A stretch of DNA of 64,000 bases from a virus (Duplodnaviria; Heunggongvirae; Uroviricota; Caudoviricetes). Below are positions 1 to 64,000 of this stretch, in pieces. A model generated the notes under the pieces. That model had not been told where the DNA came from and made no database searches. It saw only the letters and a program-made list of their open reading frames with translations. Both the position numbers and the translations under genes were made by a program. Each line of letters starts with the position of its first letter. Within the stretch, counting starts at the first letter, position 1. The stretch is from IMG/VR virus record IMGVR_UViG_3300046096_000179, positions 63,124 to 127,123 of that record. One strand, given 5' to 3'.

Positions 1-29
1 TTGATAATTCTATAATTTCTGCAAACGGA

Positions 30-1262
30 TTGTTGACAACGAAAGATGTATGTGGATTCATCCCCACTCTGATCAACAGAACTTTTGATATGCGAAATAT
101 GTATAAAAAAGAGATGTTGAACTTAGAGAAGCGCAAGCAGGAGATTGAGGGCACACCGGGAAGTGACTTGGAATGCAAAGACTTAACAAGTCGTATTGCA
201 TCGATGAATATTGCCCAAGGCGCTATAAAAATTTTAAATAACTCCTTCTACGGAAACCTTGCTTTGCAATATTTCAGGTATTACGATCCAAGGATGGCTG
301 AAGCTGTTACCGCAACTGGTCAAGTATTCATCAAAAAGACCAATCAATTTGTCGATGAAATTTTGTCAAAAATTCTGGGAACCGCTGGAGAATATGTATA
401 TTACATGGACACTGACAGTTGCTATATAAATTGTCAACTATTGGTTGATCGGCATTGCGTCGGTAAGTCTGACCAAGAGATCGTTACATTCATTGAGAAG
501 TTTGTGTTTGGGGTTATCGCCCCAGAATTAAACAAAAGACTATCCGAATTTGCCAAGACAATGGGTGTTGATGATTGCCGCATCAGCTTCAAACTTGAAT
601 GTATTGGTCCCAGCATGATCATGTCTCAAAAGAAAAAATATTTGTTTGACATTCTCTATTATGAGGGTGTCCGATATAAAGAACCCAAGATGAAAGTCAT
701 GGGAATTGACATTGTTCGCTCATCCACCCCCGGCGTCGTCAAGGATTATCTGACGGATGCAGCAACAATCTGCCTAAGAGGAACCGAATCCGAACTGCAA
801 TCTCATGTTGAATCTGTCAAGAAGCAATTTATGTCCTTGGATTATACCCAAGCATCATTCCCTCGTGGGTGTAATGGTATGAGCGTATATGGAGCAACTT
901 CCGGCAATACCATATCATTGGATGGTGAATCCGTGGCAACTGTTTATGGAGCCAAGACCCCAATTCAAGTCCGTGGAGCATTGGTTTATAATCACCACCT
1001 GAAGAAAATGGGGCTGGACAGCAAATACCCTCTGATTAATGATGGGGAGCGAGTCAAGTTCATTATGATGAACAAACGCAACCCCTTCAGGGAAGATGTT
1101 ATTGCTTTCCCGGATAAGCTGCCTCCTGAGTTTGATCTGGTCAAGTATATTGACTGGAATCTACAATACAAGAAAGCATTTGTTGCTCCATTGGAGAAGA
1201 TCACCAATGCCTTGGGATGGAGCATGGAGAAGCAACCAGACCCGGAGTTTTTGTTCGGTTAA
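30..1262 (+). CDS. 43: DNA polymerase, family B (T4 gp43-like), C-terminal part; 5' end lies outside the window
   Basis: Motif B KILNNSFYG and motif C YYMDTDS; C-terminal clamp-binding-like tail PEFLFG resembling the T4 gp43 tail (recalled from memory). Confidence 0.9.
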   Translation: MLTTKDVCGFIPTLINRTFDMRNMYKKEMLNLEKRKQEIEGTPGSDLECKDLTSRIASMNIAQGAIKILNNSFYGNLALQYFRYYDPRMAEAVTATGQVFIKKTNQFVDEILSKILGTAGEYVYYMDTDSCYINCQLLVDRHCVGKSDQEIVTFIEKFVFGVIAPELNKRLSEFAKTMGVDDCRISFKLECIGPSMIMSQKKKYLFDILYYEGVRYKEPKMKVMGIDIVRSSTPGVVKDYLTDAATICLRGTESELQSHVESVKKQFMSLDYTQASFPRGCNGMSVYGATSGNTISLDGESVATVYGAKTPIQVRGALVYNHHLKKMGLDSKYPLINDGERVKFIMMNKRNPFREDVIAFPDKLPPEFDLVKYIDWNLQYKKAFVAPLEKITNALGWSMEKQPDPEFLFG

Positions 1263-1300
1263 ATATTGAGTAGCATTTTTTAAAGACTGGTTGAATACAG

Positions 1301-1897
1301 GTGGCACGTTTAAATCTGGATCAGATGGCAAAGCGGATTGTCCATGACAAATCCGCCGCCAGAAAGTCCCAAGCATGGTTTGCTGAACAGGTGAAATATC
1401 TGGGGGATATGTCATCGCCAAATGCGGTGATGGCTAACTCTGGGCGCAGACGCAACTTCCTGATTCCCGGCCAGATGACCATGTTCTTCTATTCAGCCAA
1501 GTATAAGGATGAACTGCCCTACTACGACACATTCCCATTGGTGCTTCCTTTTTCTCAGGATGAGGAAACATTCACGGGAATCAACTTTCACTATCTCCCA
1601 GTCAAATTCCGCGTGGTTCTGCTGAAGAATCTGCTGGACTTTTCCACGGATAAGAAACTTGATGAAACCAGCAAGATCAAGATGCAGTGGCGGTTTGTTG
1701 CTGGCGTTGCTCGTTATCAGGGAGTTGAAGCAGCAGTCAAGAAGTATCGCTTTGATCATGTTCAGTCGCAGTTCTTGTTTGTCCCTGCTCCACAATGGTT
1801 CAATGCAGTGATGCTACCGTTTGAGCGCTTTGTTGTTGGCACCAACAACAGTCGTGTTGATAAGAAGTATGTGTGGCGCAACATCTCTGCTACATAA
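1301..1897 (+). CDS. hypothetical protein
   Basis: 198-aa ORF directly downstream of gene 43 on the same strand; no recognisable motif. Confidence 0.5.
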   Translation: MARLNLDQMAKRIVHDKSAARKSQAWFAEQVKYLGDMSSPNAVMANSGRRRNFLIPGQMTMFFYSAKYKDELPYYDTFPLVLPFSQDEETFTGINFHYLPVKFRVVLLKNLLDFSTDKKLDETSKIKMQWRFVAGVARYQGVEAAVKKYRFDHVQSQFLFVPAPQWFNAVMLPFERFVVGTNNSRVDKKYVWRNISAT

Positions 1898-1909
1898 AAG
1901 AGGAACCGA

Positions 1910-3019
1910 ATGTCTGTTCTACAAAAATTAAGCAATAGGTTCCCAACCAACGTAACCATCCCCACCAACAAGGCTGAAGTTGCCGTTGAAGTCTTGAAAC
2001 AGCTTCGACGCCTGACCATTCCGCCCAAGAGGGATGGATTTACTCCAGTCATCCCTCGTGGTGGATACAGCAACAAGCAGCGCAAAGCCGAAAAACTACC
2101 TGAGAAAAAGAGTTTCAATTCTTTTGTATCTGAGGTCAAGTCTCGTGGTGTCGCCAAACAATCGGATTATTTGGTGGAGATAATGCCGCCCCCGTTCTTG
2201 GTTCCCGACCCAACCACTGCCAACCTGATTCGACTCTTCTGTGAGCAGTTTACGTTCCCGGAGTTTGCTTTGGCTACGCAGACTATAAAGGATTATGGTC
2301 TGAATCGGGAGGCTGTATATGATAAGATGTATGGTCAGGTCAATGCCACATTCCTGTGCGATCAGAATATGGTCATCAAGGACTTTTTTGATGCGTGGGC
2401 ATTGGGTACTGTTAGTAGCAACAATGGAGTTTTCCAGTATCCAAACCGCTATATTTCACACCAGATTCGCATACATCAACTGAATGCAGCCAAGCAGATC
2501 GTCTATACAGTGACCTTGAATCGGGTAATGCTGAAGGTAATCAATGATATTGTCCTGTCTCATGCATCCAGAGATGTTACTCGGTTTCAGGTGATGTTTA
2601 CCTACGAAAGCTGGGATTCCAAGCGAGTTCCTGCTGGCTCTGAAATACCAATCAGTAATTCTGTTGATATTGGACAGAAGACCATTCCAGATAACCGCAA
2701 CACAGGTTCGTTGATCGTCATCCCCAAGCTACCAATTATTACCGACCCAACTAAATTAGATGACTGGTATGACTATGCTGGATGGTCTAATGAAGTCAAG
2801 ACGATTCAGCAGACACCAACAACAGTAACCGGTGCAGTGAATGGCGTGATTGATTCTGTCTTGGGAGCAATCACCAATGTTGGTAATGCGGTCAACAATA
2901 CTGTTGGCGGAACAATAAATGCTATTGGGGGAACTGTTGTTGGTGGTTCTGTCAATGGCGTAATCCAAGGGGTGACTGGAGCAATCACATCCGTTGGCAA
3001 CATTTTTAATGGGAATTGA
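1910..3019 (+). CDS. hypothetical protein with Gly/Val/Asn-rich C-terminal repeats
   Basis: 369-aa ORF; C-terminus made of degenerate repeats (VNGVIDSVLGAITNVGNAVNNTVGGTINAIGG...). Confidence 0.5.
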   Translation: MSVLQKLSNRFPTNVTIPTNKAEVAVEVLKQLRRLTIPPKRDGFTPVIPRGGYSNKQRKAEKLPEKKSFNSFVSEVKSRGVAKQSDYLVEIMPPPFLVPDPTTANLIRLFCEQFTFPEFALATQTIKDYGLNREAVYDKMYGQVNATFLCDQNMVIKDFFDAWALGTVSSNNGVFQYPNRYISHQIRIHQLNAAKQIVYTVTLNRVMLKVINDIVLSHASRDVTRFQVMFTYESWDSKRVPAGSEIPISNSVDIGQKTIPDNRNTGSLIVIPKLPIITDPTKLDDWYDYAGWSNEVKTIQQTPTTVTGAVNGVIDSVLGAITNVGNAVNNTVGGTINAIGGTVVGGSVNGVIQGVTGAITSVGNIFNGN

Positions 3020-3522
3020 GTATGGGAAAATATGATGCTGCCATGTCCATGGCCTTGGGTGTTCCTTTGAGTGAGCCTGTAATCTTGCCAAGGAGTGAGA
3101 TTGCAATTGCCGATGAAAATCCAGTCGCTGTCTTGGAACCAAAAAGTGAATCTGGTTCGTCGGAGGATAAAGAATTTGATGATGTCAAGACCAACTTAGA
3201 GGGTATCTTGGGTAAGGCCGAATACGCCTTGGCTACTCTGACCAGCTTGGCTATTTCTGAGGAATCCCCACGAGCCTTTGAGGTCTTGAATACCATGCTA
3301 AACAGTATGGTTGACATCAACATGAAGATGATTGAAATTGAGGAACGCAAGGCAAAACTGAAGAAACTTCGTGCAGCAGATAATGCGGATAAATCCCCAA
3401 CTCCGGGCAGCCTTAACTTGGTTGCCGGGTCTGGGGAGACAACCGTAAATAACAATGTCGTCTTTGTGGGAACCACCAAGGAACTACAAGAGCAACTTCG
3501 TCAACAAATGACTGGAAAGTAA
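3016..3522 (+). CDS. hypothetical protein
   Basis: ATGA start/stop overlap with the upstream gene; acidic, coiled-coil-like. Confidence 0.5.
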   Translation: MSMGKYDAAMSMALGVPLSEPVILPRSEIAIADENPVAVLEPKSESGSSEDKEFDDVKTNLEGILGKAEYALATLTSLAISEESPRAFEVLNTMLNSMVDINMKMIEIEERKAKLKKLRAADNADKSPTPGSLNLVAGSGETTVNNNVVFVGTTKELQEQLRQQMTGK

Positions 3523-3528
3523 TCCACT

Positions 3529-4251
3529 GTGAAAAAACCATTACCTATTGTAAGTTCCCCAAGCATTGTATGCGTTCTGCCTGTTTCTGGGCAGAAGATT
3601 TCCTATCGACCTTTCTTGGTCAAGGAACAGAAGGCTATGTTGCTGGCGCAGAAGTCCGAAGATGAGGCTACAATTGCACAGACTGTGCGGGATGTTGTCA
3701 TCTCCTGCACCAACGGAACCTTGGATTACGACAACACGCCAACTGCAGACATTGCCTACTTCTTCTTGCAGATGCAGATTTCGTCGGTTGGAGCAGAACG
3801 CAAAGTGGCTATCCCCTGTGTCAGTTGCCATGAGCCTATTGGTATGAACATTGACCTGAGCAAGATTGGGATTGATACTTCCAAGGTTCAGACCAAGATC
3901 ATGCTGGATGATAAAATTGGGGTCGTGTTCCGGCTCCCATCCATGACTGATGCCGCCGATACCCTTCAGATTGATGATAAGGTCGAAAGAAACAGCAGCC
4001 TGATTTGCCGCCTGATAGTCAATATTTTTGATGAGGACTCTGTATATCCTCGTTCTGAATACACCGATGAAGAATTGGATACATGGTTGAATGCCTTGTC
4101 CGATGATGCATTGTTGCGGATTCAATCTTTCGTGGATAACATCCCCGAACTTCGCCATGAATTGGTTTATTCATGCCCTAAATGTCAGACAAAACAACGC
4201 AAGCTCTTGGAGGGCTTGCATGGCTTTTTTCGCCTTGGCAATGATAAATGA
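3529..4251 (+). CDS. hypothetical protein with a split zinc-ribbon (CVSC...CPKC)
   Basis: 240-aa ORF containing two CxxC pairs. Confidence 0.5.
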   Translation: MKKPLPIVSSPSIVCVLPVSGQKISYRPFLVKEQKAMLLAQKSEDEATIAQTVRDVVISCTNGTLDYDNTPTADIAYFFLQMQISSVGAERKVAIPCVSCHEPIGMNIDLSKIGIDTSKVQTKIMLDDKIGVVFRLPSMTDAADTLQIDDKVERNSSLICRLIVNIFDEDSVYPRSEYTDEELDTWLNALSDDALLRIQSFVDNIPELRHELVYSCPKCQTKQRKLLEGLHGFFRLGNDK

Positions 4252-4394
4252 TAGTATTGAGAATTACTATCGTCTGAATACCAAGTTGATGATGCGGTTT
4301 GGTATCGACTTTGATACCTTGGAAATGATGTTCCCGTTTGAGCGTGATGTTTACTATCACCTGATCATAGAAGAATTAGAAAAGAAGAAACGAG

Positions 4395-6215
4395 ATGCCG
4401 CTGCCTCCTAATCCATCAACACCTCCCGGTGGTCAACAACCAATCAACCCCGCACTGAATCCAGCAGCATCTCTGAGTCGGGAGGCTCAGGCTCGTTTGG
4501 ATACTCAGATGAGGAAGAATGCTGAGATTCTTTCCAAGATTCAGTCCAGATTGAATGATGTAACATCTGTCGGGCAGACGATGCAGCAGGGAGCATTTAA
4601 TGCATTCGGTAACAACTTTCTGACCCGAGGGGCAATGAGCGCAACTGGTCTGATTGGTGACTTGTTGAATGGCGAGAATGAGCAGAGCCAGACTCCAGAG
4701 GCTCAGATGGTATCTTTGTTCAAGGAGCAGATGCAGATTATGGATGCTGTCTTGTTGGAAAACAAGAAGCATACCGAGGTTCTGACAAATTTCACCGAGA
4801 CTCTACCTTCATTGGTCTATGGTGGTAATGACAGGTCAAGATTGAATGGCGCTCCATTTGACTCCTATGACTATCCTGACCAGAAAGTCATGACCGTTGA
4901 CCAGTGGGAACGGTTCATGAAGCAGATGGAGGATTCTCGTACTCATGAAAATTTCCAAGAGAACAAACCAGAACCAAATCCATTTGCATGGATGACTGAT
5001 CAGGCAATTCGTCACCCGGCATCCAGCCTCCCCCCTGAACAGATAATCAGCGTTGATGAGATAATTGAATCCCCCAACAAGAAGTCCAAGAAAAAGACTC
5101 AGGATGTTGAAGACGTGGAGATTAAGGCTCCGGTGCTTCGGATAGAATATGAGGATGTCAAGAAGTCATTCAAGGCAACTGAGGATAAATCCAAGACTCC
5201 AGATGCATTGCGAGACTCCGATGCTTCTGTCAAGGATAGCCCCAATCCATTTTCGTCAATAGCTAAGGACTTGTATGATCGATCCGACTCCAAGATGGAT
5301 TCTGAGTCTATCACCGAGGATGCTGAAGAAAAGGATAAAGACCGATTCTTCAAGTCTGTCGTTGGGTTGCTGACCAAGATTGACAAGAAACTGGAGCCAA
5401 AACTTTCCGACGCCAAGCTGTCGTCCCAAGAGGATATACTTGAGGCTGGTAAGCACAATCTGGATGCCAAGATCAAGGCGATGATTGACTCTGTCATCAA
5501 GGAATCCACTCAGAATGTGGCCCCAATTGAAGATGCAAATAATGCCGATGATGGATTGGGGTTCCCAGACATTGACATAGACCTACTCGGACGTAAAGGT
5601 CCCCATGGTAAGAAAGGTGGCACTCTGGGTCGCTTGGGTAAAGGTGCCTTGCGAGCAGCCAGATTCATCCCCGCTGCGGGGTTGGCGGTTGGCGTCGGTA
5701 TGGCTGCTTACGAAGGTATCAGCGGGTGGAATGATGCCGAACAGATTCTGGGCATTAAAGATCGAGAGGCAACGACCGGTGAGAAAGCAGCATCTGCTCT
5801 GGCCGGGATTGCAGAGGGAATTACCTTGGGTCTGATTGACAAGCAGGTTGCTGCCAAGTTCTTGACTGATGAATCCAAGATGGCTCCGGGGAAACCAGTC
5901 AATCAGGAACCTATATATGATGCAATGGGCAACTTTGTTGGAATGGAGAACGTGGATGATGTCCCTGCTTCCCCCGATAAGTTGGAGGCCGTAAACGAAA
6001 ATGTTGAAATCTTGGATGATGCATCCGATGCCCTCCGGCGAGTTGAAAATCAGCAGAGGGTACTGGAGAAGGCATCTACGGATGCCTCTGGAACCAATGG
6101 ACCTAGCATCAACACGGTGAATAACGTCACCAATCAGACGTTGTATGCCCCAAGACGGTACCCAAACAATACCGAAGTCTCATTTAATCGCTATATTTCT
6201 TCTGCATTTGCTTGA
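4395..6215 (+). CDS. hypothetical large protein, Pro-rich N-terminus, Lys/Asp-rich, Gly-rich segment
   Basis: 606-aa ORF; antisense ORFs inside it were rejected. Confidence 0.55.
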   Translation: MPLPPNPSTPPGGQQPINPALNPAASLSREAQARLDTQMRKNAEILSKIQSRLNDVTSVGQTMQQGAFNAFGNNFLTRGAMSATGLIGDLLNGENEQSQTPEAQMVSLFKEQMQIMDAVLLENKKHTEVLTNFTETLPSLVYGGNDRSRLNGAPFDSYDYPDQKVMTVDQWERFMKQMEDSRTHENFQENKPEPNPFAWMTDQAIRHPASSLPPEQIISVDEIIESPNKKSKKKTQDVEDVEIKAPVLRIEYEDVKKSFKATEDKSKTPDALRDSDASVKDSPNPFSSIAKDLYDRSDSKMDSESITEDAEEKDKDRFFKSVVGLLTKIDKKLEPKLSDAKLSSQEDILEAGKHNLDAKIKAMIDSVIKESTQNVAPIEDANNADDGLGFPDIDIDLLGRKGPHGKKGGTLGRLGKGALRAARFIPAAGLAVGVGMAAYEGISGWNDAEQILGIKDREATTGEKAASALAGIAEGITLGLIDKQVAAKFLTDESKMAPGKPVNQEPIYDAMGNFVGMENVDDVPASPDKLEAVNENVEILDDASDALRRVENQQRVLEKASTDASGTNGPSINTVNNVTNQTLYAPRRYPNNTEVSFNRYISSAFA

Positions 6216-6277
6216 TTTTGGTCTGGAACTGAGCTACAATTCAGTTTCCAACCAATCTTTACTGAAGGATCTTTATC

Positions 6278-6589
6278 ATGACCGATGCTCTGTTGTTCCC
6301 CAAGCGAATCCACGTGGTTCATCACCAACCAAACTATGATCGCAAGGGAGGTGTCTGCCTGATTGCCTATCATGATCATGGCGACTCCTTCATTCGCATC
6401 TGCTCGTCGTTATGCTCTCCGCTGGATCAGTATGCCAAGAAGACCGGCTATCGAAACGCACATCAGGAGATGGCCGTCGACTCCGGAATTCGTCTTCCTG
6501 TTCCCGCCAGTCTCCGTCGCAAGATGACTTATGGTAACCTGCGTGGTTTCCTGAATCACTTTGCCATCAATGTCAGTGAAACCTTCTAA
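6278..6589 (+). CDS. hypothetical protein
   Basis: Preceded by a promoter-leader cassette variant (gagctacaattcag...aaggatctttatcATG). Confidence 0.5.
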   Translation: MTDALLFPKRIHVVHHQPNYDRKGGVCLIAYHDHGDSFIRICSSLCSPLDQYAKKTGYRNAHQEMAVDSGIRLPVPASLRRKMTYGNLRGFLNHFAINVSETF

Positions 6590-6622
6590 ACCACCACACA
6601 TTCCATCAAAAAAGGAACCATC

Positions 6623-7045
6623 ATGAACCCATTTCTGAAAAAACTTACTGCATTCTTGGAAAAGAGTGCTGCTACCGAGGACACAACAATCCTACCCACG
6701 GCTGGTGCGGGTGAGACCTACGTGGGGATTATTATCCCCTACGATGGCAGTGAACCATATCACCTGATGCTCATGAATAAGGTTGGTCACCCAGCAACTA
6801 CATGGGAAGATGCAGTTGATTTTGCCAACAACCATCCTGCCGATATTGATCTCCCCACTATTCAGGAGGCCAAGTTGCTGCATGCAAACACCAAGACGCT
6901 GACTGGCAAGAAATACTGGACCAGCGAACCGCATGCCGCATATCAGAATTGTGCATGGGTTCTGGATGGCACCACTGGCATTGTTGGATATGGTCAGGCT
7001 GATCGCCCCGGCATTGCTCGCTTGGTTCGTCGCATTTCTATCTAA
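6623..7045 (+). CDS. hypothetical protein
   Basis: RBS aaaaggaacc upstream of the ATG. Confidence 0.5.
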   Translation: MNPFLKKLTAFLEKSAATEDTTILPTAGAGETYVGIIIPYDGSEPYHLMLMNKVGHPATTWEDAVDFANNHPADIDLPTIQEAKLLHANTKTLTGKKYWTSEPHAAYQNCAWVLDGTTGIVGYGQADRPGIARLVRRISI

Positions 7046-7076
7046 CCCCATTTTCTAATACTGAAAGCTCTATATC

Positions 7077-7574
7077 ATGTTCTCAAATATTCTTGAATTC
7101 CTGACTGCATTCTTTAAGCCGCTGATTGCAGTCGTCATGTCCATTATCGGTATGGTGAACCCCGTGCCAGATGCCCCTGTCGTTGATGAACTGGAAAAGG
7201 TCATCATCATGCACCCTGAACAGAAGGAAGAATTGGAAGATAAGAAAGAGCAAATCTTGGCCGAGATTGGAGAGCGAATCATGGCTTCCCCTCCAGAACC
7301 TGACCCAAATCAGGCACTGAATCCTGTGACGTTTGATGCCTTCTGTGGCAAGGATCATCTTCAGATGGCTCGAATGGCAATGAGCATCTACCAGCGCGGT
7401 TTGGGGTGGGCTTATACCAAGTCGCTGATCGAGGAAGCGACCAACCCAGATGTTATGGCGTTGATGTTGAGTATGGCTCGGGAACGTGAGCGCATGGGTG
7501 AAGATAAGCAACATGTGGCAATCATGGCATTTAGCAACGAGATCAACGACATCTGCGTCCGTGGGCACTTCTAA
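7077..7574 (+). CDS. hypothetical protein
   Basis: 165-aa ORF followed by a structured intergenic element. Confidence 0.5.
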   Translation: MFSNILEFLTAFFKPLIAVVMSIIGMVNPVPDAPVVDELEKVIIMHPEQKEELEDKKEQILAEIGERIMASPPEPDPNQALNPVTFDAFCGKDHLQMARMAMSIYQRGLGWAYTKSLIEEATNPDVMALMLSMARERERMGEDKQHVAIMAFSNEINDICVRGHF

Positions 7575-7590
7575 ACGGGCTTAGAAGCCT

Positions 7591-7685
7591 CCAAAACAGA
7601 TTCTGGCTACCAAGGTAGCCATTTTCTTTTGAATGGCCTTGTAGCTCGTTTAAATCTGTTTTGGATATTTTAAATTGTTTTTTGG
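7591..7685 (+). terminator. compound stem-loop terminator: 12-bp outer inverted repeat (ccaaaacagatt/aatctgttttgg) around inner hairpin TGGCTACCAAGGTAGCCA, then a T-rich run
   Basis: Inverted repeats and T-run read directly from the sequence; lies between two plus-strand genes. Confidence 0.45.
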
Positions 7686-7741
7686 AATCTGCCGGAATTC
7701 CGTGCTACAATTCAGTCCACCAACCGAAAGGAACCTATATC

Positions 7742-8086
7742 ATGCCCACCGTTCTGACCAAACTGAATGCATTGATTGACTGGATTGAGGGCAATACCAA
7801 AGCATACGTTGAATCTGAGTTGTCGCTGACCCATGATTCCGAATTCTGCCAGCGACGCATAAATGATGGCAAACATACCATTTGTCCCGGTAAGAAGTTT
7901 TTAAAGGTGGTTTCTGGTGGGTCTGTTCGATTCTTTGTTGATTCCAATACCGGCGACATCTACAAGGCAGCATCTTTCCGCGCTCCAGCAAAGGGCATCC
8001 GTGGAAATCTATTTTCTGACAAGGGTGGGCGTGAAGCATTCCAGTATGCTGGTTTGGGCTTGACTTTTGTAAATTATGCTCGCTAA
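7742..8086 (+). CDS. hypothetical protein (true start after the read-through promoter-leader)
   Basis: Track ORF 7661..8086 translates the cassette as ...GTYIM; real ATG is at 7742, after gtgctacaattcag...aaggaacctatatcATG. Confidence 0.55.
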   Translation: MPTVLTKLNALIDWIEGNTKAYVESELSLTHDSEFCQRRINDGKHTICPGKKFLKVVSGGSVRFFVDSNTGDIYKAASFRAPAKGIRGNLFSDKGGREAFQYAGLGLTFVNYAR

Positions 8087-8113
8087 GAATTATGTGATAC
8101 AATTCATTTCATC

Positions 8114-8329
8114 ATGAAACATCACATCACCCGCGTTCTTAAAGTTTACCCGACATATACTGGAATTGCTCCCCAAGAGCACTCGATTGTGGTCACCTAT
8201 GCCCGCCAGATTCGCCAGTGGGCGGGTAGCTATCATGATCAGGACGGCCACATCGTTGGGCATGCGGTTCTTGCCAAAACAAAAGAACTGGCAGTTGATG
8301 CCATTCGCCAGCAGCACGACATCCAATGA
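8114..8329 (+). CDS. hypothetical protein
   Basis: Short cassette tgtgatacaattcatttcatcATG upstream. Confidence 0.45.
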   Translation: MKHHITRVLKVYPTYTGIAPQEHSIVVTYARQIRQWAGSYHDQDGHIVGHAVLAKTKELAVDAIRQQHDIQ

Positions 8330-8880
8330 CCTACAAATCCCCACCTCGATCAAAACTATACTACATAGCCATTGGCGCAAAGAATTCCATTCGAGCATTC
8401 TTTGCTCGTCTAGAGTATCATTGGAATGGTGGTTACAAATGCCATTGTTGCGGTACGCTGATTCCGATTCACTATCACCATATTGAATCTGAAGTCAACG
8501 GTGAACGTATCATCATCTCCAACAATTCCAAGCATCTTTACTGTGCATATTGTTTGGGTACAAAGATCGAGTCATATTTCCGATACTCTGAACAGTTGGC
8601 TCCACTCCATGTAAATGAATGTGATTGGGTGCATCGACCGGCAAAGACGATTCGCATCATCTGGGGCACCGATCCAATCGCAAAACAACTCGATCTGGAT
8701 GTCAGGTTTGGTGGGCGTTGGTGGAACGGACATAACGCATGTCAAGAAGCATTCGTCAGAGCATTGATTCATTCAGAAGTTTCTTACATGACAATCGTGT
8801 GGGTTCATGATAAAAAGTCAGGCAAAATGAAGATGATTGACCGCAATGGGATAAAGGTGGGTAGTGATGGTAGTTGGTGA
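8326..8880 (+). CDS. hypothetical Cys/His-rich protein
   Basis: 184 aa with several CxxC and HxH clusters; ATGA-coupled to the upstream gene. Confidence 0.5.
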   Translation: MTYKSPPRSKLYYIAIGAKNSIRAFFARLEYHWNGGYKCHCCGTLIPIHYHHIESEVNGERIIISNNSKHLYCAYCLGTKIESYFRYSEQLAPLHVNECDWVHRPAKTIRIIWGTDPIAKQLDLDVRFGGRWWNGHNACQEAFVRALIHSEVSYMTIVWVHDKKSGKMKMIDRNGIKVGSDGSW

Positions 8881-9052
8881 ACTACCAAAGATTGGCGGGT
8901 CAGCGAATTTCGCGTTTGTTGTTGTCACTACACAGAAGTCGGCCGCAATTCTATTCTATCGCAAACCGAAGATACACAATCTCATCTTTGATTTGATCGA
9001 TCGACCAATCACAAGAATAATGTGGATGGTCATTGACAATGCGCGTGTCTGA
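8864..9052 (+). CDS. DLP-leader family small protein (MMVVGELPKI...)
   Basis: N-terminal leader variant; its stop TGA sits inside the TCTGA of the next member's leader. Confidence 0.5.
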   Translation: MMVVGELPKIGGSANFAFVVVTTQKSAAILFYRKPKIHNLIFDLIDRPITRIMWMVIDNARV

Positions 9053-9254
9053 ACTCCCGGTAACTAAGATGCCGTATCGTGCAAAAGAACCGATGCCAAC
9101 ATTTGAACATCGGTTCTTTGTTTATCGCATAGCTTCCATACCCATAAACATTGATTGGATTGGTAATTTGACTATACCAATTGACACTGCTCTTGACATC
9201 CACATTCACGCTTTGATCGAAAGGCTATACAATGAAACCAGCATACTTCGGTGA
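9039..9254 (+). CDS. DLP-leader family small protein (MRVSELPV...)
   Basis: Leader atgcgcgtgtctgaactcccg; TTG-extended in the track as 9033. Confidence 0.5.
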   Translation: MRVSELPVTKMPYRAKEPMPTFEHRFFVYRIASIPINIDWIGNLTIPIDTALDIHIHALIERLYNETSILR

Positions 9255-9450
9255 TTCCAAACATGATGGAATCTCAATCCAGTTCATTCGCAATACCCAG
9301 TCAGTCCACGTTTCTGGTTGGTATGATTCATTTGTTGGTATTGAAGGTGAGTGTATCGACCTGAAAGAGTTTCTGACTCGTATTGGCATCACCCAGAAAG
9401 ATGTTCTGAAAGTTTTTGCAGAAAAATCTACTACAGTGCAGAATCCGTGA
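9232..9450 (+). CDS. hypothetical protein
   Basis: 72-aa ORF. Confidence 0.4.
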   Translation: MKPAYFGDSKHDGISIQFIRNTQSVHVSGWYDSFVGIEGECIDLKEFLTRIGITQKDVLKVFAEKSTTVQNP

Positions 9451-9490
9451 TACAATAGAACCATCAAATCCACTACAAGGAAACTACATC
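9431..9490 (+). promoter_or_regulatory. promoter-leader cassette: extended -10 (TGaTACAAT) plus conserved 5'UTR and RBS
   Basis: ctacagtgcagaatccgtgatacaatagaaccatcaaatccactacaaggaaactacatcATG. Confidence 0.6.
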
Positions 9491-9754
9491 ATGAAATTTA
9501 CAATTACCGAAGCAGCAGCCATCTTGTCAAAGCAAATGGGGTATGACGTTGAAATCGTTTCTGATTCTGAATCAGACGAATGGGATGTCAACACACAGAC
9601 GATTGCAGAGTATCCGTATCCACTCAGCCATTCCGATAAAATCCACGTGATTTTTAGCGACGGGACGTCCGATACTGGCGTGGCAGATTCTTGGTCTTAT
9701 TCATGGGATACTACTGGAACGCTCCACATCGTCAAGTATCGCAAGTTGGATTGA
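9491..9754 (+). CDS. HIVKYRK-family small protein
   Basis: C-terminus SWDTTGTLHIVKYRKLD; one of five paralogues. Confidence 0.6.
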   Translation: MKFTITEAAAILSKQMGYDVEIVSDSESDEWDVNTQTIAEYPYPLSHSDKIHVIFSDGTSDTGVADSWSYSWDTTGTLHIVKYRKLD

Positions 9755-9755
9755 C

Positions 9756-9814
9756 TACAGTTGATTTTCTGTGATACAATAGAACCATCAACTCCAAACC
9801 AAGGAAACTACATC
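9756..9814 (+). promoter_or_regulatory. promoter-leader cassette
   Basis: ctacagttgattttctgtgatacaatagaaccatcaactccaaaccaaggaaactacatcATG. Confidence 0.6.
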
Positions 9815-10369
9815 ATGAAACACCGTGGAAACGCCGCAATACTTGAAACTGTTGATGAAGTAAACGAAGTATTTTGGGGACCTACGAACTGGGATTCTCG
9901 TCGGGGCGGTTTGAAGTGCGGTTACTATGCTGCTTATCATTGCCTTTCTTTACCCGATCATATTGCAGTAAATTTCGGAGTTGATTTTGCGACTAAGGCC
10001 CTTTCAGATTATTGGAATGCCTTGGATGGAGTCGAAGTTGGGTTCGCTCCGTTTGATTTTTATGACGGAGATGAATATACAAGGTACGAGAAAAAGACAC
10101 GCCACCAAGATGACCTCTATCTAAAAGCAGCTAAACACATCGCCAGTAAGGGAGTTGATTCGTTTGACATTCAGATTTCAAACGGGGAAAGTTATCGCGG
10201 TGTTAAATTCACGAACAGAGCTACTGGCAAGTCTTTCACGTTCAAAGATACGGTAGATTATTGTCTAACTACCGACGCAATCAATTTGTTTCGAGAGAAG
10301 GAATCGGCCACCATATCCCGCGAACTGAGTGATGATCTGTTGGACTTCACAACTGAAGAAGAGAGTTGA
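9815..10369 (+). CDS. hypothetical protein
   Basis: True start after the cassette; track ORF 9761 reads the cassette as CDTIEPSTPNQGNYIM. Confidence 0.6.
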   Translation: MKHRGNAAILETVDEVNEVFWGPTNWDSRRGGLKCGYYAAYHCLSLPDHIAVNFGVDFATKALSDYWNALDGVEVGFAPFDFYDGDEYTRYEKKTRHQDDLYLKAAKHIASKGVDSFDIQISNGESYRGVKFTNRATGKSFTFKDTVDYCLTTDAINLFREKESATISRELSDDLLDFTTEEES

Positions 10370-10494
10370 AATGAGCAAGATTAAACACACTTGGAACGCC
10401 TGCAAACCACCAGTTGCTGACGTGTACACAACTCGCCGAGGTTCCAGCGAGTTTTAGGGAGAAACTAGGTTTTTCATGGATTCTGGAATGAATA

Positions 10495-10551
10495 CAGATG
10501 ATGATTTGTGTTACAATCAATCCATCGAAACAAACCAAGGAAAAATACATC
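10495..10551 (+). promoter_or_regulatory. promoter-leader cassette (variant tgtgttacaat)
   Basis: tgtgttacaatcaatccatcgaaacaaaccaaggaaaaatacatcATG. Confidence 0.55.
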
Positions 10552-10962
10552 ATGAAACAAGTTTTTCAAGCTGACGACGGTAAAGTCTTTGAGACTCAAG
10601 CTGAGTGCGAGAAATATGAGTCTAAATCTGAGTTGTTCGACTTTGTTGACAGCAACATCGAGGCATCCTACAATGATGATGCCGGATACCATATCATCGA
10701 GACACAAAACGTAGTTGACTTCATTGAAGCACACTACGAGAAGATCGGTGAACTTCTTGGTAAAGTTAAGGTTGAAGATGATTGTTGGATCATTAACACA
10801 AAAACAACGGATGGTCGTCCAAGTACATTGAAAGTCGACGATTGTATTGAAGTTGAGTATGCCAATGGTGAACGAGTTCGATGCCTCGCTATAGCGTGGA
10901 CTGCTTTGTGGAACACCAAGAATCACATGCGACACATCGCCAAATACCGCAAGGTGAACTGA
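10552..10962 (+). CDS. HIVKYRK-family protein
   Basis: WIINTKTTDGRPSTL...MRHIAKYRKVN. Confidence 0.6.
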   Translation: MKQVFQADDGKVFETQAECEKYESKSELFDFVDSNIEASYNDDAGYHIIETQNVVDFIEAHYEKIGELLGKVKVEDDCWIINTKTTDGRPSTLKVDDCIEVEYANGERVRCLAIAWTALWNTKNHMRHIAKYRKVN

Positions 10963-10963
10963 A

Positions 10964-11206
10964 ATGAACAAGTTTAAAGAATTCGTTGCTTGGCTGATCG
11001 AAACAACAGACAACCACCAAGCTGATACTCTTACAAGAATCCTCTGCATCATACTTGTTTTGGCTACTGGTATGCTTGTGGCAGCGGTCTCACTTGCGTT
11101 ATTGATCAGGTTGATCGGGGTGTACCCAGTCATCATTCCAGTTCTGCTGTTCGTGGTTCTCCCAAGCTATCTTTGGGTCAAATTCTACAAAGGTGAATCA
11201 AAATGA
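10964..11206 (+). CDS. small membrane protein (2 TM)
   Basis: Hydrophobic segments ILCIILVLATGMLVAAVSLALLI and VIIPVLLFVVL. Confidence 0.55.
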   Translation: MNKFKEFVAWLIETTDNHQADTLTRILCIILVLATGMLVAAVSLALLIRLIGVYPVIIPVLLFVVLPSYLWVKFYKGESK

Positions 11207-11553
11207 ATTCAGTCGTCGTTAGTGTGATGTTGCTGATTGTCTGCGTTTCCGTCTTGATCGGAATGCTTGCTCATGTGGAAGACGCCCTATCAGATTCGGT
11301 CGAGATTCTGCTATCCATTGGTGTAGACATGGCATGCGTCTGGTGGTTGTGTGCAGTCATCTTTGACTGGGAACGATTGCTCCCATTGTTCTTTGTCAGT
11401 TCCCTCAGCATCTTCCTTGGCGGATTCTACCTGATCGGTCGGTTCTTCTTTGAGCGCAGTCTGTCTTTGGTACAAATTTTCAGAACCATTGCAGCCACAA
11501 CCATTGCAATTGCCGGGACAATCGGCTTGCTTGCAACAACTTACATCCAATGA
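11203..11553 (+). CDS. membrane protein (multi-TM)
   Basis: ATGA-coupled; several hydrophobic helices. Confidence 0.55.
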   Translation: MNSVVVSVMLLIVCVSVLIGMLAHVEDALSDSVEILLSIGVDMACVWWLCAVIFDWERLLPLFFVSSLSIFLGGFYLIGRFFFERSLSLVQIFRTIAATTIAIAGTIGLLATTYIQ

Positions 11554-11966
11554 AACAACAACTCATCATCGTCCGTGGCATCCCCGGTTCAGGTAAATCC
11601 ACATTCGCTGCTTCTTTGGGGATTCCACACTATGAAGCTGACCAATACTTTGTTGGTGAAGATGGCGTCTATCGGTTTGACTTCTCTAAACTCGGAGAAG
11701 CCCATCGCCAATGTCTTAGTTCGGTTGGTAAGGCGTTGTATTCCGGTAAGTCCGTTGTCGTCAGCAACACATTCACGACACTGAAAGAACTTCGACCATA
11801 TTTTGATGGAGCCAAAGAGTATGGGATTTGCCCCACGGTGGTTACTATGAACGGTAACTTTGGGTCAATTCATGGAGTTCCCGAGGATAAGATGCAGGCA
11901 ATGCGTGACAGATTTTGCCATGACATTGCGCCACTTTTCAAGGAATTTTTCGGAGTCGGGAAATGA
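11550..11966 (+). CDS. P-loop kinase (AAA_33-like ATP-binding protein)
   Basis: Walker A GIPGSGKST at the N-terminus; 138 aa. Confidence 0.6.
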   Translation: MKQQLIIVRGIPGSGKSTFAASLGIPHYEADQYFVGEDGVYRFDFSKLGEAHRQCLSSVGKALYSGKSVVVSNTFTTLKELRPYFDGAKEYGICPTVVTMNGNFGSIHGVPEDKMQAMRDRFCHDIAPLFKEFFGVGK

Positions 11967-12298
11967 AACCCGATGGATTTTTCCTATGCAATGGGATATA
12001 CTACAATTTTGTAGCATTTGCCGTTGCATCTTTTGATGCAATATCGCCAGATACATGGCGATTCATGAATGTTCACTACAGCGAACATTTCTTGGATGAT
12101 TGCTCTATGAATCATGACATATATTCGTTCTTTGATGACAAATACTGTGGATGGTTACTCAAGAGTGGGGTTGATATTGACAACCCGCATACGAATATGC
12201 GTTTGAAAATGTTGTCAAGTGATGATAAAATTACATTCATCCAAGTGTCATCCTTGGGTGAAGTTTTGTTTGAACGGAAAATGAATGAAGACTTATAA
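11963..12298 (+). CDS. hypothetical protein
   Basis: ATGA-coupled 111-aa ORF. Confidence 0.45.
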   Translation: MKPDGFFLCNGIYYNFVAFAVASFDAISPDTWRFMNVHYSEHFLDDCSMNHDIYSFFDDKYCGWLLKSGVDIDNPHTNMRLKMLSSDDKITFIQVSSLGEVLFERKMNEDL

Positions 12299-12388
12299 AG
12301 AATTTTTGAATGAGATGGCTCAGAATATCGGGACTCATCATTCTCTCAACTAACCAGAAACCCCGAAACTCAAGCATCGGAATATGTT

Positions 12389-12886
12389 TTGAGTAGAGAT
12401 TATCCAAAGATTGCTGATATTGAGTCAGGGGTATCGATACATGCCACAACAGAAGGTAACCGGACTAAAATCTATACCAATGACCACAGACATCAGAAAA
12501 CTTTACATCAAGCCACTGTTGTATCTCACCAACCAACTGCTGATTTCCCGCATGCTCACTTGGAGCAGAAATCTGTCGATACCGTAAAGGGTGCTAATCC
12601 AAGGAATCATGCAACCCAGACAATTTACAACTTTTGGAAAGCGCAGAGTCTCCCGCTTCGATCATCAAACATGCAGTTTCGCTTGGGCCACGAAATGTGG
12701 GGTCGGCTGGTTGATATGGCTTTGAATGATGGTAAGTTGGTTTATCGACATGATGGTAAGGAACTGCATAAAGTCACTCAGCAAAATTGCAAGTATCATG
12801 TTGAGTCTTCTTTTGGAACGTCACCCGATAAACGAAAAGACCATCTAATACTGTCGCATGCGCCGCTTGATGGAGTTGGAAAATGA
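12389..12886 (+). CDS. hypothetical protein (start uncertain; track start is TTG)
   Basis: His/Gln-rich; no convincing ATG plus RBS. Confidence 0.35.
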   Translation: MSRDYPKIADIESGVSIHATTEGNRTKIYTNDHRHQKTLHQATVVSHQPTADFPHAHLEQKSVDTVKGANPRNHATQTIYNFWKAQSLPLRSSNMQFRLGHEMWGRLVDMALNDGKLVYRHDGKELHKVTQQNCKYHVESSFGTSPDKRKDHLILSHAPLDGVGK

Positions 12887-13104
12887 CCCACATTACAATT
12901 TACTTTATCGTTTCGTTTGTTGCTCTGGCGTCATCCATCTTTGCTTCTTGGTACGAAGGCGATGACCTGACGATTGGTTTGTTGATCATGTCTGTCTTCC
13001 TTTCGTTGCTGCCTTTTGTCAACATCATTGTCATTATTGCAAGTGTGTTTCAGATGTTGGGTTCCGTTCACGGCACCGTTGTGTTGAAAGGAAAGAAGCG
13101 ATGA
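12883..13104 (+). CDS. small membrane protein
   Basis: Two hydrophobic helices. Confidence 0.45.
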   Translation: MTHITIYFIVSFVALASSIFASWYEGDDLTIGLLIMSVFLSLLPFVNIIVIIASVFQMLGSVHGTVVLKGKKR

Positions 13105-13391
13105 CCTACGATGAACTGATACACAAGATGGCATCTGAAATGCTCGAACGCAAGGCTCATGAGAAACGAATCAACTATGACTTGATTAATGCAGCTAAGT
13201 TCTTGGAGCAATGTCGTGCTATCAGCAAACCATACTATTGGTCTGACGGTCAATTCAGCGGAGGGGTTTCAACAGAGCGTTATGCACATCCAATAGTCCC
13301 AGATCGAAAGATTGCATTTGAGTTTTCAGATGATGAATTGATTATGTGCTATACTTGGATTCCCTATAAGGATTTTCCTTATCCCATCTGA
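13101..13391 (+). CDS. hypothetical protein
   Basis: ATGA-coupled. Confidence 0.45.
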   Translation: MTYDELIHKMASEMLERKAHEKRINYDLINAAKFLEQCRAISKPYYWSDGQFSGGVSTERYAHPIVPDRKIAFEFSDDELIMCYTWIPYKDFPYPI

Positions 13392-13428
13392 TGGGTAAAT
13401 AATCTGACAACAAAAGAAGGAGTTTCTT

Positions 13429-14409
13429 ATGTCAAACAACAAGTTAGGTGTTTTAATCGGAAGGTTCCAGCCTTTCCACGATGGTCACCTCTATGCAGCG
13501 AAGGTTGCTGCAAGTCAGGTAGATCGACTTCTGATTCTCGTTGGTTCAGCTAACGCATGTCGTTCAATCAAGAACCCATGGACATATCAAGAACGAGTCG
13601 ATAACATTCGCAAAATTCTTCGTCAAAATGACGTAAACAACGTCAGCTTCCAACCAATCAACGATCATCCATACAACGATCATCGTTGGATTACTGAAGT
13701 CATCGCAAGCATTGGTTATGTTGACTGCAAAGACGTTATTCTCTTCTCACCTTGGAAAGAAGGTAATGACTACCTGAAGTGGTTCCCCATGATGAAGAAC
13801 AGAAGCATTCCACAAGGCGCAATGGGGATGAATGCAACTGGAATCCGCGAGGCGATGTTTCGCGCCAATGATCCATCAATCCCCAAAACCGTTCAGGCTG
13901 ACTGGGATTACTATCAGAAGGAGGCTGAAAAGTTTTCTTCCTATCCATACCCCGAAACATTGAACTTCAACTGTGCAGATGCAGTTGTCGTATGTCTTGG
14001 TCATGTTCTGTTGATTGAACGCAAGCATGCTCCCGGTATGGGGTCGTGGGCACTGCCCGGTGGATTTAAGAATCGCGCTGAAACATTCCAGCAATGTGCC
14101 ATTCGTGAACTCCGAGAAGAAACAAATCTTCGTGTTCCAGAGAAGGTTCTGTTGGGTTCCATCACTGCTTCAAAAATGTTCGATAGTCCAAATCGCTCAT
14201 TTGGTATCAATCGCAATACAATGGCATTCTGTTTTGAATTAAAGCCAGATTCCGATGGTTCTTTACCACGAGCAAATGGTTCAGATGATGCAAATCAAGC
14301 GAAATGGTTTCTTCTCAGTGAAGTCATGAATGGTCTTATTTTATGGGAAGATCATAAAGCTATCATATCAGAATTAACGGGAATTCATCCAGATTTTGCT
14401 GCACGTTAA
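13429..14409 (+). CDS. natV: bifunctional NMN adenylyltransferase / ADP-ribose (Nudix) pyrophosphatase, NadM-Nudix
   Basis: N-terminal GRFQPFHDGH nucleotidyltransferase motif; C-terminal Nudix box GGFKNRAETFQQCAIRELREETNL; RBS aaggag. Confidence 0.85.
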   Translation: MSNNKLGVLIGRFQPFHDGHLYAAKVAASQVDRLLILVGSANACRSIKNPWTYQERVDNIRKILRQNDVNNVSFQPINDHPYNDHRWITEVIASIGYVDCKDVILFSPWKEGNDYLKWFPMMKNRSIPQGAMGMNATGIREAMFRANDPSIPKTVQADWDYYQKEAEKFSSYPYPETLNFNCADAVVVCLGHVLLIERKHAPGMGSWALPGGFKNRAETFQQCAIRELREETNLRVPEKVLLGSITASKMFDSPNRSFGINRNTMAFCFELKPDSDGSLPRANGSDDANQAKWFLLSEVMNGLILWEDHKAIISELTGIHPDFAAR

Positions 14410-14419
14410 CCCGATTGCA

Positions 14420-14463
14420 CGGCGGTTCCGTGCTACAATGTCATAACGAAGGAGTTTCAAAAC
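14420..14463 (+). promoter_or_regulatory. promoter-leader cassette variant (ccgtgctacaat)
   Basis: ccgtgctacaatgtcataacgaaggagtttcaaaacATG. Confidence 0.5.
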
Positions 14464-15786
14464 ATGACTATTAACCCAAAATCAATCGTATTCAATTGTG
14501 ACTCATATAAGGTTTCTATGTGGAAGCAGTATCCGCCCGGAACCGAGTATGTGTATTCCTATGTCGAGGCGCGTAAGGGCGGCCCCGTTCTGAATTTCGG
14601 TCTTCAGAAGACGATCATTGATCTGATCGACCAGAAGGTCACTACAGAAGATGTTCTTGCGGCAGAGAAGTTTTGGACCGCACATGGAGAACCGTTCAAC
14701 ACCGATGGCTGGCTCTATATCGCCAACGAACTTGGTGGTGTGCTGCCTCTGGAAATCCGTGGAATTGATGAGGGCATCGTTCTTCCATCCGGAACGCCTG
14801 TTGTCACCATCGTGAATACCGACCCAAAATGCTTCTGGCTCACCACATGGGTCGAAACTGCCATTCTGCGGGATGTGTGGTATGCATCTTCAGTTGCCAC
14901 CACATCATATAACATCCGACAAATGATCATGCAGTATCTGGACTACTCCGGCGACCCATCTGGAATTGATTTCAAATTGCATGACTTTGGATTTCGTGGG
15001 TCCAATTCATATGAATCATCGGAGATCGGCGGTGCGGCACACTTGATCAGCTTCATGGGGACCGATACCGTATCTGGTATCTTTGGTGCCGCAAAATATT
15101 ATGGTGCCGATATATATGCCACTGCATACTCTGTACCCGCTGCAGAACACAGCACAATTACGTCATGGGGGCGAGATAAAGAGTGTTTGGCATACGAAAA
15201 CATGATCAATCAGTTCTCCAAACCCGGCGCAATCTATGCCGTGGTTTCTGATTCATATGATATTTACAATGCCGTGGATAATTTGTGGGGTAAAGAACTT
15301 CGAGACCAGATTATCTCCACTGGCGGCACTCTGGTCATCAGGCCTGATTCGGCAGACCCCGTTGTTGTGCTCCCAAAATTGATCGCCTCGCTCGAAAAAT
15401 CATTCGGAGTGACCGTCAACGATAAGGGATACAAAGTGTTGAACAATGTTCGTCTGCTTTGGGGAGATGGCATCAATTTCATGTCCATTTCTTCTATCCT
15501 GCGCATGATCGTTGATGTGCTGGGATATTCTGCAGACAATATTGCTTTCGGTATGGGCGGTGCTCTCCATATGGGGGTTAACCGGGACACATATGGATTT
15601 GCCATGAAGGCATCTGCCGCCTATGTAAATGGGGAATGGGTTGACGTTTTCAAAGAACCTATCACCGATCCCGGAAAAAAGTCTAAGCGTGGTCGTTTTG
15701 ATGACCCTCGACTTAAACTGAGGTATCGCGATGGTGCTTTAGACAATTTGCAAAAATTCGATGAAGTTCGGGCAAATGCAAAATAA
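14464..15786 (+). CDS. nadV: nicotinamide phosphoribosyltransferase
   Basis: 440 aa; NAMPT-family signature (FNCDSYKVSMWKQYPPGTEYVYSY, DFGFRGSNSYESSEIGGAAHL). Confidence 0.9.
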   Translation: MTINPKSIVFNCDSYKVSMWKQYPPGTEYVYSYVEARKGGPVLNFGLQKTIIDLIDQKVTTEDVLAAEKFWTAHGEPFNTDGWLYIANELGGVLPLEIRGIDEGIVLPSGTPVVTIVNTDPKCFWLTTWVETAILRDVWYASSVATTSYNIRQMIMQYLDYSGDPSGIDFKLHDFGFRGSNSYESSEIGGAAHLISFMGTDTVSGIFGAAKYYGADIYATAYSVPAAEHSTITSWGRDKECLAYENMINQFSKPGAIYAVVSDSYDIYNAVDNLWGKELRDQIISTGGTLVIRPDSADPVVVLPKLIASLEKSFGVTVNDKGYKVLNNVRLLWGDGINFMSISSILRMIVDVLGYSADNIAFGMGGALHMGVNRDTYGFAMKASAAYVNGEWVDVFKEPITDPGKKSKRGRFDDPRLKLRYRDGALDNLQKFDEVRANAK

Positions 15787-15789
15787 TTG

Positions 15790-15844
15790 ACTGCAGTTCC
15801 TTGTTTGTGATACAATAGAACCACAAACAAGGAACCTATACAGC
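15790..15844 (+). promoter_or_regulatory. promoter-leader cassette
   Basis: ttgtttgtgatacaatagaaccacaaacaaggaacctatacagcATG. Confidence 0.55.
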
Positions 15845-16108
15845 ATGAAAATCGAATCCAAAATCCAGACCCTTGGCGGCTTCGATGCCAATTGGACAGA
15901 CGAGCAGATCAAGAACGAACCGATGCTGTTCAATTGCAGTCTTGATGGTGCGCTTGCGCTTGGTGGCGACATCACGAAAGAATTTATCAAGTCTCTCTAC
16001 AAAACAGAAGCTGGTAAGAAAATCTTTGATGGCGATGTTGTGATTGATTCTCGCAGTCACATGCTGATGTCCGGTTGGTATTATTCAAATTCCGCAGCGC
16101 TTCCTTGA
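15845..16108 (+). CDS. hypothetical protein
   Basis: 87 aa. Confidence 0.5.
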   Translation: MKIESKIQTLGGFDANWTDEQIKNEPMLFNCSLDGALALGGDITKEFIKSLYKTEAGKKIFDGDVVIDSRSHMLMSGWYYSNSAALP

Positions 16109-16902
16109 ATCAATTCCATTTTCTTTCTGGCTTTTGTTTCTTTCATTTTCCTAGTGGTTTCTGCGGCCCAAACAGGGTCTTTCCATCGGTCTTTATTGGA
16201 TTGTATCATAGTTGCTCTGTATACTGGGTCTTTCCATCTCTCAACATTGCCATCTCGAATTGCCGTCAATATTGTTTCTTTTGATTCTTCGTCTGTCCAT
16301 TGTTTGAGCGCGTTATTAGACTTTTTCTTTTTTGATTCTGGAGTGTTTGCTGCCTGTCGAATGATTGACAACCATCTTTCTTGATATTCTTCGTCTTCAT
16401 GATATTTTTTTGTCAATGTTTCACATTGCTCTCTAGCCTGTTTTAACAAACCTTCTCTGGATTCTGGGTCTTGCCATGCCATCTTTCTGGATTCTGACAT
16501 TTTCTGTCTTGTCTCATCGGATGGTGATGCAGATATTCGTGTGGTTGGGTCTCCCGCACGAAAATTTGTTAGTGGACCGTCAACTATGCCATCAATTGCG
16601 TGTCTTGTCCCTAGTGTACGGATTAGCTGGTCCTCTATGATCAGAGCTTCTTCATGCGTCACATTTTCTATTACTTTAACGATTGCAGGTAAGACTCCTT
16701 TATTCAACAGTTTTCGTATCTTATTTGTTTTCATGCTTTCATCTTGTGTGTCCGACATGGCTACTTTAAGATGATGCATATGTCGATATCGACAACCTTT
16801 ACCAATATAAAACGGTGTCATTTGGTGTGATTTTCCGAGGATACCATGCTCTTTGACATCTGTTGGATCGAAATACACATAAACGAAAAACTTATTTGAC
16901 AT
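16081..16902 (-). CDS. GIY-YIG homing endonuclease (Seg-like) with NUMOD3-like C-terminal repeats
   Basis: VYVYFDP...PFYIGKGCRYR (GIY-YIG); repeats SESRKMAWQDPESRE / WKDPVYRA / WKDPVWAA; on the opposite strand within a plus-strand gene run. Confidence 0.8.
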   Translation of the reverse strand: MSNKFFVYVYFDPTDVKEHGILGKSHQMTPFYIGKGCRYRHMHHLKVAMSDTQDESMKTNKIRKLLNKGVLPAIVKVIENVTHEEALIIEDQLIRTLGTRHAIDGIVDGPLTNFRAGDPTTRISASPSDETRQKMSESRKMAWQDPESREGLLKQAREQCETLTKKYHEDEEYQERWLSIIRQAANTPESKKKKSNNALKQWTDEESKETILTAIRDGNVERWKDPVYRATMIQSNKDRWKDPVWAAETTRKMKETKARKKMELIQGSAAEFE

Positions 16903-16918
16903 CTCATCTCCTTTAATA

Positions 16919-17359
16919 ATGTTTGCTTATATTTACCCGTTTCCCGGTTATCATCACGATTCCGTGCCTCGCTCTGGGTTCAATGGACAACCGAACTACA
17001 TCAATCCAGAATGTCGCCCCAAGCATGTCATGGGCATGGTCAATGCTCACATCTGCCCAACACAGTTTGCATTGGGGGATATTGATCTGGAGGTTCCAAC
17101 TGAGGGAGTCATTTACAAGCAATGGCATCCTGAAGTCAAGATGGCAGTTGATTATGGTTGGATGGATTCCTATTCAGCAGAGTCGGGTAAACTGATTCAC
17201 TTTGATGATCGGACATTCCATCAGGGAACTACTGCTGTTGCTTCTGGATGGAGGTGGTTCATTCGTCTGAGTTACGATGATGACCGAACCAAGAAAGTCA
17301 CCAATGAAGTCCGCCATCAAGTTCAGGTTTATCTTGAGCATCCTATGGAGGGATGGTGA
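16919..17359 (+). CDS. hypothetical protein
   Basis: 146-aa ORF; a tentative HxD..H oxygenase motif was rejected because the spacing is wrong. Confidence 0.4.
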   Translation: MFAYIYPFPGYHHDSVPRSGFNGQPNYINPECRPKHVMGMVNAHICPTQFALGDIDLEVPTEGVIYKQWHPEVKMAVDYGWMDSYSAESGKLIHFDDRTFHQGTTAVASGWRWFIRLSYDDDRTKKVTNEVRHQVQVYLEHPMEGW

Positions 17360-17403
17360 ATTTCTGTGATATAATAGAACCATCCACAAACAACCCCTAC
17401 ATC
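17355..17403 (+). promoter_or_regulatory. promoter-leader cassette (TGTGATATAAT variant)
   Basis: gaatttctgtgatataatagaaccatccacaaacaacccctacatcATG. Confidence 0.55.
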
Positions 17404-17766
17404 ATGACAGAAACATTCTTTGAAAATTCTCACGTCAAGTTTGAAGTCTTGCATCCATACAAAACCGTTGAGTTGACGATGACGATGCAGGACTATTATG
17501 TGCACTATTGCAGAATCTGGGATTACCAACTCCAGCAATTCACTGATTTTGTCAATGGTAGCTCTGACAAGTTTGAGTTCTATGAATGCATTTATGATGC
17601 CACCAACCGTTACATTGATGTAATGTTCACGAGACAGAATGGAAATCTCATGATTGATGTCAAGCAAACAGAAGATTATGCGGAAGATGAATTTTGGACG
17701 TTCGTGGTAGAATCTGAACACGTTCCTGCAATCTTCGACAAAATCCAATCGGCATTGAAAGTTTAA
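17404..17766 (+). CDS. hypothetical protein
   Basis: True start after the cassette. Confidence 0.55.
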   Translation: MTETFFENSHVKFEVLHPYKTVELTMTMQDYYVHYCRIWDYQLQQFTDFVNGSSDKFEFYECIYDATNRYIDVMFTRQNGNLMIDVKQTEDYAEDEFWTFVVESEHVPAIFDKIQSALKV

Positions 17767-17768
17767 CC

Positions 17769-18137
17769 ATGATGACAACCATCGCAAATATTATTCTGGT
17801 CTCCTCTGTCATCTTTTGTCTTTATCTCATTTTGGGATTTGACCTTGCTAGATCAACAGCAATCCCACCAAAATGGAGAATCTGGTTGAATCCAATCAGA
17901 AATTCCAAGACCGACCCTGAATGGGATCGAAAGCTAAATCAATTGTTGAATGAAAACGCACCGATTGAAATCATGGATCAATACCAAGCAATGATTGGCA
18001 ATCAACAAATCTGGATTGAGAACTTCCCCTACGCAACATTCAGTGGACCCGGGCGATGGGTTAGTTCAATTCCATCAAGGAAAACTACCGTTCGCCTGAC
18101 TGAGCGATTGATGCAACATGGATGGACACCAAAATGA
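17769..18137 (+). CDS. hypothetical membrane-anchored protein
   Basis: N-terminal TM IILVSSVIFCLYLILGF. Confidence 0.5.
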   Translation: MMTTIANIILVSSVIFCLYLILGFDLARSTAIPPKWRIWLNPIRNSKTDPEWDRKLNQLLNENAPIEIMDQYQAMIGNQQIWIENFPYATFSGPGRWVSSIPSRKTTVRLTERLMQHGWTPK

Positions 18138-18670
18138 ATACCTACATCATTTCAGATCTACATTTTTCACACTCTAACGCCCTCAAGTTCACACGGGAAG
18201 ACGGTTCTCCATTACGCCCATTTGCTTCCGTAGATGAAATGGATGAGACCATCATTGCTAACTGGAACTCGGTTGTTGGTCATAACGACAAGGTTCTGGT
18301 ATTGGGTGACTTGGTGATCAACAAGAAGTATCTGCCAACCGTTGCTCGATTGAATGGAATCAAGTCTCTAGTCATGGGCAACCATGACGAGGAACCCCCA
18401 TCAGTGTATGAGCAGTGGTTCCGCAAGGTGAAAGCCTACCAGACATTTGATGGATGCATCCTGAGTCATGTCCCGGTTCACCCAAATCAGTTTGGTCGGT
18501 TCAAGTACAATTTGCATGGTCACTTACATGATCGTTATGTCAAACTTCCAAACGGCGAACGAGACTATCGTTACTTCAATGTCAGTGTTGACTGTGATGA
18601 TATGAACTGGTTCCCAAAGCCGTGGGATGAAATCAAAAATTCGTTGAAAGATCGAAATGAACAAGAGTAA
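18134..18670 (+). CDS. calcineurin-like metallophosphoesterase
   Basis: ISDLHF, GDLV, GNHD, GHLH motifs; ATGA-coupled. Confidence 0.7.
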   Translation: MNTYIISDLHFSHSNALKFTREDGSPLRPFASVDEMDETIIANWNSVVGHNDKVLVLGDLVINKKYLPTVARLNGIKSLVMGNHDEEPPSVYEQWFRKVKAYQTFDGCILSHVPVHPNQFGRFKYNLHGHLHDRYVKLPNGERDYRYFNVSVDCDDMNWFPKPWDEIKNSLKDRNEQE

Positions 18671-18959
18671 TGCTGAAATTCTTAACATCAGCCAAGAAGA
18701 ATGTGCTGAGGTTATTGTGGCGATCTCCAAGATTCGCAGGTTTGGTCTGGATAGTGTTGATCCCAGAACAGACACCGGACAGACGAATCAAGATCATCTG
18801 GAGGAAGAAGTTGGAGACCTGATGGCAATGATTCGCCTGATGGAATTATCTGGTCTGATTCGGTTCGATAGGGTCGATACCGCAATGGAAGCCAAACTCA
18901 ACAAACTGAAGCTCTGGTCATCCATTGACAGGGAATTGCTGGATTATGCGAATAGCTGA
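18657..18959 (+). CDS. MazG-like nucleotide pyrophosphohydrolase (tentative)
   Basis: Small all-alpha protein with EExxEV...EEEVGDL acidic motifs. Confidence 0.4.
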   Translation: MNKSNAEILNISQEECAEVIVAISKIRRFGLDSVDPRTDTGQTNQDHLEEEVGDLMAMIRLMELSGLIRFDRVDTAMEAKLNKLKLWSSIDRELLDYANS

Positions 18960-19098
18960 CCTGCCAAAGATAACTAAACCACGGCGAGTGTTCAGTCGAA
19001 CAATATGGTATCCCGATATGCCATTCATCCAGACTTCTTTCATAATTGCTTGGCAAATCTCAGAGGTTCTTTCTGAAATCAACGATGGTTTTGAATGA
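18946..19098 (+). CDS. DLP-leader family small protein (MRIADLPKI...)
   Basis: Leader atgcgaatagctgacctgccaaagata; MazG-like stop TGA sits inside the leader. Confidence 0.45.
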   Translation: MRIADLPKITKPRRVFSRTIWYPDMPFIQTSFIIAWQISEVLSEINDGFE

Positions 19099-19249
19099 CT
19101 TACCGCGCATAAAGACTCCACACAAAAGAGTCTGGGGCGACATACTTTTTCTAACCAAAGGGTTTAGGTCTGAGTGGTACCAAGAAACAGGTGGTATGGT
19201 TTTGGATGTTGCTGAGGTGCTTGCTGAAATTTGCTATGATGTTGTCTGA
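19085..19249 (+). CDS. DLP-leader family small protein (MVLNDLPRI...)
   Basis: Leader variant. Confidence 0.45.
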   Translation: MVLNDLPRIKTPHKRVWGDILFLTKGFRSEWYQETGGMVLDVAEVLAEICYDVV

Positions 19250-19388
19250 CCTACCTAAGTTGAATGATACCAAACCGTTGTCATGCTTTCTTCTGATTAG
19301 ATTTGATCATGGGATTTACACGCATTTGAAGTTTGTTCGACAAGTGACATGGATGGCACGAAACATTGATGCTGCATTTGGATTATGA
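19236..19388 (+). CDS. DLP-leader family small protein (MMLSDLPKL...)
   Basis: Leader variant. Confidence 0.45.
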   Translation: MMLSDLPKLNDTKPLSCFLLIRFDHGIYTHLKFVRQVTWMARNIDAAFGL

Positions 19389-19573
19389 AGACTACTCACC
19401 TACCTAAGATCGACCCTGAGCAGTTTGAGCCACTGAATAAAAGTTGGTGGTCGCATAGATGGAGTGTATCCAACCCCATCATTCGTTTTCCGAGCATACT
19501 TGGGTTCTTCCTTGAACTCGCAAGAATGCGACAAACGATCCAAGACTCTATGGCTACAGTTAGAATTCCGTGA
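19385..19573 (+). CDS. DLP-leader family small protein (MKTTHLPKI...)
   Basis: Leader variant. Confidence 0.5.
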   Translation: MKTTHLPKIDPEQFEPLNKSWWSHRWSVSNPIIRFPSILGFFLELARMRQTIQDSMATVRIP

Positions 19574-19607
19574 TACAATAGAACCATCAACACGAGGAAC
19601 CTTCATC
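19561..19607 (+). promoter_or_regulatory. promoter-leader cassette
   Basis: ccgtgatacaatagaaccatcaacacgaggaaccttcatcATG. Confidence 0.55.
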
Positions 19608-20582
19608 ATGGGTGGAAATGCAATCAAATCAGCCAACCGAATCAACAAGCAGCAGTATGATGTTGCCGTGGATAAGTTGGAATCTATCCTGAATGGTAAT
19701 AGCATCATGAATGCTATCATCCCAGCTTACTTCAACAAGGAAACCTTTGGTGATATTGACGTGGTGATCGTTGAACCATTGACTGTCAATCAAGTCAAGG
19801 AGTTGTTCGGCGCAACAGAAATTGTCAAGAATTCCAATGTCATCTCCTTTGGTTTCAACGTCGAGGGTCTACCAACAATTCAAGTTGACTTGATCTACCA
19901 GTCAGAACAAACCTTTGAGTTTGCGGTTGCGTATTTCAGCTTCAATGACCTTGGCAATCTCATGGGTCGAATTTTTCACAAGATGGGAATGAAGTTCGGT
20001 CATGATGGTCTTTGGCTGCCAATAAGAGATGGTACAAATCAATTCCACGAGGTTCTTCTAACTCAAGACTTTGAGGAAGCACTTACGGTCGTTGGTCTGG
20101 ATTATGACCGCTGGTGTTATGGCTTTGCTGACCTGACCGACATCTTTGAGTTTGTTCGGTCATCCAAGTTCTTCAATTCTGACATCTATCTGCTTGATAA
20201 CCGGAATGCAATATCCAGAGTCCGTGACAGCAAGCGCAAGACTTACATGGAGTTCCTGAATTATAATGAGCAGAATCCATTGTCCCGATACACATTTGTA
20301 AAGGATAAGAGTTTCTATCTGCCGCTGATTTTCTCCTACTTCCCTGAAGCTGGCATGGAATACTTCACTGCCATGGAGGAACATCGAATGAAGATGGCCG
20401 CCAAGTTGATGTTCAACGGCGATCTGGTTCGGGACTGGACTGAACTTGAAGGTAAGTCATTGGGTGAATTTATGCGGGAACTCAAGGCAGCAAATCCCAG
20501 ACTCTGTGACTACAAGCTGGTCTTGGAGATGAGTGACGAGGAAATCAAGACAATGGTAATGACAACTTTTGGAGAGAAATGA
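19608..20582 (+). CDS. putative nucleotidyltransferase-fold protein
   Basis: GNS...(17)...FGDIDVVIVEP resembles the Pol-beta NTase G[GS]x(n)DhDh motif; 324 aa. Confidence 0.45.
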   Translation: MGGNAIKSANRINKQQYDVAVDKLESILNGNSIMNAIIPAYFNKETFGDIDVVIVEPLTVNQVKELFGATEIVKNSNVISFGFNVEGLPTIQVDLIYQSEQTFEFAVAYFSFNDLGNLMGRIFHKMGMKFGHDGLWLPIRDGTNQFHEVLLTQDFEEALTVVGLDYDRWCYGFADLTDIFEFVRSSKFFNSDIYLLDNRNAISRVRDSKRKTYMEFLNYNEQNPLSRYTFVKDKSFYLPLIFSYFPEAGMEYFTAMEEHRMKMAAKLMFNGDLVRDWTELEGKSLGEFMRELKAANPRLCDYKLVLEMSDEEIKTMVMTTFGEK

Positions 20583-21136
20583 TGAACCCATCGAAGGCAT
20601 TTGAATCGGCCAAGACAAACAAAGAGTATCTGGTGACTGCAGAGAAAGCGACGTGGGCATATCATTGGGATCGAAATGATCATCCGCATGCACATACGTT
20701 CCTTACCGGAAAGATTCTTCGGAATGAATTGTTTGATCACGTCACCGGAAAACAAGAACTGTCACCAAAGCGGATGTTTGAGGAACAGTGCACTGTATGT
20801 TGGCGCACTCGTTATGAGATTAGAAACGATTCTCTCGCGGGGCATTGTATTCCAATGGAATCTTTGAAACCAATTGAAGAAGTGATTCTTGCAGAGGAAG
20901 ATAAGTTCCTGTCGCTACTGAACTCCGCTGAGAACAGAATTCCGCAGTTGCTTGCAGAGAAGTTCAATGGAGTTCTTGATGCAGAGGCTCTGTTCTATCT
21001 GCAGTCAACTTCTGGGTTCCCGCCTGATGTGGTTGCGCTGCACTATGATGAGCGGGAGATTGAACGATTGATGCCTGAGTTCGACACACTGATGCAGTCC
21101 CATAAAGGTAAGTCGGGAAACTTCAGAAAGAAGTGA
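20579..21136 (+). CDS. hypothetical protein, ATGA-coupled to the NTase-fold gene
   Basis: 185 aa. Confidence 0.5.
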   Translation: MMNPSKAFESAKTNKEYLVTAEKATWAYHWDRNDHPHAHTFLTGKILRNELFDHVTGKQELSPKRMFEEQCTVCWRTRYEIRNDSLAGHCIPMESLKPIEEVILAEEDKFLSLLNSAENRIPQLLAEKFNGVLDAEALFYLQSTSGFPPDVVALHYDEREIERLMPEFDTLMQSHKGKSGNFRKK

Positions 21137-21204
21137 GACGGCGCTTAGTTGAACCGAGTCACGGTTTGGGCGCCTCGACAACAGTGATGTTTGTCTAAAA
21201 TTGA

Positions 21205-21263
21205 CTACATTCCAGAATATGTGATATAATTCAACCATCAACTCCACTACAAGGAACTACATC
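21205..21263 (+). promoter_or_regulatory. promoter-leader cassette
   Basis: atatgtgatataattcaaccatcaactccactacaaggaactacatcATG. Confidence 0.55.
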
Positions 21264-21605
21264 ATGAAATCCGTCATCAACATCATTCACCAACAAGATG
21301 GCTCCGTCACCTCTGAAATCTGTCAGGTTCCAGATGACTACATCCAATGCTCTGTGTCCGGCACATGGGTTCCAAAATCTGAGATGTGCGATTCCGATGG
21401 GAACATGATTCGCACAAATTCACTCTGTGTATCGAGTTTGTCGTATAATGAAAAGACTCACATTCGTAAAGCAACCGATGAATATAAGGCATCACCTAAG
21501 TATCATGAACAAACAGAAAAAATTAAGGCAATGCCATCATTACAAAACAGTTCATTTCTAAGTCAAGAATTTCTAAACGGACTGTTTTTATTTATATCAA
21601 TTTAA
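21264..21605 (+). CDS. hypothetical Cys-rich protein
   Basis: 113 aa. Confidence 0.5.
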   Translation: MKSVINIIHQQDGSVTSEICQVPDDYIQCSVSGTWVPKSEMCDSDGNMIRTNSLCVSSLSYNEKTHIRKATDEYKASPKYHEQTEKIKAMPSLQNSSFLSQEFLNGLFLFISI

Positions 21606-21707
21606 CAAAACAAATCGGCTATGTTAAATTCAACATAGTTAGGCAAGGAATCATAATCTATCTTTAGTCGTTAAGTAGTTGACGAATTTAAGTTGTATAA
21701 TACTGTT

Positions 21708-21887
21708 ATGAAAAATACTGACTTGCCCACAATACAAGCCCACCATGGTCATGTATATTGGGATGATTTGTGGGTGGTTATTCGGAAAACCGAACGAGTT
21801 TTTGATGGTCAGTTTGGTACCACAATTGGTGCATACGTATATCAACATTTGTTTTTAAACGTCAATAATCAACTATGCGACAGCTAA
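21708..21887 (+). CDS. DLP-leader family (MKNTDLPTI...)
   Basis: First member of the main array; preceded by hairpin ctatgttaaattcaacatag and a TATAAT-like box. Confidence 0.5.
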   Translation: MKNTDLPTIQAHHGHVYWDDLWVVIRKTERVFDGQFGTTIGAYVYQHLFLNVNNQLCDS

Positions 21888-21914
21888 ATATAGTTCGGTG
21901 TTCTTTTTCATACC

Positions 21915-22079
21915 ATGAAAACATCTGACTTCCCAAAAATCATCAAGCCGCCAACGACCCAACGACTTCTATCCGATGTGATGCAATGTGTTTTCACTTG
22001 TCTTAATGGTAAAATGTTCGTCACGGGACAGATGATCAGAGTTCCAATCATGCGTACATTCGATAGCATCAATAAATGA
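21915..22079 (+). CDS. DLP-leader family (MKTSDFPKI...)
   Basis: Below the track threshold; coordinates approximate. Confidence 0.45.
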   Translation: MKTSDFPKIIKPPTTQRLLSDVMQCVFTCLNGKMFVTGQMIRVPIMRTFDSINK

Positions 22080-22273
22080 AACTCAGAGACTTACCGATGG
22101 TTCCCAACACGGTGCATGATGGTCTGAATGGTTATCGAGTCAGCACAGATGTTTCTATTGGTGGTGCATGGAGAGGATATTCTTCTGCTACTATGAGTAA
22201 CGACGGATGTTGTGCTTTCTTAGTTATTGATGAGACATTTGAAATGATTTTTGACGATTATGAAAACTACTGA
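22076..22273 (+). CDS. DLP-leader family (MKLRDLPMV...)
   Basis: aaATGAaac overlap with the upstream stop. Confidence 0.5.
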   Translation: MKLRDLPMVPNTVHDGLNGYRVSTDVSIGGAWRGYSSATMSNDGCCAFLVIDETFEMIFDDYENY

Positions 22274-22463
22274 CCTACCATTAAACAATCACATTGATGT
22301 GTTGAGCACCGATGATTTGTGGGTGGTTGTTGGAATTGTTAAAGGTGCCGTAGGGCTTGCCACCAAAAGGTTTGCCACCAAAAGGTTTTGGTTAGACCCG
22401 GTTTACTTCAAACTGGGATTGCCCGTTAGAAATCAAATTTTTAACTTGGCGTCAAAAGAATGA
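22260..22463 (+). CDS. DLP-leader family (MKTTDLPLN...)
   Basis: Leader atgaaaactactgacctacca. Confidence 0.5.
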   Translation: MKTTDLPLNNHIDVLSTDDLWVVVGIVKGAVGLATKRFATKRFWLDPVYFKLGLPVRNQIFNLASKE

Positions 22464-22639
22464 AGACTACTGACTTACCTTTACAATATCGGATTGATGT
22501 ACGGATTCGGTGGGGTGTTTTTTTGCGTGTTGAATACGCCGCAGAGGATGTCACCCAAACGTCTATGTTTGAGCCGGTTTACTTAAAACTGATATTGCCT
22601 GTTAGAACTCAAATTTTGCAGTTAGCTCCAAAAGAATGA
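22460..22639 (+). CDS. DLP-leader family (MKTTDLPLQ...); body paralogous to the previous member (PVYFKLGLPVRNQIFNLA vs PVYLKLILPVRTQILQLA)
   Basis: ATGA overlap. Confidence 0.45.
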   Translation: MKTTDLPLQYRIDVRIRWGVFLRVEYAAEDVTQTSMFEPVYLKLILPVRTQILQLAPKE

Positions 22640-22800
22640 AGACGAGTGAGCTACCTAAAATCAACAAGTCACCACCGATCTATTATCAGATGGTTGGATT
22701 CATAGTGACTGTTGTTTCGATGAATGAAACAGGCAAACTTCCAATGATTCTTGTTGGCGTCCATGAAAACGATTGGGTGGTGGCTGTCTTGAGTTGTTAA
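22636..22800 (+). CDS. DLP-leader family (MKTSELPKI...), hydrophobic body
   Basis: ATGA overlap; approximate end. Confidence 0.4.
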   Translation: MKTSELPKINKSPPIYYQMVGFIVTVVSMNETGKLPMILVGVHENDWVVAVLSC

Positions 22801-23114
22801 TTTTTCTTTCTGGTGCTATAAGGAACCAAGTTTTCTGGGAGTGGACTGGAGAACCGAGATGGGTTGATTCGGTAGATGATTCCGGTCTTTGTGTCGATAT
22901 ACTTGTTGGCATTATGCGCCCGGATCGTGACATAACGACCTTTAATGACAGCATCCAGAGACTTCAATACGCCAATCAGGAAAACTTCATCGACGGTATC
23001 CCATATGTATTCAAAGCGATTAAAATTTCCTTGGAGAATTTCGTTGGTTATCTTAGTCTTCGCTTCTGCGAGCTTAAACCGACGCATCTTTTCCTTGGCG
23101 GCTTCAGTTTGCAT
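22797..23114 (-). pseudogene. remnant of the C-terminal domain of a GIY-YIG homing endonuclease (paralogue of 25646..26902)
   Basis: ITNEILQGNFNRFEYIWDTVDEVFLIGVLKSL matches ITNEILRGDFGRFEYLWDTVDEVFLIGVMKSL of the full gene; no GIY-YIG domain upstream. Confidence 0.5.
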
Positions 23115-23255
23115 TGGGTGGGATGATGATTCGTGCGTTGGGTAATCTGTGGTATAATGTCTTTACTTCAAAACAACGAGAGTATTTTGGGTATGACTAC
23201 GAGAATTTTAGTAAATCTATTGTAGATTTCAACGCTTAAATATTAGGAGTAAATA

Positions 23256-23441
23256 ATGAAAGAAGTCAGTTTTGATGTAATGTGTATTGACTCAGACGGA
23301 GTAGGATCATGGGAAGAAGTGATTTTAGACTCTGTACATGATGATCTAATGTTTGGCACTATTCGTCGCATTGGGAAACGGGTAAAATTCTGGGATAGTT
23401 CAGATGATTCTGAAGATGACTATACTGGTCTTATAATCTAA
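23256..23441 (+). CDS. hypothetical acidic small protein
   Basis: Good RBS attaggagtaaataATG; preceded by an extended -10 tctgTGgTATAATg near 23145. Confidence 0.45.
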   Translation: MKEVSFDVMCIDSDGVGSWEEVILDSVHDDLMFGTIRRIGKRVKFWDSSDDSEDDYTGLII

Positions 23442-23556
23442 ATTGTTTGAGGTACTATGAAAACAATCAAATTAATCTGGCATTACGTTCAATACTTACT
23501 GCTGCCTGTTGCGTTTATACAGCACTTGATTCCTTCTATGAAACAAGCGTTTAAAA

Positions 23557-24018
23557 ATGTCAGCTAGCTATGTTCTGTATAAGCAAGCAACACCAGAGCA
23601 AGCGCAGGCGTTTACAGCAGGTCAGGGCGTGAGGCTTGGTGCTTATGGTGACCCGGCGGCGATACCTAGGGCAGTGTGGGATAACATGCTATTGACTAAG
23701 GCATCATTCTGGACCGGTTACACGCATAACCTGAAGGTACAGCCCAGCATGGCGGATCTGTGCATGGTATCGGCAGATAGTCAACAGCAAAGCGCATCAG
23801 CCAAAGCACACGGGCGGCGAAGCTTCCGGGTTATACCCTTGACACAATGGCAAGCTAAAGGCAAAGCGTCAGTAGCATCTCACGAAATACTGTGCCCAGC
23901 TTCAGCAGAGGCAGGGGTGAGGGTTACGTGCGATAGTTGTAAGCTATGCAACGGGACGAAATCTAAGGGGAAATCTATTGCAATAATTGTGCATGGTCCG
24001 GGGGCAAAGTATGCATAA
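23557..24018 (+). CDS. hypothetical protein in a GC-rich island (possible foreign cassette)
   Basis: Local GC clearly above the phage average; Ala/Gly-rich; CDSCKLCNG. Confidence 0.5.
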   Translation: MSASYVLYKQATPEQAQAFTAGQGVRLGAYGDPAAIPRAVWDNMLLTKASFWTGYTHNLKVQPSMADLCMVSADSQQQSASAKAHGRRSFRVIPLTQWQAKGKASVASHEILCPASAEAGVRVTCDSCKLCNGTKSKGKSIAIIVHGPGAKYA

Positions 24019-24291
24019 TACATTGTTGCATAAATACAACAGTATAAAGCGGTGGTTACTTGCTGCGTTTATTGTAGCAGCATGCATGGCTTATCCGCTG
24101 GCTTTGCTGAGTGCATGATGCGGGTGCTGGCGTTTGTATAGCAAGACCGTTTGACCTGACGGTCGCACTAGCGTGAGATGATGCAAGGGTATAAAATAGA
24201 ACGATCGCGCTATTATTAGCGCTGGGAATATCTCGAATGGCTCTCTGAGGGTAACTTCAGGGGGCCTTTTCGCATGGACAATGTGCATATA

Positions 24292-24858
24292 TCAACGCAT
24301 AGAAACGCGCTGTGACAAGCGGTAGACCCCAATGCATACCCTAGCATCAACCAATGTTAAACGACGGCCCCTAGGGGCGTTTAAAGCGCTAGAAATGACG
24401 TCTGGGTTCTGTGTAGGATTATCATACCCAGTTTTGTTTCGGTAGTTTTCCGCTTTCTTATCAAGAAGCTCTTGGCTCTTTGATGGATGGTCAACATCAT
24501 AGACGTTGATCATTGCGGCGCGGAATGCATCCGTCCCATATGGCGTTATACTGGTATTGTTGTTCATGTTTAGCCACTCAGATGAAGTGGCGCAATCATT
24601 CTCAACTAAGAACTGGGTTTCGTAGTCATGAACATCACCAACTTCGTCTTTGGTTTTGATACTGATGACTCGGAAAGCAGCAAGACCTTCTTCCTCAATG
24701 ATTTTGTGAACGACCTTGGAACTGGTCTGGTATCCACCCGGTTGCATGAACTCTGATGGGTGACAGCCTTTAGCGTAACGACAACCGGCATATCGTTTGC
24801 CAGAAGCAACATGCTGAATGATGTAAAAATAAGGGACGTAAATAGGTTTGCTGGACAT
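24292..24858 (-). CDS. GIY-YIG homing endonuclease, shortened paralogue
   Basis: PIYVPYFYIIQHVASGKRYAGCRYAKG; after one repeat unit the C-terminus reads into GC-rich non-homologous sequence. Confidence 0.7.
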   Translation of the reverse strand: MSSKPIYVPYFYIIQHVASGKRYAGCRYAKGCHPSEFMQPGGYQTSSKVVHKIIEEEGLAAFRVISIKTKDEVGDVHDYETQFLVENDCATSSEWLNMNNNTSITPYGTDAFRAAMINVYDVDHPSKSQELLDKKAENYRNKTGYDNPTQNPDVISSALNAPRGRRLTLVDARVCIGVYRLSQRVSMR

Positions 24859-25044
24859 GCAGACTCCTTGTTTGTTTTAGAAGATGTTTAGAGGTAGCAG
24901 AGACTGCGAATCTCGTGGCTACCAACTTTATTTAGGGTTTCTTGATTTTGATGATAAAAAGTTGCGTTGTGGCCTAAAAGTTGTGATACAATACAGGCAT
25001 CGGACGTTGATTCGATTCAAACCTAACCATGAAGGACTAACCAA

Positions 25045-25671
25045 ATGTCAAATGAACTCACCCCATCGCAAGCAGCACTCATCCCACAGTACGTTTCGGA
25101 ATATGTGGCACACGGTTTCTACACCAGTTCCGGTACCCGTGAAGATGATGAACACATCGCTCGTGCAACCGAGCGCGCATACAAGAACGCTATTTCCCGC
25201 AAGCGCCACGATTCCATCACTAAGGTTCCGATGGTCGTGGTTGGTTCCATGAAGCAAGTCGTTCACATGATGAAGCAAACCATTCAAGGTGATGCCGACG
25301 CAATCAAATCCACGATTCAATCTGCTCGTCACAATGGTCAATTCCAAGCAGCAACTGATGCTCGATTCATGTTTCACTTGGAAGTTCTTGGGGTGGGTGG
25401 GGACGCGCTTGAATGGCATTGCGTATCTCCTTTGTACCGCAAGAACGGTGGGGTGTTTTTATTTCCTGAAATTTGTTTCTGCGTTCGTCCACCGATCCGT
25501 TTTGATGATGACTCTGACGGCAATCCCGTTCCGATCTGGAATGAAGAATCTGCGCCGACTGTTTATACACCTCAGAATCCAACTGACATCAACGATGTCA
25601 CGAAATACTCCGTTGAAGACATCGAAGACCTCCCCAACACCGTTGTCATTCAGGGAAAGAGCTTCCTTTAA
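25045..25671 (+). CDS. hypothetical protein
   Basis: Driven by ttgtgatacaatacaggca cassette variant between the two GIY-YIG genes. Confidence 0.55.
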   Translation: MSNELTPSQAALIPQYVSEYVAHGFYTSSGTREDDEHIARATERAYKNAISRKRHDSITKVPMVVVGSMKQVVHMMKQTIQGDADAIKSTIQSARHNGQFQAATDARFMFHLEVLGVGGDALEWHCVSPLYRKNGGVFLFPEICFCVRPPIRFDDDSDGNPVPIWNEESAPTVYTPQNPTDINDVTKYSVEDIEDLPNTVVIQGKSFL

Positions 25672-26902
25672 GCACAAAGTTAACGGGAAGGGGTTTGCTA
25701 AACATTGATTGGACTACGTAATACGTTTTGTTAGTCAAAACATCAACATACCCTTCCCTGCCAAGCTTCCCACTCTTGATGCTGATGTATCTCCCTTCCC
25801 CATATGTTCGGTTAAGGGATTTCATCACGCCAATAAGGAATACTTCATCTACGGTATCCCACAGATATTCAAATCGACCAAAATCACCTCGTAATATTTC
25901 GTTGGTGATTTTGTCTTCTGTGTTTTTATGTCTTGATGTCCGTATGCGATCAATGATGATTGGTGAGTGACTGGCGTTTTCTACGCCATATCTTTCTCTC
26001 ATCGTATCTTTGGCCTTCTCTCTAACTATCGGACACAGCAGTGCGGTTTCAACGCCACGGCTTTCCATATTGGTTTGCCTACTCTTGGCTTGAATCTCGG
26101 GAGACTTCATTTGATGATCGACCCCATATCGATCCATCAATGTTGATGTAGCTTTTGCTCTAACCACGGGACATTGTAGTACACTCCCAAATCCTCGTCG
26201 TTCCATGTTGGTCTGTTTGGTCTTTTCCCGGATTTCTTGTGCCTGCTGTGGAAATTCCGTTCCATATCTCTCAGTCATGGTCTGTCGGAATCTATCATGC
26301 GATTCTGGATTATGCATTGGATTTTCGACTCCATATCTATCATTCATGGTCTGTCGAACGGTTGCTTTAACTTCTTTGGCTTGCATTGGGTGGTCAACTC
26401 CCCATCTCTCTTGGCATGTTTTCTTAGCCATTTCCATGACTTCAGGTAACTGCAACGTGCAATCAACTCCATGACGAGCCTGATTTGTCTGTCTGATGGA
26501 TTCTATAAATGCTGGATGATGGGAGACGTTTTCGACGTCATATCGGTCTCTTAGGATGTTCTTAAATTCTTCCGAACCAAATGCGGGGCGTTTGTTGTTG
26601 TGCATATTGAACCACTCTGATGAAGCAGCACAATTATTCTCAACCAAGAAATTTGTCTCGTAGTCATGGACATTGCCAATTTCATCTATGGTCTTAATTT
26701 CGACCACGACAAATGCATCAATGCCTTCTTCCTTGATGATTTTCTTAATCTTCTTGGAACTGGTTTTGTAACCATCTTCGGTCATGAACTCTGATGGATG
26801 ACAGCCTTTGGCAAAGCGACAACCGGCATACTTCTTTCCAGAAGCAACATGCTGAATGACGTAAAAGTAAGGGACGTGCGGATAAATAGGTTTGCTGGAC
26901 AT
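25646..26902 (-). CDS. GIY-YIG homing endonuclease with seven tandem ~33-aa repeats
   Basis: PIYPHVPYFYVIQHVASGKKYAGCRFAKG; repeats of the form ...R(Y/W)GV(E/D)(N/H)PM..PE(V/I)..K... Confidence 0.8.
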   Translation of the reverse strand: MSSKPIYPHVPYFYVIQHVASGKKYAGCRFAKGCHPSEFMTEDGYKTSSKKIKKIIKEEGIDAFVVVEIKTIDEIGNVHDYETNFLVENNCAASSEWFNMHNNKRPAFGSEEFKNILRDRYDVENVSHHPAFIESIRQTNQARHGVDCTLQLPEVMEMAKKTCQERWGVDHPMQAKEVKATVRQTMNDRYGVENPMHNPESHDRFRQTMTERYGTEFPQQAQEIREKTKQTNMERRGFGSVLQCPVVRAKATSTLMDRYGVDHQMKSPEIQAKSRQTNMESRGVETALLCPIVREKAKDTMRERYGVENASHSPIIIDRIRTSRHKNTEDKITNEILRGDFGRFEYLWDTVDEVFLIGVMKSLNRTYGEGRYISIKSGKLGREGYVDVLTNKTYYVVQSMFSKPLPVNFVLKGSSFPE

Positions 26903-27078
26903 GCAGACTCCTTGTTTGTGTTAAGAATGTTTAGAGGTAGTGGGAACGCCAATTCCGCGACTACCAACTTTATTTAGGGGTTCTGGATTTTTGATGATAA
27001 ACTGTGATACAATACATACATGAACAATCAACACTCAACCAACAATACTGGCGTCATCCCCGGTAAGTCTGAACTCTG

Positions 27079-27261
27079 ATGCAAATAGAAAATCTACCCA
27101 CGATCCAAGAATGCTATACATCCGTAAGTGTTGGGTTGTGGGTAGTTCTTCGAGAAACAATTTTCAGCATGTCGGACGCCAACACGGTAGACTCTTTGGA
27201 TGACCCGTTGTATGTTGCGGTTGCTAGTGACGTCGATTGGGTGTTTAATGAAAACTACTGA
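27079..27261 (+). CDS. DLP-leader family (MQIENLPTI...)
   Basis: Downstream of the aactgtgatacaatacatac cassette. Confidence 0.45.
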   Translation: MQIENLPTIQECYTSVSVGLWVVLRETIFSMSDANTVDSLDDPLYVAVASDVDWVFNENY

Positions 27262-27415
27262 CCTTCCTGTTTTGGCACCAATTGTCTCTGGTGTATTGAA
27301 GGCTGATGCGTGGCATCATATCATCTGGGTATCAATGACCTCTACACCATGGGATAATCTTGGGAAGAAGGTGCGCGCTTCTCTGATTAAATTGATGCCG
27401 TATGATATCTTCTAA
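27248..27415 (+). CDS. DLP-leader family (MKTTDLPVL...)
   Basis: Leader. Confidence 0.5.
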   Translation: MKTTDLPVLAPIVSGVLKADAWHHIIWVSMTSTPWDNLGKKVRASLIKLMPYDIF

Positions 27416-27584
27416 TCTTCCACAAATCAAACTGCCACACGCCATGAACTGGTATGTACATCAAATGGATGCCGCAACAAGCGTGATGATGTTGAAATCC
27501 ATCAAGATTTGGGATGCTGTATACCAACAAGTTGATTGGGCTGTCTCTGACCATTTGTGGAGATTGACCGATGAAAACATCTGA
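27402..27584 (+). CDS. DLP-leader family (MISSNLPQI...)
   Basis: Leader variant. Confidence 0.5.
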   Translation: MISSNLPQIKLPHAMNWYVHQMDAATSVMMLKSIKIWDAVYQQVDWAVSDHLWRLTDENI

Positions 27585-27753
27585 CCTGCCACAAATCAGA
27601 TCATCCTACGGTGAAGTCTTTGGCGTTGGATTATGGGCAGTTCTTAGAAAAGTTGCTTCTGAAACTGACCTGTATATTGCAGCAGAAGAACGACCATGTG
27701 TTGTTGATGTAAATGTTGATCGGATTTTGTGGAATATTTACTACTTGTTATGA
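27571..27753 (+). CDS. DLP-leader family (MKTSDLPQI...)
   Basis: Upstream stop lies in accgATGAaaacatcTGA. Confidence 0.5.
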   Translation: MKTSDLPQIRSSYGEVFGVGLWAVLRKVASETDLYIAAEERPCVVDVNVDRILWNIYYLL

Positions 27754-27827
27754 AAACATCTGAATTATCAAAAAATCCAACTAAAACCAAGTCCTCTGAA
27801 CTTGTCATGGAGAGTAATCATTGGTAA
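27750..27827 (+). CDS. DLP-leader family, very short (MKTSELSKNPTKTKSSELVMESNHW)
   Basis: Approximate coordinates; may be a decayed member. Confidence 0.3.
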   Translation: MKTSELSKNPTKTKSSELVMESNHW

Positions 27828-27913
27828 TTCCTTTCCGTGGGGATTGGCTATAATAAAAGGTATTGATGCGGATGACTCGGGGTGGCAAGTTCTGAAACGA
27901 TTGGTTGGTAAAA

Positions 27914-28033
27914 ATGAAAATCTCTGACATACCGAAAATTGACCATGTGTTGTATAATACATGCGCCGCTTCTTGGTATGCCGGTGATATGGACGGCGCA
28001 TCATACGAGATGGTAAAAATAATCAAGATTTGA
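27914..28033 (+). CDS. DLP-leader family (MKISDIPKI...)
   Basis: Approximate coordinates. Confidence 0.35.
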   Translation: MKISDIPKIDHVLYNTCAASWYAGDMDGASYEMVKIIKI

Positions 28034-28101
28034 AATTTTGGTTACCAGCAAGTGGATTGGGCTGTCTCCGAGCATCTGTGGTATATTAGAGTTGATTGAA
28101 T

Positions 28102-28266
28102 ATGAAAACATCTGACCTGCCGAAAATCCAAGTTGAGAGCCAGAGTATTTTGAGCGTGTCGTGGAAAGCAATCATACCATGTCTGCCGTGGTCGAACGAT
28201 CCGTCAAATATGCGGCCGGACGTTCATTGTCACCTACGTTGGTTGATTAAGCATGAAAACCTCTGA
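28102..28266 (+). CDS. DLP-leader family (MKTSDLPKIQVE...)
   Basis: Stops at the TGA inside the next member's TCTGAC. Confidence 0.45.
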   Translation: MKTSDLPKIQVESQSILSVSWKAIIPCLPWSNDPSNMRPDVHCHLRWLIKHENL

Positions 28267-28456
28267 CCTACAATACATACAGAACATAGATAATGGTTAC
28301 TTGGATGACGCACCGTCGGACACTTACTTTGCAGTAGTCGAAGACTCCACATTATTTGGATACCAATCCCCTTACCTATGGGACTTGGTTGACGCAATTG
28401 ACGATCCATTATTTAAAATCGAAATTCACATCTATGACACCTACCATGATCAATAA
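28253..28456 (+). CDS. DLP-leader family (MKTSDLQYI...)
   Basis: Leader. Confidence 0.5.
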   Translation: MKTSDLQYIQNIDNGYLDDAPSDTYFAVVEDSTLFGYQSPYLWDLVDAIDDPLFKIEIHIYDTYHDQ

Positions 28457-28943
28457 ACTGACTCCATATTTCACCCCACTAGGAATTGACGTCTCCAAGG
28501 TTCCATTCCATGACGGTTTTGCTGGCTCGATTTATGTCGGACAGTTTCCCTATGCAGGTAAGAATCGTCAAGGTGAACTGACATTCCTTGACTATCCAGT
28601 AGATGTCTTCTATCAACCGAATCCCAAGGTTGAACTGGGGCATTCCCATTACTTCTCGGTCTATACTCGTCATGGTCATTCCTATGTCAGCGATGCATCC
28701 TATGTCACTGACCTAAGGCTTAATGGCGTTGTTGACTCCACTGGCAATATCCTGTATGCTAGGTTCCAGCATGACTTCCGATATACCAATGACGGTAATG
28801 CCGGGGTTGATGGTGGTGGATGGATGAAAGATGGTGATGTCTGGAGTATGTGGGGTCGCACCATTGGTGATAAGGATGGAAACTTCCCCAAGATGGTTCT
28901 GCTCCGTGTTGTTGATGGAAAGCTGGTGCAGGATGAAACTTAA
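28434..28943 (+). CDS. hypothetical protein (about 169 aa) embedded in the array, without the leader
   Basis: Track ORF 28356..28943; first plausible ATG (MTPTMINKL) lies at the end of the preceding member. Confidence 0.45.
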   Translation: MTPTMINKLTPYFTPLGIDVSKVPFHDGFAGSIYVGQFPYAGKNRQGELTFLDYPVDVFYQPNPKVELGHSHYFSVYTRHGHSYVSDASYVTDLRLNGVVDSTGNILYARFQHDFRYTNDGNAGVDGGGWMKDGDVWSMWGRTIGDKDGNFPKMVLLRVVDGKLVQDET

Positions 28944-29131
28944 ACAGCTATCGGTCATTGAACCATCAATGTCGTTTGTCAACATCAAAAAAAGAGTTGA
29001 CTCCATCTCCGGTAGGAGAGGGTTTGATTATGTTTCAAGGTCTTACCTATGGGTTGACATGATCAACGCGGATTTTGGTAGAGAACTTTTTACGGCGGTT
29101 CATTCGGCATTCAGTGGGTGCGTCCGTGGAA

Positions 29132-29302
29132 TTGAGTGAACTGCCGAAGTCTCATCAGTTAGCGGCGAGATTTGATGTAATTAGTCGCCCACTCGCTGGC
29201 GGCATTTTAAGCGCGATCATGGAGAATGAGCATAATGTATGGCGATGGGTGCGTTATCCGGTGCAGCAAGTTCTTGAACGGGTAAATGATGAAATCTTCT
29301 GA
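29132..29302 (+). CDS. DLP-leader family, TTG-start variant ((M)SELPKSHQ...)
   Basis: ttgagtgaactgccgaag matches the minus-strand TTG variant at 50357. Confidence 0.4.
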   Translation: MSELPKSHQLAARFDVISRPLAGGILSAIMENEHNVWRWVRYPVQQVLERVNDEIF

Positions 29303-29483
29303 CCTACCGAAAATACCAATCCCAAGAACCGGGTGGAATGTCTGTTTTGATGCGCATGTTTCGATGAATGACGCATTGGATGAATCATCTGGGATTGAGG
29401 TGCAGTCCGAAGTGATTAACAAAATCGCGTTTCCGGTCTTGGGTATCATGCGCCGGATTTGTGCCAGTACACCGAGTTCTTGA
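29286..29483 (+). CDS. DLP-leader family (MMKSSDLPKI...)
   Basis: Leader. Confidence 0.5.
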   Translation: MMKSSDLPKIPIPRTGWNVCFDAHVSMNDALDESSGIEVQSEVINKIAFPVLGIMRRICASTPSS

Positions 29484-29491
29484 ACGAGTGA

Positions 29492-29692
29492 ATGATGAAA
29501 TCTTCTGACCTGCCAACCATTGCTGTCCCTATCACGAACTTCCATGTTGTTCATGATGTATCAATCCTGTTTGGTGATTTTCTTGGTTTCGCCGAGTACG
29601 AAACATTTGATAAAATCAGAACGCCTGTGATGAATTCTTTGATTCCAACACTTTTTTCCATGGAACTCGAATTTTTAAGTTATAAAATATAA
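29492..29692 (+). CDS. DLP-leader family (MMKSSDLPTI...)
   Basis: Leader. Confidence 0.5.
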   Translation: MMKSSDLPTIAVPITNFHVVHDVSILFGDFLGFAEYETFDKIRTPVMNSLIPTLFSMELEFLSYKI

Positions 29693-29694
29693 CC

Positions 29695-30129
29695 ATGAAC
29701 CAACCCTACATTCAAAATGTTTCACGTCAGGCTCTTGCAACCGGTCAGCACCTCAGACCCAGTGACAATACAATTCTGATTCAGATTGCCGACTGTATTC
29801 AGGGATGCCCTACTCCAACACCCAACAATACCTTCGTTGAAATCCATCAGTTCAACTTCATGGACTCTGAGGAAGATGACCCAATGTTCCCACCAGAGGC
29901 AAAGATCACCACAGAACAAGCCAAGGAAATTGTTGGCATCCTTCGGAATGCATTGGCTAAAAATCAGAACGTGATTGTCCATTGCAATGCCGGTCTTTGT
30001 CGGTCAGGTGCTGTTGCTGAGGTTGGTGTCATGATGGGATTCACGGATACCTTTGCCACTAGGATTCCAAACCTGATGGTCAAGAAGTATCTGATGCGAG
30101 AACTTGGCTGGCTTTATGAAGATCGATGA
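29695..30129 (+). CDS. Cys-based protein phosphatase (dual-specificity/PTP-like, CX5R)
   Basis: VHCNAGLCRSGAV active-site P-loop. Confidence 0.7.
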   Translation: MNQPYIQNVSRQALATGQHLRPSDNTILIQIADCIQGCPTPTPNNTFVEIHQFNFMDSEEDDPMFPPEAKITTEQAKEIVGILRNALAKNQNVIVHCNAGLCRSGAVAEVGVMMGFTDTFATRIPNLMVKKYLMRELGWLYEDR

Positions 30130-30268
30130 CTTACCAAAGATTCACTTGAGTGAATGCAAAGACCTTGCACATTTGATTCGACTCCCACATGGAACATCTT
30201 CAATTGTGATGACTGTCAGCATGCGATGGTCGTTTAAAATCAATCATGCTCTTGGGTTTCGGTTGTGA
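30116..30268 (+). CDS. DLP-leader family (MKIDDLPKI...)
   Basis: Overlaps the phosphatase stop; approximate. Confidence 0.4.
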   Translation: MKIDDLPKIHLSECKDLAHLIRLPHGTSSIVMTVSMRWSFKINHALGFRL

Positions 30269-30447
30269 AAACCTATGAACTACCAAAAATCAATGCAAAA
30301 GACTGGAGCGTCGTAGAATTCTCCGTTACCTTTCTTGGAGGTCATGTTGGAGTTTCTGACTCTGGAGCGAAGCTAAAGACTTACAAAATCACCAATGAAG
30401 TTCACCAAAATTTCGGCGAAATTGTTAGAAACCTGTGGATTCTGTGA
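30265..30447 (+). CDS. DLP-leader family (GTG start; (M)KTYELPKI...)
   Basis: Leader; last member of the array. Confidence 0.45.
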   Translation: MKTYELPKINAKDWSVVEFSVTFLGGHVGVSDSGAKLKTYKITNEVHQNFGEIVRNLWIL

Positions 30448-30459
30448 TACAATTCAGTC

Positions 30460-30639
30460 ATGTTATCAAATTACCAAGTCCAATACAAAGTCGTTGCCAA
30501 GCCATGCTATGTTGGAGACCAACACCAACGCTTCTCCATCAAGGAAATGATTGTGCATACCAGCAGCAAAGATGCTGCCATGTCATACTTTCTTGACAAG
30601 AAAATCCAGCACATTGAAGCATCCGTCAGAAAAATCTGA
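30460..30639 (+). CDS. hypothetical small protein (59 aa)
   Basis: Immediately after the cassette ctgtgatacaattcagtcATG; below the track threshold. Confidence 0.35.
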   Translation: MLSNYQVQYKVVAKPCYVGDQHQRFSIKEMIVHTSSKDAAMSYFLDKKIQHIEASVRKI

Positions 30640-30726
30640 TACAATCCCCGATGACAAGAAACTGGCTGCGCTCTTGTCATCCATCAACCAGCGCCAAAAT
30701 TAACCCCTTTAAGGAACTTTTAGATC

Positions 30727-31053
30727 ATGGCATACGCAATTCTGACCAACGGCATCGAAACCAAAAAAGCCCCCATTGGTTTCTCTTGGACATCCTTCTT
30801 CTTTGGTGCATTCCCGGCATTGTTCCGTCAGGACTGGAAGTGGGGCATCTGGATGTTCATTGGATGCTTCCTGACATATGGTATTGCTGCCTTTGTTGGC
30901 GCATTCTTCTACAACAAGGTCTATATCAAGGCTCTGCTCCACAAGGGTTGGAAAGTCAAGGCTCTGGCTGGCTCCACGGTGGATGAATTCCGCGCGTATA
31001 CTGAGTTCTTGGAAGTCCCAACCACGGATGACTTTACCGTGGTTCCTGCCTGA
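30727..31053 (+). CDS. small membrane protein (2 TM)
   Basis: Good RBS aaggaacttttagatcATG; overlapping ORF 30651..30986 judged spurious. Confidence 0.6.
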   Translation: MAYAILTNGIETKKAPIGFSWTSFFFGAFPALFRQDWKWGIWMFIGCFLTYGIAAFVGAFFYNKVYIKALLHKGWKVKALAGSTVDEFRAYTEFLEVPTTDDFTVVPA

Positions 31054-31070
31054 TTCATTGGAGAATAATC

Positions 31071-31430
31071 ATGGAGTGGGTAGACCTTTCTGAAAAACAC
31101 AATCTACCGAACTGCATCGGTGCTGGGATTCCTGCTCAATGGGAACCTGTGGTATCGGATGCAATCCTGAAGATTCAGGAACTGATTGATCAAGGGCGAG
31201 ATATTCACATTCGCCAGATCAAGGAGAAGTTCGGTAGCCTGCGACTATATGTTGCCGGTACGGACTGGCATCTGTGTGAATCCATCATTGCTGAAGCAGA
31301 AACCAAGTGTAATGGCATCTGTGTTGAATGTGGAAGCACAGATGATGTCAAGCGAGGAACCAAGAAAGATTCCGGGTGGCTTCAGACTCTTTGCAAAGAA
31401 CATCGTGATTCGGAAGATGGACAACCATGA
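31071..31430 (+). CDS. hypothetical protein with CxxC zinc motif
   Basis: NGICVECGS; RBS ggagaataatcATG. Confidence 0.5.
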   Translation: MEWVDLSEKHNLPNCIGAGIPAQWEPVVSDAILKIQELIDQGRDIHIRQIKEKFGSLRLYVAGTDWHLCESIIAEAETKCNGICVECGSTDDVKRGTKKDSGWLQTLCKEHRDSEDGQP

Positions 31431-31597
31431 TAAAATTCATCCTGCTTGGAATCCTAATCCTGCTCTTAACCGGAGTGGTTCTTGACAAAGACGTGCGGCA
31501 AGAATTTAAATCTTTTAAGTTTTGGTCTATTGCACGTTTCTTTCTTGTGTTATCATTCTTTGTCTTCTTGCTTTTTGTAATCGTTATAATCTTTTAA
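31427..31597 (+). CDS. small hydrophobic membrane protein
   Basis: MIKFILLGILILLLTG...; ATGA-coupled; approximate end. Confidence 0.35.
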   Translation: MIKFILLGILILLLTGVVLDKDVRQEFKSFKFWSIARFFLVLSFFVFLLFVIVIIF

Positions 31598-31607
31598 AGG
31601 AAAATTC

Positions 31608-32414
31608 ATGAACAAACTTTTGAAACTCATCATGGTTGTCGGTGTCATTGTCTCTACGGCTGCATGCACACGCATCGAAACAGGCGAAATTGGCGTAAGG
31701 GTCGATGCCAGCAAACAAGTCCAACAGGGAGAGCTTCAACCAGGAAGTTGGAACCAGACATTGGTTGGTGATGTCCTGACATTCCCTGTCAAGGATATTT
31801 CAATGAGTATGGAGAATAAGACTCCAATGACATCTGAGAATACCGCCTTGGCTGACTTTGACATCACTGTGGTCTATGGCATCAATCCCAACTCGGTGGC
31901 TGAACTATACTCCACCAAGTCCAAGTCATTCCATGCGTATGACGATAAGAGTAAAGATACATTCCTGATGTACAACTACATGGTCACGTTGGTCAACAAT
32001 GCATCCTACAAGGTCGTCCGTGGCTACACAAACTTGTCTGCTGCCGATAACCGTCAGGAATTGGAGCAGAAGATTCGCGACTTGGTGACTGAACAACTCA
32101 AATCCGAGAAGTTGGATACTGCCATCAACATCAGCGTTGTTCAGATTCGCAACATCCTCCCAAATGCAGCCATCTTGGAATCTGCAACTGCGCTTGTTCG
32201 GAGCCAGAATGAACTCAAGGTCAAGGAGAATGAAGTAAAGATCGCGGCGGCTGAAAGTCAACGAATGAAGGCTCTGTCAGAAAATTCCGGTCAGTCGATT
32301 GCATACCTGAATGCTCAATCACTGGCTGCCATTGCAGATGGTGTCAAAAATGGCAAAGTGCAGTCCGTGGTAATCCCCTATGACTTCAAGGGCATTGTGA
32401 ACGTAGGCAAATAA
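31608..32414 (+). CDS. SPFH/band-7 (prohibitin-like) lipoprotein
   Basis: Lipobox LIMVVGVIVSTAAC then TGEIGVRVD band-7 signature; coiled-coil C-terminus. Confidence 0.6.
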   Translation: MNKLLKLIMVVGVIVSTAACTRIETGEIGVRVDASKQVQQGELQPGSWNQTLVGDVLTFPVKDISMSMENKTPMTSENTALADFDITVVYGINPNSVAELYSTKSKSFHAYDDKSKDTFLMYNYMVTLVNNASYKVVRGYTNLSAADNRQELEQKIRDLVTEQLKSEKLDTAINISVVQIRNILPNAAILESATALVRSQNELKVKENEVKIAAAESQRMKALSENSGQSIAYLNAQSLAAIADGVKNGKVQSVVIPYDFKGIVNVGK

Positions 32415-32460
32415 ACTCCGATACAATCAACTTCTCAGCAAACCCTCAAAGGAAACTAAA

Positions 32461-32787
32461 ATGACAATCCAACAAAAAGTAACTGACTTTCTGAAATCAG
32501 ACGAAAACGAAATTCCACAAGAATTCTTCAATGAATGGTTCGAACAAGAAACCAAAGACGCCCTGTTGTATACCAAGCTGGAATGCTCATCCGTCGATGG
32601 TTATGGTGGTGAGGGTCAGGGTGAAGAATACTGGCATGTCTACCAGTTCATTGACAACGAGACCAAAGAATCGTGCTTGGTGAAGTTCGATGGCAGTTAC
32701 TACTCTTACGATGGTTCAACTTTTGATCGCTGGTTCTTTGTAGAACCAAAGGAAGTTGTAGTTACTCGATTCTTTGAGATCAAGTGA
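32461..32787 (+). CDS. hypothetical protein
   Basis: RBS aaaggaaactaaaATG. Confidence 0.5.
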   Translation: MTIQQKVTDFLKSDENEIPQEFFNEWFEQETKDALLYTKLECSSVDGYGGEGQGEEYWHVYQFIDNETKESCLVKFDGSYYSYDGSTFDRWFFVEPKEVVVTRFFEIK

Positions 32788-32938
32788 TTGACTTATTTGG
32801 TGCGATCATTGGGTTACTGATGATCGCCTTCGTTATTCTTATCGCGGCATCTTACTTCACCAACCGTTACATAACACTCCAGAAAATCGTCGGTTGGTCA
32901 ATGTTACTGCTAACGGTTCTTGGTGCAATCTTTCTAAA

Positions 32939-33751
32939 ATGATCATGAACATCCTAATCGGCTCCAGAGCCATGAACTATTGGACTGGCGAACCATCCAA
33001 GGATTCTGCAGATTGGGATGTCATTTCGGTCGATCCAATTGATGGAACCGAACACCATCCGGTTGACTTCCTGAATAACCACAGGTTCGTCGATTACGCA
33101 TCTGAGCATACGGTTGCATTCAATGGTAATATCCTGCACGTATGCAATCCAGTGGGTCTGGCGATTATCAAACGCTCCCATCTGCACCGAGGCCTGAGTT
33201 TCGCCAAGCACATCACCCACTACCACAGGAAGCTGATGCCGCTTGTTGGTAAGTTCAGTCCAGAGGATATGCCGATATTGGGTGAGCGAACTCAGTTGAC
33301 CAAGGAACAGTTCCCATTCAACCACCCAAAGTTGGATGTGACGGTTTCCGAGTTCTTCGACGACTTCGTGATCAAGAAATATGACCATGATGCAATCCAT
33401 CGGGTTGTAGCATTCAATGATGCTCCAATGTACACCAAGATGCAACCCAACCCAGAGATGGCATGGTGTGCCAAGGATATGTGGGATGAGTTCAGCGACA
33501 TGGAGAAACGCCAGTGTGTGGCAGAGGAAGCTCTGGTTATTTCAATTGAGCGATTCTTGGTTCCGAGCAATTGGAAGAAGTCTTATCGACTGTCATACAT
33601 GAAGTCCTTGGAGAAGGTCTGCACGACACTCTGCTCTGGGTGGTTCCGTGATTATGCGATTGACAACTACCCAGCAATCGCTGACTTGTTCGATTCTGCG
33701 GATTTTGGTGAATTTAAAGAAAAGATTTTGACTACAGTTCTGGAACTGTGA
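32939..33751 (+). CDS. hypothetical protein, possible nucleotidyltransferase fold
   Basis: LIGSRAMNYWTGEPSKDSADWDVI fits hG[GS]x(n)DhDh loosely. Confidence 0.35.
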   Translation: MIMNILIGSRAMNYWTGEPSKDSADWDVISVDPIDGTEHHPVDFLNNHRFVDYASEHTVAFNGNILHVCNPVGLAIIKRSHLHRGLSFAKHITHYHRKLMPLVGKFSPEDMPILGERTQLTKEQFPFNHPKLDVTVSEFFDDFVIKKYDHDAIHRVVAFNDAPMYTKMQPNPEMAWCAKDMWDEFSDMEKRQCVAEEALVISIERFLVPSNWKKSYRLSYMKSLEKVCTTLCSGWFRDYAIDNYPAIADLFDSADFGEFKEKILTTVLEL

Positions 33752-33791
33752 TATAATAAGAACCATCAACTCCACTACAAGGAACTACATC
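33731..33791 (+). promoter_or_regulatory. promoter-leader cassette
   Basis: actacagttctggaactgtgatataataagaaccatcaactccactacaaggaactacatcATG. Confidence 0.6.
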
Positions 33792-34250
33792 ATGACCAAC
33801 CGTAACTATGAATTTGTAACAGACGACACCATCGTTATTAATGGGGTGACATTGACTCGTATTCGGGCGATTAAATATATACCCCACCATAGGGCAACAG
33901 ATGGTGAGCTTGGTGGCTATATCGAAAAATATGAAAATTTAACAGAAAACTCATGGGTTTCTGGTAATGCCCGTGTTTCTGGTAATGCATGTGTCTATGG
34001 CGATGCCCGTGTTTCTGGTAATGATAATGTCAAATCGACATCAGATTACATCACCATCGGTCCAGCAAAATCTTCTGGTCGGTACATAACCGCATTTGTT
34101 GATTATAAAATCGGAGTTAAGATTGTGACGGGTGATTTTACTGGTTCTATTAATGAATTCAAGTCAGCTATTGAATCCACACACCAAAACAATGAGCAGA
34201 ATTTGAAACAATATCGCGCATTTGTTTTCTTAATTGAAGCCTCATTCTGA
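33792..34250 (+). CDS. hypothetical protein with tandem SGNARV hexapeptide repeats
   Basis: WVSGNARVSGNACVYGDARVSGND. Confidence 0.55.
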   Translation: MTNRNYEFVTDDTIVINGVTLTRIRAIKYIPHHRATDGELGGYIEKYENLTENSWVSGNARVSGNACVYGDARVSGNDNVKSTSDYITIGPAKSSGRYITAFVDYKIGVKIVTGDFTGSINEFKSAIESTHQNNEQNLKQYRAFVFLIEASF

Positions 34251-34300
34251 TTTTCTGTGATATAATAAGAACCATCAACTCCACTACAAGGAACTACATC
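34247..34300 (+). promoter_or_regulatory. promoter-leader cassette
   Basis: tgattttctgtgatataataagaaccatcaactccactacaaggaactacatcATG. Confidence 0.6.
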
Positions 34301-34663
34301 ATGAAACCGCTCGAACTCCATAGCCAAAATCTGCAGTCCATTACCTCTGCAATTCAAACTGCTGGTGGTTCGGTAAATGCCCTCCTGACAAAGGATGTTC
34401 TGAGCTTCCTCGAAACGCTAGCGCAAAATGGAGTCAGTCTGACTGCAGAATTTCAATCCCAGTCTGGTATGAAGGTGGTTGATGGTTGGGTCATCAATAC
34501 AAAGACGACTTATGGGCACCCAACCACGCTTTCTGAGGAAGATGTAATCGACGTGATTCTTTCCAATGGGCTTACCCACACCTCAAGCCCAGCAGCATGG
34601 GACCAGTCGTGGGACATCAATAACGATTTCCGACACATCGTCAAGTATCGCAAGGTGAAATGA
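34301..34663 (+). CDS. HIVKYRK-family protein
   Basis: WVINTKTTYGHPTTLSEED...SWDINNDFRHIVKYRKVK. Confidence 0.6.
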   Translation: MKPLELHSQNLQSITSAIQTAGGSVNALLTKDVLSFLETLAQNGVSLTAEFQSQSGMKVVDGWVINTKTTYGHPTTLSEEDVIDVILSNGLTHTSSPAAWDQSWDINNDFRHIVKYRKVK

Positions 34664-34709
34664 CTATTCTGTGATACAATATCCCCATTCCAACAAAGGA
34701 ACCTAAATC
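34663..34709 (+). promoter_or_regulatory. promoter-leader cassette
   Basis: ctattctgtgatacaatatccccattccaacaaaggaacctaaatcATG. Confidence 0.55.
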
Positions 34710-35006
34710 ATGAAAATCTCCACCAATCTGGCTGAAATCAAAGAACTCTTTGCCCATCACTTGGGCATCAATGTCTCCGAACTGGAACTGACAATCGAAG
34801 ATGCCCAAGTGGAATCAAATGATGGTTGGATAGTCAACACGCAAACTGATTGGGGGCACCCAGCCACGCTTTCTGAGGAAGATTTAATCGAAGTGATTCT
34901 TTCCGATGGACTCACCGATATTGGAACTGCAGATGCATGGGATAAGTCGTGGGACATCAATAACGATTACAGCCACATCGTCAAGTACCGCAAGGTGAAT
35001 AAATGA
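34710..35006 (+). CDS. HIVKYRK-family protein
   Basis: WIVNTQTDWGHPATLSEED...SWDINNDYSHIVKYRKVNK. Confidence 0.6.
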   Translation: MKISTNLAEIKELFAHHLGINVSELELTIEDAQVESNDGWIVNTQTDWGHPATLSEEDLIEVILSDGLTDIGTADAWDKSWDINNDYSHIVKYRKVNK

Positions 35007-35611
35007 TCACAATTACGCTGACCAATGAACAGGCAAAACAAATTGCCCTGTCCTGTGAGATTGTCGCTCGTCTTGGTATTGGTCAGTTCAGGTATGCCTT
35101 GGAACTATTGCCAACCAAGGAAGTATATCCACCCGGATGGCATGATGACATGGACAAGATTGGTTCAATCCTCAAGCAGCACAACATTGATAATGTGGAT
35201 GGCTGGAACTCCAGTCTTGGTATTCATTCCGAAAAGCTGCGACCAATGACCAAGATCAACTGGGAAATCTACCAGACTCTGCGTCACAAATTGGCATGGG
35301 ATTTAGCCAAGGAACATGGCATGACCGACGGGACAACCCGGGATTGGTCAACAATGAACTCAGTTGACTTTGATGAACCAACAAAGCTGACCGATGAAGG
35401 TCTGCCGGTAATCTTGAATCCTCATGACATTGTTGCAGGCGCAATCTTTGACCTGATGGGTAAGATGACCTCATTGGGGACTCCGGTTACGTTTGGTGCT
35501 TCCCATGGAACTGCGCCCGCCGTTGAAATCATCCGAGATTTTGCCAAGAAACGTGGGCTGGACATCAGTGACCCAGATGTTGAACATTGGCAGGACAAGA
35601 TTCATGATTGA
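35003..35611 (+). CDS. hypothetical protein
   Basis: 202 aa, ATGA-coupled. Confidence 0.55.
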   Translation: MITITLTNEQAKQIALSCEIVARLGIGQFRYALELLPTKEVYPPGWHDDMDKIGSILKQHNIDNVDGWNSSLGIHSEKLRPMTKINWEIYQTLRHKLAWDLAKEHGMTDGTTRDWSTMNSVDFDEPTKLTDEGLPVILNPHDIVAGAIFDLMGKMTSLGTPVTFGASHGTAPAVEIIRDFAKKRGLDISDPDVEHWQDKIHD

Positions 35612-35849
35612 CGAAATCAAGAGACTTGAGGGCATTGTTTTCGATAACGAGAACTCTTTTCTGCAAAACTTCAGTCCTGTTGGGTCAACATCTGATTTGC
35701 TTGGGATCTGGTTCGGTTCATCGTCCGTGAAAATCCACTACGTCGATCTGGATTCTGGGCAACACTATGCAGATGAGATTGAAAATGAAAAATTTTCTGC
35801 ATGGATGAAATCAAGGATTGACTACAGTTCCTATTCTGTGATACAATAG
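35604..35849 (+). CDS. hypothetical protein
   Basis: Start MIDEIKRLEG overlaps the upstream stop (ATGATTGA). Confidence 0.45.
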   Translation: MIDEIKRLEGIVFDNENSFLQNFSPVGSTSDLLGIWFGSSSVKIHYVDLDSGQHYADEIENEKFSAWMKSRIDYSSYSVIQ

Positions 35850-35881
35850 AACCATCGAAACAAACCAAGGAAACCTAGATC
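35821..35881 (+). promoter_or_regulatory. promoter-leader cassette
   Basis: actacagttcctattctgtgatacaatagaaccatcgaaacaaaccaaggaaacctagatcATG. Confidence 0.55.
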
Positions 35882-36058
35882 ATGACACAATTCAAGTTTT
35901 ACGTGCACTTCATTGACAAACATGGCGTTGAAGATGTTGCTGATGTATGGTCAACTGAGACGGAAGAATTGAATATTGCAGCGGATTTTTACTCTGAATA
36001 TGGTGACGATTTGAACATCACACAAATCGAGCCAACCGGCGTAATTTCTCAATTTTAA
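35882..36058 (+). CDS. hypothetical small acidic protein (58 aa)
   Basis: Directly after the cassette; below the track threshold; approximate. Confidence 0.4.
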   Translation: MTQFKFYVHFIDKHGVEDVADVWSTETEELNIAADFYSEYGDDLNITQIEPTGVISQF

Positions 36059-36074
36059 TCAAGGAGCCTACATC

Positions 36075-36368
36075 ATGAAACTAACAATCACCAAAACCGA
36101 AGTTGACGCACTGATTCGTAGCTCATACGATCTTCCACATGACGCTGAAGTTGAGATCGTCAACACTGAAGCCAATCATCATGATTGGATCATCAATACA
36201 CAGACCGACTACGAGTGCCCTTTAGATGTTGATCCCGATGAATTGGTAGATATTGTCTATTCCAACGGCGTTGTTCGTATTGGGCTGAATGCGATATCAT
36301 TGTTCCAAGCTTCTTGGAGCGTGAAGAGTAAGATTCACATCGTCAAGTATCGTAAGCATCGCGGTTAA
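36075..36368 (+). CDS. HIVKYRK-family protein
   Basis: WIINTQTDYECPLDVDPDE...SWSVKSKIHIVKYRKHRG; RBS caaggagcctacatcATG. Confidence 0.6.
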   Translation: MKLTITKTEVDALIRSSYDLPHDAEVEIVNTEANHHDWIINTQTDYECPLDVDPDELVDIVYSNGVVRIGLNAISLFQASWSVKSKIHIVKYRKHRG

Positions 36369-36382
36369 ATCAAAAAATTCAG

Positions 36383-36466
36383 GGCCTTGTCCACGAAATG
36401 GTCTTCTAAGCCATTGGCGTTAACTATCGTGACGGAGCCAAGAGGTTCGATTCCTCCAAGGCCCCC
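36383..36466 (+). tRNA. tRNA-like sequence (possible degenerate tRNA or one with an aberrant insertion)
   Basis: Perfect 7-bp acceptor stem (gggcctt/aaggccc) and canonical T-arm (gaGG-TTCGATT-CCtc), but the 50-nt interior does not fold into standard D and anticodon arms; an internal hairpin atggt-cttctaa-gccat has a TCT anticodon-like loop; 9 nt upstream of tRNA-Met. Confidence 0.3.
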
Positions 36467-36475
36467 AATAAAATT

Positions 36476-36550
36476 CCTGAATAGCATAACGGTAGTGCCG
36501 AGAACTCATAATTCTTAAAGTGCTGGTTCGAACCCAGCTTCAGGAACCAA
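36476..36550 (+). tRNA. tRNA-Met (anticodon CAT; could also be a lysidine-modified tRNA-Ile2)
   Basis: Full cloverleaf by hand: acceptor tcctgaa/ttcagga, D gcat-aacggta-gtgc, anticodon gagaa-ctCATaa-ttctt, T gctgg-ttcgaac-ccagc, discriminator a, encoded CCA. Confidence 0.85.
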
Positions 36551-36569
36551 TCAAAAAGCGAAAGTAAAC

Positions 36570-36821
36570 ATGCCAGCAATTGTCAGAAAAGGTGACAAGG
36601 ATACGGATGACGACGCCATGGTCACCGGCTCTCCAAATGTCTTTGTTAACGGTATCGCTGCAACCAGACATGGCGACAAGGATACGGATGACGACCAGAC
36701 CATCACCAAAAAACCATGGAATGTGTTCATCAATGGAATTCCAGTATCCAAGGTTGGAGACAAGGATACGGACGATGACACGAAAATGCAGGGATCACCC
36801 AATGTTTTTGTCAATGATTGA
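36570..36821 (+). CDS. PAAR-repeat protein (T4 gp5.4-like tail-spike tip)
   Basis: Three repeats GDKDTDDD...GSPNVFVNGIAATRHGD, matching the PAAR consensus GSPxVFINGKPAARxGD. Confidence 0.65.
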   Translation: MPAIVRKGDKDTDDDAMVTGSPNVFVNGIAATRHGDKDTDDDQTITKKPWNVFINGIPVSKVGDKDTDDDTKMQGSPNVFVND

Positions 36822-36844
36822 CCTCTCATGGTATAATTCACGCC

Positions 36845-37051
36845 ATGTCAAAAATCATCACCATCACGATTGATCAGAAACAGGTTCACTTCCAAGATGA
36901 TTCCGTCAAGGGTGCTGTTCTATTGGCATCTGAGTTCTTGGTTGCTAACTATGGAACAACCAGCCTGACCATTGACATCATTCGTCGTTGGAAGAAAAAT
37001 CAGTTCTTCTTCCGCACCAACTTCATTTCCTCCGAGTTGACCATCAATTAA
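36845..37051 (+). CDS. hypothetical protein
   Basis: Start MSKIITI chosen inside track ORF 36818..37051. Confidence 0.4.
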   Translation: MSKIITITIDQKQVHFQDDSVKGAVLLASEFLVANYGTTSLTIDIIRRWKKNQFFFRTNFISSELTIN

Positions 37052-37059
37052 AGGCTCAG

Positions 37060-37150
37060 GAAGGCCATTTAAGGCCCCTCTGAGGCTCTGTAAACAAAAA
37101 TGGCTACCGAGGTAGCCATAATCGTTTCTGTAGGCTTGTAGAGCCTTTTA
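37060..37150 (+). repeat. structured intergenic element containing hairpin TGGCTACCGAGGTAGCCA (copy 2 of 3)
   Basis: At a convergent gene junction; shares TGGCTACC(A/G)AGGTAGCCA and ttgtagNgcc motifs with 7591..7685 and 59990..60085. Confidence 0.5.
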
Positions 37151-37459
37151 GAGCATCTTCTCCAACTCACCAATTCGATGGTTGGCTTCCCTCAATTCTT
37201 CCATCAGTTTCAGGTTCTGCTCATGCATGGCTGATAACTGAGTCCTGGTCTTGGTCAACTCATCAGACAACATGACGATCTGACTCATCAGCGTCTCAAT
37301 CTGCTTGACTTGAAACGAACCAGCGGAAGTCTTTTCTTCCACATTGACGTTCCTCATCTTCAGCCATGTCGCCAAGAGGATTGCCAATACGCTGGATACC
37401 CCACTGACTATGGTTGGGGCGTTATTGATTATCTGGTCAAGCGATAGCGTCATTTCCAT
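37148..37459 (-). CDS. membrane-anchored coiled-coil protein (spanin-like or holin-antiholin-like topology)
   Basis: N-terminal TM APTIVSGVSSVLAILLATWL then a long heptad coiled coil. Confidence 0.45.
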   Translation of the reverse strand: MEMTLSLDQIINNAPTIVSGVSSVLAILLATWLKMRNVNVEEKTSAGSFQVKQIETLMSQIVMLSDELTKTRTQLSAMHEQNLKLMEELREANHRIGELEKML

Positions 37460-37847
37460 GTTGTTCTTCTTTTTCTGTTACAAGCAGCAGGTTGATTACA
37501 AAGGCATACATGCAAGATACCCCCAAGACAATAGATACAGCATCGAAAAAATGTCCCTGAGTTCCCATCAATTGATGAGCACCCGACCAGATCCAATAAG
37601 AGCCAGACAACCATGCCATGATGGCTCTGGCCCTCTCACCATCACTCTGGCTGACTGCGCCAATCTGCGCTGCCCCGAATACACCACTAATGATTCCCCA
37701 AAAGTGCCATCCATGTTCTGATAGCATTGTTGCCGGTAGGTATCGTTCCCCTGTCAGAAATATCAGCAGGGATATAATCATCAGGCTGGCCCCACTGATT
37801 ATCTCAGTTGTGCGGGTATCACTTGGAAGTAAATTTTTGTTGATCAT
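37437..37847 (-). CDS. multi-TM membrane protein
   Basis: Three or four hydrophobic helices. Confidence 0.5.
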   Translation of the reverse strand: MINKNLLPSDTRTTEIISGASLMIISLLIFLTGERYLPATMLSEHGWHFWGIISGVFGAAQIGAVSQSDGERARAIMAWLSGSYWIWSGAHQLMGTQGHFFDAVSIVLGVSCMYAFVINLLLVTEKEEQHGNDAIA

Positions 37848-38115
37848 GGTTGAAAAGTCTCGGGCCGGGGAAAATAATCAGAATCACCATCGTCAACGTC
37901 TGGAAAAGTGTCCAGATATAGCCAAGGAAGGTGAAATCTTCGATAAACGATTCCGAATACCATGCAGGCTGTGCTACAATCAGCAATCCAGCAGCAATAA
38001 CGGAAAGAACCAGTCTTAACTTATCGTTTTGTCGTCGTGCAACCTTAAAAGCCTTCATCGAGACAAAGACCGAGATCAACGCCAAGGATATTGGCAAAAA
38101 TTCAAAGTAAGTCAT
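37819..38115 (-). CDS. membrane protein (2-3 TM)
   Basis: Hydrophobic helices; overlaps upstream and downstream genes. Confidence 0.5.
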   Translation of the reverse strand: MTYFEFLPISLALISVFVSMKAFKVARRQNDKLRLVLSVIAAGLLIVAQPAWYSESFIEDFTFLGYIWTLFQTLTMVILIIFPGPRLFNHDQQKFTSK

Positions 38116-38400
38116 CTTTCCGTTTCTTCTTCTTGTTCAGCAACTCACAAACCAACTCTACTACTTATGCTACTTGCATCCCTATTCCTTGCCTTGGGAA
38201 TCATCTATACCATGTCCGGTCTCTATGCCGCCTACGTAATAACCCGTATGTTGACCAATGGTGGTTACAGCATCAGCCGTAACCGTGGCATGTATGCAAT
38301 CGCTTGTTTCCCAATCGTAAATACTCTGCTGGCCGCCCTGCACATGGCAGGGATGCTTCCCCTTGACAAATCCAACTGACCTTTTGCATGGAACCCGAAC

Positions 38401-38856
38401 ATGATCAATGAAAAAACAATCACCCTGTATGAAATTTTCCAGAAAGCAGCAGAATCTAACGATCCGCTTTCTGTCCTGAAAGCGCATTCTGCCAAAGATG
38501 TTCGGATTATGCAGGTATTGGCCTATGCCATGAATCCCAAATGGAAAATGAACCTGCCGGATGGGACTCCACCATACATCCCAACCGAAATGCCTCTGGG
38601 ATTGGCTGAAGTTGAAATTCTGAACTTGGGGTCAAAGATTTATGTCTTGTATGACCCAAAGATGCCCCAGATCAAGAAAGAGGTCATGCTGATTCAATGG
38701 ATGGAGAAGATGGCTCCGCAGGAAGCAGAGATGATGATTCACATCAAGGATAAGACTCTACATACCATCTATCCAGATAAACTCACCGAGGCTGTCTTGG
38801 TGGCCTTTATGGGGTGGCCTATGGAAGACTACCTGAAGCTGAAGCAAGCAGCCTGA
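38401..38856 (+). CDS. hypothetical protein
   Basis: 151 aa. Confidence 0.5.
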   Translation: MINEKTITLYEIFQKAAESNDPLSVLKAHSAKDVRIMQVLAYAMNPKWKMNLPDGTPPYIPTEMPLGLAEVEILNLGSKIYVLYDPKMPQIKKEVMLIQWMEKMAPQEAEMMIHIKDKTLHTIYPDKLTEAVLVAFMGWPMEDYLKLKQAA

Positions 38857-38939
38857 ATCGGATAGAAACAACCGCCTTAAATGGCGGTTTCTTTTTTCCG
38901 GCTACCGTAAATAGTTACCATGTAAATGGAGAAAATACC

Positions 38940-39155
38940 ATGGTAACCAAAAGAAGTAAAAAAGTCAATTCCTACATAATCCAGAGATTGCAGGAGCCAT
39001 CAACCATTCGTGGTCTGATCTTGGTCGCTACTGTTGCTGGTGCCAAACTTAGTCCCGATATGCAGTCGGCCATCTTGGAGATGGGTCTACTGCTAAGTGG
39101 ACTGTTTGCCGTTGCAACACCAGATAAATACAAAGGTCAACTACCTAACAGCTAA
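38940..39155 (+). CDS. small membrane protein; its last codons and stop (..LPNS-stop) lie inside the MITE terminal hairpin
   Basis: RBS ggagaaaatacc ATG; C-terminus encoded by ctacctaacagcTAA. Confidence 0.45.
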   Translation: MVTKRSKKVNSYIIQRLQEPSTIRGLILVATVAGAKLSPDMQSAILEMGLLLSGLFAVATPDKYKGQLPNS

Positions 39156-39371
39156 CGACTATTAGGCTTGCCCGTTCCTCATTCAAACTAAGGCTCTTAT
39201 GTCCTTAGACCTCTCGGTTTTAATCGAATGTTTCTTCAAGGCCATCGGGGGCATTACCCCCGCTTCCGCTATTGCATCGGAATGTTTTTTTGTTTGGTGT
39301 TGAACTTGGTTTTCGTTCAACTTACTATTTAACCCTTTCACAATTCATCCTAACAGCTAAAGACTGTTAGG
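39144..39371 (-). mobile_element. MITE-like deletion derivative (PATE) of the IS200/IS605-family tnpB element, inverted relative to it
   Basis: Both ends carry the 23-nt palindrome cctaacagcta(a/c)(a/c)gact(g/a)ttagg seen at the tnpB element ends; inner flank gaattgtgaaagggttaaatagtaag matches the tnpB 5' flank ggaattgcgaaagggtaaatagtgac; no ORF. Confidence 0.6.
39246..39292 (+). terminator. tandem hairpins (cgggggcattacccccg; ttccg-ctattgcat-cggaa) then T7 run, inside the MITE
   Basis: GC-rich stem-loops followed by ttttttt. Confidence 0.45.
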
Positions 39372-39390
39372 TCTCCTTGCCTAAACATAT

Positions 39391-40164
39391 ATGAACCATA
39401 ATCCGTTTTATCATGGAATCGTCAGAAAGCTGATTGTTGCAGTGGGGTCTATCTTCACCGGGATCAAGATTGAGCGCCGGAACTCACTGGGTGCTGTTGA
39501 GCAGACGATTGATGTCCCTGTATCATACGGTAACCGCGAGAAGTGGCTCCAGAGGCTTCAAGAGGAACCGGAACTGGATAAACGTGTCTTGGTATCCCTC
39601 CCAAGAATCGGGTTTGAGATGACCGGCCTGTCGTATGATCCGGCTCGGAAACTGAACAAGCTGACCCAACTAAGGACATGCGGAGAGACGACCCCCGGAA
39701 ACATTTCTACGGCATTCTCCCCTGTACCATACAACATTGACTTCACGGTTTATGTGATGACCAAGACTCAAGAGGATGGTCTGCAGATTGTTGAACAGAT
39801 TCTGCCATACTTCTCACCCCAGTATGTCATTTCAGTTAATCTGATTCCTGAGATGGGGGTTGTTCAGGATGTTCCATTTACGCTGAATGGTGTTGTGGTG
39901 GATGATTCCTACGAAGGCCCAATGGAAAACCGCCGGGAGATCATCTATACTCTGAACTTCACGGCCAAGACCGAATTCTTGGGGCCGATCAATACCGGCA
40001 GCAATGGTGTGATTATGCACACCCGAGTCAAGATTGATCCGATGTATGGTGAGATTGCTCGTCAGGTAAATACCGATGCGACCGGAACGCCTGAGAATCA
40101 TGTCATCGTGGATGACTTCTTTGACATTGCCAGACCGATAGTGAATCCACCTCCGGTCTTCTGA
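39391..40164 (+). CDS. hypothetical protein
   Basis: 257 aa; convergent with the MTase. Confidence 0.55.
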   Translation: MNHNPFYHGIVRKLIVAVGSIFTGIKIERRNSLGAVEQTIDVPVSYGNREKWLQRLQEEPELDKRVLVSLPRIGFEMTGLSYDPARKLNKLTQLRTCGETTPGNISTAFSPVPYNIDFTVYVMTKTQEDGLQIVEQILPYFSPQYVISVNLIPEMGVVQDVPFTLNGVVVDDSYEGPMENRREIIYTLNFTAKTEFLGPINTGSNGVIMHTRVKIDPMYGEIARQVNTDATGTPENHVIVDDFFDIARPIVNPPPVF

Positions 40165-40171
40165 AACTAAT

Positions 40172-40200
40172 AATGGACTCCAAGGAGTCCATTATTTTTT
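40172..40200 (+). terminator. rho-independent terminator (aatggactcc/ggagtccatt hairpin then T6)
   Basis: Perfect 10-bp inverted repeat plus tttttt, between convergent genes. Confidence 0.6.
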
Positions 40201-41104
40201 AGGAAAACAGTCCGTCTGGTTCCCGCCTCAAGATTTCATCCGAGTAGGTCACATTGGTTCCGATCCCGTATCGTCCCAATAGAACATCCTCAATCTCCAG
40301 CAGAGTGATGCTACGAACTCCGGCAGTCATGGATGCCAGTCTCCTGATTCCCGGATAGTTGGCAATCAGAGCATCCTTGGTATCCTGCGTTGCTCTGGTC
40401 ATTATGGTTGATGATGGGGTAAATGCATCAACTAGTTTCCCAGCAGATGCCCCTACCCTCCGAATGAACATGGGAACATCTCCGCGATCAAACAGGGTCA
40501 GGTTCTTTGGCAGAGTTGGTCTGGTTCCGGGAACCCAAACCTGAGCCACGCATGGGACATCGTAGGGAATTCCATTAAAATTGAATGAATTTTGATTCAA
40601 TTCATACTGATGCTTCAGAAAATATCCCGGAGCCAGAGTCTCCCAAAACCGAGGCTTCATGAATGTCTTGGGGTGGATCATACAGATGCCAACTGGATTC
40701 TGCCGGACGCAATGATCAAAGAATCTGACTGCCAGTGATGAATTCTTACCAAATGGCGGGTTCCCCACAAACAGTGTCCCTTTGGGAAATGATTTGTAAA
40801 GGAAGTCTGCCTGAGTTACTGATGGATGTTCAGGAGCAACATCCAAGAATTCTGCTGAATTCCATCGCCGTTGAATAGGCGTAACAAATGCGCCGCCGCC
40901 AGCAGATGGCTCAACCACACGAACATCTTTTTCAGGGAAGAATTCTGAGATTTTCTGACAGAATTCTTCAGCAACATCCAAGTTGCTATAGAACTTATCA
41001 AGGCTTCTTGCGGTAGGCTGCAAGGTTGACTTTCTTGTTTTCCATGATGGACTTGACCGTTCCAGAATCCAGAACAGTAGCCAGAAACTTGTTCTTGGAA
41101 ACAT
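40199..41104 (-). CDS. N6-adenine DNA methyltransferase (gamma-class), paralogue 1; N-terminus disrupted or overlapping
   Basis: Motif I VVEPSAGGGAF, motif IV VGNPPFG; the homologous start (MENKKV, cf. MPKQKIKNK of paralogue 2) is in a different frame that terminates at 40998. Confidence 0.6.
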   Translation of the reverse strand: MFPRTSFWLLFWILERSSPSWKTRKSTLQPTARSLDKFYSNLDVAEEFCQKISEFFPEKDVRVVEPSAGGGAFVTPIQRRWNSAEFLDVAPEHPSVTQADFLYKSFPKGTLFVGNPPFGKNSSLAVRFFDHCVRQNPVGICMIHPKTFMKPRFWETLAPGYFLKHQYELNQNSFNFNGIPYDVPCVAQVWVPGTRPTLPKNLTLFDRGDVPMFIRRVGASAGKLVDAFTPSSTIMTRATQDTKDALIANYPGIRRLASMTAGVRSITLLEIEDVLLGRYGIGTNVTYSDEILRREPDGLFS

Positions 41105-41420
41105 GGTTCAGGAACACAAACATGTCCACGGTAAACATGGTCTGACCTGTCTTGGCGCGACCAAATCCCAACTCGTAGGATTTTGCCAAGTCAAATGTCT
41201 TGGTGGAGGAATAGACAAAGCCGTACTTGACCTCGTTGCTGTTCTTCAGATGGTCGGGGTGACTTCCCGACTGGGTATAAACCGGAATCAGCTTCAGGTA
41301 CTTGGCAATCAGATGGGGTGCCATCAGGCCCAGAATCTGGCCTTTCCTGACGCCAGCATAGTAGAAAATCCCAGTGGAATCTTCCGCATCCAGTTCAAAC
41401 TCGATTTCGTTACTCAGCAT
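40998..41420 (-). CDS. hypothetical protein; its 3' end overlaps the MTase start region in another frame
   Basis: 140-aa ORF. Confidence 0.4.
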   Translation of the reverse strand: MLSNEIEFELDAEDSTGIFYYAGVRKGQILGLMAPHLIAKYLKLIPVYTQSGSHPDHLKNSNEVKYGFVYSSTKTFDLAKSYELGFGRAKTGQTMFTVDMFVFLNHVSKNKFLATVLDSGTVKSIMENKKVNLAAYRKKP

Positions 41421-41453
41421 GCAATGCTCCTTTGTTTAGGTTATGATACTGTA

Positions 41454-42350
41454 TCAGAATTCTTCAATCTTGTCAAGAGCCATATCGCAACGATTCTTGA
41501 CCAGATACTGATAAAGAGCCATGCGACTTCCCTGAATCGGTTGGTTATACATCTCAACCACCTCACGCCGAATCTTGGGAGGAATGGCATCAAAGGAAAT
41601 CAGGCGCATATTCAGCAGCATACGCTTCTTGATCTGCTCATCGTCTGTTGCATCCAGCATATTCTTGGATTCGAGAAATGGTTTCATCTTGGCTTCGGTA
41701 GCGGGTTTCTGGCGGGTCTTGGTGACAAAGGAATCTTCGGGACTGAATACATTGGGAACCGAATCGCCAGCATCCCCACAGAGAATCATCCTCCGCAGAA
41801 ATTCCTTGGCAGTTCCCTCCCTCTGGATATACTGATTGGTGTATGGACTGAACATTCTGACATGATTATACTTCAGAAGTTGCTGAATGTCCTTGTCCTT
41901 GTTGACCAGCAGCACCGGTTCATATCCTTCCTCCAAACCATCCATGATGGGGGTCTTGTTGACGACATCCTCAACCAAGATGGCAATGACATCATCAGCT
42001 TCTGCCTTGTCATGGCGAATGAACCTGTAGGGCATCACAGCACTCAATTCATCAATCAGGGTCTCCACACATGGCTTGATCAGTTCCCATGGCATGTCGT
42101 CCTTTTTACGGGCTTCCTTGCGGGATGATTTGTAGTGAGGGAATATGTCATATCGCCAGTAGTGGTTTCCATCACAGGCAACCACCATATTTCCGGATTG
42201 TTCCCGGAACTTCTTTTTGTATGATCTGAGCATCGAAAGAACACCGTTTCGGATGATATGCATGATTTCATCCTCAGAGCCTTTCTTGATGTCATCTTTC
42301 ATTGCATAGACAACAGCATAAGCCAGTTGTGATAGGTCGGCAATCAGCAT
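41454..42350 (-). CDS. rnh: RNase H / 5'-3' exonuclease (FEN family)
   Basis: CDGNHYWRYDIFPHYKSSRKEARKK and YEADDVIAIL match T4 RNase H (recalled); ATG at 42350 (track start is TTG-extended). Confidence 0.85.
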   Translation of the reverse strand: MLIADLSQLAYAVVYAMKDDIKKGSEDEIMHIIRNGVLSMLRSYKKKFREQSGNMVVACDGNHYWRYDIFPHYKSSRKEARKKDDMPWELIKPCVETLIDELSAVMPYRFIRHDKAEADDVIAILVEDVVNKTPIMDGLEEGYEPVLLVNKDKDIQQLLKYNHVRMFSPYTNQYIQREGTAKEFLRRMILCGDAGDSVPNVFSPEDSFVTKTRQKPATEAKMKPFLESKNMLDATDDEQIKKRMLLNMRLISFDAIPPKIRREVVEMYNQPIQGSRMALYQYLVKNRCDMALDKIEEF

Positions 42351-42377
42351 AAAGGAATGACCCTTTCTTTTTAGGAA

Positions 42378-42402
42378 TAAGAAAGGGGCCAATTAAGCCC
42401 CT
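42378..42402 (-). terminator. hairpin aggggc-caattaa-gcccct between the dsbA-like gene and rnh
   Basis: 6-bp GC stem with a T-rich 3' side on the minus strand. Confidence 0.35.
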
Positions 42403-42439
42403 TTCGATGGTGTGGATAAATTCTTATCCCAGTGCAGGA

Positions 42440-42730
42440 TTACTGCTGGGAGGAATCGGAAGGCACCAGCAGAGTCTGCACCAGAGTTTCAAACTCGGAG
42501 TCTGCTCCCAGTTCATCTGTGTAGTTCTGCTTGTGGTAGGTTTTGGCAAACCGATTCAGCAACTTCTTGGGGATGCTGAACTTGTCAGTCAACTCGGAAA
42601 TTGCCTCCTTGATGTATTCCTTTTCGCCTTCCATGCGGGTCATGGATGCGGAAATTTCAACCATGGCATCCATGATGATCTTGCGATCAGCAGGGGAGGA
42701 AGGCATGATAAAGGTCTGAACGACGGTCAT
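42440..42730 (-). CDS. possible dsDNA-binding late-transcription protein DsbA homologue (tentative)
   Basis: LNRFAKTYHKQNYTDELGADSEFETLVQTL resembles T4 DsbA FNRLLALYHKDNRDVFEAETEEVVELYDTV (recalled from memory); gene order relative to rnh differs from T4. Confidence 0.3.
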   Translation of the reverse strand: MTVVQTFIMPSSPADRKIIMDAMVEISASMTRMEGEKEYIKEAISELTDKFSIPKKLLNRFAKTYHKQNYTDELGADSEFETLVQTLLVPSDSSQQ

Positions 42731-42761
42731 GGTAAATTCACTTTCTTTAGTGGTGGTTGGT

Positions 42762-43097
42762 TTAAAAATCTTCAGGTTCGTCAAAGAACGCATCGCATGT
42801 CATCAGGGCAGATTCCAGTGTTGCGTTAAACAGTTCTTCTTTAAAGTCATTGTCCTCAAGGAGCGCATTGACGCAACCGTATTCGCTGGCAATGACTTCT
42901 TCATTGGCATCAACCAAGTCCCATTCCAGAAGTTCCAGATTTCCATCCGCAAAACGGTAGGAAACGGCAACCTGATGCCCAAAAACTTCAACTGTGGCGT
43001 AGTCGGTATCATTCATGGAAATGGCAACCTTACAGGACAAACATGGATGGAACTGAATTGGTTGGGAAAAACTTGGCTGAGTATGCACGGATTCCAT
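42762..43097 (-). CDS. hypothetical acidic protein (C-terminal FFDEPEDF)
   Basis: 111 aa. Confidence 0.5.
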   Translation of the reverse strand: MESVHTQPSFSQPIQFHPCLSCKVAISMNDTDYATVEVFGHQVAVSYRFADGNLELLEWDLVDANEEVIASEYGCVNALLEDNDFKEELFNATLESALMTCDAFFDEPEDF

Positions 43098-43368
43098 TGG
43101 CCGTGATTCGATTTGGAGAATTCATCAAGACCATCTTCTGTTTCGGAACCTGAAAAATCTGGCGGTTGTTGGTGTTGAATGCAATGACATCTGTGCAGTC
43201 CTCATAGAACTGGCGACATTGCATTTCTGAGTGACTTTCGGAGATGCAAAATGCATAGCGATTACCCATGCCATCATCGCAGACATTTCGATTGTCAACT
43301 CGGGTCAGAGTCGGATTCTTTTCCAAGAAGGCCCGAAACAGTTTGCGAGACAAGTTGTTGGAAGTCAT
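43030..43368 (-). CDS. hypothetical protein
   Basis: 112 aa. Confidence 0.45.
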   Translation of the reverse strand: MTSNNLSRKLFRAFLEKNPTLTRVDNRNVCDDGMGNRYAFCISESHSEMQCRQFYEDCTDVIAFNTNNRQIFQVPKQKMVLMNSPNRITANGIRAYSAKFFPTNSVPSMFVL

Positions 43369-43371
43369 AAT

Positions 43372-44181
43372 TTAAACTCCATGTTTAAGAGTGTAGTGTT
43401 TCACAAATTCGCCCTTGGGGAACCAAGAAGCGCCGCCGTTGATTGAACTGCTGGCCGCAGATTTCCAATCAACTGCCAGTATTCTATCATACAACTCAGC
43501 CTCTGGGATATTGGCTTTCAAAAAATATCCACGATTGGTTGGTTGAACATCACCGGGACGTATGATTTTTGTTGGTGCTGCACCAAAGACAAACCAATCC
43601 GACGAAGCCCTATCAACAAAGGAAAAATCTGAGCATATCCATGTCTGTTCTGGCTCTCTGAGATTTGGTCTGTTGGAGCCCTTCTCCCATACCTGAAATA
43701 GACATGGGACATGATAGTCACTTCCATTCAGGGTGAATGAATTTTCCGGCAGATGCATAGAACCAATAAGAGACCAGTCGGTAGGAAATACATTCTGCAT
43801 GGTGAATTTTCGATAAACCATTGGCAGGATGAATGCGATGTATTTGGCACCAATGACATCCATTGAATGCTGAATGAAGGCATTGGTCAGGACATTCCTG
43901 TTGCCGAACGGTGGGTTCCCTATCATGCAGATTGGACCCGAACTCTGAATCTGACTCAACTCCAAGAAATTTGCCTTGGTTATACCAGATGCTTCGGGAG
44001 CAATATCAAATGCCATACAATCGATCTGACTGGAGAAAGAACCAGATCCAGCAGATGGCTCAACAAACAGAACAGGATCTGTGATCAGAGACCTGACAAA
44101 TTGAATACATGCCAGAGATACTTCTGGTTTGGTATAGAACTTGTCGGTTGCTGATTTGTTTTTAATCTTTTGTTTTGGCAT
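43372..44181 (-). CDS. N6-adenine DNA methyltransferase (gamma-class), paralogue 2
   Basis: Motif I FVEPSAGSGSF, motif IV IGNPPFG. Confidence 0.75.
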   Translation of the reverse strand: MPKQKIKNKSATDKFYTKPEVSLACIQFVRSLITDPVLFVEPSAGSGSFSSQIDCMAFDIAPEASGITKANFLELSQIQSSGPICMIGNPPFGNRNVLTNAFIQHSMDVIGAKYIAFILPMVYRKFTMQNVFPTDWSLIGSMHLPENSFTLNGSDYHVPCLFQVWEKGSNRPNLREPEQTWICSDFSFVDRASSDWFVFGAAPTKIIRPGDVQPTNRGYFLKANIPEAELYDRILAVDWKSAASSSINGGASWFPKGEFVKHYTLKHGV

Positions 44182-44391
44182 TCAGAAATAAGGCGTTCCA
44201 TCATCACCAAAATCTTGATGATTCACCACGGGGACAACCGTGGTTTCGGTTCCGATCCAATGAACCAAGTCAAGACAGTAGGTGGTGTTGGTCTCGGAAT
44301 GACGCACCAAGGAGAACTCAACAATTGCTGGGTTGTCCCTGATGTAATCACATACCAATTTCAGGTCGGCGCAATTGAGTTTGATCTGCAT
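44182..44391 (-). CDS. hypothetical protein
   Basis: ATG MQIKLNC chosen; track start is TTG-extended. Confidence 0.45.
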   Translation of the reverse strand: MQIKLNCADLKLVCDYIRDNPAIVEFSLVRHSETNTTYCLDLVHWIGTETTVVPVVNHQDFGDDGTPYF

Positions 44392-44393
44392 TT

Positions 44394-44570
44394 TTACTGG
44401 TTCCAAGTATCTTCTTCGATACCCTCAACGGGCACGATAAAGCATTCAATCAGACCAATGATGTAGGCAATTCCACCAATCATCAGCCACATATAGCTGT
44501 CGGTTGTCTCGGCCACAATACACATCAGCAGAGAGAACATCAACAGAAAGGCGCCAATGAATTGTATCAT
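44394..44570 (-). CDS. small membrane protein (58 aa)
   Basis: MIQFIGAFLLMFSLLMCIVAETTDSYMWLMIGGIAYIIGLI; below the track threshold; approximate. Confidence 0.35.
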   Translation of the reverse strand: MIQFIGAFLLMFSLLMCIVAETTDSYMWLMIGGIAYIIGLIECFIVPVEGIEEDTWNQ

Positions 44571-44574
44571 GGAA

Positions 44575-44889
44575 TCAGACGCCGTTCTTTTTGGGACAAG
44601 GGAACCGATTGTTCAGGGCAGTCAGGACAAATCTGTCGGCAGATTGACTCAGCTTGCTGGGAGCGGCATGCATTGTAGCCAAGGTCAAGTCCATAACCTG
44701 CTTGACGGTTGTTTTGCTGGGGGCGCAGTGGGAAGACCCAATTGCAGCATCAAACACACCAGCAACGTAACCGGCACCCAAGGCTTCATCGGAGATCAGC
44801 CACCCTTGCAGCTTATGACCATCAACAAATTCAGCAGATGCAGAGAATGATGACGCAACGAGAGTCAAGGAAAGGAAAAGTTTTTTCAT
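44575..44889 (-). CDS. signal-peptide-bearing small protein
   Basis: Signal peptide MKKLFLSLTLVASSFSASA; start chosen inside track ORF 44575..45030. Confidence 0.5.
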   Translation of the reverse strand: MKKLFLSLTLVASSFSASAEFVDGHKLQGWLISDEALGAGYVAGVFDAAIGSSHCAPSKTTVKQVMDLTLATMHAAPSKLSQSADRFVLTALNNRFPCPKKNGV

Positions 44890-44902
44890 GGTAGTGGTTC
44901 TT

Positions 44903-45382
44903 TCAGAGGTTTTGAAGTTTAGCAAATGCTTCTTGGAAATAGTCATAGTTCCCATAAATCCATACAAATGGGGGCTCTGTTGTCTGGTGAGTAAGATTGT
45001 TATCCAATTCACCGATCCAGTAGAAACCATCCGGTGATTTCAGAATTGCATATCCCAGTTGTTCAAACATGACTTCTGACACCGTTTGTTTATCTTCGCA
45101 GCAAGCGCCAACATGCTCAGACGTTTCTTCCAGTTGATAAGACTTGACATGGTAGTCAAGGTTTCCCTTGATAGTCAGCAATCCGCGCAGGTATCCCTCA
45201 TTCTCCAAAGAATTGTGAGTCAGTCCCTGTTGAGCATAGTCAGCTTGAATTTCCTTGGCGTCGGCAATCAGCCGGTCCAAGTCAAACTTGATCGCCTCAC
45301 AGACGTTGCGATAGTCATCGTTGACTTTGATTGTTCCTGTGCGTTGGTAGTCAACGCCATTGATCGTGATTGTGTCTTGCAT
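44903..45382 (-). CDS. hypothetical protein
   Basis: 159 aa. Confidence 0.5.
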   Translation of the reverse strand: MQDTITINGVDYQRTGTIKVNDDYRNVCEAIKFDLDRLIADAKEIQADYAQQGLTHNSLENEGYLRGLLTIKGNLDYHVKSYQLEETSEHVGACCEDKQTVSEVMFEQLGYAILKSPDGFYWIGELDNNLTHQTTEPPFVWIYGNYDYFQEAFAKLQNL

Positions 45383-45745
45383 TTATTTTGCCTCAATTGA
45401 AAAATGGTTTTTGTGTTGAACGATTTTCTGACCTTGCTTCTCGATCATCTTTACGACCACTTGAGGAATCGCATAGATACACCACCGGACATGACCGGGA
45501 ATGTTCTGAACAACTGGCAGCTTCTTGCTTGGCTTGCCGGATGCAGTCAACTGTTGAGTGATGATCCGTTTGGCTCGATGCTTCTCCTTGGTGTAAAAGA
45601 GATTAGTATTGTTCTTATAGCTATTAATTGACGCATCAGCAACCGCCATACGAAAATTATGATCGGTCATTGGGCGATTCACGAAGTCAAAACCATCGCT
45701 GGATTTCACTAAGAATTGGCGGAGGTCAAGTTTGATAGAAGCCAT
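45383..45745 (-). CDS. hypothetical protein
   Basis: Start MASIKLDL directly after a minus-strand cassette variant (gagttacaattcagtcacc...aaaggttctactacatcATG). Confidence 0.5.
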   Translation of the reverse strand: MASIKLDLRQFLVKSSDGFDFVNRPMTDHNFRMAVADASINSYKNNTNLFYTKEKHRAKRIITQQLTASGKPSKKLPVVQNIPGHVRWCIYAIPQVVVKMIEKQGQKIVQHKNHFSIEAK

Positions 45746-45916
45746 GATGTAGTAGAACCTTTCGTTGGGTTGGTGACTGAATTGTAACTCAGTTTTCTTC
45801 CCTGTGCAAGTTCTTCTGTTCTTTTTTCTTGTTTTTGTGCTTACCCGCCCCAGTTTTCTTGACAACCAGAGGAACCAAGAAGTTTCTATGGGGCAGTTTC
45901 CTTAGTTTCTTTTGCT

Positions 45917-46576
45917 TCATCGGTGACCTCCAACATAAGACATCCAGTCGAAATAATGGATGATTCCCACCGATGCAAACTCGGAGTTCTCTGCATAGTA
46001 ATATGTCGTTGCCGAACCATCAATGACGATTTTCCAGTATCCAGCCGGAATTGGAATCTTACCGCCCAGCATTGACGGAAACGCCTCATACGCCGGGATC
46101 GTGACGATCCATAGGTCATCCCCTGACTTCTGCCAGCGGGCGCGTATAAGCGATTCTAATGCCTTCCATGAGCCTCTGTTCAACTTTGGGTGCTGAGGCG
46201 TCACGTTGCTCATCCAGTAGGTCTCCAGAGCCTCCTGTGGATCGGATGCATTATCTGCCGCTGCCAAATGTCCCCGGTCGTATCCGCTGTTGGTATACAT
46301 GGATGGGGAATGATTCACCGACAAGCGGCGATCCACTCGGAAGTTTCCATAGCGCATGGTTGAGCCAACAGCAACATCACTCCTGAGCTTTTCGGATGTC
46401 AGGACTGGATGATTGTTCTGCTGGTCATACAGAACCACATAGAACCGATTACAGAGTTCGGTGGTTGATGGGACGGTTACCGGGTGGCTGTTTGGATACA
46501 GGTCAGGACATGATGACGCATGGATCAGTGAAGACGCCAGTCCAATGATTGCCGCAATGATTGATTTCTTTAGCAT
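45917..46576 (-). CDS. signal-peptide-bearing non-specific DNA/RNA endonuclease (Serratia NucA family)
   Basis: Signal peptide MLKKSIIAAIIGLASSLIHA; catalytic motif DRGHLAA. Confidence 0.75.
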   Translation of the reverse strand: MLKKSIIAAIIGLASSLIHASSCPDLYPNSHPVTVPSTTELCNRFYVVLYDQQNNHPVLTSEKLRSDVAVGSTMRYGNFRVDRRLSVNHSPSMYTNSGYDRGHLAAADNASDPQEALETYWMSNVTPQHPKLNRGSWKALESLIRARWQKSGDDLWIVTIPAYEAFPSMLGGKIPIPAGYWKIVIDGSATTYYYAENSEFASVGIIHYFDWMSYVGGHR

Positions 46577-46845
46577 TGAGTCTTTTTCTGTTGCTTCAGT
46601 TTAGTCAGAATGCTGACAATCGTTTTCTTTTCGACTTGGAACTTTCGCAGAACATCGCGCCATTCATTCATGTTCTTGAATGCACCATCGGTGTCATGGT
46701 CACCCTTCTTGGCAACATCGCAATCCATGTTCAGATCCTGAATATGTTCTTTGATGTCATATACACCAACCTCAAGATGCCGCAAGACACCCTTCAGTTG
46801 AGATTCGATAAGAGCAATTTCCTTGCCGTTCAGGTTATGTTTCAT
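46570..46845 (-). CDS. hypothetical protein
   Basis: 91 aa. Confidence 0.45.
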   Translation of the reverse strand: MKHNLNGKEIALIESQLKGVLRHLEVGVYDIKEHIQDLNMDCDVAKKGDHDTDGAFKNMNEWRDVLRKFQVEKKTIVSILTKLKQQKKTQC

Positions 46846-47092
46846 TTGCAGTTTCTAAGTTTGGGTTGATTTTAACCTTTCTAATTTCCATTTTCCCACG
46901 AATTTTCTCATGGAGGAAGAAGAAAATATCATGTGAACCTGATGTTGCATTCGCATGTTGATTTCTTAGATCAGATTCCCTAGAAAATTTGTCAATTGCA
47001 TTTTTACGCCCCGGTGCATATTCTAACCCATCCCAGTAGTTTGCTTTGATGAATTCAATAGCTTCGTCGATGTTTTTAAATTCATGTTTCAT
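46835..47092 (-). CDS. hypothetical protein, paralogue of 47082..47330
   Basis: MKHEFKNIDEAIEFIKANYW vs MKPEFKTIDDAIAYIKKTYW. Confidence 0.5.
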   Translation of the reverse strand: MKHEFKNIDEAIEFIKANYWDGLEYAPGRKNAIDKFSRESDLRNQHANATSGSHDIFFFLHEKIRGKMEIRKVKINPNLETANET

Positions 47093-47330
47093 CTGTGGAC
47101 ACAATGTTTGGGTTGATCTTGGCACTTTTGATAGTCACTGCTAGGGTGATTGCATCACGAACAAGAAAGTGAATGTATGACGAGCCGGATTTATATTGCT
47201 TCGCCAATCCACCAATGCACGAAAACTCGCCATCTGAGTTATGATTACCAAAAGAATGATCATTGCCTCCCCAGTAGGTTTTCTTGATGTAGGCAATGGC
47301 GTCGTCAATGGTTTTGAATTCAGGTTTCAA
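47082..47330 (-). CDS. hypothetical protein, paralogue of 46835..47092
   Basis: See the paralogue. Confidence 0.5.
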   Translation of the reverse strand: MKPEFKTIDDAIAYIKKTYWGGNDHSFGNHNSDGEFSCIGGLAKQYKSGSSYIHFLVRDAITLAVTIKSAKINPNIVSTDET

Positions 47331-47467
47331 TTGTTTGTTTCCATTGCCAAGTCTCTGGCTTCACGTTCTGAATCTGCTTCCACTTCGACTTCTTCCGAGT
47401 AGGTGTAGATTTTCTTTACAATGAAAGTTGGCATAATGTAGTTTCCTTGTTTGATGACTCTATTGTA

Positions 47468-47797
47468 TCACAGAAAATGTCGGCGATTCACCAAGCAAAC
47501 ACTCATCGTTTTCCCGCCATTGACAGAATGGACTTCCCATCCTTCAAATTCAGGGAAGTAGATTTCCGTCCAGTTGGAATCGTCATTGCCATCAGAGATC
47601 AGCATTGATGGGAAGAACGTCAACTTTCCGTCAGTCATCACGGAACGACAAGGAGTTTCGCAGTAGGCGCGTCCAGTATTACCCCATCCATCCAAACAGA
47701 AAGCAACGACGTTATCAGCCCGGATGACCATGTAGCCTTCTTCACCAACAACGGCATCGCCTTGATGATTAACTGTAACTTTGATCGTATTGGACAT
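47468..47797 (-). CDS. hypothetical protein
   Basis: Minus-strand cassette immediately upstream (47798..47850). Confidence 0.5.
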   Translation of the reverse strand: MSNTIKVTVNHQGDAVVGEEGYMVIRADNVVAFCLDGWGNTGRAYCETPCRSVMTDGKLTFFPSMLISDGNDDSNWTEIYFPEFEGWEVHSVNGGKTMSVCLVNRRHFL

Positions 47798-47850
47798 GAT
47801 GTGGTTCCTTGTTTCGATGGTTCTATTGTATCACAGAAAATCAACTGTAG
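47798..47850 (-). promoter_or_regulatory. promoter-leader cassette (minus strand)
   Basis: Reverse complement is ctacagttgattttctgtgatacaatagaaccatcgaaacaaggaaccacatcATG. Confidence 0.6.
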
Positions 47851-47855
47851 TCGAT

Positions 47856-48401
47856 TCAAGTCCACAGACTTCTGTAGTATTTTCCGAACAATCTCAAACC
47901 ATTGGCGATTCGTTTCTGTCGCTGATCATGTTTAACAAACTCTCCATTCAGAATCATCTCAGTTTCTTCATCGTCACAAACAATCTGCTCAAATGTCCAG
48001 ATCATCTCATCAAGAATCCACACCCACCGCGCATGGAAATGCCCATCGGTGTGATAGTCGTCCTCTGCAGGGAGTAGAGTCGAGTGTAGCCAGATTGGTA
48101 CATCAGAGTCCTCTGTGTATGGAGAGCCGTGCTTCTGTTCTTTGAGCTTTTTCAGCATTGGTAAGATGATGAGCGCCAGAGTGTGATCGGTATTCCAAGT
48201 ATCAAAGTCATCGATCCGAACATCAATCTTTCGCTTCTTCTTAGAATGCACCCACTCACAGAAGTCATTGAGCCAAGTCTCGGATAGCCATTCACCAAAC
48301 GCGTAAACACGGTCATCTTCCTTGTCCATCCAGAACAGAAGTATTCCGGCTATCTGGTATGGCCCATACCAAGTGGTGTAGTTTGAGATTTTAACTTTCA
48401 T
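47856..48401 (-). CDS. hypothetical protein
   Basis: 181 aa. Confidence 0.5.
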   Translation of the reverse strand: MKVKISNYTTWYGPYQIAGILLFWMDKEDDRVYAFGEWLSETWLNDFCEWVHSKKKRKIDVRIDDFDTWNTDHTLALIILPMLKKLKEQKHGSPYTEDSDVPIWLHSTLLPAEDDYHTDGHFHARWVWILDEMIWTFEQIVCDDEETEMILNGEFVKHDQRQKRIANGLRLFGKYYRSLWT

Positions 48402-48419
48402 TATATTGTAGTAGGGAAA

Positions 48420-49745
48420 CCTAACCGTCTTTAGCTGTTAGGAGGAATTGCGAAAGGGTAAATAGTGACATGGAACAACTCAAAGCATTCAAATATAGAA
48501 TCTATCCGACAGCAGATCAAATCAATCGGTTGTCACGGTTCTTTGGTGCAAAGCGTTGGGTCTATAATCACTTCTTGAAGTCTAACACTGAACGCTACAA
48601 AAATCAAGAGAAGCATCTATCTAATTTTGATTGTAACAAAGAAATCACATTCCTCAAGAAAAATGCTGATACATCTTGGTTGAAAGATGTTGACGATTGG
48701 GTCTTGAAACATGCTTCAGAGGACTTGGCAACAGCCTACAAAAACTTCTTTGCTTCTATTACTGGTAAGCGCAAGGGACCGAAAGTTGAACTCCCGACGT
48801 TCAAGAAGAAGTCAAACAGACAATCATACCGGACTCGCGGCGTGAAGGTTGATTTTGAAAATGGCACATTCACTGTGCCGAAAATCAAAAACATACCATG
48901 CAAGTTCCATCGACATTTCCTTGGAACTATCAAGAACGCAACCATCTCCAAAACTCCTGATGGGAAGTATTTCGTTTCATTCTTGGTTGATGCCAACGTC
49001 GCATTGCTGCCACAAACAGAGCGCGAAGTTGGCATTGACTTTGGGATTAAATCATTGGCGGTTCTATCCACCGGACATGAAATTCAGCCATTGAACACAC
49101 AGCTTGAGAAAATCAATCGAGCTATCAAACGTGCTCAGAGAATCCTTGCACGAAAAACAAAGGGTTCGACGAACAGAGAGAAGCAACGAGTATTACTGGC
49201 TAAATTATTTGCCCGGAAGACTCGAATACGCGAACACTATTATCACGAGATTTCGAGTTTTTTGGTCAAGAACTTTGATGCAATTTACTTGGAATCACTG
49301 AATATCAAAGGGATGATGAAGAACAGGAAACTGTCCAGAGCAATCCAAGAATGCTCGTGGTTTTCGCTGATCTCAAAAATATCATACAAATCCAACTTCT
49401 ACGGTAAGACCTTTCACCAGATTTCCAGATGGTTCCCATCATCCAAGACTTGTTCTTGTTGTGGGTTCAAACTGGACAAGTTAAGCCTTGACGTTCGTGA
49501 ATGGTCGTGCCAATCTTGTGGAACACATCATGATCGTGACCTAAACGCTGCCGTGAATATCCTATACCAAGGGCAGATGGATTTGTATGAACAAAAACAA
49601 CCGCAGGAAACAGGCGGTTTGGAACTAAAAATTCCATATTCCTTGCAGAAACATACCACTAAAATCGAGAGATCAGCGGAAGAAATTGCCGTTGTTGGTA
49701 TGTGGAGCAGGAAAGCCTAACAGTCTTTAGCTGTTAGGTAGTTTA
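48420..49745 (+). mobile_element. IS200/IS605-family insertion sequence carrying only tnpB (IS1341-like)
   Basis: Terminal palindromes cctaaccgtctttagctgttagg (48420..48442) and cctaacagtctttagctgttagg (49716..49738) flank an intact tnpB; same ends found on the MITE at 39144..39371. Confidence 0.7.
48470..49720 (+). CDS. tnpB: TnpB (OrfB_IS605 RNA-guided RuvC-like nuclease)
   Basis: N-terminal AFKYRIYPT...FG..RWVYN; RuvC-I GIDFGIK; RuvC-II YLESLN; zinc finger CSCCGFK...CQSCG; RuvC-III HHDRDLNAAVNI. Confidence 0.85.
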   Translation: MEQLKAFKYRIYPTADQINRLSRFFGAKRWVYNHFLKSNTERYKNQEKHLSNFDCNKEITFLKKNADTSWLKDVDDWVLKHASEDLATAYKNFFASITGKRKGPKVELPTFKKKSNRQSYRTRGVKVDFENGTFTVPKIKNIPCKFHRHFLGTIKNATISKTPDGKYFVSFLVDANVALLPQTEREVGIDFGIKSLAVLSTGHEIQPLNTQLEKINRAIKRAQRILARKTKGSTNREKQRVLLAKLFARKTRIREHYYHEISSFLVKNFDAIYLESLNIKGMMKNRKLSRAIQECSWFSLISKISYKSNFYGKTFHQISRWFPSSKTCSCCGFKLDKLSLDVREWSCQSCGTHHDRDLNAAVNILYQGQMDLYEQKQPQETGGLELKIPYSLQKHTTKIERSAEEIAVVGMWSRKA

Positions 49746-49897
49746 CTTTTGATGTTGTTTAGAGATTCATAGATGTCATCATACATTTTGCTACATTCTC
49801 GAATGAAGAAGTAGACTGTCGGCGGTGGTCTACCTACACGAAACCCCAATCGGAATGGCTTGACCCATCGACTACCGATTCTTGGTAGATCATTCAC
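49727..49897 (-). CDS. DLP-leader family (GTG start (M)NDLPRI...) ending ...KLPNS-stop inside the IS right-end palindrome
   Basis: Stop TAA lies in ctacctaacagcTAAagactgttagg (reverse complement of 49716..49745). Confidence 0.4.
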   Translation of the reverse strand: MNDLPRIGSRWVKPFRLGFRVGRPPPTVYFFIRECSKMYDDIYESLNNIKSKLPNS

Positions 49898-50043
49898 TCG
49901 CATTTGGTTGACCTTAATATTGACTCGATTTTGTTTTGCATGTCGTGCAAATCCTCACAGTAGCTTGGATAAGCAATCCTGTTGTCTATCTCAACTAGAA
50001 CGTTAACATAAACATGAATCTTAGGTAATTCAGAGGTCTTCAT
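49894..50043 (-). CDS. DLP-leader family (MKTSELPKIHVY...)
   Basis: ATGAAGACCTCTGA overlap with the upstream stop. Confidence 0.45.
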   Translation of the reverse strand: MKTSELPKIHVYVNVLVEIDNRIAYPSYCEDLHDMQNKIESILRSTKCE

Positions 50044-50194
50044 TGATTTTAACCAAGTTGACAGTTGACTCGTTGATACCAGCCCTTGCTACAGCACAAC
50101 CTCCCGGCGGTAACGGATAAGGCCACCACCATTGAATGAACAATAGCAATATACTATCGTGTTCGTGAATCTTTGGAAGGTCAGAAATTCTCAT
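50030..50194 (-). CDS. DLP-leader family (MRISDLPKI...)
   Basis: Internal start at M54 of track ORF 50030..50353. Confidence 0.45.
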   Translation of the reverse strand: MRISDLPKIHEHDSILLLFIQWWWPYPLPPGGCAVARAGINESTVNLVKINEDL

Positions 50195-50204
50195 TCGATT
50201 CGAT

Positions 50205-50357
50205 CTACGTTGAGACTGTATGGTTTGAGCCAACGAAATGTTCCATGATTCCAAAGAAAGTGGCTCGGAAATAAAGAATATTTCCACTACCACATACCTC
50301 TCCCATGACTTTAAATCTTGCCCAACCGGTATGACCGATCTTTGGTAGTTCACTCAA
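50205..50357 (-). CDS. DLP-leader family, TTG-start variant ((M)SELPKIG...)
   Basis: ttgagtgaactaccaaagatcgg, same as the plus-strand variant at 29132. Confidence 0.35.
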   Translation of the reverse strand: MSELPKIGHTGWARFKVMGEVCGSGNILYFRATFFGIMEHFVGSNHTVST

Positions 50358-50517
50358 TTTCACAATGCTTCGTCAAGTTGATTTTGGAATCCATCATCCC
50401 ACCCAATGCAAGTTTAAACATTGATATTCCGCCAATGTAGATGGTATACCCGATTCCGTGCTTTATATCCAAGGAAATACCATCTATGTGAATCTTTGGT
50501 ATTTCAGAAGTCTTCAT
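50350..50517 (-). CDS. DLP-leader family (MKTSEIPKI...)
   Basis: aaaATGAagacttctgaaatacc; ATGA overlap with the cupin gene stop. Confidence 0.45.
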   Translation of the reverse strand: MKTSEIPKIHIDGISLDIKHGIGYTIYIGGISMFKLALGGMMDSKINLTKHCEIE

Positions 50518-51038
50518 TTTTGTTTTGGAACATCAAACACCAGAGTCAGTCTATCCACGTCAGACACATTCTTGGCGCTATGGGGCTTCTTGTTGTCAAA
50601 CCAGAAGAAAGTCCCCGGCCTGATTATACGCGATTCTCCATCCACTGTATATTCATAATCCCCCTGAATGGACAGATGGTATCTATCCCGAGTCAGATAG
50701 TATGCGCCATCATCAATATGGGTAGACACAGCACCGCCGGGAGGCAGACGAAAGAATGCACACCGGGAGATGTTCTTCAGACCATACCGAGCCCAGAATG
50801 CATGCACCGATGGGAACAGTTTATATGCCCGTGTATTGGCCTGAAGTTCAGAGTCCTTGATGTTATCTCCGGGATTCTGGATAGCGCCCATGATCAGAGG
50901 CAGGAAACCGGGTGGGTTCTTATCACCACCAATGTTCTGCATCTGACTGACCATGCTCCACATAGAGGAATTCTGCTCAAGTTGAATCAGGATGTCCTGA
51001 ATCGGCTCTTGCATGGATATGATGCGAAAATTATTCAT
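50514..51038 (-). CDS. cupin-fold protein, possibly an Asp/Asn beta-hydroxylase-like oxygenase (tentative)
   Basis: RLPPGGAVSTHIDDGAYYL...KPHSAKN suggests an HxD...H metal site. Confidence 0.4.
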   Translation of the reverse strand: MNNFRIISMQEPIQDILIQLEQNSSMWSMVSQMQNIGGDKNPPGFLPLIMGAIQNPGDNIKDSELQANTRAYKLFPSVHAFWARYGLKNISRCAFFRLPPGGAVSTHIDDGAYYLTRDRYHLSIQGDYEYTVDGESRIIRPGTFFWFDNKKPHSAKNVSDVDRLTLVFDVPKQK

Positions 51039-51063
51039 TTGATTGGTGGCTTTACTAAGTTTA

Positions 51064-51228
51064 TCACAGAGAATCGCCCAATGCTGCTAACTGAAGCATA
51101 ATTGCTTTACCACCAAGGAGTTCTTTGGCTGCTATGCAATAGATGATGGTATTTTCAGAAAATGTAAACTTACATTCAAAAATGTCTTGGATGTGATAAT
51201 TGTTTGATGGCAGGTCACTCACTCGCAT
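51064..51228 (-). CDS. DLP-leader family (MRVSDLPSN...)
   Basis: Internal start M33 of track ORF 51064..51324. Confidence 0.45.
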   Translation of the reverse strand: MRVSDLPSNNYHIQDIFECKFTFSENTIIYCIAAKELLGGKAIMLQLAALGDSL

Positions 51229-51389
51229 TGGATTCAAGCTCTTCAATTCGATTTGCTGCTTCCTCCAGCAGTGAAGCCAACCGATCCGACTCTCCATTCT
51301 GGACAGACCGGCGACCAACAGCATTCTTACGAATTTCGGCTCGGATTCTTAGCTTCTGAACAAGAGATTGCGTATCAAATGGTGGGTAA

Positions 51390-51671
51390 TCACGACCAAC
51401 CATACTTTGCCTTCAGTTGAACGTAGGTTTTCCGATCAATCACTTCCTGCAAAAGATACCGTTGTGTATACTCAGTCATTTCTTCTGGCGTCATGTCTCG
51501 CTCACCACGAAAAGAAACCAATCCATGTTCAACATCATCAACCAACACGTTAGTCAATCCTTTATAACACATTTCATTCTTCACCGAAATGAAATTGTCA
51601 ATCGTTGCTGAGATGTCAGCACCAATTTCGATGTAGACGGTTTTGTAGTTACTGATTTTTGGATAGTTCAT
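51390..51671 (-). CDS. hypothetical protein
   Basis: 93 aa. Confidence 0.5.
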   Translation of the reverse strand: MNYPKISNYKTVYIEIGADISATIDNFISVKNEMCYKGLTNVLVDDVEHGLVSFRGERDMTPEEMTEYTQRYLLQEVIDRKTYVQLKAKYGWS

Positions 51672-52033
51672 TCAATGTCCCCACGGTTAATGCAGCGCAA
51701 TGCGTTGCGGTGTTGTTCTGCGGCTTCTTTGGTTCGGTGGGCCACGCCTTCGGCTATTACCTTTTCAATCCCTGCTTTAGAACAAAGATACTGAACTCCA
51801 CAATTATCGAATGTCCAAACATCACTCTTGATCGGAACCTCTTTAAGCGGTTCCTGCCATTCATGGCGACCTACGCGAATCATTTTAACTTCTGAGGGCT
51901 TGCTTCGGCATTCAACGTTTTTATGGAATGATGGTGACAGTGTGTCAACCCACCCCCAGTGTTCTTTGATTTGAATTTTAATCGTGCAGTCGTCTGCATA
52001 GGCTTTCATCAATTCGGCATGTGGGTGTTTCAT
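51668..52033 (-). CDS. hypothetical protein
   Basis: Minus-strand cassette variant (ttacaatagaacc) upstream. Confidence 0.5.
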   Translation of the reverse strand: MKHPHAELMKAYADDCTIKIQIKEHWGWVDTLSPSFHKNVECRSKPSEVKMIRVGRHEWQEPLKEVPIKSDVWTFDNCGVQYLCSKAGIEKVIAEGVAHRTKEAAEQHRNALRCINRGDIE

Positions 52034-52092
52034 GATTTAGGTTCCTTTTGTTGGTTTAGATGGTTCTATTGTAACACCAAAATCAACTGTAG

Positions 52093-52551
52093 TCAATCTC
52101 TACACAAAAACTTTTCCATGAACACTCCCTTTATGCTCTTGGAGTCGTCCTCAACTCCAAGTTCCTTGACCACCTTGGACATGACCAACTCGTTTGGCAA
52201 CCGAGATTTCTTTTCCAAGGTGAACCCAATCTTCTCTCCGGCAATAGCAACCGCAGAGCTACGACAGACTCCTGCATAGCAATGGACAACCACATCCCAT
52301 CCATTCCTATAACTGTTCAACAGGATGTTTGCAATTCTCTTGGCATCATCGTTTGTAATGGCGTTGTGATTGTTTTTGTCTTCTGTATCCTCGAAGATGA
52401 ATCGACAGACATATTTGAATTCATCTGGTGGTCGAGGAAACTGTCCTTCATCCTCATCAAGAATCTGGATTAAGACTGTATTCTTTGTGTCAGTGACAAC
52501 ATAATTTCCTTTTTGGATGTCATCCTTGGAATAGTGTTGGATCGTTGGCAT
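52093..52551 (-). CDS. Cys-based protein phosphatase (CX5R), paralogue 2
   Basis: VVHCYAGVCRSSAVA. Confidence 0.7.
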   Translation of the reverse strand: MPTIQHYSKDDIQKGNYVVTDTKNTVLIQILDEDEGQFPRPPDEFKYVCRFIFEDTEDKNNHNAITNDDAKRIANILLNSYRNGWDVVVHCYAGVCRSSAVAIAGEKIGFTLEKKSRLPNELVMSKVVKELGVEDDSKSIKGVFMEKFLCRD

Positions 52552-52867
52552 TATGTTCTTTCAGGAATGTTTCGATGTGGCGTAGCGCGTCTTCAGCTTG
52601 ACATGCCGAACAGTCGCTAACATATTGAGCGTCGCATTGTACTCTGGAAATGATATCACGGATGAACTCAATCGACGTTTGGTTGCTCTGTTGAACAGGA
52701 GCAAGAACAAACCCGCCATTCACGGCAGGGTCTGTTGCAACGTCAATGTGCCAGTTGATCAGTTCATCAAGTTTCTTCTTGGCTTTATCGTAACTGTCAG
52801 AAGAATCAGCAATTCCAAGATGAGCAGAAACGAGTTCTGTGTCAACGGCTCTTTGATATGGGTTCAT
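52520..52867 (-). CDS. hypothetical protein
   Basis: 115 aa. Confidence 0.5.
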   Translation of the reverse strand: MNPYQRAVDTELVSAHLGIADSSDSYDKAKKKLDELINWHIDVATDPAVNGGFVLAPVQQSNQTSIEFIRDIISRVQCDAQYVSDCSACQAEDALRHIETFLKEHNANDPTLFQG

Positions 52868-52944
52868 TTCAATTCTTTCAAGATTTCATTGCACATTTCG
52901 AGACAATAATCGACTTTCCTTCGTGTGGTTTCGATGGCGCGGGA

Positions 52945-53289
52945 TCATCTGGCCGGATACCTTGGCACCATATCCACATAGAAACGTTCGTTCATCGGCT
53001 TGTGCGAATCTGCTACCGGAAGTTGTGACGGCGTTTGTGCTGAAGGTTTGTCAAAGACCATCTTGGTTACAAATTCCAATGAATTATTAGCTGCGGCAAT
53101 TGATTCTTGAATCTGCATATGTCGCTCGATTTCTATAACTACCCGAGACCACACCGGTGAGTGTAATAGAATTGCATGGACGTACCCACGCGAATCTGGT
53201 TCAGCCCCATGTGCTACTTGCTGGTCTGGGTCAATACCGCGCAGCTTACACAGATGACGGGCTGCTTTCTCAAGTTGTTCTGGGGTCAT
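52945..53289 (-). CDS. hypothetical protein in a GC-rich island
   Basis: High GC; shares 16-nt repeat ggtttcgatggcgcgg with the next gene. Confidence 0.45.
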   Translation of the reverse strand: MTPEQLEKAARHLCKLRGIDPDQQVAHGAEPDSRGYVHAILLHSPVWSRVVIEIERHMQIQESIAAANNSLEFVTKMVFDKPSAQTPSQLPVADSHKPMNERFYVDMVPRYPAR

Positions 53290-53807
53290 TCCTGTACTCC
53301 AAACTGTTTGCGTACTGCGGTTTCGATGGCGCGGGCGAACTTTGTTGGGGCATAGGTAAAGTCAACCTGCTCCATGACCTGCGAAAGCTGTTCATCCGTC
53401 AACCGTGGCGGTGTTTGCGCTGGGGGTGCGGGGGTTAACGCTTGACGCACAGCCGCATCCAATTCTTCATGCGCCGTGCGCTTCAGGTTGGTGCTGCCTG
53501 TCAGGTGTGCGTCCCGGAAGTCATAGGCGGCACCCATGATTGAGCCGTACACCGATTCATCATCAGCGTGTGTTTGCGCTGGGGGTGCGGCGGCGTACAG
53601 TTCAGTGCCATTCTTCATCTCGTCGTAAAGCTGCACAAGCGAACCATCCGCACACTCTCCGATGTATTTCGCCGCCGGCTCCCCCGGCTTCAGCGCAGCC
53701 TCAAGGGCTGTACGGAGTTCCGACTCTGCTCTTGTCTTTGCTCCAATGCTGAGAGCGTTAGCCATTGCCCAAGCCAGCACCATCAAATCGTCAATTTGTT
53801 TGGTCAT
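53286..53807 (-). CDS. hypothetical Ala/Pro-rich protein in a GC-rich island
   Basis: High GC; internal nucleotide repeat gtttgcgctgggggtgcgg at about 53418 and 53566; cassette upstream (53808..53868). Confidence 0.5.
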   Translation of the reverse strand: MTKQIDDLMVLAWAMANALSIGAKTRAESELRTALEAALKPGEPAAKYIGECADGSLVQLYDEMKNGTELYAAAPPAQTHADDESVYGSIMGAAYDFRDAHLTGSTNLKRTAHEELDAAVRQALTPAPPAQTPPRLTDEQLSQVMEQVDFTYAPTKFARAIETAVRKQFGVQE

Positions 53808-53868
53808 AATAAAGTTCCCTTTGTTTCGATGGTTCTATTGTATCGCAGAAAAATCAAATGTAGTCAAT
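53808..53868 (-). promoter_or_regulatory. promoter-leader cassette (minus strand)
   Basis: Reverse complement is ctacatttgatttttctgcgatacaatagaaccatcgaaacaaagggaactttattATG. Confidence 0.55.
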
Positions 53869-53973
53869 TGCTTGCAAGAATTTGCGACAAAATCGTCCCC
53901 GTGTTGCGTTTAGCTTTAGGCACAAGGATTGCTAATCGAAACAAATACCGAATCTGGTTGCAATCTAGGTTGT

Positions 53974-54210
53974 CTATATCTTCTTGGGGCATGATTTTAA
54001 GCTCCTAATCGCATCTGCGTGAGTTAGTTCAGGTGAACATTCTTCGGAGAACGCCTCTGTTACTTTTGCAGCTTCTTCCAATGCAAAATTGCGACATTCT
54101 TTGAATGCAGATTCAAGGGGTTCCTTGAACACGGCGATTGCTTTTTCTTGGCTTTCTGTTCCATCATGGAACGCAAGCACCGAATTAAAACTTAGGATCA
54201 GTTCGTTCAT
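53974..54210 (-). CDS. hypothetical protein
   Basis: 78 aa. Confidence 0.45.
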   Translation of the reverse strand: MNELILSFNSVLAFHDGTESQEKAIAVFKEPLESAFKECRNFALEEAAKVTEAFSEECSPELTHADAIRSLKSCPKKI

Positions 54211-54425
54211 TCAGATTCACCTTCTTCTGGAAAGTCATTGCGCTTCCCTGTCCACCCACAGGACTGGCACTTTACAACAGCATCACTGTCCTGAACCTTG
54301 ACGGAGTGGCAGTAGAATTCGTTGGTGTTCATGTCAAACGCAGTTTGCTCGTAAACTAGCAACTCTGTAGAGTCACAGGTTGGGCACTTGTAACGAGCCT
54401 CTGGCGTCTTCTTAGGTTTGCTCAT
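54207..54425 (-). CDS. zinc-ribbon protein
   Basis: CPTCDS...CQSCG. Confidence 0.5.
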   Translation of the reverse strand: MSKPKKTPEARYKCPTCDSTELLVYEQTAFDMNTNEFYCHSVKVQDSDAVVKCQSCGWTGKRNDFPEEGESE

Positions 54426-54511
54426 TTCACAACTTTCTTTGGTTTAGTCATGATCTAGATTTCCTTGGTTTGTTTCGATGGTTCTATTATATCACAACTC
54501 TGGAACTGTAA

Positions 54512-55060
54512 TCAATTAGGTTTCGTGTAGCTGAAAACAACTTTATCATCAACCACACTCAGGTAACCACCATTGTCTTTGTCGTATTGGTATGGCTTTG
54601 TAATCCAAAAATTCAGACAATTTTTATCTTGGACATACCATTCAGCTCGATTCTGACTCTCCAAGTTAAAATCTTCGATGTCAACCAAAGGTTCCGTCAT
54701 CAGAGAAACGCCGGTTGAATAGTAGCCATTGCTGGAGCCATAGAAGCGAACGTCAACCCAACCCTTGATGGTCGCCAGTTTGTAGAACGTCCACTGTTCG
54801 GCATCAAATTCCGATGTGCTATCCTTACTGGATTCTTGTGCAACCAGAATTTCCGAACCAACCAAGTCTTCAAGGTCTCCAACAATGGATTCAATGTGAA
54901 CGTCCTCGCAGCACTCTTGACAATGCATCAGCGTGAATTGAATGCCATCATCACCAACAAAAGTAATAGATGCATCATCGCTGGTTACTGAAGTGAAAGT
55001 CTTGCCCTTCAGGGTTTCAAATGGAACGGATTGTTCGCGGAGTTTGATTTTGATGGTCAT
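54512..55060 (-). CDS. hypothetical protein
   Basis: True start MTIKIKL after the cassette (track reads the cassette as CDTIGHHQQETYIM). Confidence 0.55.
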   Translation of the reverse strand: MTIKIKLREQSVPFETLKGKTFTSVTSDDASITFVGDDGIQFTLMHCQECCEDVHIESIVGDLEDLVGSEILVAQESSKDSTSEFDAEQWTFYKLATIKGWVDVRFYGSSNGYYSTGVSLMTEPLVDIEDFNLESQNRAEWYVQDKNCLNFWITKPYQYDKDNGGYLSVVDDKVVFSYTKPN

Positions 55061-55094
55061 GATGTAAGTTTCCTGTTGATGGTGTCCTATTGTA

Positions 55095-55838
55095 TCACAG
55101 AAGCCCAAGAAGTTCTCGTTCTTCCTTGGTCAGTTTACTCAGTGCAGATTGTTTCTTGGCAATCAGAATCTCTTGTTCCCTGAGTTGCTTAATTGCTTTG
55201 TTGAGTGAACGCCGAACATCTTCCATTGATTCAACAAAATCGACAATCTCGCGGTAAGACATTTCATCAGGAAGCACAACCGGGAATGTCTTAGCCAAAG
55301 CATCAAATTTAAACTCATTGTTGTCGAGCAGAACTCGGCAATTCATGGTCATGTGATCGGCAATCATCGACAACAGATTGTGTTGATAGGTAGAACGGAA
55401 CTCAACAGCTTCTTTTTCTTGTTGTTCTTTGCGGAGTTGTTCGGTAGCGGCTTGCTTCTCTGCCTTTGTGATGCGAGGCTTATTGGTGACTTCTTTTACC
55501 TTGCGACAGAGGTTCCAGTCTGCCTGCATTTTCTCAAACAGGTTCGTAAAATCTTGCATTGCGGTTTCTGTACAGAAACCATCCCTGTCAAGGTGACCGT
55601 GATCGCTCAGCGTATACTCATATTCCCCACCCTTCAATCCTGAGAAAGTCTCCGTAACGGCTTTATTGATAACGGCAATAATTTCGGCGGCAGTCATCAC
55701 TCGCAATGCTGGTTGAAATGCCACGGCATAGAACGCGCCGGGGCGAGGATGCGGATTCTCAAATCCATTGAAAAAGTAATCGGGGTCGATTAGTTGAGTA
55801 TCAGCCAGAAAATGTTTAACTTCGCGCAGGGTGGTCAT
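55095..55838 (-). CDS. hypothetical protein
   Basis: 247 aa; cassette at 55839..55892. Confidence 0.55.
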   Translation of the reverse strand: MTTLREVKHFLADTQLIDPDYFFNGFENPHPRPGAFYAVAFQPALRVMTAAEIIAVINKAVTETFSGLKGGEYEYTLSDHGHLDRDGFCTETAMQDFTNLFEKMQADWNLCRKVKEVTNKPRITKAEKQAATEQLRKEQQEKEAVEFRSTYQHNLLSMIADHMTMNCRVLLDNNEFKFDALAKTFPVVLPDEMSYREIVDFVESMEDVRRSLNKAIKQLREQEILIAKKQSALSKLTKEERELLGLL

Positions 55839-55892
55839 GATGTAGGTTCCTTGGTTTGTTTCGATGGTTCTATTGTATCACAGAAAATCAGT
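55839..55892 (-). promoter_or_regulatory. promoter-leader cassette (minus strand)
   Basis: Reverse complement is ctgattttctgtgatacaatagaaccatcgaaacaaaccaaggaacctacatcATG. Confidence 0.6.
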
Positions 55893-56280
55893 AAGGAGAA
55901 ACACTAACAGTGAAAAGTTTGATGGTTCCGTCTTTGATCATCCGAAGTCCATGATCGTTGAAGTCGTTGAACCGAATAGCATCACCAACCTTGACCTTTC
56001 TGTCTTTCCGTCCATCGCAATAGAACACCCATTCGCCAGTGATTGATACTGGAACTATGTAGCATGTCTTACTAACTCCATCGAAATGCTCTGGGATGCG
56101 GTCACGAATTGTATGGTGGATGATGTCAACTTTCTTATCAGCTAAACCAAGAGCATCCTGAAGTTTCTGAATCACCGGGAAATCAGATTCGTCCATGAAA
56201 TCTTGTGCCCACTGCTTTGATGAAAGTTTGCTCATCCTGCCTGAAACTGCTTTCAGCCCACGTGGAAGAATGAATTTCAT
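55888..56280 (-). CDS. hypothetical protein
   Basis: 130 aa. Confidence 0.5.
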   Translation of the reverse strand: MKFILPRGLKAVSGRMSKLSSKQWAQDFMDESDFPVIQKLQDALGLADKKVDIIHHTIRDRIPEHFDGVSKTCYIVPVSITGEWVFYCDGRKDRKVKVGDAIRFNDFNDHGLRMIKDGTIKLFTVSVSPY

Positions 56281-56492
56281 GATTGGTGACGGAGATGCAA
56301 TGTACGGAAAGGAATCACATCAGAGATTTGATGGGGAACATTTCCGGTTGCTGTTTTGCAGAAACTGTGGACACTTGCCAAATGGCAGAACACCCCAGTC
56401 TCCGATTCAACCCCGACACTGATGATTTTCCAGACAAAACCATCAAACTGAACGATGGTGTTCATGAGGTCGGCTTCTGTGTATTTGGTCAT
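56277..56492 (-). CDS. hypothetical protein
   Basis: Cassette at 56493..56545. Confidence 0.5.
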   Translation of the reverse strand: MTKYTEADLMNTIVQFDGFVWKIISVGVESETGVFCHLASVHSFCKTATGNVPHQISDVIPFRTLHLRHQS

Positions 56493-56545
56493 GATGTAGT
56501 TCCTTGTTTCGATTGTTCTATTGTATCACACAAAATCACCCGTAG

Positions 56546-56758
56546 TCAATTCCAACAAACAAAACATACAGATAACATGACAACCACCCACGCCAACCAA
56601 CGATTCCAATGCTTCTGATAACTGACATGGCTGTAATTGCATGGGTTGTCTCTCCAACGTGGATGGTTCAGAATCCTACGTTTGGTCAGATCGGAAATTT
56701 CGCGGGCAATAACGAAGGCCCGAAGATCAGATGGGATGTAATCTGGGATATACATCAT
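56546..56758 (-). CDS. hypothetical protein with C-terminal TM
   Basis: 70 aa. Confidence 0.4.
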   Translation of the reverse strand: MMYIPDYIPSDLRAFVIAREISDLTKRRILNHPRWRDNPCNYSHVSYQKHWNRWLAWVVVMLSVCFVCWN

Positions 56759-57240
56759 TTAATTTTCTCCACACTAAAAATAATCAGCTTGACGTCACGA
56801 CCATAGTAATCCAGACTATGATTCTTCCTTGGATTAAAGATGATCAGTTCGGATTCATCCATTCGCGTCTGTTTCTTCTTACCATCACCACCGAAGTATG
56901 TCAACTTTGGAGTTTGTGTGAACTTGCTCTTGGAAACCCTATTGACTGCAAAAGGAATCACACAAAAGAAAGTAGGCGCAACCACATCATCACTATGCTC
57001 TTCGACAGAATGATCGTGCCATTGAATCTCAAAGAATCCGCCGGGAATAGCTGCATCGAAGTGCCTTGATTGATTTTGAATCAAATTAAAGCCTTGCTCA
57101 ATAACTGCTTTGCGAATGTTGTTTTCTGTATCATCACCAAGTGAACTGATCGGTAGCATTTGATTCGTAAAGTCACCAACACGAACCGAATGGGAATTCA
57201 GAAATTCCAAAGAATATGAGTCAAAGAGATTTGTTTGCAT
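56755..57240 (-). CDS. hypothetical protein
   Basis: 161 aa. Confidence 0.5.
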   Translation of the reverse strand: MQTNLFDSYSLEFLNSHSVRVGDFTNQMLPISSLGDDTENNIRKAVIEQGFNLIQNQSRHFDAAIPGGFFEIQWHDHSVEEHSDDVVAPTFFCVIPFAVNRVSKSKFTQTPKLTYFGGDGKKKQTRMDESELIIFNPRKNHSLDYYGRDVKLIIFSVEKIK

Positions 57241-57255
57241 GATGTAGAGATTGTA

Positions 57256-57483
57256 TCACGGACTCTTGACTTCAATCAAACAACCAGCAGGAATGACTCG
57301 GTATGGGGCATACTTGGTATTACCCATGAACCAAACAAGGAGCATTCCGTTCTTGGATTCCTTCTGGACAATGCCGGTTATTCCAATGTAGCGCTTCACA
57401 TAATGATGCAGACCACCAGACTTTGACTTGATGGAAACGGGCATGACTGTCTTGCCCTTCCAGATTGTTTCTTGATGTGTCAT
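57256..57483 (-). CDS. hypothetical protein
   Basis: Start MTHQETIW chosen. Confidence 0.45.
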   Translation of the reverse strand: MTHQETIWKGKTVMPVSIKSKSGGLHHYVKRYIGITGIVQKESKNGMLLVWFMGNTKYAPYRVIPAGCLIEVKSP

Positions 57484-57959
57484 TTTGATACGTTCACCAG
57501 AACTCGATTGTGCAAACATTGGATATTGTAGCCACCAGCCAAGATGACTTGAATGGTGACCCAGCGATCATTCACCTTAAAGGTGCCGGTGAACCCATCA
57601 TGACTATAACGAACTTCAGCAGATTCCACAGCGTCGATACCAGCTTTGGCGAGTTTCTTAGCAATCATGATGTTTCGTTTTTCTGCCTTGGACGCAGAAT
57701 TCTTACGGACAATTTCTTCGATGGCTGCGAAAGAACGACCATCGAAAATATGGTACCATGTCTTACCGCCAGAAACAGCAAACAAGGCTGGGTAGTAGCC
57801 ACCAAATGCTCCGCGCTTTTGTAATTCTTTGGCTTCATCCGATGCCTTGAATTCTTTAATTGCCGCAACACGTTCTTTTGCCCACTGAACGCAACGATCA
57901 GCTTCAGCCTTGTCAGACTCAGAGAAGAATGATTCGAGGGATGTGATGAGGTTTTGCAT
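57480..57959 (-). CDS. hypothetical protein
   Basis: 159 aa. Confidence 0.5.
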   Translation of the reverse strand: MQNLITSLESFFSESDKAEADRCVQWAKERVAAIKEFKASDEAKELQKRGAFGGYYPALFAVSGGKTWYHIFDGRSFAAIEEIVRKNSASKAEKRNIMIAKKLAKAGIDAVESAEVRYSHDGFTGTFKVNDRWVTIQVILAGGYNIQCLHNRVLVNVSK

Positions 57960-57967
57960 GGTATGAA

Positions 57968-58357
57968 TTATATCATGCTTTTTCTTTCCGACTCCATCGT
58001 TCTGAGCAAAATTCTTTCCCGATTGATTCTCAGAGCATCTTCTGTTGGTTTGTAATCATGAAACATAAAAGTCTCAATCCCATGATGCAATTCTTCGGCA
58101 GAGATTCGGTTGCATGTATAACCGCGAGCCAGCATTTCCTCACATAGCGCATCATACCTCTGACTGACAAACTTCAGCTTGTCATAGAAGAACAAAACGT
58201 GCCCAGCACCAAGCGTGTATGTGGACGGTTGCTTCTTGTGATGCATCTGATACTGAGCACTTCGAGCCAAGGCAAACACCCTGACAATTTCTCGATACTC
58301 AGCAATCAGATGCTGCCTTGACAATTCTTTAACGGGGACGATGTTGATTCGGGTCAT
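57968..58357 (-). CDS. denV: endonuclease V (pyrimidine-dimer DNA glycosylase)
   Basis: MTRINIVPVKELSRQHLIAEYREIVRVF and LGAGHVLFFYDKLKF match T4 DenV (recalled). Confidence 0.85.
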   Translation of the reverse strand: MTRINIVPVKELSRQHLIAEYREIVRVFALARSAQYQMHHKKQPSTYTLGAGHVLFFYDKLKFVSQRYDALCEEMLARGYTCNRISAEELHHGIETFMFHDYKPTEDALRINRERILLRTMESERKSMI

Positions 58358-58380
58358 GCATGAATTGTATCACACAACCA

Positions 58381-59445
58381 TCAGTAGAATCCAAATTTGT
58401 TCTTGGGGGCAACTTTCATCACTTTCAGATCACTGAACAACTCAGCGATACTGAAGTCCTTACCAGAAGAATCCGGATGATCAACCCCAGCAATATCACA
58501 TACTGCCTTGGACTCTGTATGATCCAATCGCCGGAAGTTCAGGACATCATGGGTTCTCCCCGGACGCAGAATGGCATCGTCAATGGCAGATACCGAGGGT
58601 AGATTGGTCGTGAATATCATCTTCTTGTGTGGCATGGAGATCAGACCATCCCCCAAGTTCAAGAAGCGATGCATCATCGAGTTACCATCAGACCTTGGTG
58701 ACAGAATCGTATCAGCATCCTCCATGATGACAATATCCTCATCCCGAGACCGGAACCACTGCGCAAAGAACTCATCAGACTCCAAGAGCTTGGTATGGTA
58801 TGTCAGAATGGCATTGTTGCATGTATGATGCAGCAGACCACGGACAAAGCTGGTCTTACCTGTCCCCGGAGGCCCAATCAGAATCAGGATGGATGCATCC
58901 GAGGCAATGAATCTGTCATAATATGCTGACAAAGACTCGCCAGCCAGCATAGGGAACATCTGTTCAAATGGCAGGTTCTTTTCTGACACAGGAATATCCA
59001 TGCTCTCCAGATACTGAGCATCATATATCCATCGGATATATGAAGTGCTGCTGTTACCATCACTCAGCAGTGATGTTGCCGCATCCAGCATCTTTTGGGG
59101 TCCCCTCAATTGGATTCGGCTGACCTGACCGTCTTGTCCAATCTGTGCAAACAGTTCATTCCCAACAAATACATCGGTATCATCATGCAGAGTTCGCATG
59201 AATATCTGCCCATTGGGGTCCAGATGCTGTTGCAACAGACCAATAATCTTCTCTGACGTGTCTGCGCTGGTCAGCTTGGTAAAGAGGACATCCTTACCAG
59301 CATCCAACATTCGCAAGGTGAAGTCACTCAGAAGGAACTTGTAGATGTTCTCGGTCTGGAATACGTGCTTGCTCTGGTGGTGTTGCTGCTGCATTTTCGG
59401 AAACTTCTCCAAAGAGTTGGGAATAGATTTTGTAGGATGGATCAA
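58381..59445 (-). CDS. AAA+ ATPase (start uncertain; may begin near 59310)
   Basis: Walker A ILILIGPPGTGKTSF; Walker B DEDIVIMEDAD; the track start overlaps the upstream ORF by about 120 nt. Confidence 0.65.
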   Translation of the reverse strand: MIHPTKSIPNSLEKFPKMQQQHHQSKHVFQTENIYKFLLSDFTLRMLDAGKDVLFTKLTSADTSEKIIGLLQQHLDPNGQIFMRTLHDDTDVFVGNELFAQIGQDGQVSRIQLRGPQKMLDAATSLLSDGNSSTSYIRWIYDAQYLESMDIPVSEKNLPFEQMFPMLAGESLSAYYDRFIASDASILILIGPPGTGKTSFVRGLLHHTCNNAILTYHTKLLESDEFFAQWFRSRDEDIVIMEDADTILSPRSDGNSMMHRFLNLGDGLISMPHKKMIFTTNLPSVSAIDDAILRPGRTHDVLNFRRLDHTESKAVCDIAGVDHPDSSGKDFSIAELFSDLKVMKVAPKNKFGFY

Positions 59446-59761
59446 ATTCAGCCTTGGTTACAAATGGGTGGGTATCAGGACACTTGATGTGCAAGTCGCC
59501 GTCCTGAATGCGTTTCATGCATAACATAACCTCATTGGCGTGCATATCAACGAAATGCTTGATTGAAGCAGTTGCCACGGCCACATCAGAGATCATCTTC
59601 TTGTTCAGGAATCGGAACCAGAACGATTGACTGGCCTTCTGTGAAATCGTAGCCGTTGAAATGGTAGCCATCTGGAATACCCCATATGCGCGTTCCCAGT
59701 TAGAGAAGTGCCATGCACAGTAGTCTTGGATGGATACGAAACTGGATTTTGGTTCGCTCAT
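59324..59761 (-). CDS. hypothetical protein
   Basis: 145 aa. Confidence 0.45.
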   Translation of the reverse strand: MSEPKSSFVSIQDYCAWHFSNWERAYGVFQMATISTATISQKASQSFWFRFLNKKMISDVAVATASIKHFVDMHANEVMLCMKRIQDGDLHIKCPDTHPFVTKAEFDPSYKIYSQLFGEVSENAAATPPEQARIPDREHLQVPSE

Positions 59762-59958
59762 TGTTTGGTGATTCCCATGTTTTGCATCATTGTCATAACT
59801 GAACTATCATCCTTGCGATCAATCTTGTTGTCGGGATGCAGGAGCCACTTGGAACCAAGACGATCAATGGCTTCCTTTCGGCGAGTATCATTTCGAGCCT
59901 GCAGTTCCTTGAGTTCGTTGGTCAGGTCACGGGCTGCGTTAAATTCGGTAGACATCAT
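59758..59958 (-). CDS. hypothetical protein
   Basis: Start MMSTEFNAARDL chosen because the upstream part of the track ORF lies in the structured repeat element. Confidence 0.4.
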   Translation of the reverse strand: MMSTEFNAARDLTNELKELQARNDTRRKEAIDRLGSKWLLHPDNKIDRKDDSSVMTMMQNMGITKQ

Positions 59959-59989
59959 GATAAAGGAATCCTGTTTAAAGGGGTTTAAT

Positions 59990-60085
59990 GACCTCTTAGA
60001 GCCTTCGTAATCGCTTGGGAATACCAAGGTAGCCAAGGCATGCTACAAAGCCTCTAAGAGAGTTTAGATGGCCTACAAAAGATCC
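59990..60085 (+). repeat. structured intergenic element (copy 3) with taccaaggtagcca core and a long inverted repeat ctcttagagcc / ggcctctaagag
   Basis: Motif sharing with 7591..7685 and 37060..37150. Confidence 0.45.
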
Positions 60086-60103
60086 ATCATAAAATGGATT
60101 GTA

Positions 60104-60289
60104 TCACAGAAATGGACTGGGAGTAAACTTCTTCAGGGAATCTTTCCTGATCCAGAAGTAACGCTGCGTCCCCGGTTTCCGAACCCATAGAAACTCAATA
60201 CCATCAATATGCTTGGTATGCATATCATCAGAAGTCTCCCACTTGTCATCCGGATCAATGATGTTGACATAGTTAATCAGCTTAGTCAT
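60104..60289 (-). CDS. hypothetical protein
   Basis: 61 aa. Confidence 0.4.
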   Translation of the reverse strand: MTKLINYVNIIDPDDKWETSDDMHTKHIDGIEFLWVRKPGTQRYFWIRKDSLKKFTPSPFL

Positions 60290-60812
60290 CCGGGAACAAC
60301 TCCTTCAAGGCGGCAATCTGAGTCAGACAGTCATCCAGCGCATTGTGATGATTTCCTACTCGGGGGTAGTTGGTAAAGTCCAGCTTGCATAGCTTGAATA
60401 CCGTTCGGGTATCCGAGATTTGGTAATACTTCCATGGATGCTTCAGATCAAAGGCTTCCAGTGCAGTCTGCAGGTTACCAAAATCAAATACCGTCCCCTG
60501 CGCCCAGTAGGTTGCATGCTTGTTCATTGGGGCCAAGAACATGCTCAGTTGGAGCAAGGCATCTTTCAGATGGATCTGGTCATGCATCAACGCAGCCCTT
60601 GCTTCCTTGGGCTGTGATGCCCACCAATCAAGAGTGTCTTTCCCGACAGTCAATCCAGCTTCTTTTCCGCTGACCGGGGAAACATTTCGATAGAATGTCT
60701 CCATATTGGCGTCGGTGAAGTTGAATTTGACGGCAGCAATCGACGCAATAACAGAGTGCAGGGTATTGTCGTAGGTTTCAATGTCAATCATGACATGGGA
60801 AAATTGACTCAT
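60282..60812 (-). CDS. DEDDh 3'-5' exonuclease (DnaQ-like; DexA/oligoribonuclease-like)
   Basis: Exo I VMIDIETYD; Exo III HNALDDC. Confidence 0.7.
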   Translation of the reverse strand: MSQFSHVMIDIETYDNTLHSVIASIAAVKFNFTDANMETFYRNVSPVSGKEAGLTVGKDTLDWWASQPKEARAALMHDQIHLKDALLQLSMFLAPMNKHATYWAQGTVFDFGNLQTALEAFDLKHPWKYYQISDTRTVFKLCKLDFTNYPRVGNHHNALDDCLTQIAALKELFPDD

Positions 60813-61078
60813 TCTGTCACCACTTTCTTTGGTGGGCGACCGGGTTTACGTCGAACCTTGATTTTTGTGTCCAAGTCCTTGATGGCAACCAGCAGTTCCC
60901 CGGTGGTGGCATCTGCCCATCCTTGCTTCGTTGCCACAGATTCGGTATATGTTGGCTTTGTTCTGAGCAAGGCATCAATCAAAGTCGAATTCTTGACCGG
61001 CTCCTTTTGCTGAACCGGAAGTTCCCCATTGCTTGGTACCGTTGCCTCTGCGACCGGTTGTTTCTTTTTCATTCTCAA
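60809..61078 (-). CDS. hypothetical basic protein (AT-hook-like RRKPGRPPKK)
   Basis: 89 aa. Confidence 0.45.
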   Translation of the reverse strand: MRMKKKQPVAEATVPSNGELPVQQKEPVKNSTLIDALLRTKPTYTESVATKQGWADATTGELLVAIKDLDTKIKVRRKPGRPPKKVVTE

Positions 61079-62186
61079 TTTCCTTGGTTGTCTCTGCCAA
61101 GTGAGCAGAGTTTTCTACGTTAAACATTTTCATTCTGGCAAAGTCCATCCCGACAATAAACTTCCGAAAGTAATTCAGGTCACCAAAACGATTCTTTAGC
61201 TGCTTCAGGATCATCTGATTCATGGCATTCAGGTCATCGGTTCGGATAATTGCCAGCAGGGAATCGCATGTCTTATATGGACCAGTTGAATCTGCAATTG
61301 CCTCAATGTCGTAATCGGAAGCATTCATACCAGCCCGATTTGTCTGAACAGATGACCACAATAGAATATCCATCTCAACCGCCAGTGCCCTTAGTTCCTC
61401 AGCAACGGATGTCTGGTAGGTATAGGTGTTGACTGTGGATGAATTCCTATATCTTGCTGATGCACAGATGCCCAAGTAATCAACAAAAATGACGTCGGGA
61501 ACAAATCCCTTCTTGTTCTTGAGTTCATCCAAGAGAATGCGAATAGTTGCCGCACTGGCAGTTCCTGTTGGATATTCCTTGATGACCAGCTTCCCATGCG
61601 TCTTCTCATTCAGCTTAGAAATCTTGTTCATGAACACCGCCTTGGGGATGTTCTTGATCTCGGATACGTTCTGGTTGAACATATTGGCATCAATTCTCTC
61701 GGCCACCCGCTTCTCGGCCAGTTCCAAGGTCACATACAGAACATTATACCCCTGCTGGAGATAGTCTGCGGCCAAGGAGCATTTAACGGCAGATTTTCCA
61801 ACGCCGCTATTGTGACTTGATATTCCGTTTGTGTAATACCGATGATTTGGATGGTTGACATGAATGTCAACAATTGGTATTTTATTTCCGGTTTTCCTGA
61901 TTACTCCGCTGCAGAATCCAGTTTTACATAAGTAGTCAGTGCGACCAAAAAGATGACGATCATGTGCCTTAACCCACCCATCGCGAGTCTCAAACAGGTG
62001 ATTTGCGTTGCAATTCACTGTAACCCCATCATCGGTCTCCAATACATATTCGTCATACATCCCCTTATGAAAAAAATCAGTAACCGATACCCACCCATCT
62101 GGAGATTCGATTTCAACATCATAGTCCCCCAAAAGGGACTCTATGTCCCCAATTTTAATTGTCATTACAGAAGAAAAATCGATCAT
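60975..62186 (-). CDS. 41: C-terminal split-intein fragment (IntC, 126 aa) fused to the C-terminal extein of the DnaB-family replicative helicase (T4 gp41-like)
   Basis: Intein blocks TVNCNANHLF (B) and VDIHVNHPNHRYYTNGISSHN (F/G) then Ser+1; extein SGVGKSAVKCSLAADYLQQGYNVLYV...IFVDYLGI...LRALAVE matches T4 gp41 (recalled). Confidence 0.8.
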   Translation of the reverse strand: MIDFSSVMTIKIGDIESLLGDYDVEIESPDGWVSVTDFFHKGMYDEYVLETDDGVTVNCNANHLFETRDGWVKAHDRHLFGRTDYLCKTGFCSGVIRKTGNKIPIVDIHVNHPNHRYYTNGISSHNSGVGKSAVKCSLAADYLQQGYNVLYVTLELAEKRVAERIDANMFNQNVSEIKNIPKAVFMNKISKLNEKTHGKLVIKEYPTGTASAATIRILLDELKNKKGFVPDVIFVDYLGICASARYRNSSTVNTYTYQTSVAEELRALAVEMDILLWSSVQTNRAGMNASDYDIEAIADSTGPYKTCDSLLAIIRTDDLNAMNQMILKQLKNRFGDLNYFRKFIVGMDFARMKMFNVENSAHLAETTKEIENEKETTGRRGNGTKQWGTSGSAKGAGQEFDFD

Positions 62187-63492
62187 GTTTAAAGAAATAT
62201 ATAATAAGTTATGCGAACGAGGTAAGAGTCGTCGAGAATTGTGGAGCGTCGGTAGCGGATTTCATCGACACCATGTAATCCCAAGACATGCGGGTGGGGT
62301 GGACTCCGAAGATAACTATACATACCTAACGGTTAGAGAACATATTATAGCACACTTTCTGTTGTGGAAGGTCAACAAAACACCAAACGATTTGCGGTCA
62401 ATGAGGATGTTGGGCGCAAGCCTGACACCAAATCAACGGAGAGAGACTGGGATTTTCTGTCGAGATAACAAAATAGGGATTTTCTCTGATGATTGGAATG
62501 GACTTTCGGAGGCCGGGAAGCGCGGAGGTAGCGCATGTCGAGATAACAAAATAGGGATACATGCACAAACTCCAGAAGAAAGACGAGAACTGGCATCCAT
62601 TGGCGGGAAAATTGGCGGAGCCCGTTGCTACTCTATTGGCGTTGGATTGTTTGGGATGTCTCGGGAAAAATTATTGGCAGCATGTAAATTGGGAGGAGAA
62701 GTTGGTGGTCGGGCAGGGAAGGGTATGGTTTTTTGGACAAACGGGCGCGATCAAACGCGAGCATTTGAATGTCCCGGCGATGGTTGGGTAAATGAGCAAT
62801 TGCCAACGGAGAAGCAACTAATCACCAGAGAAGAAAGAAAGACATCAATAAAATTTAGAATAAAAAATAAAAGAACTGGGGAAATGGGGGAATTTCTTCC
62901 GACCCCAAATTATTCAATCGAAGATTTTATTTTAAACGAACAGGATTGGGAACTTACAAGAAAATATCAGCGAGTAATGAAGCATAATGTTTACTTAAAA
63001 ATTTCCAATGAACTGTTGTCTGAATTCATCAATATGAATTGGAAGATTTTAGCAAACGTCAACAAAACACATCGCGATATAAAAGAGTTTCATTCGGAAA
63101 AGTCAACAGGCATATTCTATAAAAATAAAATAGAAACGAAAATACCTCTGAGGTTAGTTGACATCTTCGTATCGGAGGGCTGGTCTCTATATAAAGACAC
63201 TCTAACTAAAGTCGTATCTTTTGGGAAATATAAGATACAAATAAACCCAGAGCATCTAAGTCACTTCTTAAAGTTAGGGTGGACACAACAACGCTCAACG
63301 ACTCGTTCCCAGAAAACAAACCCAGGATGTATGATGAGATGCAAAACAACACACATACAAATAAAGGTTGAATTTCAAGACGTTGCGCTCATGCAACAAC
63401 ATGGGTTCTTTGTTTCTTCAACAAATGAACATGAGCGAAGGAGAATCAAAAGAATGTTACACAATCTTTCTCTTGATTCTAACATTGACTAA
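62185..63492 (+). CDS. free-standing HNH homing endonuclease with repeated C-terminal modules
   Basis: HNH motif GFHRHHVIPRHAGGVDSEDNYTYLTVREHIIAH; repeats CRDNKIGI...; ATG overlaps the IntC ATG on the opposite strand (CATG); alternative start 62143. Confidence 0.8.
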   Translation: MFKEIYNKLCERGKSRRELWSVGSGFHRHHVIPRHAGGVDSEDNYTYLTVREHIIAHFLLWKVNKTPNDLRSMRMLGASLTPNQRRETGIFCRDNKIGIFSDDWNGLSEAGKRGGSACRDNKIGIHAQTPEERRELASIGGKIGGARCYSIGVGLFGMSREKLLAACKLGGEVGGRAGKGMVFWTNGRDQTRAFECPGDGWVNEQLPTEKQLITREERKTSIKFRIKNKRTGEMGEFLPTPNYSIEDFILNEQDWELTRKYQRVMKHNVYLKISNELLSEFINMNWKILANVNKTHRDIKEFHSEKSTGIFYKNKIETKIPLRLVDIFVSEGWSLYKDTLTKVVSFGKYKIQINPEHLSHFLKLGWTQQRSTTRSQKTNPGCMMRCKTTHIQIKVEFQDVALMQQHGFFVSSTNEHERRRIKRMLHNLSLDSNID

Positions 63493-64000
63493 GGTGTCTG
63501 GATGGACACATGCTCCCATAAGGAGAGCTAGTGTTCTGCGAGTCAATCCCCCGGAGTATATCTTATTCAACAGGTCAATGGATGTTGCCAGCTTGGTCTC
63601 AGATGCATGGTAGAAATCATACCGTTGCTCTGCGTTCTCAAAGTAATCATGTCCAACGTCCTTGTCAAAGGACACCGACAGAGCCTCCTGCATCATGGAT
63701 GGAATCTGATTCTCGGACAGCTTGTCATCTTCCCCGTTGATGATCTTGACCGCCTTCATGATGGCGTTATAGACCGATTTGTCCCGACAGAAGGATTCCG
63801 TCTCGGTCATCAGCCACTCCATATCATAACGATACTCGTCATCATAGGAATCGGTCAGGATTTTCTTGGTGGATGAGTGGTCATCGGCGGATAAACCAGA
63901 CATGGCATCCAGCTTGACATTCAGGACATCCTTGGGAGGCAGTCGGTTGTATTGCTCATAGAAGCCACATACCAACTGATAGAACGTCTTTTCCGCTCGA
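63457..64000 (-). CDS. 41: N-terminal extein of the gp41-like helicase fused to a 17-aa N-terminal split-intein fragment (IntN); 5' end outside the window
   Basis: PSMMQEALSVSFDKDVGHDY and IYSGGLTRRTLALLMGA match the T4 gp41 N-domain up to the P-loop, then CVHPDTLVNVRIKRKIV and stop. Confidence 0.75.
   Translation of the reverse strand, partial: RAEKTFYQLVCGFYEQYNRLPPKDVLNVKLDAMSGLSADDHSSTKKILTDSYDDEYRYDMEWLMTETESFCRDKSVYNAIMKAVKIINGEDDKLSENQIPSMMQEALSVSFDKDVGHDYFENAEQRYDFYHASETKLATSIDLLNKIYSGGLTRRTLALLMGACVHPDTLVNVRIKRKIV

Follow-up and report, generated by a model that had tools for sequence, protein, structure and literature searches.

Why should two homing endonuclease genes (HEGs) of one phage each be preceded by the same small hairpin, with its letters changed and its stems still paired? 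Homing endonucleases need enough expression to spread but not enough to harm the carrier phage, and the question here is whether the hairpins are a relic of a local duplication or part of how such genes are run. The window, by which we mean the whole 64,000-nt stretch of DNA analyzed, carries the following endonuclease genes.

25646..26902, minus strand: endonuclease gene 2 (ORF list, Pfam and PHROG matches)
24292..24858, minus strand: endonuclease gene 1, N-terminal fragment (188-aa ORF; residues 1-154 are 91% identical to P0006)
22797..23114, minus strand: endonuclease gene 1, C-terminal fragment (104 aa, 94% identical to P0006 residues 287-390)

Gene 2 is an intact ORF of 418 aa with an N-terminal GIY-YIG-like domain and DUF7487 repeats. 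A protein identical to its product, P0001, is present on 8-9 metagenome contigs, and in L003 the identical gene and leader occur in a second genomic context. The initial annotation had described two GIY-YIG genes on the minus strand; both ORFs exist, but their SegE_GIY-YIG profile scores (18.8 bits for 24292-24858 and 20.8 bits for 25646-26902) are weak and lie below the cut-off of 25, and the first copy is broken rather than intact. The DUF7487 profile scored 27.8 bits for the 188-aa ORF and 136 bits for the 418-aa ORF, the window's endonuclease genes matched the PHROG 'homing endonuclease' annotation at 2.8e-29, and the motif PYFYII...KxYAG...R...YETxFL.EN is kept across the endonuclease family. 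Beyond residue 154 the gene 1 ORF continues into an out-of-family tail, and the two gene 1 fragments are split by a 1.18-kb insert (23115-24291) bearing plus-strand ORFs. The first copy of the leader precedes this broken gene.

Alignment of the two loci revealed homology from within the genes, across the ATG, to ~95-100 nt upstream, with identities of 82% over the first 120 nt of the ORF, 88% from the ATG to the hairpin, 69% in the hairpin itself, and 83% in the 40 nt beyond it. The ~100 nt of near-identical upstream sequence first described was recovered, but in copy 1 it does not continue unbroken into the cassette promoter, as an insertion of ~23 nt precedes TGTGATACAAT. The hairpins and the nearby promoter elements are as follows.

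24893..24923, both strands: hairpin copy 1, GGTAGC a GAGA ctgcgaa TCTC gtg GCTACC
26936..26965, both strands: hairpin copy 2, GGTAGT g GGAA cgccaa TTCC gcg ACTACC
24982..24992, plus strand: extended -10 element TGTGATACAAT, promoter for the plus-strand gene 25045-25671
27003..27013, plus strand: extended -10 element TGTGATACAAT, next cassette promoter (repeat families D1, D3, and D4; outside the leader family)

The TTGACT -35 element of other cassette promoters is absent from both of these TGTGATACAAT promoters. The two hairpins match letter for letter those in the initial annotation, and its claim that the stems stay paired through compensating changes was borne out at all four pairs at which the copies differ (4/4 compensated): from copy 1 to copy 2, C-G becomes T-A in the outer stem, the isolated middle A-T becomes G-C, and in the inner stem A-T becomes G-C and G-C becomes A-T. 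Copy 1 consists of an outer stem of 6 bp, a C-A-C whose A pairs to T, an inner stem of 4 bp, and a 7-nt loop, and its hairpin is identical to that of an intact allele in L012; copy 2 has an outer stem of 6 bp, a C-G-C on the sense 5' arm with a G:C pair, an inner stem of 4 bp, and a 6-nt loop. The predicted fold contains the hairpin on either strand for both copies, with a stability of -12 to -14 kcal/mol and a position 33-34 nt before the ATG of both genes; folds of the whole leader (~100 nt) were no more stable than shuffles (z -0.1 to -1.6). The window holds two occurrences of the pattern GGTAG..CTACCAAC where 0.01 were expected, and by covariance model and pattern search the hairpin is found in the window only at the two HEGs.

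Outside the window, a covariance model seeded with 14 copies (97.4% paired; 10/11 pairs changed on both sides) recovered 58 distinct copies on metagenomic T4-like phage contigs from freshwater and other sources, all immediately 5' of an endonuclease gene. Every match to covariance model R1 lay immediately before an HEG ORF and on its strand; the window copies scored 62.6 bits (copy 1) and 65.3 bits (copy 2, minus strand), and model R2 scored copy 2 at 65.3 bits on the plus strand. The analysis of covariation in further homologous copies that had been suggested for this locus was run on these 58, and the changes were compensatory and not non-compensatory: 97.3% of cells pair on the HEG strand as compared to 65.5% when shuffled, double-sided changes occur at 11/11 pairs, the covariation score is 0.857 versus 0.242, and none of 500 shuffles did as well in either pairing or covariation. 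With the 3' partners shifted by 1-3 columns, pairing fell to 33-52%. Selection for pairing, and thus a nucleic-acid structure maintained by compensatory change, is strongly supported. The leader also lies 5' of an I-TevIII-like HNH gene (L020:911-1609), and the endonuclease genes that the stem-loop accompanies belong to more than one nuclease family. In two Vsr-like DUF7487 HEG loci tested, the motif was absent. The hairpins of the window belong to a leader that many phages carry as part of a mobile endonuclease cassette, and are not the product of a local duplication.

Not all positions of the hairpin vary alike. The bulged C13 and C15 are invariant (58/58), a C-T-A following the stem is kept in 57-58 of 58 copies, and the G16-C pair is GC in 54/58, whereas elsewhere the stem is free to vary. 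The loop is unconstrained in sequence, and its two orientations are equally common (24 T..G-type and 24 C..A-type), with reverse-complement loops found on identical stems (TTGGCG/CGCCAA, TTGCCG/CGGCAA, TGGGGA/TCCCCA, and TTCCAG/CTGGAA), and outer- and inner-stem types occur in mosaic combinations among close relatives.

Read along the HEG strand, the layout is a late-promoter-like box, 3-5 nt, a bulged 11-bp stem-loop beginning with G, CTA, the Shine-Dalgarno (SD) sequence, the ATG, and, in codons 2-7, a second box in the opposite orientation, here called the anti-box.

26971..26978, minus strand: late-promoter-like box CCTAAATA, copy 2 (6/8 to TATAAATA; 5 nt before the first stem G)
24929..24936, minus strand: late-promoter-like box CCTAAATA, copy 1 (5 nt before the stem)
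26931..26935, minus strand: post-stem motif UCUAA (sense), copy 2, from column counts
26908..26913, minus strand: Shine-Dalgarno AAGGAG of gene 2 (5 nt before the ATG, ~22 nt past the hairpin, outside the stem)
26881..26888, plus strand: anti-box GATAAATA, copy 2 (7/8 to TATAAATA; sense TATTTATC, codons 5-7; predicted start G 26894)
24837..24844, plus strand: anti-box CGTAAATA, copy 1 (6/8; predicted opposite-strand start G 24850)

The family consensus of the first box is the T4 late box, TATAAATA, which is exact within 40 nt upstream in 32/59 copies (controls, ~1%) and lies 3-5 nt from the stem in 44; L003, which carries the same cassette as copy 2, has a perfect TATAAATA. The T4 late box sits about one helical turn upstream of the start, its first base being numbered -13 (PMC2988020). 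The base preceding the stem is a pyrimidine in 54/58 copies and the first stem base a purine in all 58 (G in 54). Because the sense box of the window matches at 6/8 and the anti-boxes at 6-7/8, and TAAATA is not enriched in the window, promoter activity in this phage is uncertain. Across the family the stem is followed after ~10-22 nt by the SD, and 25-28 or 33-36 nt separate the stem from the ATG; the ribosome-binding site is not sequestered by the hairpin.

On the opposite strand, the plus strand of the window, 42 of 54 copies have an anti-box that agrees with TATAAATA in at least 7/8 letters, exactly so in 15, at a fixed position (exact matches in controls, 0/1080), and the anti-box tracks the hairpin and not the enzyme (32/45 versus 16/75; Fisher p=1e-7). 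The codon preceding it is always NNT, whatever the amino acid. A CAGCA is conserved 4 nt from the anti-box, independent of the position of the ATG, and the arrangement therefore has the box-N4-pyrimidine-purine geometry of a start site.

Pairing also differs between the strands. Away from the loop end, the sole non-Watson-Crick cells on the HEG strand are 15 A·C cells, which are G·U on the opposite strand, and G·U on the HEG strand is limited to the loop-closing pair; the middle pair is GC in 38 copies, AU in 10, A·C in 10, and G·U in none. Paired cells amount to 99.7% on the opposite strand versus 97.3% on the HEG strand, an asymmetry that comes mostly from one isolated pair between two bulges, in sequences that are phylogenetically related. 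RNA pairing rules are thus best obeyed on the plus strand, opposite to the endonuclease gene; predicted stabilities are alike for the two strands (-9.8 vs -10.1 kcal/mol, p=0.28). A T-run, defined as at least 5 T in 8 nt starting 0-2 nt past the stem, is present on the opposite strand in 54/58 copies and on the HEG strand in 0/58 (background 14%), although this T-richness is confounded with the complement of the sense box; for copy 2, the box read on the plus strand is the T-rich tail AACTTTATTTAGG. T-runs adjoin the stem even where the box is displaced (L033, L041, L134, L084, and L052). The first 1-3 nt past the stem on the plus strand are usually mixed A/C/T rather than U and the stem is bulged; with such first tail bases the terminator would be weak by canonical rules, and a terminator scan did not call the two window hairpins. 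The hairpin and T tail lie 40-50 nt downstream of the predicted anti-box start region, and the HEG is antisense to its upstream neighbor in about two thirds of loci (35 vs 19).

To judge from these sequence features, the hairpin leader probably controls the timing and amount of the DNA-cutting enzyme made. Our leading reading, which we hold tentatively and at a little under an even chance, is a bidirectional late-expression leader: a 5'-terminal hairpin of the late HEG mRNA that is also a terminator on the opposite strand, with promoters, starts, and termination all read from sequence. A portable cis-regulatory leader of this kind would move with the free-standing HEGs of T4-like phages, its two convergent late-promoter-like boxes having the hairpin at their center and acting on both strands. 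The late transcript would start at the first stem G. On the HEG strand the 5'-terminal stem-loop would protect the late message while the leader stays open; on the plus strand the intrinsic-terminator-like stem-loop with its U-rich tail would halt RNA running antisense through the HEG. Such antisense RNA could come from read-through of neighbors or be a short late RNA begun at the anti-box; the predicted antisense RNAs (~26894-26977 and 24850-24935, ~85 nt) would be complementary to the HEG leader over its full length. Taken together, these actions would confine and damp endonuclease expression and insulate the neighboring genes. The invariant bulged C's and the CUA have no explanation in the bidirectional-leader model. 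For the one third of HEGs that are co-directional with their neighbors, it is not obvious what an opposite-strand terminator would act on. The anti-box also admits another reading, as the 3' half of a long-range helix formed with the box.

A further step, possible but in our view doubtful, is that the leader is a self-contained, antisense-controlled module in which two convergent T4-type late promoters ~70-85 nt apart yield two RNAs, the HEG mRNA and an antisense RNA. The mRNA would arise from the hairpin foot and a late antisense RNA of ~70-85 nt from the anti-box in the first codons; the latter would span the whole 5'UTR, ribosome site included, and end at the same hairpin, its U-tract being the complement of the sense promoter box. 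Because all of its parts lie within ~100 nt, the module could pass from phage to phage and from one nuclease family to another (GIY-YIG and HNH). If true, it would be the selfish endonuclease's own dosage limiter.

The same two boxes also allow a sense-strand explanation, a translational switch of the classical T4 HEG type, which we consider unlikely but deserving of weight. Here, box and anti-box would form a helix (P1) in early or middle read-through RNA that blocks initiation by enclosing the hairpin (P2), the SD, and the AUG, with P2 a scaffold that shortens the P1 loop and a 5' stabilizer in late RNA; the late RNA starts past the box and would therefore lack P1 and be translated. The T-even genes I-TevI, I-TevII, I-TevIII, segB, and Aeh1 mobE place a late promoter in or at an inhibitory hairpin (PMC2988022), and Dassa et al. 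saw TATAAATA in HEG hairpins (PMC2677866). Box and anti-box do form an inverted repeat, 63-89 nt apart; the fixed stem-to-ATG distance and the start-site geometry fit as well. Their complementarity extends past the 6-nt core by 1.81 vs 1.16 nt (permutation p=0.0004), with long helices in L053 (14 bp), L133 (10 bp), and L016 (10 bp) and perfect helices of 10-12 bp in the variant leaders L085, L092, and L093. However, the likeness of the flanks of the two boxes within a phage could equally reflect that phage's promoter context, P1 is in most copies a short helix of A-U pairs only, and flank covariation is weak (66.9% vs 63.4% paired). Pairing of the two boxes in read-through RNA as predicted by RNAfold reaches 0.97 (L016, L025, L023, L124, and L182) but averages 0.25, and in the two window copies P1 is 6 bp with a pairing probability of 0.10-0.13; the unpaired probability of the ribosome site across the family shifts only from 0.55 in late RNA to 0.45 in read-through RNA. 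Two thirds of loci have no co-directional upstream gene to provide such RNA, and the switch gives no account of why the mismatches are all A·C, why T-runs adjoin the stem even where the box has moved, or why CAGCA is conserved.

The invariant positions would be accommodated if the hairpin were an operator, whose stem only presents the bulged C's and the CUA to a protein or other trans factor, such as the polymerase, an RNase, or an RNA-binding protein of phage or host. Invariance at C13, C15, and the C-T-A, and near-invariance of the G16-C pair in an otherwise free stem, are needless for a plain terminator or a plain 5' stabilizer. We nevertheless regard an operator as improbable, as no candidate factor was identified and the loop is free in sequence and flips orientation. 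The endonuclease itself is excluded as partner in both of its parts: its DNA-binding domain because the C-terminal domains vary widely among carriers, and its GIY-YIG domain because an HNH gene bears the same leader.

Still weaker, and very improbable as a full account, is a structure acting at the level of DNA with no RNA function, in which a hairpin or cruciform extruded from the palindrome would be a recombination or template-switch hotspot that helps the cassette swap its 5' module. Exact reverse-complement loops on identical stems are a signature of hairpin-mediated minute inversions in DNA, but loop flipping reveals DNA events and not a selected function. The mosaic of stem types among close relatives, the position of the hairpin as the most divergent stretch of the duplicated region, and the break of homology in L003 at the box/hairpin edge all agree with a hotspot, as does L005, which joins the copy-1 hairpin to the copy-2 ORF but may owe this junction to chimeric assembly over 45 identical nt. 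A hotspot needs identity, not kept bulges, fixed distances to box and ATG, or a one-sided T-rich tail. Finally, a recent duplication with paired changes arising by chance, to which the presence of just two copies in the window and the unremarkable whole-leader folds might point, is refuted by 58 distinct copies on unrelated contigs in which the helix is kept while every pair changes, by the shuffles, none of which matched, and by the collapse of the slid controls.

The three functions offered by the initial annotation, a 5'UTR stabilizer, a translational attenuator, and a recombination hotspot, remain the candidates, and none is proven. With at least 58 distinct copies, the covariation is strong enough to define an RNA family missing from Rfam; a search of Rfam 15 (cmscan of 22500-27500, E up to 10) returned only noise and no match at the hairpins. 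Sequestration of the ribosome-binding site in a handful of T-even genes is the only worked-out form of HEG control, and the hairpin leader, read as a bidirectional late-expression leader, would be a second and widespread design. In ~100 nt it offers a compact model for late promoters that converge, for a hairpin put to two uses, and perhaps for the control of a selfish gene by antisense RNA, as well as a marker for mobile endonuclease cassettes and insertion boundaries in phage metagenomes.

Antisense RNA across an HEG has a precedent in a T4-like phage: CfrI, an RNA of ~225 nt, reportedly overlaps the HEG of cyanophage S-PM2 and links psbA to it. We know of no relation of CfrI to a leader hairpin or to convergent late boxes. 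The promoter-terminator cassettes (PeSL, promoter-early stem-loop) of T4-like hyperplastic regions, proposed sites of modular exchange (PMC2839356, PMC4122927), resemble the window loci, where, on the plus strand, an early sigma-70-type promoter comes within 60-80 nt after the hairpin; both combine a stem-loop with a promoter between small ORFs of a plastic T4-like genome region. However, PeSL stem-loops lie between or over the -35 and -10 elements at dozens of sites, in intergenic positions flanking ORFans, whereas the hairpin leader occurs twice in 64 kb, both times at HEGs, has its stem 60-80 nt from the -10, and travels with the HEG and not with the early promoter; the true PeSL-like cassettes of the window are separate repeat families, D1-D6.

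A very stable hairpin immediately upstream of the ribosome-binding site of a GIY-YIG HEG, with the site not sequestered, has been described for seg43(25) of Aeromonas phage 25 (PMC2988022); the likeness is by description, and no family-level conservation was reported for it. Further parallels are the late-promoter-linked regulatory hairpins of the T-even HEGs I-TevI, I-TevII, I-TevIII, segB, and Aeh1 mobE (PMC2988022), which share with the hairpin leader a stable 5'-leader hairpin, a TATAAATA late promoter (a putative one in the hairpin leader, with CCTAAATA in the window), a box that can be the 5' arm of an inhibitory pairing, and the presumed purpose of restricting the enzyme to late times. 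In the T-even type the ribosome-binding site is inside the hairpin and the late start within it, whereas in the hairpin leader ~10-22 nt lie between the stem and the SD, the box precedes the stem by 3-5 nt, and the start is predicted at the first stem base, which would keep the whole hairpin in the late RNA. With this predicted start, a late start inside the structure is not a property of the conserved hairpin, but it would be one of the weaker box:anti-box helix. I-TevIII leaders showed no sequence or covariance-model similarity to the hairpin leader, whose pairing rules, unlike those of I-TevI/mobE-type hairpins, favor the opposite strand.

Another parallel is with the HEGs of environmental T4-like phages described by Dassa et al. 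in 2009 (PMC2677866), of which 15/16 had a 5'UTR hairpin and ten had TATAAATA. Those hairpins accompany free-standing GIY-YIG and Vsr-like HEGs at 'fractured gene' loci and, as here, are common to nuclease families. Their text reads them as mobE-like sequestration of the ribosome-binding site, gives no covariation statistics, and does not note the anti-box, the strand asymmetry, or the loop inversion. The features it does describe (an HEG 5'UTR hairpin, TATAAATA, and two mutually complementary conserved motifs) are all present in the hairpin leader, which, on a comparison by description only, may well belong to the same motif family.

The two endonuclease genes on the minus strand, which lie against their neighbouring + strand genes, resemble each other well beyond their coding sequence. 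The loci align from within the genes through the ATG and for ∼95-100 nt past it, as the initial annotation had described, and the hairpins are exactly the sequences that it gave, at 24893-24923 (copy 1) and 26936-26965 (copy 2). The hairpin is the least conserved part of this duplicated region, with 69% identity vs 82-88% on its flanks, and all base pairs that differ between the two copies (4/4) are compensated, again in agreement with that description. Its pattern occurs twice in the window, vs 0.01 occurrences expected. The leader had also been said to end in a cassette promoter; the shared sequence runs straight into TGTGATACAAT in copy 2 but not in copy 1, and the cassette −35 element is missing from the promoters beyond both leaders.

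The genes themselves had been called two GIY-YIG genes. Both ORFs exist and have GIY-YIG-like N-termini (the SegE_GIY-YIG profile score is under its cut-off), and they match homing endonucleases among the PHROGs (2.8e-29), but copy 1 is broken. When it is compared with the intact relative protein P0006, residues 1-154 correspond to 24292-24858 and residues 287-390 to 22797-23114; between the two parts a 1.18-kb insert (23115-24291) stands in place of the central DUF7487 repeats. An intact allele of copy 1 with the same leader is found in metagenome contig L012. The copy 2 protein has DUF7487 repeats, and several metagenome contigs (JGI, Logan) encode an identical protein.

24292-24858, minus strand: endonuclease ORF copy 1, 188 aa
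25646-26902, minus strand: endonuclease ORF copy 2 (HEG2), 418 aa
23256-23441 and 23557-24018 (weak DUF7227 match), plus strand: ORFs in the copy 1 insert

We retrieved metagenome and IMG/VR contigs with relatives of the N-terminal domain, and the same hairpin was present in the same place in all close relatives and in many distant ones. Fourteen copies (97.4% paired, 10 of 11 pairs changed on both sides, equalled by 0 of 500 shuffles) served as the seed of a covariance model of the endonuclease strand, CM R1, and a search of ∼170 loci (∼650 kb of fetched sequence) returned 72 matches, 59 of them distinct, all on the endonuclease strand and immediately 5′ of the ORF. In the resulting 58-sequence alignment, 97.3% of cells are paired, as compared to 65.5% in shuffles, and every one of the 11 pairs has changed on both sides. 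None of 500 shuffles reached the covariation score (0.857 vs 0.242 shuffled), and sliding the 3′ partners by 1-3 columns as a control brought pairing down to 33-52%. The additional copies thus show compensatory change and not the non-compensatory change that the initial annotation had named as refuting its reading. We conclude that the hairpin is a real structure under selection, as that reading held, now on the strength of covariation across a family. The same motif also lies 5′ of an HNH endonuclease related to I-TevIII (L020:911-1609); it is part of endonuclease cassettes generally and is not tied to one catalytic domain. In six loci of cultured phages whose related GIY-YIG genes lie inside operons (ACP17, phiN3, PX29, Ps15, KARL-1, and V45v66), CM R1 did not detect the motif, and two loci of Vsr-like or DUF559-like DUF7487 endonucleases also lacked it by this model. 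An Rfam search gave no matching family for the hairpin, the exact 19-mer CTACCAACTTTATTTAGGG was not found in IMG/VR, blastn at distant settings with the leader as query returned only noise, and megablast found no DNA-level relatives of 24200-27100 among 50,697 phage records.

On the endonuclease strand the leader has a constant layout. Upstream of the stem is a box of the T4 late-promoter type, which is an exact TATAAATA within 40 nt in 32 of 59 copies vs ∼1% of control windows; 44 copies have it at 3-5 nt from the stem. Both window copies read CCTAAATA here, 5 nt away from the stem. The T4 late promoter is an 8-bp TATA box about one helical turn before the start, with its first base at −13 (PMC2988020). 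A pyrimidine precedes the stem in 54/58 copies, and the stem itself opens with a purine in 58/58 (G in 54). This arrangement fits a late transcript starting at the foot of the stem, and such a start would explain why the outermost G-C is near-invariant while other pairs vary. As for the late-promoter consensus of this phage, TATAAATA occurs once and TAAATA 16 + 8 times in the 64 kb, and enrichment is not evident. The hairpin consists of a 6-bp outer stem, C-R-C on the 5′ arm, a 4-bp inner stem whose first pair is a near-invariant G-C, and a variable loop of 6-7 nt. All 58 copies have both C's of C-R-C, whose R is matched by a Y on the 3′ arm. C-T-A follows directly after the stem in 57-58 of 58 copies, and the Shine-Dalgarno sequence (SD) and ATG come next, with 25-28 or 33-36 nt from stem end to ATG. 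The invariance of the bulged C's and of CUA points to a specific partner of the leader.

The pairing is not equally good on the two strands. Stem cells read on the endonuclease strand comprise 619 Watson-Crick pairs, 15 A·C, 2 U·G (both in the loop-closing pair), and 2 others, and every A·C becomes a G·U on the opposite strand; standard pairs amount to 97.3% on the endonuclease strand vs 99.7% on the window + strand (models built per orientation). The isolated middle pair is G-C in 38 copies, A-U in 10, and A·C in 10, and never G·U. Such an asymmetry would be expected if pairing were selected in RNA, or single-stranded DNA, of the + strand. Predicted stabilities of the two strands do not discriminate (−9.8 vs −10.1 kcal/mol, p = 0.28). 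A T-rich tail follows the stem on the + strand: a simple terminator rule is satisfied by 54/58 copies vs 0/58 on the other side and a 14% background. Where the box is displaced, the T-run still adjoins the stem (T8 in L033 and L134; T5-T6 in L041, L084, and L052).

The + strand also has what may be a promoter of its own. An inverted copy of the box, the anti-box, lies within codons 2-7 of the endonuclease genes (sense TATTTAT[A/C], peptide x-I-Y). Read on the opposite strand, it lies at a fixed offset and agrees with TATAAATA at 7 or more of 8 positions in 42/54 copies, with 15/54 exact; among controls within the same genes, 0/1080 were exact. The codon ahead of it is always NNT irrespective of the amino acid, CAGCA is kept 4 nt from it whether in the 5′UTR or in codons 2-3, and its presence tracks the hairpin and not the enzyme (32/45 vs 16/75, p = 1e-7). 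From the fixed offset, the NNT codon, CAGCA, and the association with the hairpin, we infer that the anti-box is an element of the leader at the nucleotide level. Its geometry is that of a late promoter (box, 4 nt, pyrimidine, purine), and on the + strand the hairpin follows ∼40-50 nt later, which makes a compact predicted unit of promoter-like box, start, ∼40 nt complementary to the SD and UTR, stem-loop, and T-tail.

24837-24844, plus strand: anti-box copy 1, CGTAAATA
26881-26888, plus strand: anti-box copy 2, GATAAATA
∼24850-24935 and ∼26894-26977, plus strand: predicted + strand units

The strand bias in pairing, the T-tail, and this compact unit lead us to favor a leader that would work in both directions. 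On the endonuclease strand, the hairpin would be the 5′-terminal stem-loop of a late endonuclease mRNA; on the opposite strand, it would halt RNA running antisense through the endonuclease gene; a dedicated antisense leader RNA may be among these transcripts. Of the carriers, about two thirds (35 vs 19) are antisense to their upstream neighbor.

The strongest alternative also makes use of the anti-box. Box and anti-box are inverted copies separated by 63-89 nt, and in read-in RNA they can pair to enclose the hairpin, SD, and AUG, a classical late-switch logic in which the hairpin is a scaffold. Their complementarity past the core exceeds that of permuted partners (p = 0.0004) and extends to 14 bp in L053, although two boxes of one phage could share flanks for promoter reasons, and covariation of the flanks is weak by formal count (66.9% vs 63.4% paired). 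For this helix RNAfold predicted a probability averaging 0.25 and reaching 0.97 in some copies; the values for the two window copies are 0.10-0.13. Variant leaders, whose hairpin is a different and perfect one of 12 bp, form box:anti-box helices of 10-12 bp. Such a switch leaves the A·C-only mismatches, the T-runs, and CAGCA unaccounted for; it may coexist with a function on the opposite strand.

A recombination hotspot, another suggestion of the initial annotation, survives as a property of the element. Loop orientations are equal in number in alignments A7-A9 (24 of the T..G type vs 24 of the reverse-complement C..A type), copies with the same inner stem can have loops that are exact reverse complements (GGAA-TTGGCG-TTCC in window copy 2 vs GGAA-CGCCAA-TTCC in L033 and L040), loops flip even among close relatives (L053/L056 vs L061), and close relatives combine stem types in mosaic fashion. 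To judge by these patterns, minute inversions and exchanges occur in the DNA of the palindrome, but they account for neither the bulges nor the boxes nor the one-sided tail. Sequestration of the ribosome-binding site by the hairpin was rejected, predicted accessibility of the site being 0.55 in RNA beginning at the stem vs 0.45 with 100 nt more upstream.

Narrower readings also failed. CTA(A/G) as a stop completing a three-frame barrier against entering ORFs was in the uncovered frame in only 19/55 copies, as by chance. CTA as the TAG stop of + strand ORFs 24760-24891 and 26798-26977 was rejected because the frames differ between the two copies and the ORFs appear to be an in-register antisense artefact. 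A second hairpin, CUCUAA/UUAGAG, hiding the SD is found in only a few copies and is not conserved.

The endonuclease cassette is mobile, and its leader travels with it. In contig L003 (1-180), HEG2 with its hairpin and UTR recurs unchanged behind different upstream sequence. Homology sets in where box and hairpin meet, and the box of this contig matches TATAAATA perfectly, 3 nt ahead of the stem. In L005 (1-80) a copy-1-type hairpin is joined to the copy 2 ORF, either by recombination or by a chimeric assembly through 45 nt of identical sequence. A second type of leader, invisible to the covariance model, was seen in L085, L092, L093, and L094 (∼1390-1510). Its layout is that of the main family (box, 4 nt, G-started hairpin, CTAAC, SD, ATG, anti-box), with a perfect 12-bp stem without bulges and 10-12 bp of box:anti-box complementarity.

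The source of the window is a distant T4-like phage. A gp43-type DNA polymerase fragment has ∼40% identity to cyanomyovirus gp43, and PHROG matches include a gp2-like DNA end protector, tail-sheath stabiliser, baseplate hub, small terminase, DnaB-like helicase, and NAMPT. The polymerase gene may be split, with its parts ∼18 kb apart. Between ∼9 and 36 kb, most genes are short + strand ORFs preceded by a recurring early-promoter cassette, TTGACTACAGT...TGTGATACAAT...AAGGAAACTACATCATG, in which a short ACAG/CTGT inverted repeat lies between −35 and −10. Other features of the window are as follows.

9424-35889, plus strand (at least 11 copies), and 47427-56552, minus strand (6 copies): early-promoter cassettes with conserved 5′UTR, TTGACTACAGT..TGTGATACAATAGAACCATC..AAGGAAACTACATCATG
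30-1262 and 19464-20582, plus strand: ORFs matching DNA-polymerase PHROGs, the first corresponding to the C-terminal half of a gp43-type polymerase
21915-29692, plus strand: run of small ORFs (54-70 aa; N-terminus MKTSDLP or MMKSSDLP; repeat families D9, D10, D16, D18), starts overlapping the preceding stop, neighbors 70-80% identical in DNA
7604-7621, 37101-37118, and 60018-60035: near-identical hairpins TGGCTACC(A/G)AGGTAGCCA with conserved GCCTC...TAGAGC-like flanks and a T-run after at least the first; candidate phage terminators, or else a repeat element of another kind
33952-34023 and 36555-36779: tandem coding repeats, periods 18 nt (three copies) and 81-84 nt (three copies)
48470-49720, plus strand: 416-aa transposase-like ORF, TnpB/IS605-OrfB-like (PHROG transposase families, phrog_506, 4e-114)
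62143-63492, plus strand: third homing-endonuclease-like ORF (phrog_655), overlapping the 5′ end of the DnaB-like helicase gene (60975-62186, minus strand); no copy of the leader motif at this ORF

The early-promoter cassettes are similar to the promoter-early stem-loop (PeSL) cassettes of T4-like hyperplastic regions. PeSL cassettes are a different element from the leader, and the window's own PeSL-like promoters do not include its hairpin. The hairpins of T-even endonuclease genes have the same presumed purpose as this leader but differ in their relation to the ribosome-binding site and to the start; sequestration of that site is the defining trait of the I-TevI, segB, and mobE mechanism (PMC2988022). 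CM R1 found no motif in the I-TevIII leaders of U5 and Klebsiella EI, and there is thus no homology with the characterised T-even hairpins. Nearer to the window leader are the hairpins that Dassa et al. (2009, PMC2677866) reported from ocean and lake metagenomes, where they lie 5′ of free-standing genes of GIY-YIG and Vsr-like type, with TATAAATA and two conserved motifs complementary to each other. Compared by description, these are probably the same family, known earlier descriptively. The window leader is of a known kind, the leader hairpins of homing-endonuclease genes, with covariation at family level, no Rfam entry, and an unexpected signature of function on the opposite strand.

Follow-up and report, generated by a model that had tools for sequence, protein, structure and literature searches.

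In prokaryotes, only the -4, -1 and -8 spacings of overlapping genes are generally enriched, according to a 2025 review (PMC12548453), and coupling drops steeply with distance when the stop codon is shifted upstream (PMC10666635). In phage T4, internal proteins carry a capsid targeting sequence (CTS), for example MKTYQEFIAE of IPIII, which has been proposed as a loader of diverse proteins (PMC3012670, PMC9026906). PeSLs are non-coding promoter/terminator cassettes located between independently transcribed genes (PMC2839356; Comeau et al., 2014, PMC4122927). Hidden stops and dual-coding overlaps are also known from compact viral genomes, where such overlaps are single and long.

Here we analyzed a 64-kb window (the whole stretch of DNA under study) of a distant T4-like phage, in which a conserved coding motif, the leader, stands at the start of many small genes and often contains the stop codon of the preceding gene. 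As in translationally coupled overlapping pairs, these genes are co-directional, with the stop of one near the start of the next, and their starts lack SD and lie in RNA predicted to be structured; seven of the junctions are of the classical ATGA/GTGA type. Unlike in known coupling (PMC12548453, PMC10666635), the dominant spacing is -14 nt and the stop sits within the conserved motif, where it is inherited and shuffled with the gene family. Furthermore, known coupled genes encode subunits of one complex, whereas the chain here consists of a dozen or more consecutive paralogues.

A lineage-specific family of small genes

A gp41-like helicase and a NadM/NUDIX-like gene are the only markers that put the phage near T4-like viruses; neither megablast of the locus nor tblastn of a 606-aa neighbour matched any GenBank phage. 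The JGI samples 3300046312, 3300046313 and 3300046328, among others, harbour the same lineage. In the window, we identified about 33 small paralogous genes, most of them 50-70 aa long, which are arranged in five head-to-tail arrays (A-E). Each starts with a nine-codon leader with the consensus M-K-T-S-[D/E]-L-P-K-I (in nucleotides, ATG AAA ACN TCT GAC CTN CCN AAA ATY), which is the only sequence common to all paralogues. Searching the window with the leader pattern gave 11 matches, compared with 0.03 expected.

The family is lineage-specific. Ten members scanned against Pfam and PHROGs had no match at E <= 0.01, the Rfam search returned tRNA only and left the leader without a match, and among 1.84 billion representative proteins 13 matches were obtained, nearly all of them from the same phage lineage. 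No described family of such small genes was found in literature searches, and IMG/VR gave nothing when scanned with the leader pattern or searched for the locus via the phosphatase. The leader pattern scan of metagenomes gave 7 matches; L011 and L012 (GC 17-27%) were discarded as chance look-alikes, and L015, which matched the pattern, has no family gene. AlphaFold2 on the family alignment yielded no usable fold (mean pLDDT 60, pTM 0.24).

The gene list of the window was built from codon usage and is approximate, and the family ORFs have low coding scores in it (3-10). Low scores of small ORFs in a home-made list would fit an annotation artefact, with the true starts elsewhere and the overlaps unreal. 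This is highly improbable: peptide conservation starts exactly at codon 1, which is always ATG or GTG, and the median distance from the family starts to an in-frame stop upstream is 7 codons. In addition, the gene calls of public records agree with the overlapping coordinates and orthologues are under purifying selection (dN/dS 0.27-0.74), for which reasons we regard the genes as real. Recoding of TGA or TAG was also rejected, as conserved long genes remain uninterrupted under table 11, a suppressor tRNA is absent, and TAG-terminated ORFs have no coding extension.

The family shares with the T4 CTS proteins its occurrence in a T4-like phage and its composition of diverse small proteins that have only an N-terminal stretch of about 10 residues in common; some leaders (MKTYEL...) partly resemble MKTYQEF.... 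Unlike in the CTS proteins, a gp21-type (L/I)-x-E within the first 25 residues is present in only 7/31 members, and the pI is mixed (4.1 to 10.2), while CTS proteins are basic. A further difference is that the family is large, with about 33 members (50-70 aa) whose arrays are apparently sigma-70-driven. Membership in the T4 CTS group was set aside on the cleavage motif, and the pI is not consistently basic.

Position of the upstream stop codon

The junction table covers 33 leader-bearing genes, two of which are first in their array, and thus 31 junctions (the A of ATG is counted as 1). In 19 of the 31 junctions (17 without the two doubtful members 51403 and 56196), the upstream gene ends at leader nucleotides 12-14 (T-GA, once T-AA), which gives a 14-nt overlap; these and the following counts are not independent events because the members are paralogues. 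Seven junctions have the stop at +2..4 (ATGA or GTGA, 4-nt overlap), one has it at +8, and three have it ahead of the ATG (-29, -13 and -12). The family thus departs from the -4/-1 spacing of coupled pairs (7/31 at -4, 19/31 at -14). Overall, the stop lies within the first 14 nt of the leader in 27/31 junctions and elsewhere in 4/31. An earlier note on this DNA, made from the sequence alone, had claimed that upstream members mostly terminate in the leader; the tabulation supports this more strongly than it was put, and its three examples, at leaders 27571, 29289 and 28253, were all exact.

As a control, we took the 91 remaining gene pairs of the window that share a strand; an ATGA junction is possible in 18 of them and a +12 junction in 5. 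Among these five, 8867 and 9039 turned out to be family members and 51403 is a possible member, so that among about 89 non-family pairs the +12 arrangement is possible in 3 at most. The +12 layout is dominant also in the related metagenomic contigs L002, L006, L014, L016, L018 and L019, and use of the +12 stop extends to leaders in which codons 2-4 are wholly different (MVVGELPKI, MRIADLPKI, MVLNDLPRI, MMLSDLPKL, MRVSDLPSN). In-frame stops just upstream of the ATG were not enriched (12/33 within 5 codons, versus 29% in the null).

At the junctions, the reading frame of the upstream gene trails that of the next gene by one base, which means that a ribosome slipping +1 at the stop would continue in the downstream frame; many junctions also have UGA C, a weak termination context. 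Programmed +1 frameshifting at this site, as in prfB, would fuse successive proteins. It was rejected from the codons preceding the stop (AUC, UAC, CUC, UUC, GUC and others), none of which re-pairs at +1 as CUU does in prfB. Besides, no SD-like stimulator lies upstream and the ATG/GTG that is invariant at leader position 1 would be unneeded for fusion, and we consider frameshifting extremely improbable.

Gene-by-gene structure of the arrays

Array A (8867..9254, + strand) has two genes with divergent leaders, 8867-9052 (MVVGELPKI) and 9039-9254 (MRVSELPVT), with both junctions at +12. Array B (18946..19573, +) comprises four family genes, also with divergent leaders: 18946-19098 (MRIADLPKI), 19085-19249 (MVLNDLPRI), 19236-19388 (MMLSDLPKL) and 19385-19573 (MKTTHLPKI), with junctions at +12, +12, +12 and +2. 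The six genes of array C (21708..22800, +) are 21708-21887, 21915-22079, 22076-22273, 22260-22463, 22460-22639 and 22636-22800, with junctions in order at -29, +2, +12, +2 and +2. Array E (49727..51228) lies on the - strand, with the members 51228-51064, 50517-50350, 50363-50205, 50194-50030, 50043-49894 and 49903-49727 and junctions at +12, +2, +12, -12, +12 and +8. Its GTG-started gene 50363-50205 terminates 12 nt short of the next ATG, at a derived TAG; this TAG (50205-50207) is a recent nonsense mutation, and the relative L018 keeps a +12 junction there. A possible distant member on the same strand (51215..51403, 62 aa, MVGRDYPPF) has its upstream stop at +12 and itself stops at +12 of 51228.

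All genes of array D are on the + strand. The extended -10 (TGTGATACAAT) of its probable promoter (26993..27013, +) is an exact match to the -10 in the phage's repeated promoter cassette; the site is absent from the list of the consensus promoter scan and was found by direct reading against the cassette alignment. The first gene (27079..27261, 60 aa, MQIENLPTI) has GAA AAT in its leader, without a +12 stop, and has its own stop at +12 of 27248. The next gene, 27248..27415 (55 aa, MKTTDLPVL), with the upstream stop at +12, ends with TAA at +12 of 27402. In 27402..27584 (60 aa, MISSNLPQI), the leader codons TCT AAT give an embedded TAA in place of TGA, and the own stop TGA (27582-27584) lies within the leader starting at 27571. 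The gene 27571..27753 (60 aa, MKTSDLPQI; upstream stop at +12) ends in the ATGA of 27750. A hairpin at 27579-27601 occurs as a single copy only and was treated as chance.

The two following genes are broken. In 27750..27927, the ORF that starts with the leader ends after 25 codons (27827) through one additional base in an A-run, and the rest, read in the shifted frame (27802..27927), still has its stop at +12 of 27914; an intact 61-aa version of this gene is present in L002 (6349-6534). In 27914..28099 (MKISDIPKI), an in-frame TGA (28031-28033) is found where paralogues have Trp, and the remnant frame ends at TGA 28097-28099, whereas the L002 counterpart, of 81 aa, is intact and differs in its body. 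Behind this broken gene is located 28102..28266 (54 aa, MKTSDLPKIQVE...HENL), whose upstream-stop class was left unassigned in the junction table. Its own stop TGA (28264-28266) forms nucleotides 12-14 of the leader (28253-28279) of 28253..28456 (67 aa, MKTSDLQYI...), a gene with the orthologues P0003-P0005, P0008 and P0009 that stops with TAA (28454-28456) at +9 of the next gene (28446).

Further downstream, a degenerate member (28933..29139, 68 aa, MKLKQLSVI) follows a 165-aa gene that stops (TAA) at +9, and its own stop is at +12 of 29126. The gene 29126..29302 (GTG start, 58 aa, VELSELPKS), which corresponds to the JGI gene call L001 6448-6624, has the upstream stop at +12, and its own stop TGA (29300-29302; gene given as 29126(29075)..29302) is at +12 of leader 29289. 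The gene 29289..29483 (64 aa, MKSSDLPKI) is an exception, as it terminates 13 nt ahead of the following leader; the region -31..+20 of its junction is an 86% copy of the 29495 junction. The next gene, 29495..29692 (65 aa, MKSSDLPTI), has a +12 TGA that the upstream gene does not use. Inside the array there is also a non-family, dual-specificity-phosphatase-like gene (29695..30129), the stop TGA of which (30127-30129) forms nucleotides 12-14 of leader 30116. The last two members are 30116..30268 (50 aa, MKIDDLPKI; codons 4-5 GAT GAC), with its own stop in the GTGA of 30265, and 30265..30447 (GTG start, 60 aa, VKTYELPKI). Two GIY-YIG homing-endonuclease genes adjoin array D.

Selection on the embedded stop codon

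The third base of leader codon 4 is T in 31/33 window leaders, while 11.3 are expected from the codon usage of the window (Poisson-binomial p ~6e-14, with members treated as independent though they are paralogues), and in 50/54 distinct leaders of the window and relatives together. The wobble bases of the other leader codons are as expected from codon usage; the entropy is 0.44 bit at the codon-4 wobble position versus 1.35-1.96 bit at the other wobble positions. Residue 4 itself is variable, with about nine to ten different amino acids and nine NNT codons (TCT, ACT, AGT, AAT, GGT, GCT, GAT, TAT and CGT). TGA has changed to TAA twice, each time with D5 to N, once in 27402 and once in L006 3450 compared with its orthologue in the window, 30116; the L006 junction orthologous to 29695..30129/30116 accordingly uses TAA. 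The embedded stop is held by purifying selection at the nucleotide level, and part of the junction pattern is inherited through tandem duplication. The claim in the earlier note of a constraint on the leader at both the nucleic-acid and the peptide level is thus supported by the codon-4 T and by the TAA switches, which keep the stop.

As in the hidden-stop and dual-coding overlaps of compact viral genomes, a synonymous site is conserved here via the other frame. The leader differs from them in that its dual-coding stretch spans just 14 nt and recurs as a module about 30 times.

The conserved triplet might also be some other nucleic-acid signal, such as an mRNA site of a regulator or endonuclease or a DNA target for recombination or homing, with its use as a stop being incidental. 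The +12 stop is kept in about 11 leaders whose upstream gene does not use it, which requires recent junction turnover or selection for interchangeability, beyond the need of the upstream gene. The triplet also survives an orthologous change from TAT to TCT (window 30265 versus L006 3605), and the endonuclease genes beside array D would be consistent with a homing target. However, the two changes from TGA to TAA kept the stop while altering the sequence, the flanking wobble positions vary freely, and there is neither an extended nucleotide motif nor an Rfam match. The leaders without a +12 stop (22076, 27079 and 19385) are all located where the upstream gene needs none. A signal of this kind is therefore very unlikely.

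Start sites and probable translational coupling

SD pairing of -4.5 kcal/mol or stronger occurs at 15% of random positions and was found for 34/68 other genes but at only 6/31 family starts (Fisher p = 0.004; by rank test the difference is a trend only, p = 0.09). In predicted structures, the mean unpaired probability from -12 to +12 is 0.457 at family starts, against 0.552 at other starts and 0.431 at random positions; family starts are less accessible than other starts (p = 3e-4) and no more open than random positions. GTG is the start codon in 10/54 distinct leaders. Family starts, with SD in 6/31, accessibility at the random level and some GTG, thus agree with coupled pairs in having no efficient independent initiation site. 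The first genes of operons have a conserved cassette of promoter, AAGGAA and CATCATG, which the family genes lack, and the consensus promoter scan found no recurrent promoter-like sites inside the arrays.

Because of the junction geometry, the constraint on the stop, the lack of SD, the closed starts and the occurrence of some GTG starts, coupling is the best explanation. In frame 0 the leader encodes the conserved N-terminal peptide, and in the other frame it provides the stop of the upstream gene. Most likely, ribosomes that terminate 11 nt beyond the start codon would re-initiate on it, unfold it for initiation, or both, so that a single promoter would serve up to about 20 translationally coupled cistrons in a chain. 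The 14-nt overlap needs the ribosome to move back 11 nt, for which there is less documentation than for the -4 and -1 cases, and no comparable distance data for the -14 spacing were found in the literature. The proposal in the earlier note that every junction is a termination-reinitiation site is plausible and in line with the lack of SD, the closed predicted structure and the GTG starts; 4/31 stops lie outside the leader, at least one of them through a recent nonsense mutation.

The same junctions could be a by-product of tandem duplication and compaction, if an ancestral 14-nt overlap had been copied and the genes initiated independently, without functional coupling. The stop would then be kept only since its loss adds a junk tail, and the starts would be SD-independent, for example on an A-rich start. 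All members are indeed paralogues, and some junctions are visibly duplicated (29258-29308 versus 29464-29514, 86%; 22373-22480 versus 22549-22656, 79%). After loss of the +12 stop the next stop is often 3-10 codons on, so the cost may be small, and phage genomes are generally compact, with 18/91 other pairs here being ATGA. However, other genes of this phage have both SD and open structure while family starts have neither, and GTG starts without SD would initiate very poorly alone. The retention of the wobble T across nine codons, through the TAA switches and in diverged leaders, also exceeds what a weakly deleterious tail predicts. We therefore regard this account as possible but unlikely. 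The best explanation overall, as far as can be read from the sequence, is probably that the stop-bearing leader couples the tandem genes and edges their rearrangements.

Rearrangements at leaders

Comparison of the window with L002 revealed identity through leader 27914 to +20, then an unalignable segment, and identity again from 28252, one base before leader 28253. In L006, a C-terminus and leader like those of 27402 are joined directly to a 28253-like body, which amounts to a four-gene indel between two leaders, and in L019 the gene order is 27571-like, 27402-like, 28253-like. Body swaps, multi-gene indels and order permutations between strains thus have their edges at leaders. The downstream ends of homology blocks fall 0-35 nt after a leader start in 15/17 cases; the upstream ends are mostly 50-90 nt before the leader, not inside it.

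From these patterns we infer that crossover may take place inside the leader. The crossover points are not proven, because BLAST blocks necessarily cross the common leader and whole-gene rearrangements are likelier to survive. The suggestion that the leader serves as a portable recombination cassette is partly supported, by the leader-bounded changes in gene content and order. A recombinant joining two leaders would keep both the reading frame and the coupling.

Like PeSLs, the leaders are short repeats at gene boundaries in variable regions of a T4-type genome, where they edge indels and replacements between close relatives. Unlike PeSLs, the leader is coding, has no promoter, and keeps the frame and the putative coupling after exchange; no recurrent PeSL-type promoter and stem-loop terminator was found at the leaders. 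A separate PeSL-like repeated promoter/5'UTR cassette occurs elsewhere in the window.

Biological meaning

Overlap coupling and cassette shuffling are each known; here the two seem to be combined in the defining motif of a large phage family. With it, a fast-evolving accessory family could be duplicated, deleted and permuted while keeping expression. The invariant synonymous T is a textbook-quality case of selection on an out-of-frame stop. The arrays also offer about 30 natural replicates of one junction, differing in TGA or TAA, ATG or GTG, -14 or -4, and in broken upstream genes, a natural test bed for the distance and efficiency of backward re-initiation by bacterial ribosomes.

A bolder and rather doubtful reading is that the leader is a three-in-one mobile module, acting in coupling as RNA, as a homology patch for in-frame body exchange as DNA, and as a targeting tag as protein. 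The M-K-T-S-D/E-L-P-K-I tag would then be analogous to the T4 CTS, or a handle for a common host partner. Should the leader peptide turn out to be such a tag, the family would add a large new group of phage effectors. The tag would send more than 30 fast-diversifying small effectors to one destination, and the phage would hold a plug-and-play system for evolving injected or host-directed proteins.

The leader family and its source

The leader, the shared first nine codons of the paralogous small genes, gave 11 matches in the window as a DNA pattern (0.03 expected), and as a peptide pattern relaxed stepwise it revealed 33 genes in five arrays (8867-9254, 18946-19573, 21708-22800 and 27079-30447 on the plus strand, and 51228-49727 on the minus strand), with 51403 and 56196 as doubtful members and 28933 as a degenerate one. 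Most members are 50-70 aa long, and good conservation is limited to residues 1-9 (M-K-T-S-D/E-L-P-K-I, L6 and P7 being nearly invariant). The segment just after the leader (residues ~8-25) is hypervariable even among orthologues, such as window gene 28253 and 1793 in the related metagenomic contig L006. The C-terminal third and the next leader are conserved, unlike the N-proximal body, which may be under diversifying selection.

The window is tightly packed with small genes, and it encodes a nicotinamide phosphoribosyltransferase, a SegE-like GIY-YIG endonuclease with DUF7487, a DnaB/gp41-like helicase, a TnpB-like protein, a Band-7 protein and a dual-specificity-phosphatase-like protein. T4-like cyanophages have a 'DNA primase/helicase' with ~50% identity to the helicase, and a 326-aa neighbour gene (13429-14409) has matches among the NMN adenylyltransferase/NUDIX genes of Acidovorax phage ACP17 and of large Vibrio phages. 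These matches, together with the absence of a close DNA-level relative among GenBank phages, point to an uncultured, distant T4-like phage as the source. Contigs related or near-identical to the window are present in several JGI metagenomes.

Upstream stops within the next leader

The earlier note held that most upstream members terminate inside the leader of the next gene, and its three example junctions were all exact. Counting the A of the downstream start codon as 1, the tabulation it proposed placed the upstream stop at +12, +2 or +8 in 27 of 31 junctions: 19 at +12..14 (-14 spacing, a 14-nt overlap), seven at +2..4 (ATGA/GTGA, -4 spacing) and one at +8. The stop lies ahead of the ATG in three others (-29, -13 and -12) and is not assignable for 28102, behind a broken gene; two further family genes are array-initial. 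Among 91 other same-strand pairs, taken as controls from a gene list built on codon usage, ATGA was possible in 18 and a +12 stop in only five; of these five, two proved to be family genes whose leaders have diverged, and one is a possible member. A recent review names only -4, -1 and -8 as spacings with general enrichment in prokaryotes (PMC12548453), which makes the predominance of -14 spacing in this family unusual. The +12 junction predominates too in the related contigs L002, L006, L014, L016, L018 and L019.

Similar long overlaps were detected in non-family genes adjoining the arrays (18657-18959 and 28446-28943), with an upstream TAA at +12 for gene 18657 (MNKSNAEIL) and at +9 for gene 28446 (11-nt overlap). 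TAG stops are very rare throughout the window (3 of 129 predicted genes), and among the 75 non-family genes with 100 aa or more, 46 end in TGA, 29 in TAA and none in TAG. There is one tRNA-Met (CAT) gene (36475-36549, +). Since the window contains no suppressor tRNA and no coding sequence beyond the TAG stops, the scarcity of TAG looks like avoidance, not recoding.

Selection on the embedded stop

A -1-frame ORF entering the leader necessarily stops at T|GA, and the junction counts alone are no proof of selection, for which the synonymous site is decisive. Residue 4 of the leader varies widely (S, T, N, R, A, G, D, Y or E), yet 31 of 33 window leaders have T as the third base of this codon, where the codon usage of the window itself predicts 11.3 (Poisson-binomial P-value ~6e-14, which assumes independent members and thus overstates the independence of paralogues). 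At codons 2, 3 and 5-9, the wobble base is as expected from codon usage. In a set of 54 distinct leaders (window plus relatives), third-base entropy is 0.44 bit at codon 4 versus 1.35-1.96 bit elsewhere, amino-acid entropy at codon 4 is 2.0 bit, and nine different NNT codons are in use. A switch from TGA to TAA was seen twice, each time with a D5-to-N replacement: in gene 27402 (TCT AAT), and at the orthologous junctions between the embedded phosphatase gene (29695..30129) and leader 30116 (GAT GAC in the window, AGT AAC in L006). The upstream neighbours of the three window leaders without a +12 stop (22076, 27079 and 19385) have no need of one.

The free variation of neighbouring wobble sites shows that the codon-4 site would have had ample time to change, and from these comparisons of sequence we conclude that the embedded stop is under purifying selection. 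The leader is therefore constrained as nucleic acid besides peptide, a claim of the earlier note that is borne out by the wobble T of codon 4. In about 11 leaders, the +12 stop is present but not currently used, which would be partly explained by recent junction turnover; selection for interchangeability may be a further cause. An instance of such turnover is the TAG ending gene 50363 twelve nt early: in the relative L018 the frame still continues to +12, which marks this TAG as a derived nonsense mutation.

Initiation and probable translational coupling

Shine-Dalgarno pairing of -4.5 kcal/mol or stronger was found at 6 of 31 family starts, compared with 34 of 68 non-family ATG genes (80 aa or longer) and 15% of random positions (P-value = 0.004, Fisher test; a rank test gave a trend only, P-value = 0.09). 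The predicted accessibility of -12..+12 at family starts (0.457) is indistinguishable from that at random positions (0.431) and lower than that at other starts (0.552, P-value = 3e-4). GTG is the start codon in 10 of the 54 distinct leaders, and no recurrent promoter-like sites were found inside the family arrays. In contrast, a highly conserved cassette is found at operon-first genes (TTGACT, 17-18 nt, TGTGATACAAT, a 5'UTR with AAGGAA, and CATCATG).

This promoter and 5'UTR cassette, ATTGACTACAG...CTGTGATACAATAGAACCATC...AAGGAAC.ACATCATG, is repeated at least 11 times in the window and unites a -35 box, an extended -10, a Shine-Dalgarno sequence and a fixed start context. Copies are located at ~9754-9822, ~10493-10560, 19554-19610, 21197-21269, 33746-33795, 34254-34307 and 35821-35890 (+) and at 47795-47856, 52026-52114, 54448-54496, 55835-55884 and 56489-56530 (-). 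T4-type phages have similar regulatory cassettes, those of the PeSL type.

Family genes thus lack marks of independent initiation, and their start codon lies where a terminating ribosome covers it, which supports coupling indirectly and makes it the best explanation: the upstream ribosome would terminate in the leader and then reinitiate at the downstream start, unfold the start region, or both. Coupling is strongly distance-dependent when the stop is shifted upstream (PMC10666635); no measurement made directly on a start that lies 11 nt behind the stop was found in the coupling literature. Two members are broken in the window strain, 27750 (27750-27827) by a +1 frameshift in an A-run and 27914 (27914-28033) by a TGG to TGA change at a conserved Trp position. 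Both breaks also occur in the 100% identical contig L001, and the counterparts in L002 (99.6% identical upstream) are intact (61 aa and 81 aa). Genes downstream of the two breaks should thereby be uncoupled, which provides a natural experiment.

Leaders as borders of rearrangement

The window and L002 share 99.6% identity until 20 nt into leader 27914, past which the body or bodies are unalignable, and alignment resumes at 95.8% one base ahead of leader 28253. In L006 and L016, a 27402-like C-terminus and leader are fused straight to a 28253-like body, the product that would be expected had a crossover joined leaders 27571 and 28253. The gene order in L019 (2061-2639) is 27571-like, 27402-like, 28253-like. 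Inside the arrays, homology blocks have 17 downstream ends, of which 15 fall 0-35 nt past a leader start, and upstream ends lie mostly 50-90 nt ahead of a leader, so that the conserved module joins the C-terminal third of one gene to the leader of the next. As leaders are the only sequence common to all paralogues, alignments must extend through them, and only rearrangements keeping whole genes are likely to persist. In this way, the recombination cassette suggested in the earlier note is supported as a pattern, by the leader-bounded block ends and the changes in L002, L006 and L019, and not as a proven mechanism.

Other rearrangements were observed near the arrays. In L006 (1-6416), the block matching window 8421-11854 comes after that matching 24548-30636, whereas in the window it comes first. 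L006 is also without the ~1-kb segment between the cassette copies at 9754 and 10493, as would be expected of exchange between promoter cassettes. The SegE-like homing-endonuclease gene (GIY-YIG, 418 aa, 25646-26902, -; segment 25660-27052) is absent from L006, L016, L017 and L019, where a 208-aa gene (window 25045-25671) abuts the first family gene via a TGATG overlap. In the window, the endonuclease insertion parts these two genes and supplies a promoter-like -10 (27003-27013), and a 19-codon ORF (27020-27079) terminates in TGATG at the first family gene's start. A GIY-YIG paralogue lies at 24292-24858, and the two endonuclease genes share a ~410-nt repeat, 79% identical (24557-24958 and 26595-27001). 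An IS605 OrfB/TnpB-like gene (48470-49720, +, within 48402-49747) adjoins the minus-strand family array; because L014 lacks it and the positions matching 49747 and 48402 are contiguous there, the gene is a recent insertion or deletion.

Family proteins and known analogues

Searches of Pfam, PHROG and Rfam gave no match to the family, AlphaFold2 gave no confident fold, and among 1.84 billion representative proteins a profile search obtained 13 matches, nearly all from this phage lineage. An unrelated 77-aa metagenomic protein, P0011, has four tandem copies of the leader-like MVTSDLPKLGLG, probably a chance match. The family evolves fast (dN/dS among orthologues 0.27-0.74, versus 0.08 for the embedded phosphatase), which fits accessory, possibly host-directed proteins.

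The nearest functional analogy to the leader is the T4 capsid targeting sequence, an N-terminal leader of ~10 residues common to otherwise diverse internal proteins (PMC3012670, PMC9026906), and some family leaders begin MKTYEL..., compared with MKTYQEF... in T4 (PMC8442874). However, only 7 of 31 members have the (L/I)-x-E cleavage motif, and family proteins are not consistently basic, unlike the T4 capsid-targeted internal proteins; membership in that group is thus not supported and stays hypothetical. The junctions resemble those of classical overlap-coupled genes, and the leaders resemble PeSL shuffling cassettes (PMC2839356) but are coding. The novelty lies in the combination: a family-defining N-terminal motif holding a selected out-of-frame stop, with an unusual -14 spacing, in about 30 copies that also form the borders of shuffling.

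Follow-up and report, generated by a model that had tools for sequence, protein, structure and literature searches.

A probable 255-bp PATE with an omegaRNA scaffold upstream of gp15 in an uncultured T4-like phage

A 255-bp block directly upstream of the tail sheath stabiliser gene gp15 in an uncultured T4-like myovirus is very probably a non-autonomous element (PATE) with an intact omegaRNA scaffold. The overall reading that we favour, at a probability of roughly 0.6, is that of an internally deleted, non-autonomous member of IS200/IS605, belonging to a tnpB-only, IS1341-like lineage of T4-like aquatic phages. Current activity of the element, of any kind, is much less certain. The DNA analysed was a 64-kb window, part of the genome of this phage, which also carries a full-length tnpB element (hereafter, the resident element).

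Ends of the element and its insertion site

An earlier note on this DNA had pointed to one palindrome shared by the ends of the block and the ends of the tnpB element. A pattern scan of the 64 kb with up to 3 mismatches allowed recovered the 23-nt palindrome CCTAACAGTCTTTAGCTGTTAGG at four sites, where 0 were expected, and 100 shuffles yielded none. The palindrome is confined to element ends, namely both ends of the 1,345-bp tnpB element and both ends of the flagged block. Pairwise alignment to the resident ends, which the note had proposed, extended the homology past the palindromes: 39329-39389 aligns with 48402-48462 at the left end (LE; 82% over 61 nt), and 39131-39241 aligns with 49641-49751 at the right end (RE; 77% over 111 nt). 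The inner flank of the LE does match the 5' flank of tnpB, and the sequence next to the RE palindrome does resemble the tnpB 3' end, as the note had described. Similarity limited to the palindromes, the outcome that the note had named as speaking against its reading, is therefore not what was observed.

Table 1. Features of the 255-bp element, its insertion site and the resident tnpB element
Feature	Position	Strand	Remarks
Whole non-autonomous element (PATE)	39136-39390	-	255 bp: LE, tnpB 5' remnant, omegaRNA scaffold, RE
Candidate TAM/target site TTCAT	39391-39395	-	Equals gp15 start ATGAA on the plus strand
LE outer segment ATATGTTTAGGCAAGGAGA	39372-39390	-	In all relatives, 18-19 nt of homologous sequence separate TTCAW from the palindrome
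LE subterminal palindrome	39349-39371	-	8-bp stem, 7-nt loop; identical to resident RE palindrome
LE inner segment, tnpB 5'UTR remnant carrying GGGTTAAATA	39321-39348	-	Alignment to resident 5'UTR
Remnant of ~7 first tnpB codons	39300-39320	-	ATG -> TTG, now a small hairpin; alignment to resident tnpB
Complete omegaRNA scaffold	39136-39298	-	Covariance model R1 match; ~160 nt
T7 (plus)/A7 (minus) run	39285-39291		Immediately 5' of hairpin A; ~8 nt inward of the deletion junction
omegaRNA hairpin A	39264-39282	-	UUCCG..CGGAA, loop AUGCAAUAG; helix 1, 5/6 pairs covary in the family
omegaRNA hairpin B (GC hairpin cgggggcattacccccg)	39246-39262	-	Helix 2
RE subterminal palindrome	39144-39166	-	2 changes: C>T giving U.G, loop T>G
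RE tail TAGTTGAC	39136-39143	-	Conserved 3' end of scaffold and element
Predicted guide 5'-CUUUGUAUUUAUCUGG	39120-39135	-	Position only, by analogy with the ISDra2 omegaRNA
71-aa gene upstream of gp15	38940-39155	+	Last 6 codons and stop (GQLPNS*) from element RE
gp15 tail sheath stabiliser gene	39391-40164	+	PF16724, E 8.1e-65; 5' leader now element LE
Palindrome CCTAACAGTCTTTAGCTGTTAGG sites	39144-39166, 39349-39371, 48420-48442, 49716-49738	-, -, +, +	Pattern scan
Resident full-length tnpB-only element	48402-49746	+	1,345 bp; empty site in L209/L211
Resident candidate TAM TTCAT	48397-48401	+	Adjoins resident LE
Resident tnpB	48470-49720	+	416 aa; HTH_OrfB_IS605, OrfB_IS605 and Cas12f-TNB Pfam domains
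Resident omegaRNA	49587-49746	+	Model R1, 148 bits
Resident predicted guide	49747-49762	+	By position

The element had previously been placed at 39144-39371 (228 bp). According to the ends of its relatives and the empty site of the resident copy, its true extent is 39136-39390 (255 bp). The boundaries were set by comparison of full-length relatives (eight left ends and nine right ends); the ends compared were those of the window copy, L092, L093 (RE only), L095, L100, L101, L110, L191 and L192 (RE only). The 8 nt beyond the palindrome read TAGTT(G/T)AC or TGGTTGAC in each compared RE, and the consensus (T/C)(A/G)(G/A)TT(G/T)AC is kept in most family members, with flanks diverging thereafter. 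On the LE side, TTCA(T/A) is followed in every compared relative by 18-19 homologous nt, after which the palindrome begins. TTCA(T/A), or TTCAW, was located at the same offset before the LE in 13 of the 13 ends examined (eight full-length elements, the 255-bp element and four solo hairpins). The element outreaches its palindromes by the 8-nt RE tail, down to 39136, and by the 19-nt LE outer segment, up to 39390. The TTCAT next to the LE is a candidate TAM, which may be recognised by TnpB or TnpA. The stem of the LE palindrome covaries among relatives, for example as CCTAACGA..TCGTTAGG.

The two ends of the element, ATATG.. and ..GTTGAC, are unrelated, its two palindromes are direct copies, and its flanks GGTTCAT and CTTTGTA are without duplication. 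As terminal inverted repeats and a target-site duplication are lacking, this is not a classical MITE of the kind derived from DDE transposons; the MITE label given to it earlier holds only if the term is used loosely, for any small non-autonomous element. In the LE, the 28-nt 5'UTR remnant was identical to the resident 5'UTR at 22 of 27 positions, as counted by eye on the alignment. The deletion junction lies at approximately 39299, and about 1.1 kb of tnpB is gone. The statement that tnpB itself is deleted was accurate: no tnpB ORF lies between the element ends, and no Y1 or TnpB gene was found inside the 255 bp. The sole remnant is a 52-codon GTG ORF (39183-39341, minus strand), which shares its reading frame with the TnpB C-terminal tail and reads ..SDAIAEAGVMPPMALKKHSIKTERS...

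Comparison with related phages indicates that the 255-bp block is an insertion. In L103-L109, whose gp15 is 69-77% identical to that of the window, the order of DUF6433 gene, small ORF and gp15 is retained, the small ORF runs up to or into the start of gp15 (junction of 0-4 nt), and the spacer is absent. At this identity the relatives are too distant to serve as allele-level empty sites, and ..AAATACAAAG|ATGAACCAT is therefore a predicted form of the site before insertion. The small protein ends in ..ATPDKYKETEKQE in L103, compared with ..ATPDKYK|GQLPNS in the window. The junction k-mers at the gp15 site are AAATACAAAG|ATGAACCATAATCC for the predicted empty form and ACAAAGGTCAACTACC and AAACATATATGAACC for the occupied form. 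The nearest cultured relatives of gp15 belong to Methylophilales phage Melnitz (47% at the amino acid level) and to cyanomyoviruses.

In the presence/absence check suggested earlier, the spacer was lacking in these related phages, and no strain-level polymorphism was seen among contigs with identical gp15 or TnpB. Such contigs, obtained from several JGI and Logan samples, are at least 98.6% identical and represent one genome. The element is present on each contig that encodes the identical gp15, and an allele of this phage with an exact empty site was not found.

For the resident copy, the boundaries deduced from relatives were confirmed by an empty site in L209 and L211 (..gaatctctaaagaacgtcaaat|ATGAAAGTTAAAATC), according to which the insertion was precise and caused no duplication. 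The window carries the whole of 48402-49746 between ..caaaa and ATGAAAG, and the empty-site form reads ..caaa(a/t). L209-L212 are related phages, in which the neighbouring 181-aa gene is 79-88% identical to that of the window. Resident TnpB matched ISDra2 TnpB structures over residues 4-366 (E 4.6e-72), and D190/E275/D357 (the RuvC triad) and four zinc-finger cysteines are invariant in the 22-member TnpB family alignment. Judged by these residues and matches, the resident TnpB is intact and ISDra2-like.

The omegaRNA scaffold

As modelled by covariance, the 3' part of the element is the omegaRNA of this TnpB clade, with its scaffold intact. This RNA is located on the tnpB-sense strand and spans the tnpB 3' end and the RE. 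The scaffold alignment comprised the 3' regions of 14 full-length elements and the 255-bp element (15 sequences), on which RNAalifold predicted seven helices with 40 pairs, 29 of them with compensatory changes. Paired cells amounted to 98.1%, against 26-41% when partners were slid by 1-3 columns. The covariation score was 0.66, compared with at most 0.10 in controls, and the observed values were reached by none of 500 shuffles. The scaffold is arranged as hairpins A and B, two long-range stems, a small hairpin, hairpin C, the RE hairpin and the 3' tail. G.U pairs are frequent (e.g., pair 133-157 in 13 of the 15 sequences), and their number establishes the tnpB-sense strand as the RNA strand.

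Covariance model R1 (160 model positions), built without the flagged element, had exactly two full matches in the 64-kb window. The resident copy scored 148 bits and the element 144.5 bits (E 8.5e-36, model positions 1-160 of 160), and the match on the element stopped precisely at the RE boundary. Together with the homologous ends, this score upholds the earlier proposal of an inverted, non-coding PATE with an orphan omegaRNA scaffold. The element forms 38 of the 40 consensus pairs (37-40 in full-length members) and keeps every one of the 36 scaffold positions at which the family does not vary. It differs from L092, the closest relative, by 24 substitutions; eight pairs are changed, of which seven still pair, two of them via double changes. 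Hairpin A has lost its basal pair in the element. In the resident copy the counterpart of hairpin B is UGGAA..UUCCA; in L092 it is CGGGGG..CUCCCG. The T7 run aligns with AAACAACC, the ..KQP.. codons of full-length elements. When the whole element was folded, the minus-strand RNA reached -73.7 kcal/mol and the plus-strand RNA -57.0 kcal/mol, a difference of 16.7 kcal/mol. At the Rfam gathering score the scaffold matched no family, and the whole window yielded only a tRNA at 36475-36546.

Possible activity and rival readings

In the favoured reading, the element or its full-length parent inserted 3' of TTCAT, which on the opposite strand reads ATGAA, the start context of gp15. The insertion split a formerly overlapping gene pair, so that the 71-aa gene now ends in the RE and the gp15 leader is now the LE. 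All cis parts are retained, that is, the LE, the 5'UTR, about seven mutated codons, the ~160-nt scaffold and the RE hairpin with TAGTTGAC. Movement would require Y1 TnpA supplied in trans. TnpB is not the mobiliser of such elements, a role that belongs to Y1 TnpA; it could use the RNA for targeted cleavage, retention or homing only. The tnpB copy at 48.4 kb, proposed earlier as a possible mobiliser, is therefore not suited to this task, and a tblastn search of the 64-kb window turned up no Y1 TnpA (best E 1.6).

A minus-strand transcript, if made and if it reads through the RE, would be an omegaRNA with the guide CUUUGUAUUUAUCUGG, as expected from ISDra2. In a compatible TnpB, such as the resident one with which TTCAT is shared, this RNA would cut element-free alleles that carry TTCAT and the guide sequence (predicted target TTCAT+CTTTGTATTTATCTGG). 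Cleavage of these alleles would favour retention or homing through recombination. From sequence, use of the RNA in trans by resident TnpB is plausible; however, the scaffold is of the L092 type, whose cognate TnpB is only 64% identical to resident TnpB, which counts against it. A bolder proposal holds that the element would be a stand-alone guide-RNA gene, loaded by the phage's TnpB and cleaving the 71-aa-gene/gp15 junction of co-infecting element-free phages. We consider this proposal improbable. If true, it would imply RNA-guided homing or marker exclusion between T4-like phages and a second 'spacer' for a viral TnpB, and the IS605 lineage would be a phage-adapted selfish system aimed at start codons (ATGAA). 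An active element would offer a natural test of trans-programming of TnpB by orphan guide genes and of RNA-guided homing between co-infecting phages, comparable to the protein homing endonucleases in T4; an inactive one would be a clean case of IS decay in a phage genome.

No second copy of the 255-bp element was found in the window or in the fetched loci, nor did viral, metagenome and genome collections yield one when scanned, a weak negative because only exact patterns were matched. With a single copy, deletion in place is possible as an alternative to transposition as a short element. A full-length L092-like or resident-like element may accordingly have entered the site upstream of gp15 and been emptied there by a later deletion, leaving an inert fossil that is neither transcribed into a working omegaRNA nor mobile and looks intact because the deletion is recent. 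This account is a serious rival, although we would put the odds against it. It agrees with the lack of another copy in the scanned collections, with a window devoid of TnpA and with the failure to recognise a promoter in the element. Solo-hairpin remnants in related phages indicate that family elements do decay in place, and the remnant ORF, still in the TnpB tail frame, suggests that little time has passed since the deletion. On the other hand, the deletion spared exactly the LE and the complete scaffold, with its junction about 15 nt 5' of hairpin A, and the 24 substitutions relative to L092 left all but one of the changed pairs able to pair, two of them doubly compensated, though these changes may predate the deletion in an unsampled parent.

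Much less probable is an exapted regulator, in which the plus-strand hairpins would act as terminator, attenuator or mRNA stabiliser between the 71-aa gene and gp15, with the LE as gp15 leader. The element does sit in a string of plus-strand genes, directly upstream of an essential tail gene, and several family members and solo hairpins lie just 5' of start codons. The GC hairpin cgggggcattacccccg and the T7 run described in the earlier note are both present; on the plus strand the hairpin is stable (-11.5 kcal/mol), and the run is within 22 nt of it. However, scanning both strands of 39136-39390 revealed no intrinsic terminator, the hairpin next to the T run reached just -3.4 kcal/mol, and the GC hairpin is 22 nt off. 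The terminator reading was rejected on these grounds, and the hairpins once called terminator-like are covarying omegaRNA stems of a minus-strand RNA. This strand is also favoured by the G.U pairs and by its better fold. The start-codon position is explained by the TTCAT target and the survival of non-disruptive insertions, and relatives do without a spacer at this site. Hardly any credence can be given to a generic phage hairpin or terminator reused at IS ends, with the block as ordinary intergenic DNA. The shared 23-nt palindrome is indeed the most eye-catching feature, but homology covers 61 nt at one end and more than 110-160 nt at the other, the palindrome occurs at element ends only, and the whole block is missing from related phages.

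A scan for sigma-70 promoters in the 255-bp element gave none. TAAATA is conserved across all LEs, and this motif of the LE inner segment may have a promoter role. GTAAATA is enriched upstream of window genes, which are not clearly late or structural. A T4 late promoter was considered and dropped, since TATAAATA was without enrichment and the GTAAATA genes are not clearly late.

Origin, family and known systems

Over its 3' 155 nt, the element is 85.8% identical to L092, 83-84% to L095 and L100, 76% to L093 and 73.5% to L101. Its RE is 77% identical to the resident RE, below the values for L092, L095 and L100. The earlier derivation of the block from the tnpB element is correct as to the IS200/IS605 tnpB family; derivation from the resident copy was rejected, as L092 (86%) and L095 and L100 (83-84%) are more identical than the resident element (77%). 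L191 and L192 were likewise rejected as closer parents (77% and 73% over 113 nt). Unlike this 3' part, the 5'UTR of the element resembles that of the resident copy. An L092-like 3' part joined to a resident-like 5'UTR points to a parent from an unsampled or a mosaic/recombinant lineage. L092 TnpB is 88-89% identical to P0002 and P0003 and about 64% identical to resident TnpB. P0002 is encoded in another T4-like phage (L095), which co-occurs in the samples of the window phage.

The TnpB clade comprised 4,618 homologues at E 1e-40 or better and was found solely on phage-like contigs among the contexts examined. Where the flanks of the loci carried recognisable phage genes, these were T4-like (gp13, gp32, UvsX, gp53/gp5, Thy1 and a tRNA array), and the L093 flank is about 69% identical to window DNA. 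Close family members are mostly tnpB-only. A Y1 tnpA lies between the LE and tnpB in L192, a T4-like phage contig whose LE is 84% identical to that of the 255-bp element, and in the more distant L111 and L113. Related phages thus do possess a transposase for these ends. One further candidate PATE, a second omegaRNA match in L119, was discarded, as it belongs to another full-length tnpB, convergent with the first and truncated where the contig stops.

No GenBank phage matched 38000-41000 by megablast, and phage TnpBs in protein searches showed at most 40% identity. The exact palindrome had 0 matches in IMG/VR and 0 in GTDB representative genomes, and was found in the metagenome scan in L092 and L093 only. 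No family member was recovered from 185,579 representative prokaryotic genomes in two scans for exact patterns, which is a weak negative. A 20-mer omegaRNA core pattern matched 15 times in the genome collection, about the number estimated for chance, and 0 of these matches fitted the covariance model; in IMG/VR the same pattern matched the L095 contig only.

PATEs of IS200/IS605 were first named in Haloquadratum walsbyi (PMC3119063), and those of Geobacillus stearothermophilus 'often encode omegaRNAs', which are necessarily used in trans (PMC10055086). Like PATEs, the element is short and protein-less, its LE and RE subterminal hairpins are homologous to those of a co-resident tnpB element, inverted terminal repeats and target duplication are lacking, a fixed pentanucleotide adjoins it, it carries an omegaRNA scaffold, and it is absent in relatives. 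Unlike PATEs, it resides in a lytic T4-like phage, is present in a single copy where several copies or other signs of mobilisation would be looked for, and has a scaffold of a different sub-lineage than the co-resident tnpB, and no TnpA was seen nearby.

IS200/IS605 elements transpose as single strands via TnpA, which recognises the end hairpins, with insertion 3' of the TAM, and TnpB with omegaRNA cuts TAM plus guide, that is, the element-free joint, promoting retention or homing (PMC8612924, PMC10055086). ISDra2 TnpB and its omegaRNA (reRNA) (PMC8612924; 8EXA, 8H1J) resemble the window elements in an RNA that extends over the tnpB 3' end and RE, a guide expected from the flank and a 5-nt TAM adjoining the LE. 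The TAM is TTGAT in ISDra2 and TTCAT here; unlike ISDra2, the window elements are without TnpA, and their scaffold is without an Rfam match. The passages on ISCaje1-4 in PMC2853527 report IS200/IS605 elements of the T4-like Campylobacter phages CP220 and CPt10, both tnpB-only and with tnpA and tnpB, at differing sites in related genomes of virulent phages. As presented in those passages, they are IS elements with genes, from another element lineage and in other hosts. Seg and Mob, the free-standing homing endonuclease genes of T-even phages, are selfish cassettes between conserved genes that spread via cleavage and recombinational repair (PMC13565253). Like behaviour would be possible in principle for a TnpB/omegaRNA pair; the specificity of Seg and Mob is protein-encoded, not RNA-guided.

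OmegaRNA-bearing PATEs in bacteria and archaea are known already, as are IS200/IS605 elements in T4-like phages, to the extent covered by the ISCaje passages (PMC2853527). The literature on phage-encoded TnpB that we found consists of two passing mentions only, and our searches met no report of an omegaRNA-only derivative beside a heterologous intact tnpB in a lytic phage. Of note in the present case is that a lytic phage combines an orphan guide-RNA gene with a TnpB of different descent. The analysis also supplies an uncharacterised TnpB clade with exact element boundaries, a probable TAM (TTCAW) and an omegaRNA architecture of ~160 nt supported by covariation, which could help the mining of compact nucleases.

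Insertion sites and flanking reading frames

At five of the six sites checked, the TTCAT that adjoins the left end (LE) of the element, its candidate TAM, is the reverse complement of the called start codon ATGAA; the elements are therefore placed exactly 5' of start codons. At these sites the native leader and ribosome-binding site have been exchanged for LE sequence, in which no obvious Shine-Dalgarno motif was seen. This placement probably reflects target preference together with the survival of non-disruptive insertions.

At the right end (RE), both neighbouring phage ORFs that reach into the element take their stop codon from within the RE palindrome. The TnpB ORFs of the clade represented by contig L092 likewise terminate within the RE palindrome (..SLTVFSC*).

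Coordinates of element-related and motif features
Feature	Contig	Position	Strand
Start-codon-linked TTCAT	window	39391-39395	
Start-codon-linked TTCAT	window	48397-48401	
Start-codon-linked TTCAT	L095	~18478	
Start-codon-linked TTCAT	L100	2420	
Start-codon-linked TTCAT	L100	13809	
Phage ORF with stop in RE palindrome	window	49727-49903	-
Phage ORF with stop in RE palindrome (71-aa gene)	window	38940-39155	+
Solo hairpin	L095	18436-18458	-
Solo hairpin	L100	2379-2401	-
Solo hairpin	L100	13768-13790	-
Solo hairpin	L100	14407-14429	-
Autonomous relative	L192	2564-2875	-
LE of autonomous relative	L192	2514-2562	
Second tnpB	L209/L210	7552-8796	
Small TnsA-like gene	L209/L210	5672-6112	
~75-nt repeat copies	window	9424-35889	+
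~75-nt repeat copies	window	47427-56552	-
G(G)GTAAATA sites	window	13400-13428, 16903-16940, 38915-38925, 48455-48463	

Mini-elements and relatives

The related phages L095 and L100 carry ~50-nt "solo hairpin" mini-elements (n = 4), each consisting of TTCAT, an 18-19 nt LE outer segment, a single palindrome and an TAGTTTAC-like RE tail. It is as if the two palindromes, which are direct repeats, had recombined and the interior had been removed. Against the omegaRNA covariance model, the solo hairpins scored just 26-31 bits.

An autonomous IS605 relative encoding both Y1_Tnp and TnpB was found beside gp13 and gp32 in a T4-like phage contig (L192), and its LE is 84% identical to that of the window element. 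In the LE palindrome of a further tnpB element (L110, 1414-1436), the stem is unchanged and the 7-nt loop is inverted, reading CTAAAGA instead of the TCTTTAG found in its own RE and in other family members. The related L209/L210 phage is empty at the site of the resident full-length tnpB copy; another tnpB, of 414 aa and with different palindromes, lies ~1.2 kb away, and a small gene in the same phage encodes a product whose N-terminal domain is TnsA-like.

Promoter-like and terminator-like motifs

The motif G(G)GTAAATA lies no more than 60 nt upstream of genes in 5 of its 11 occurrences (five genes), compared with ~0.6 expected. The downstream genes include tnpB, the 71-aa gene, a cytidyltransferase/NUDIX gene and a homing-endonuclease-like ORF; since they are not clearly late, the motif was not assigned to a promoter class. 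Directly upstream of the copy preceding the 71-aa gene, a bidirectional terminator-like hairpin (AACCGCC..GGCGGTT, then a T run; 38870-38889) may mark where the transcription unit holding the window element begins.

A separate family of ~75-nt repeats in the window has the form TTGACTACAG..N..TGTGATACAATAGAACCATC..AAGGAA..ATG (repeat families D1, D3, D4, D6 and D7), with opposite orientation in the window's two halves. These repeats look like sigma-70-type early promoters followed by a leader and ribosome-binding site.

Other repeats and tRNAs

Eleven small genes at 21708-30289 of the window open with near-identical ATGAAAACATCTGACCTGCC (MKTSDLP..; repeat family D5), which suggests a paralogous small-gene family. 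Three 60-nt repeats at 36555-36779, spaced 81-84 nt apart and each with terminal GACAAGGATACGGATGACGAC (repeat family D13), suggest that a gene beside the tRNA gene encodes a repeated peptide module; the tRNA gene itself was detected at 36475-36546 with 62.7 bits. Several tRNA-like sequences, judged by eye, lie at 9130-9900 of L095, directly upstream of the LE of its tnpB element.
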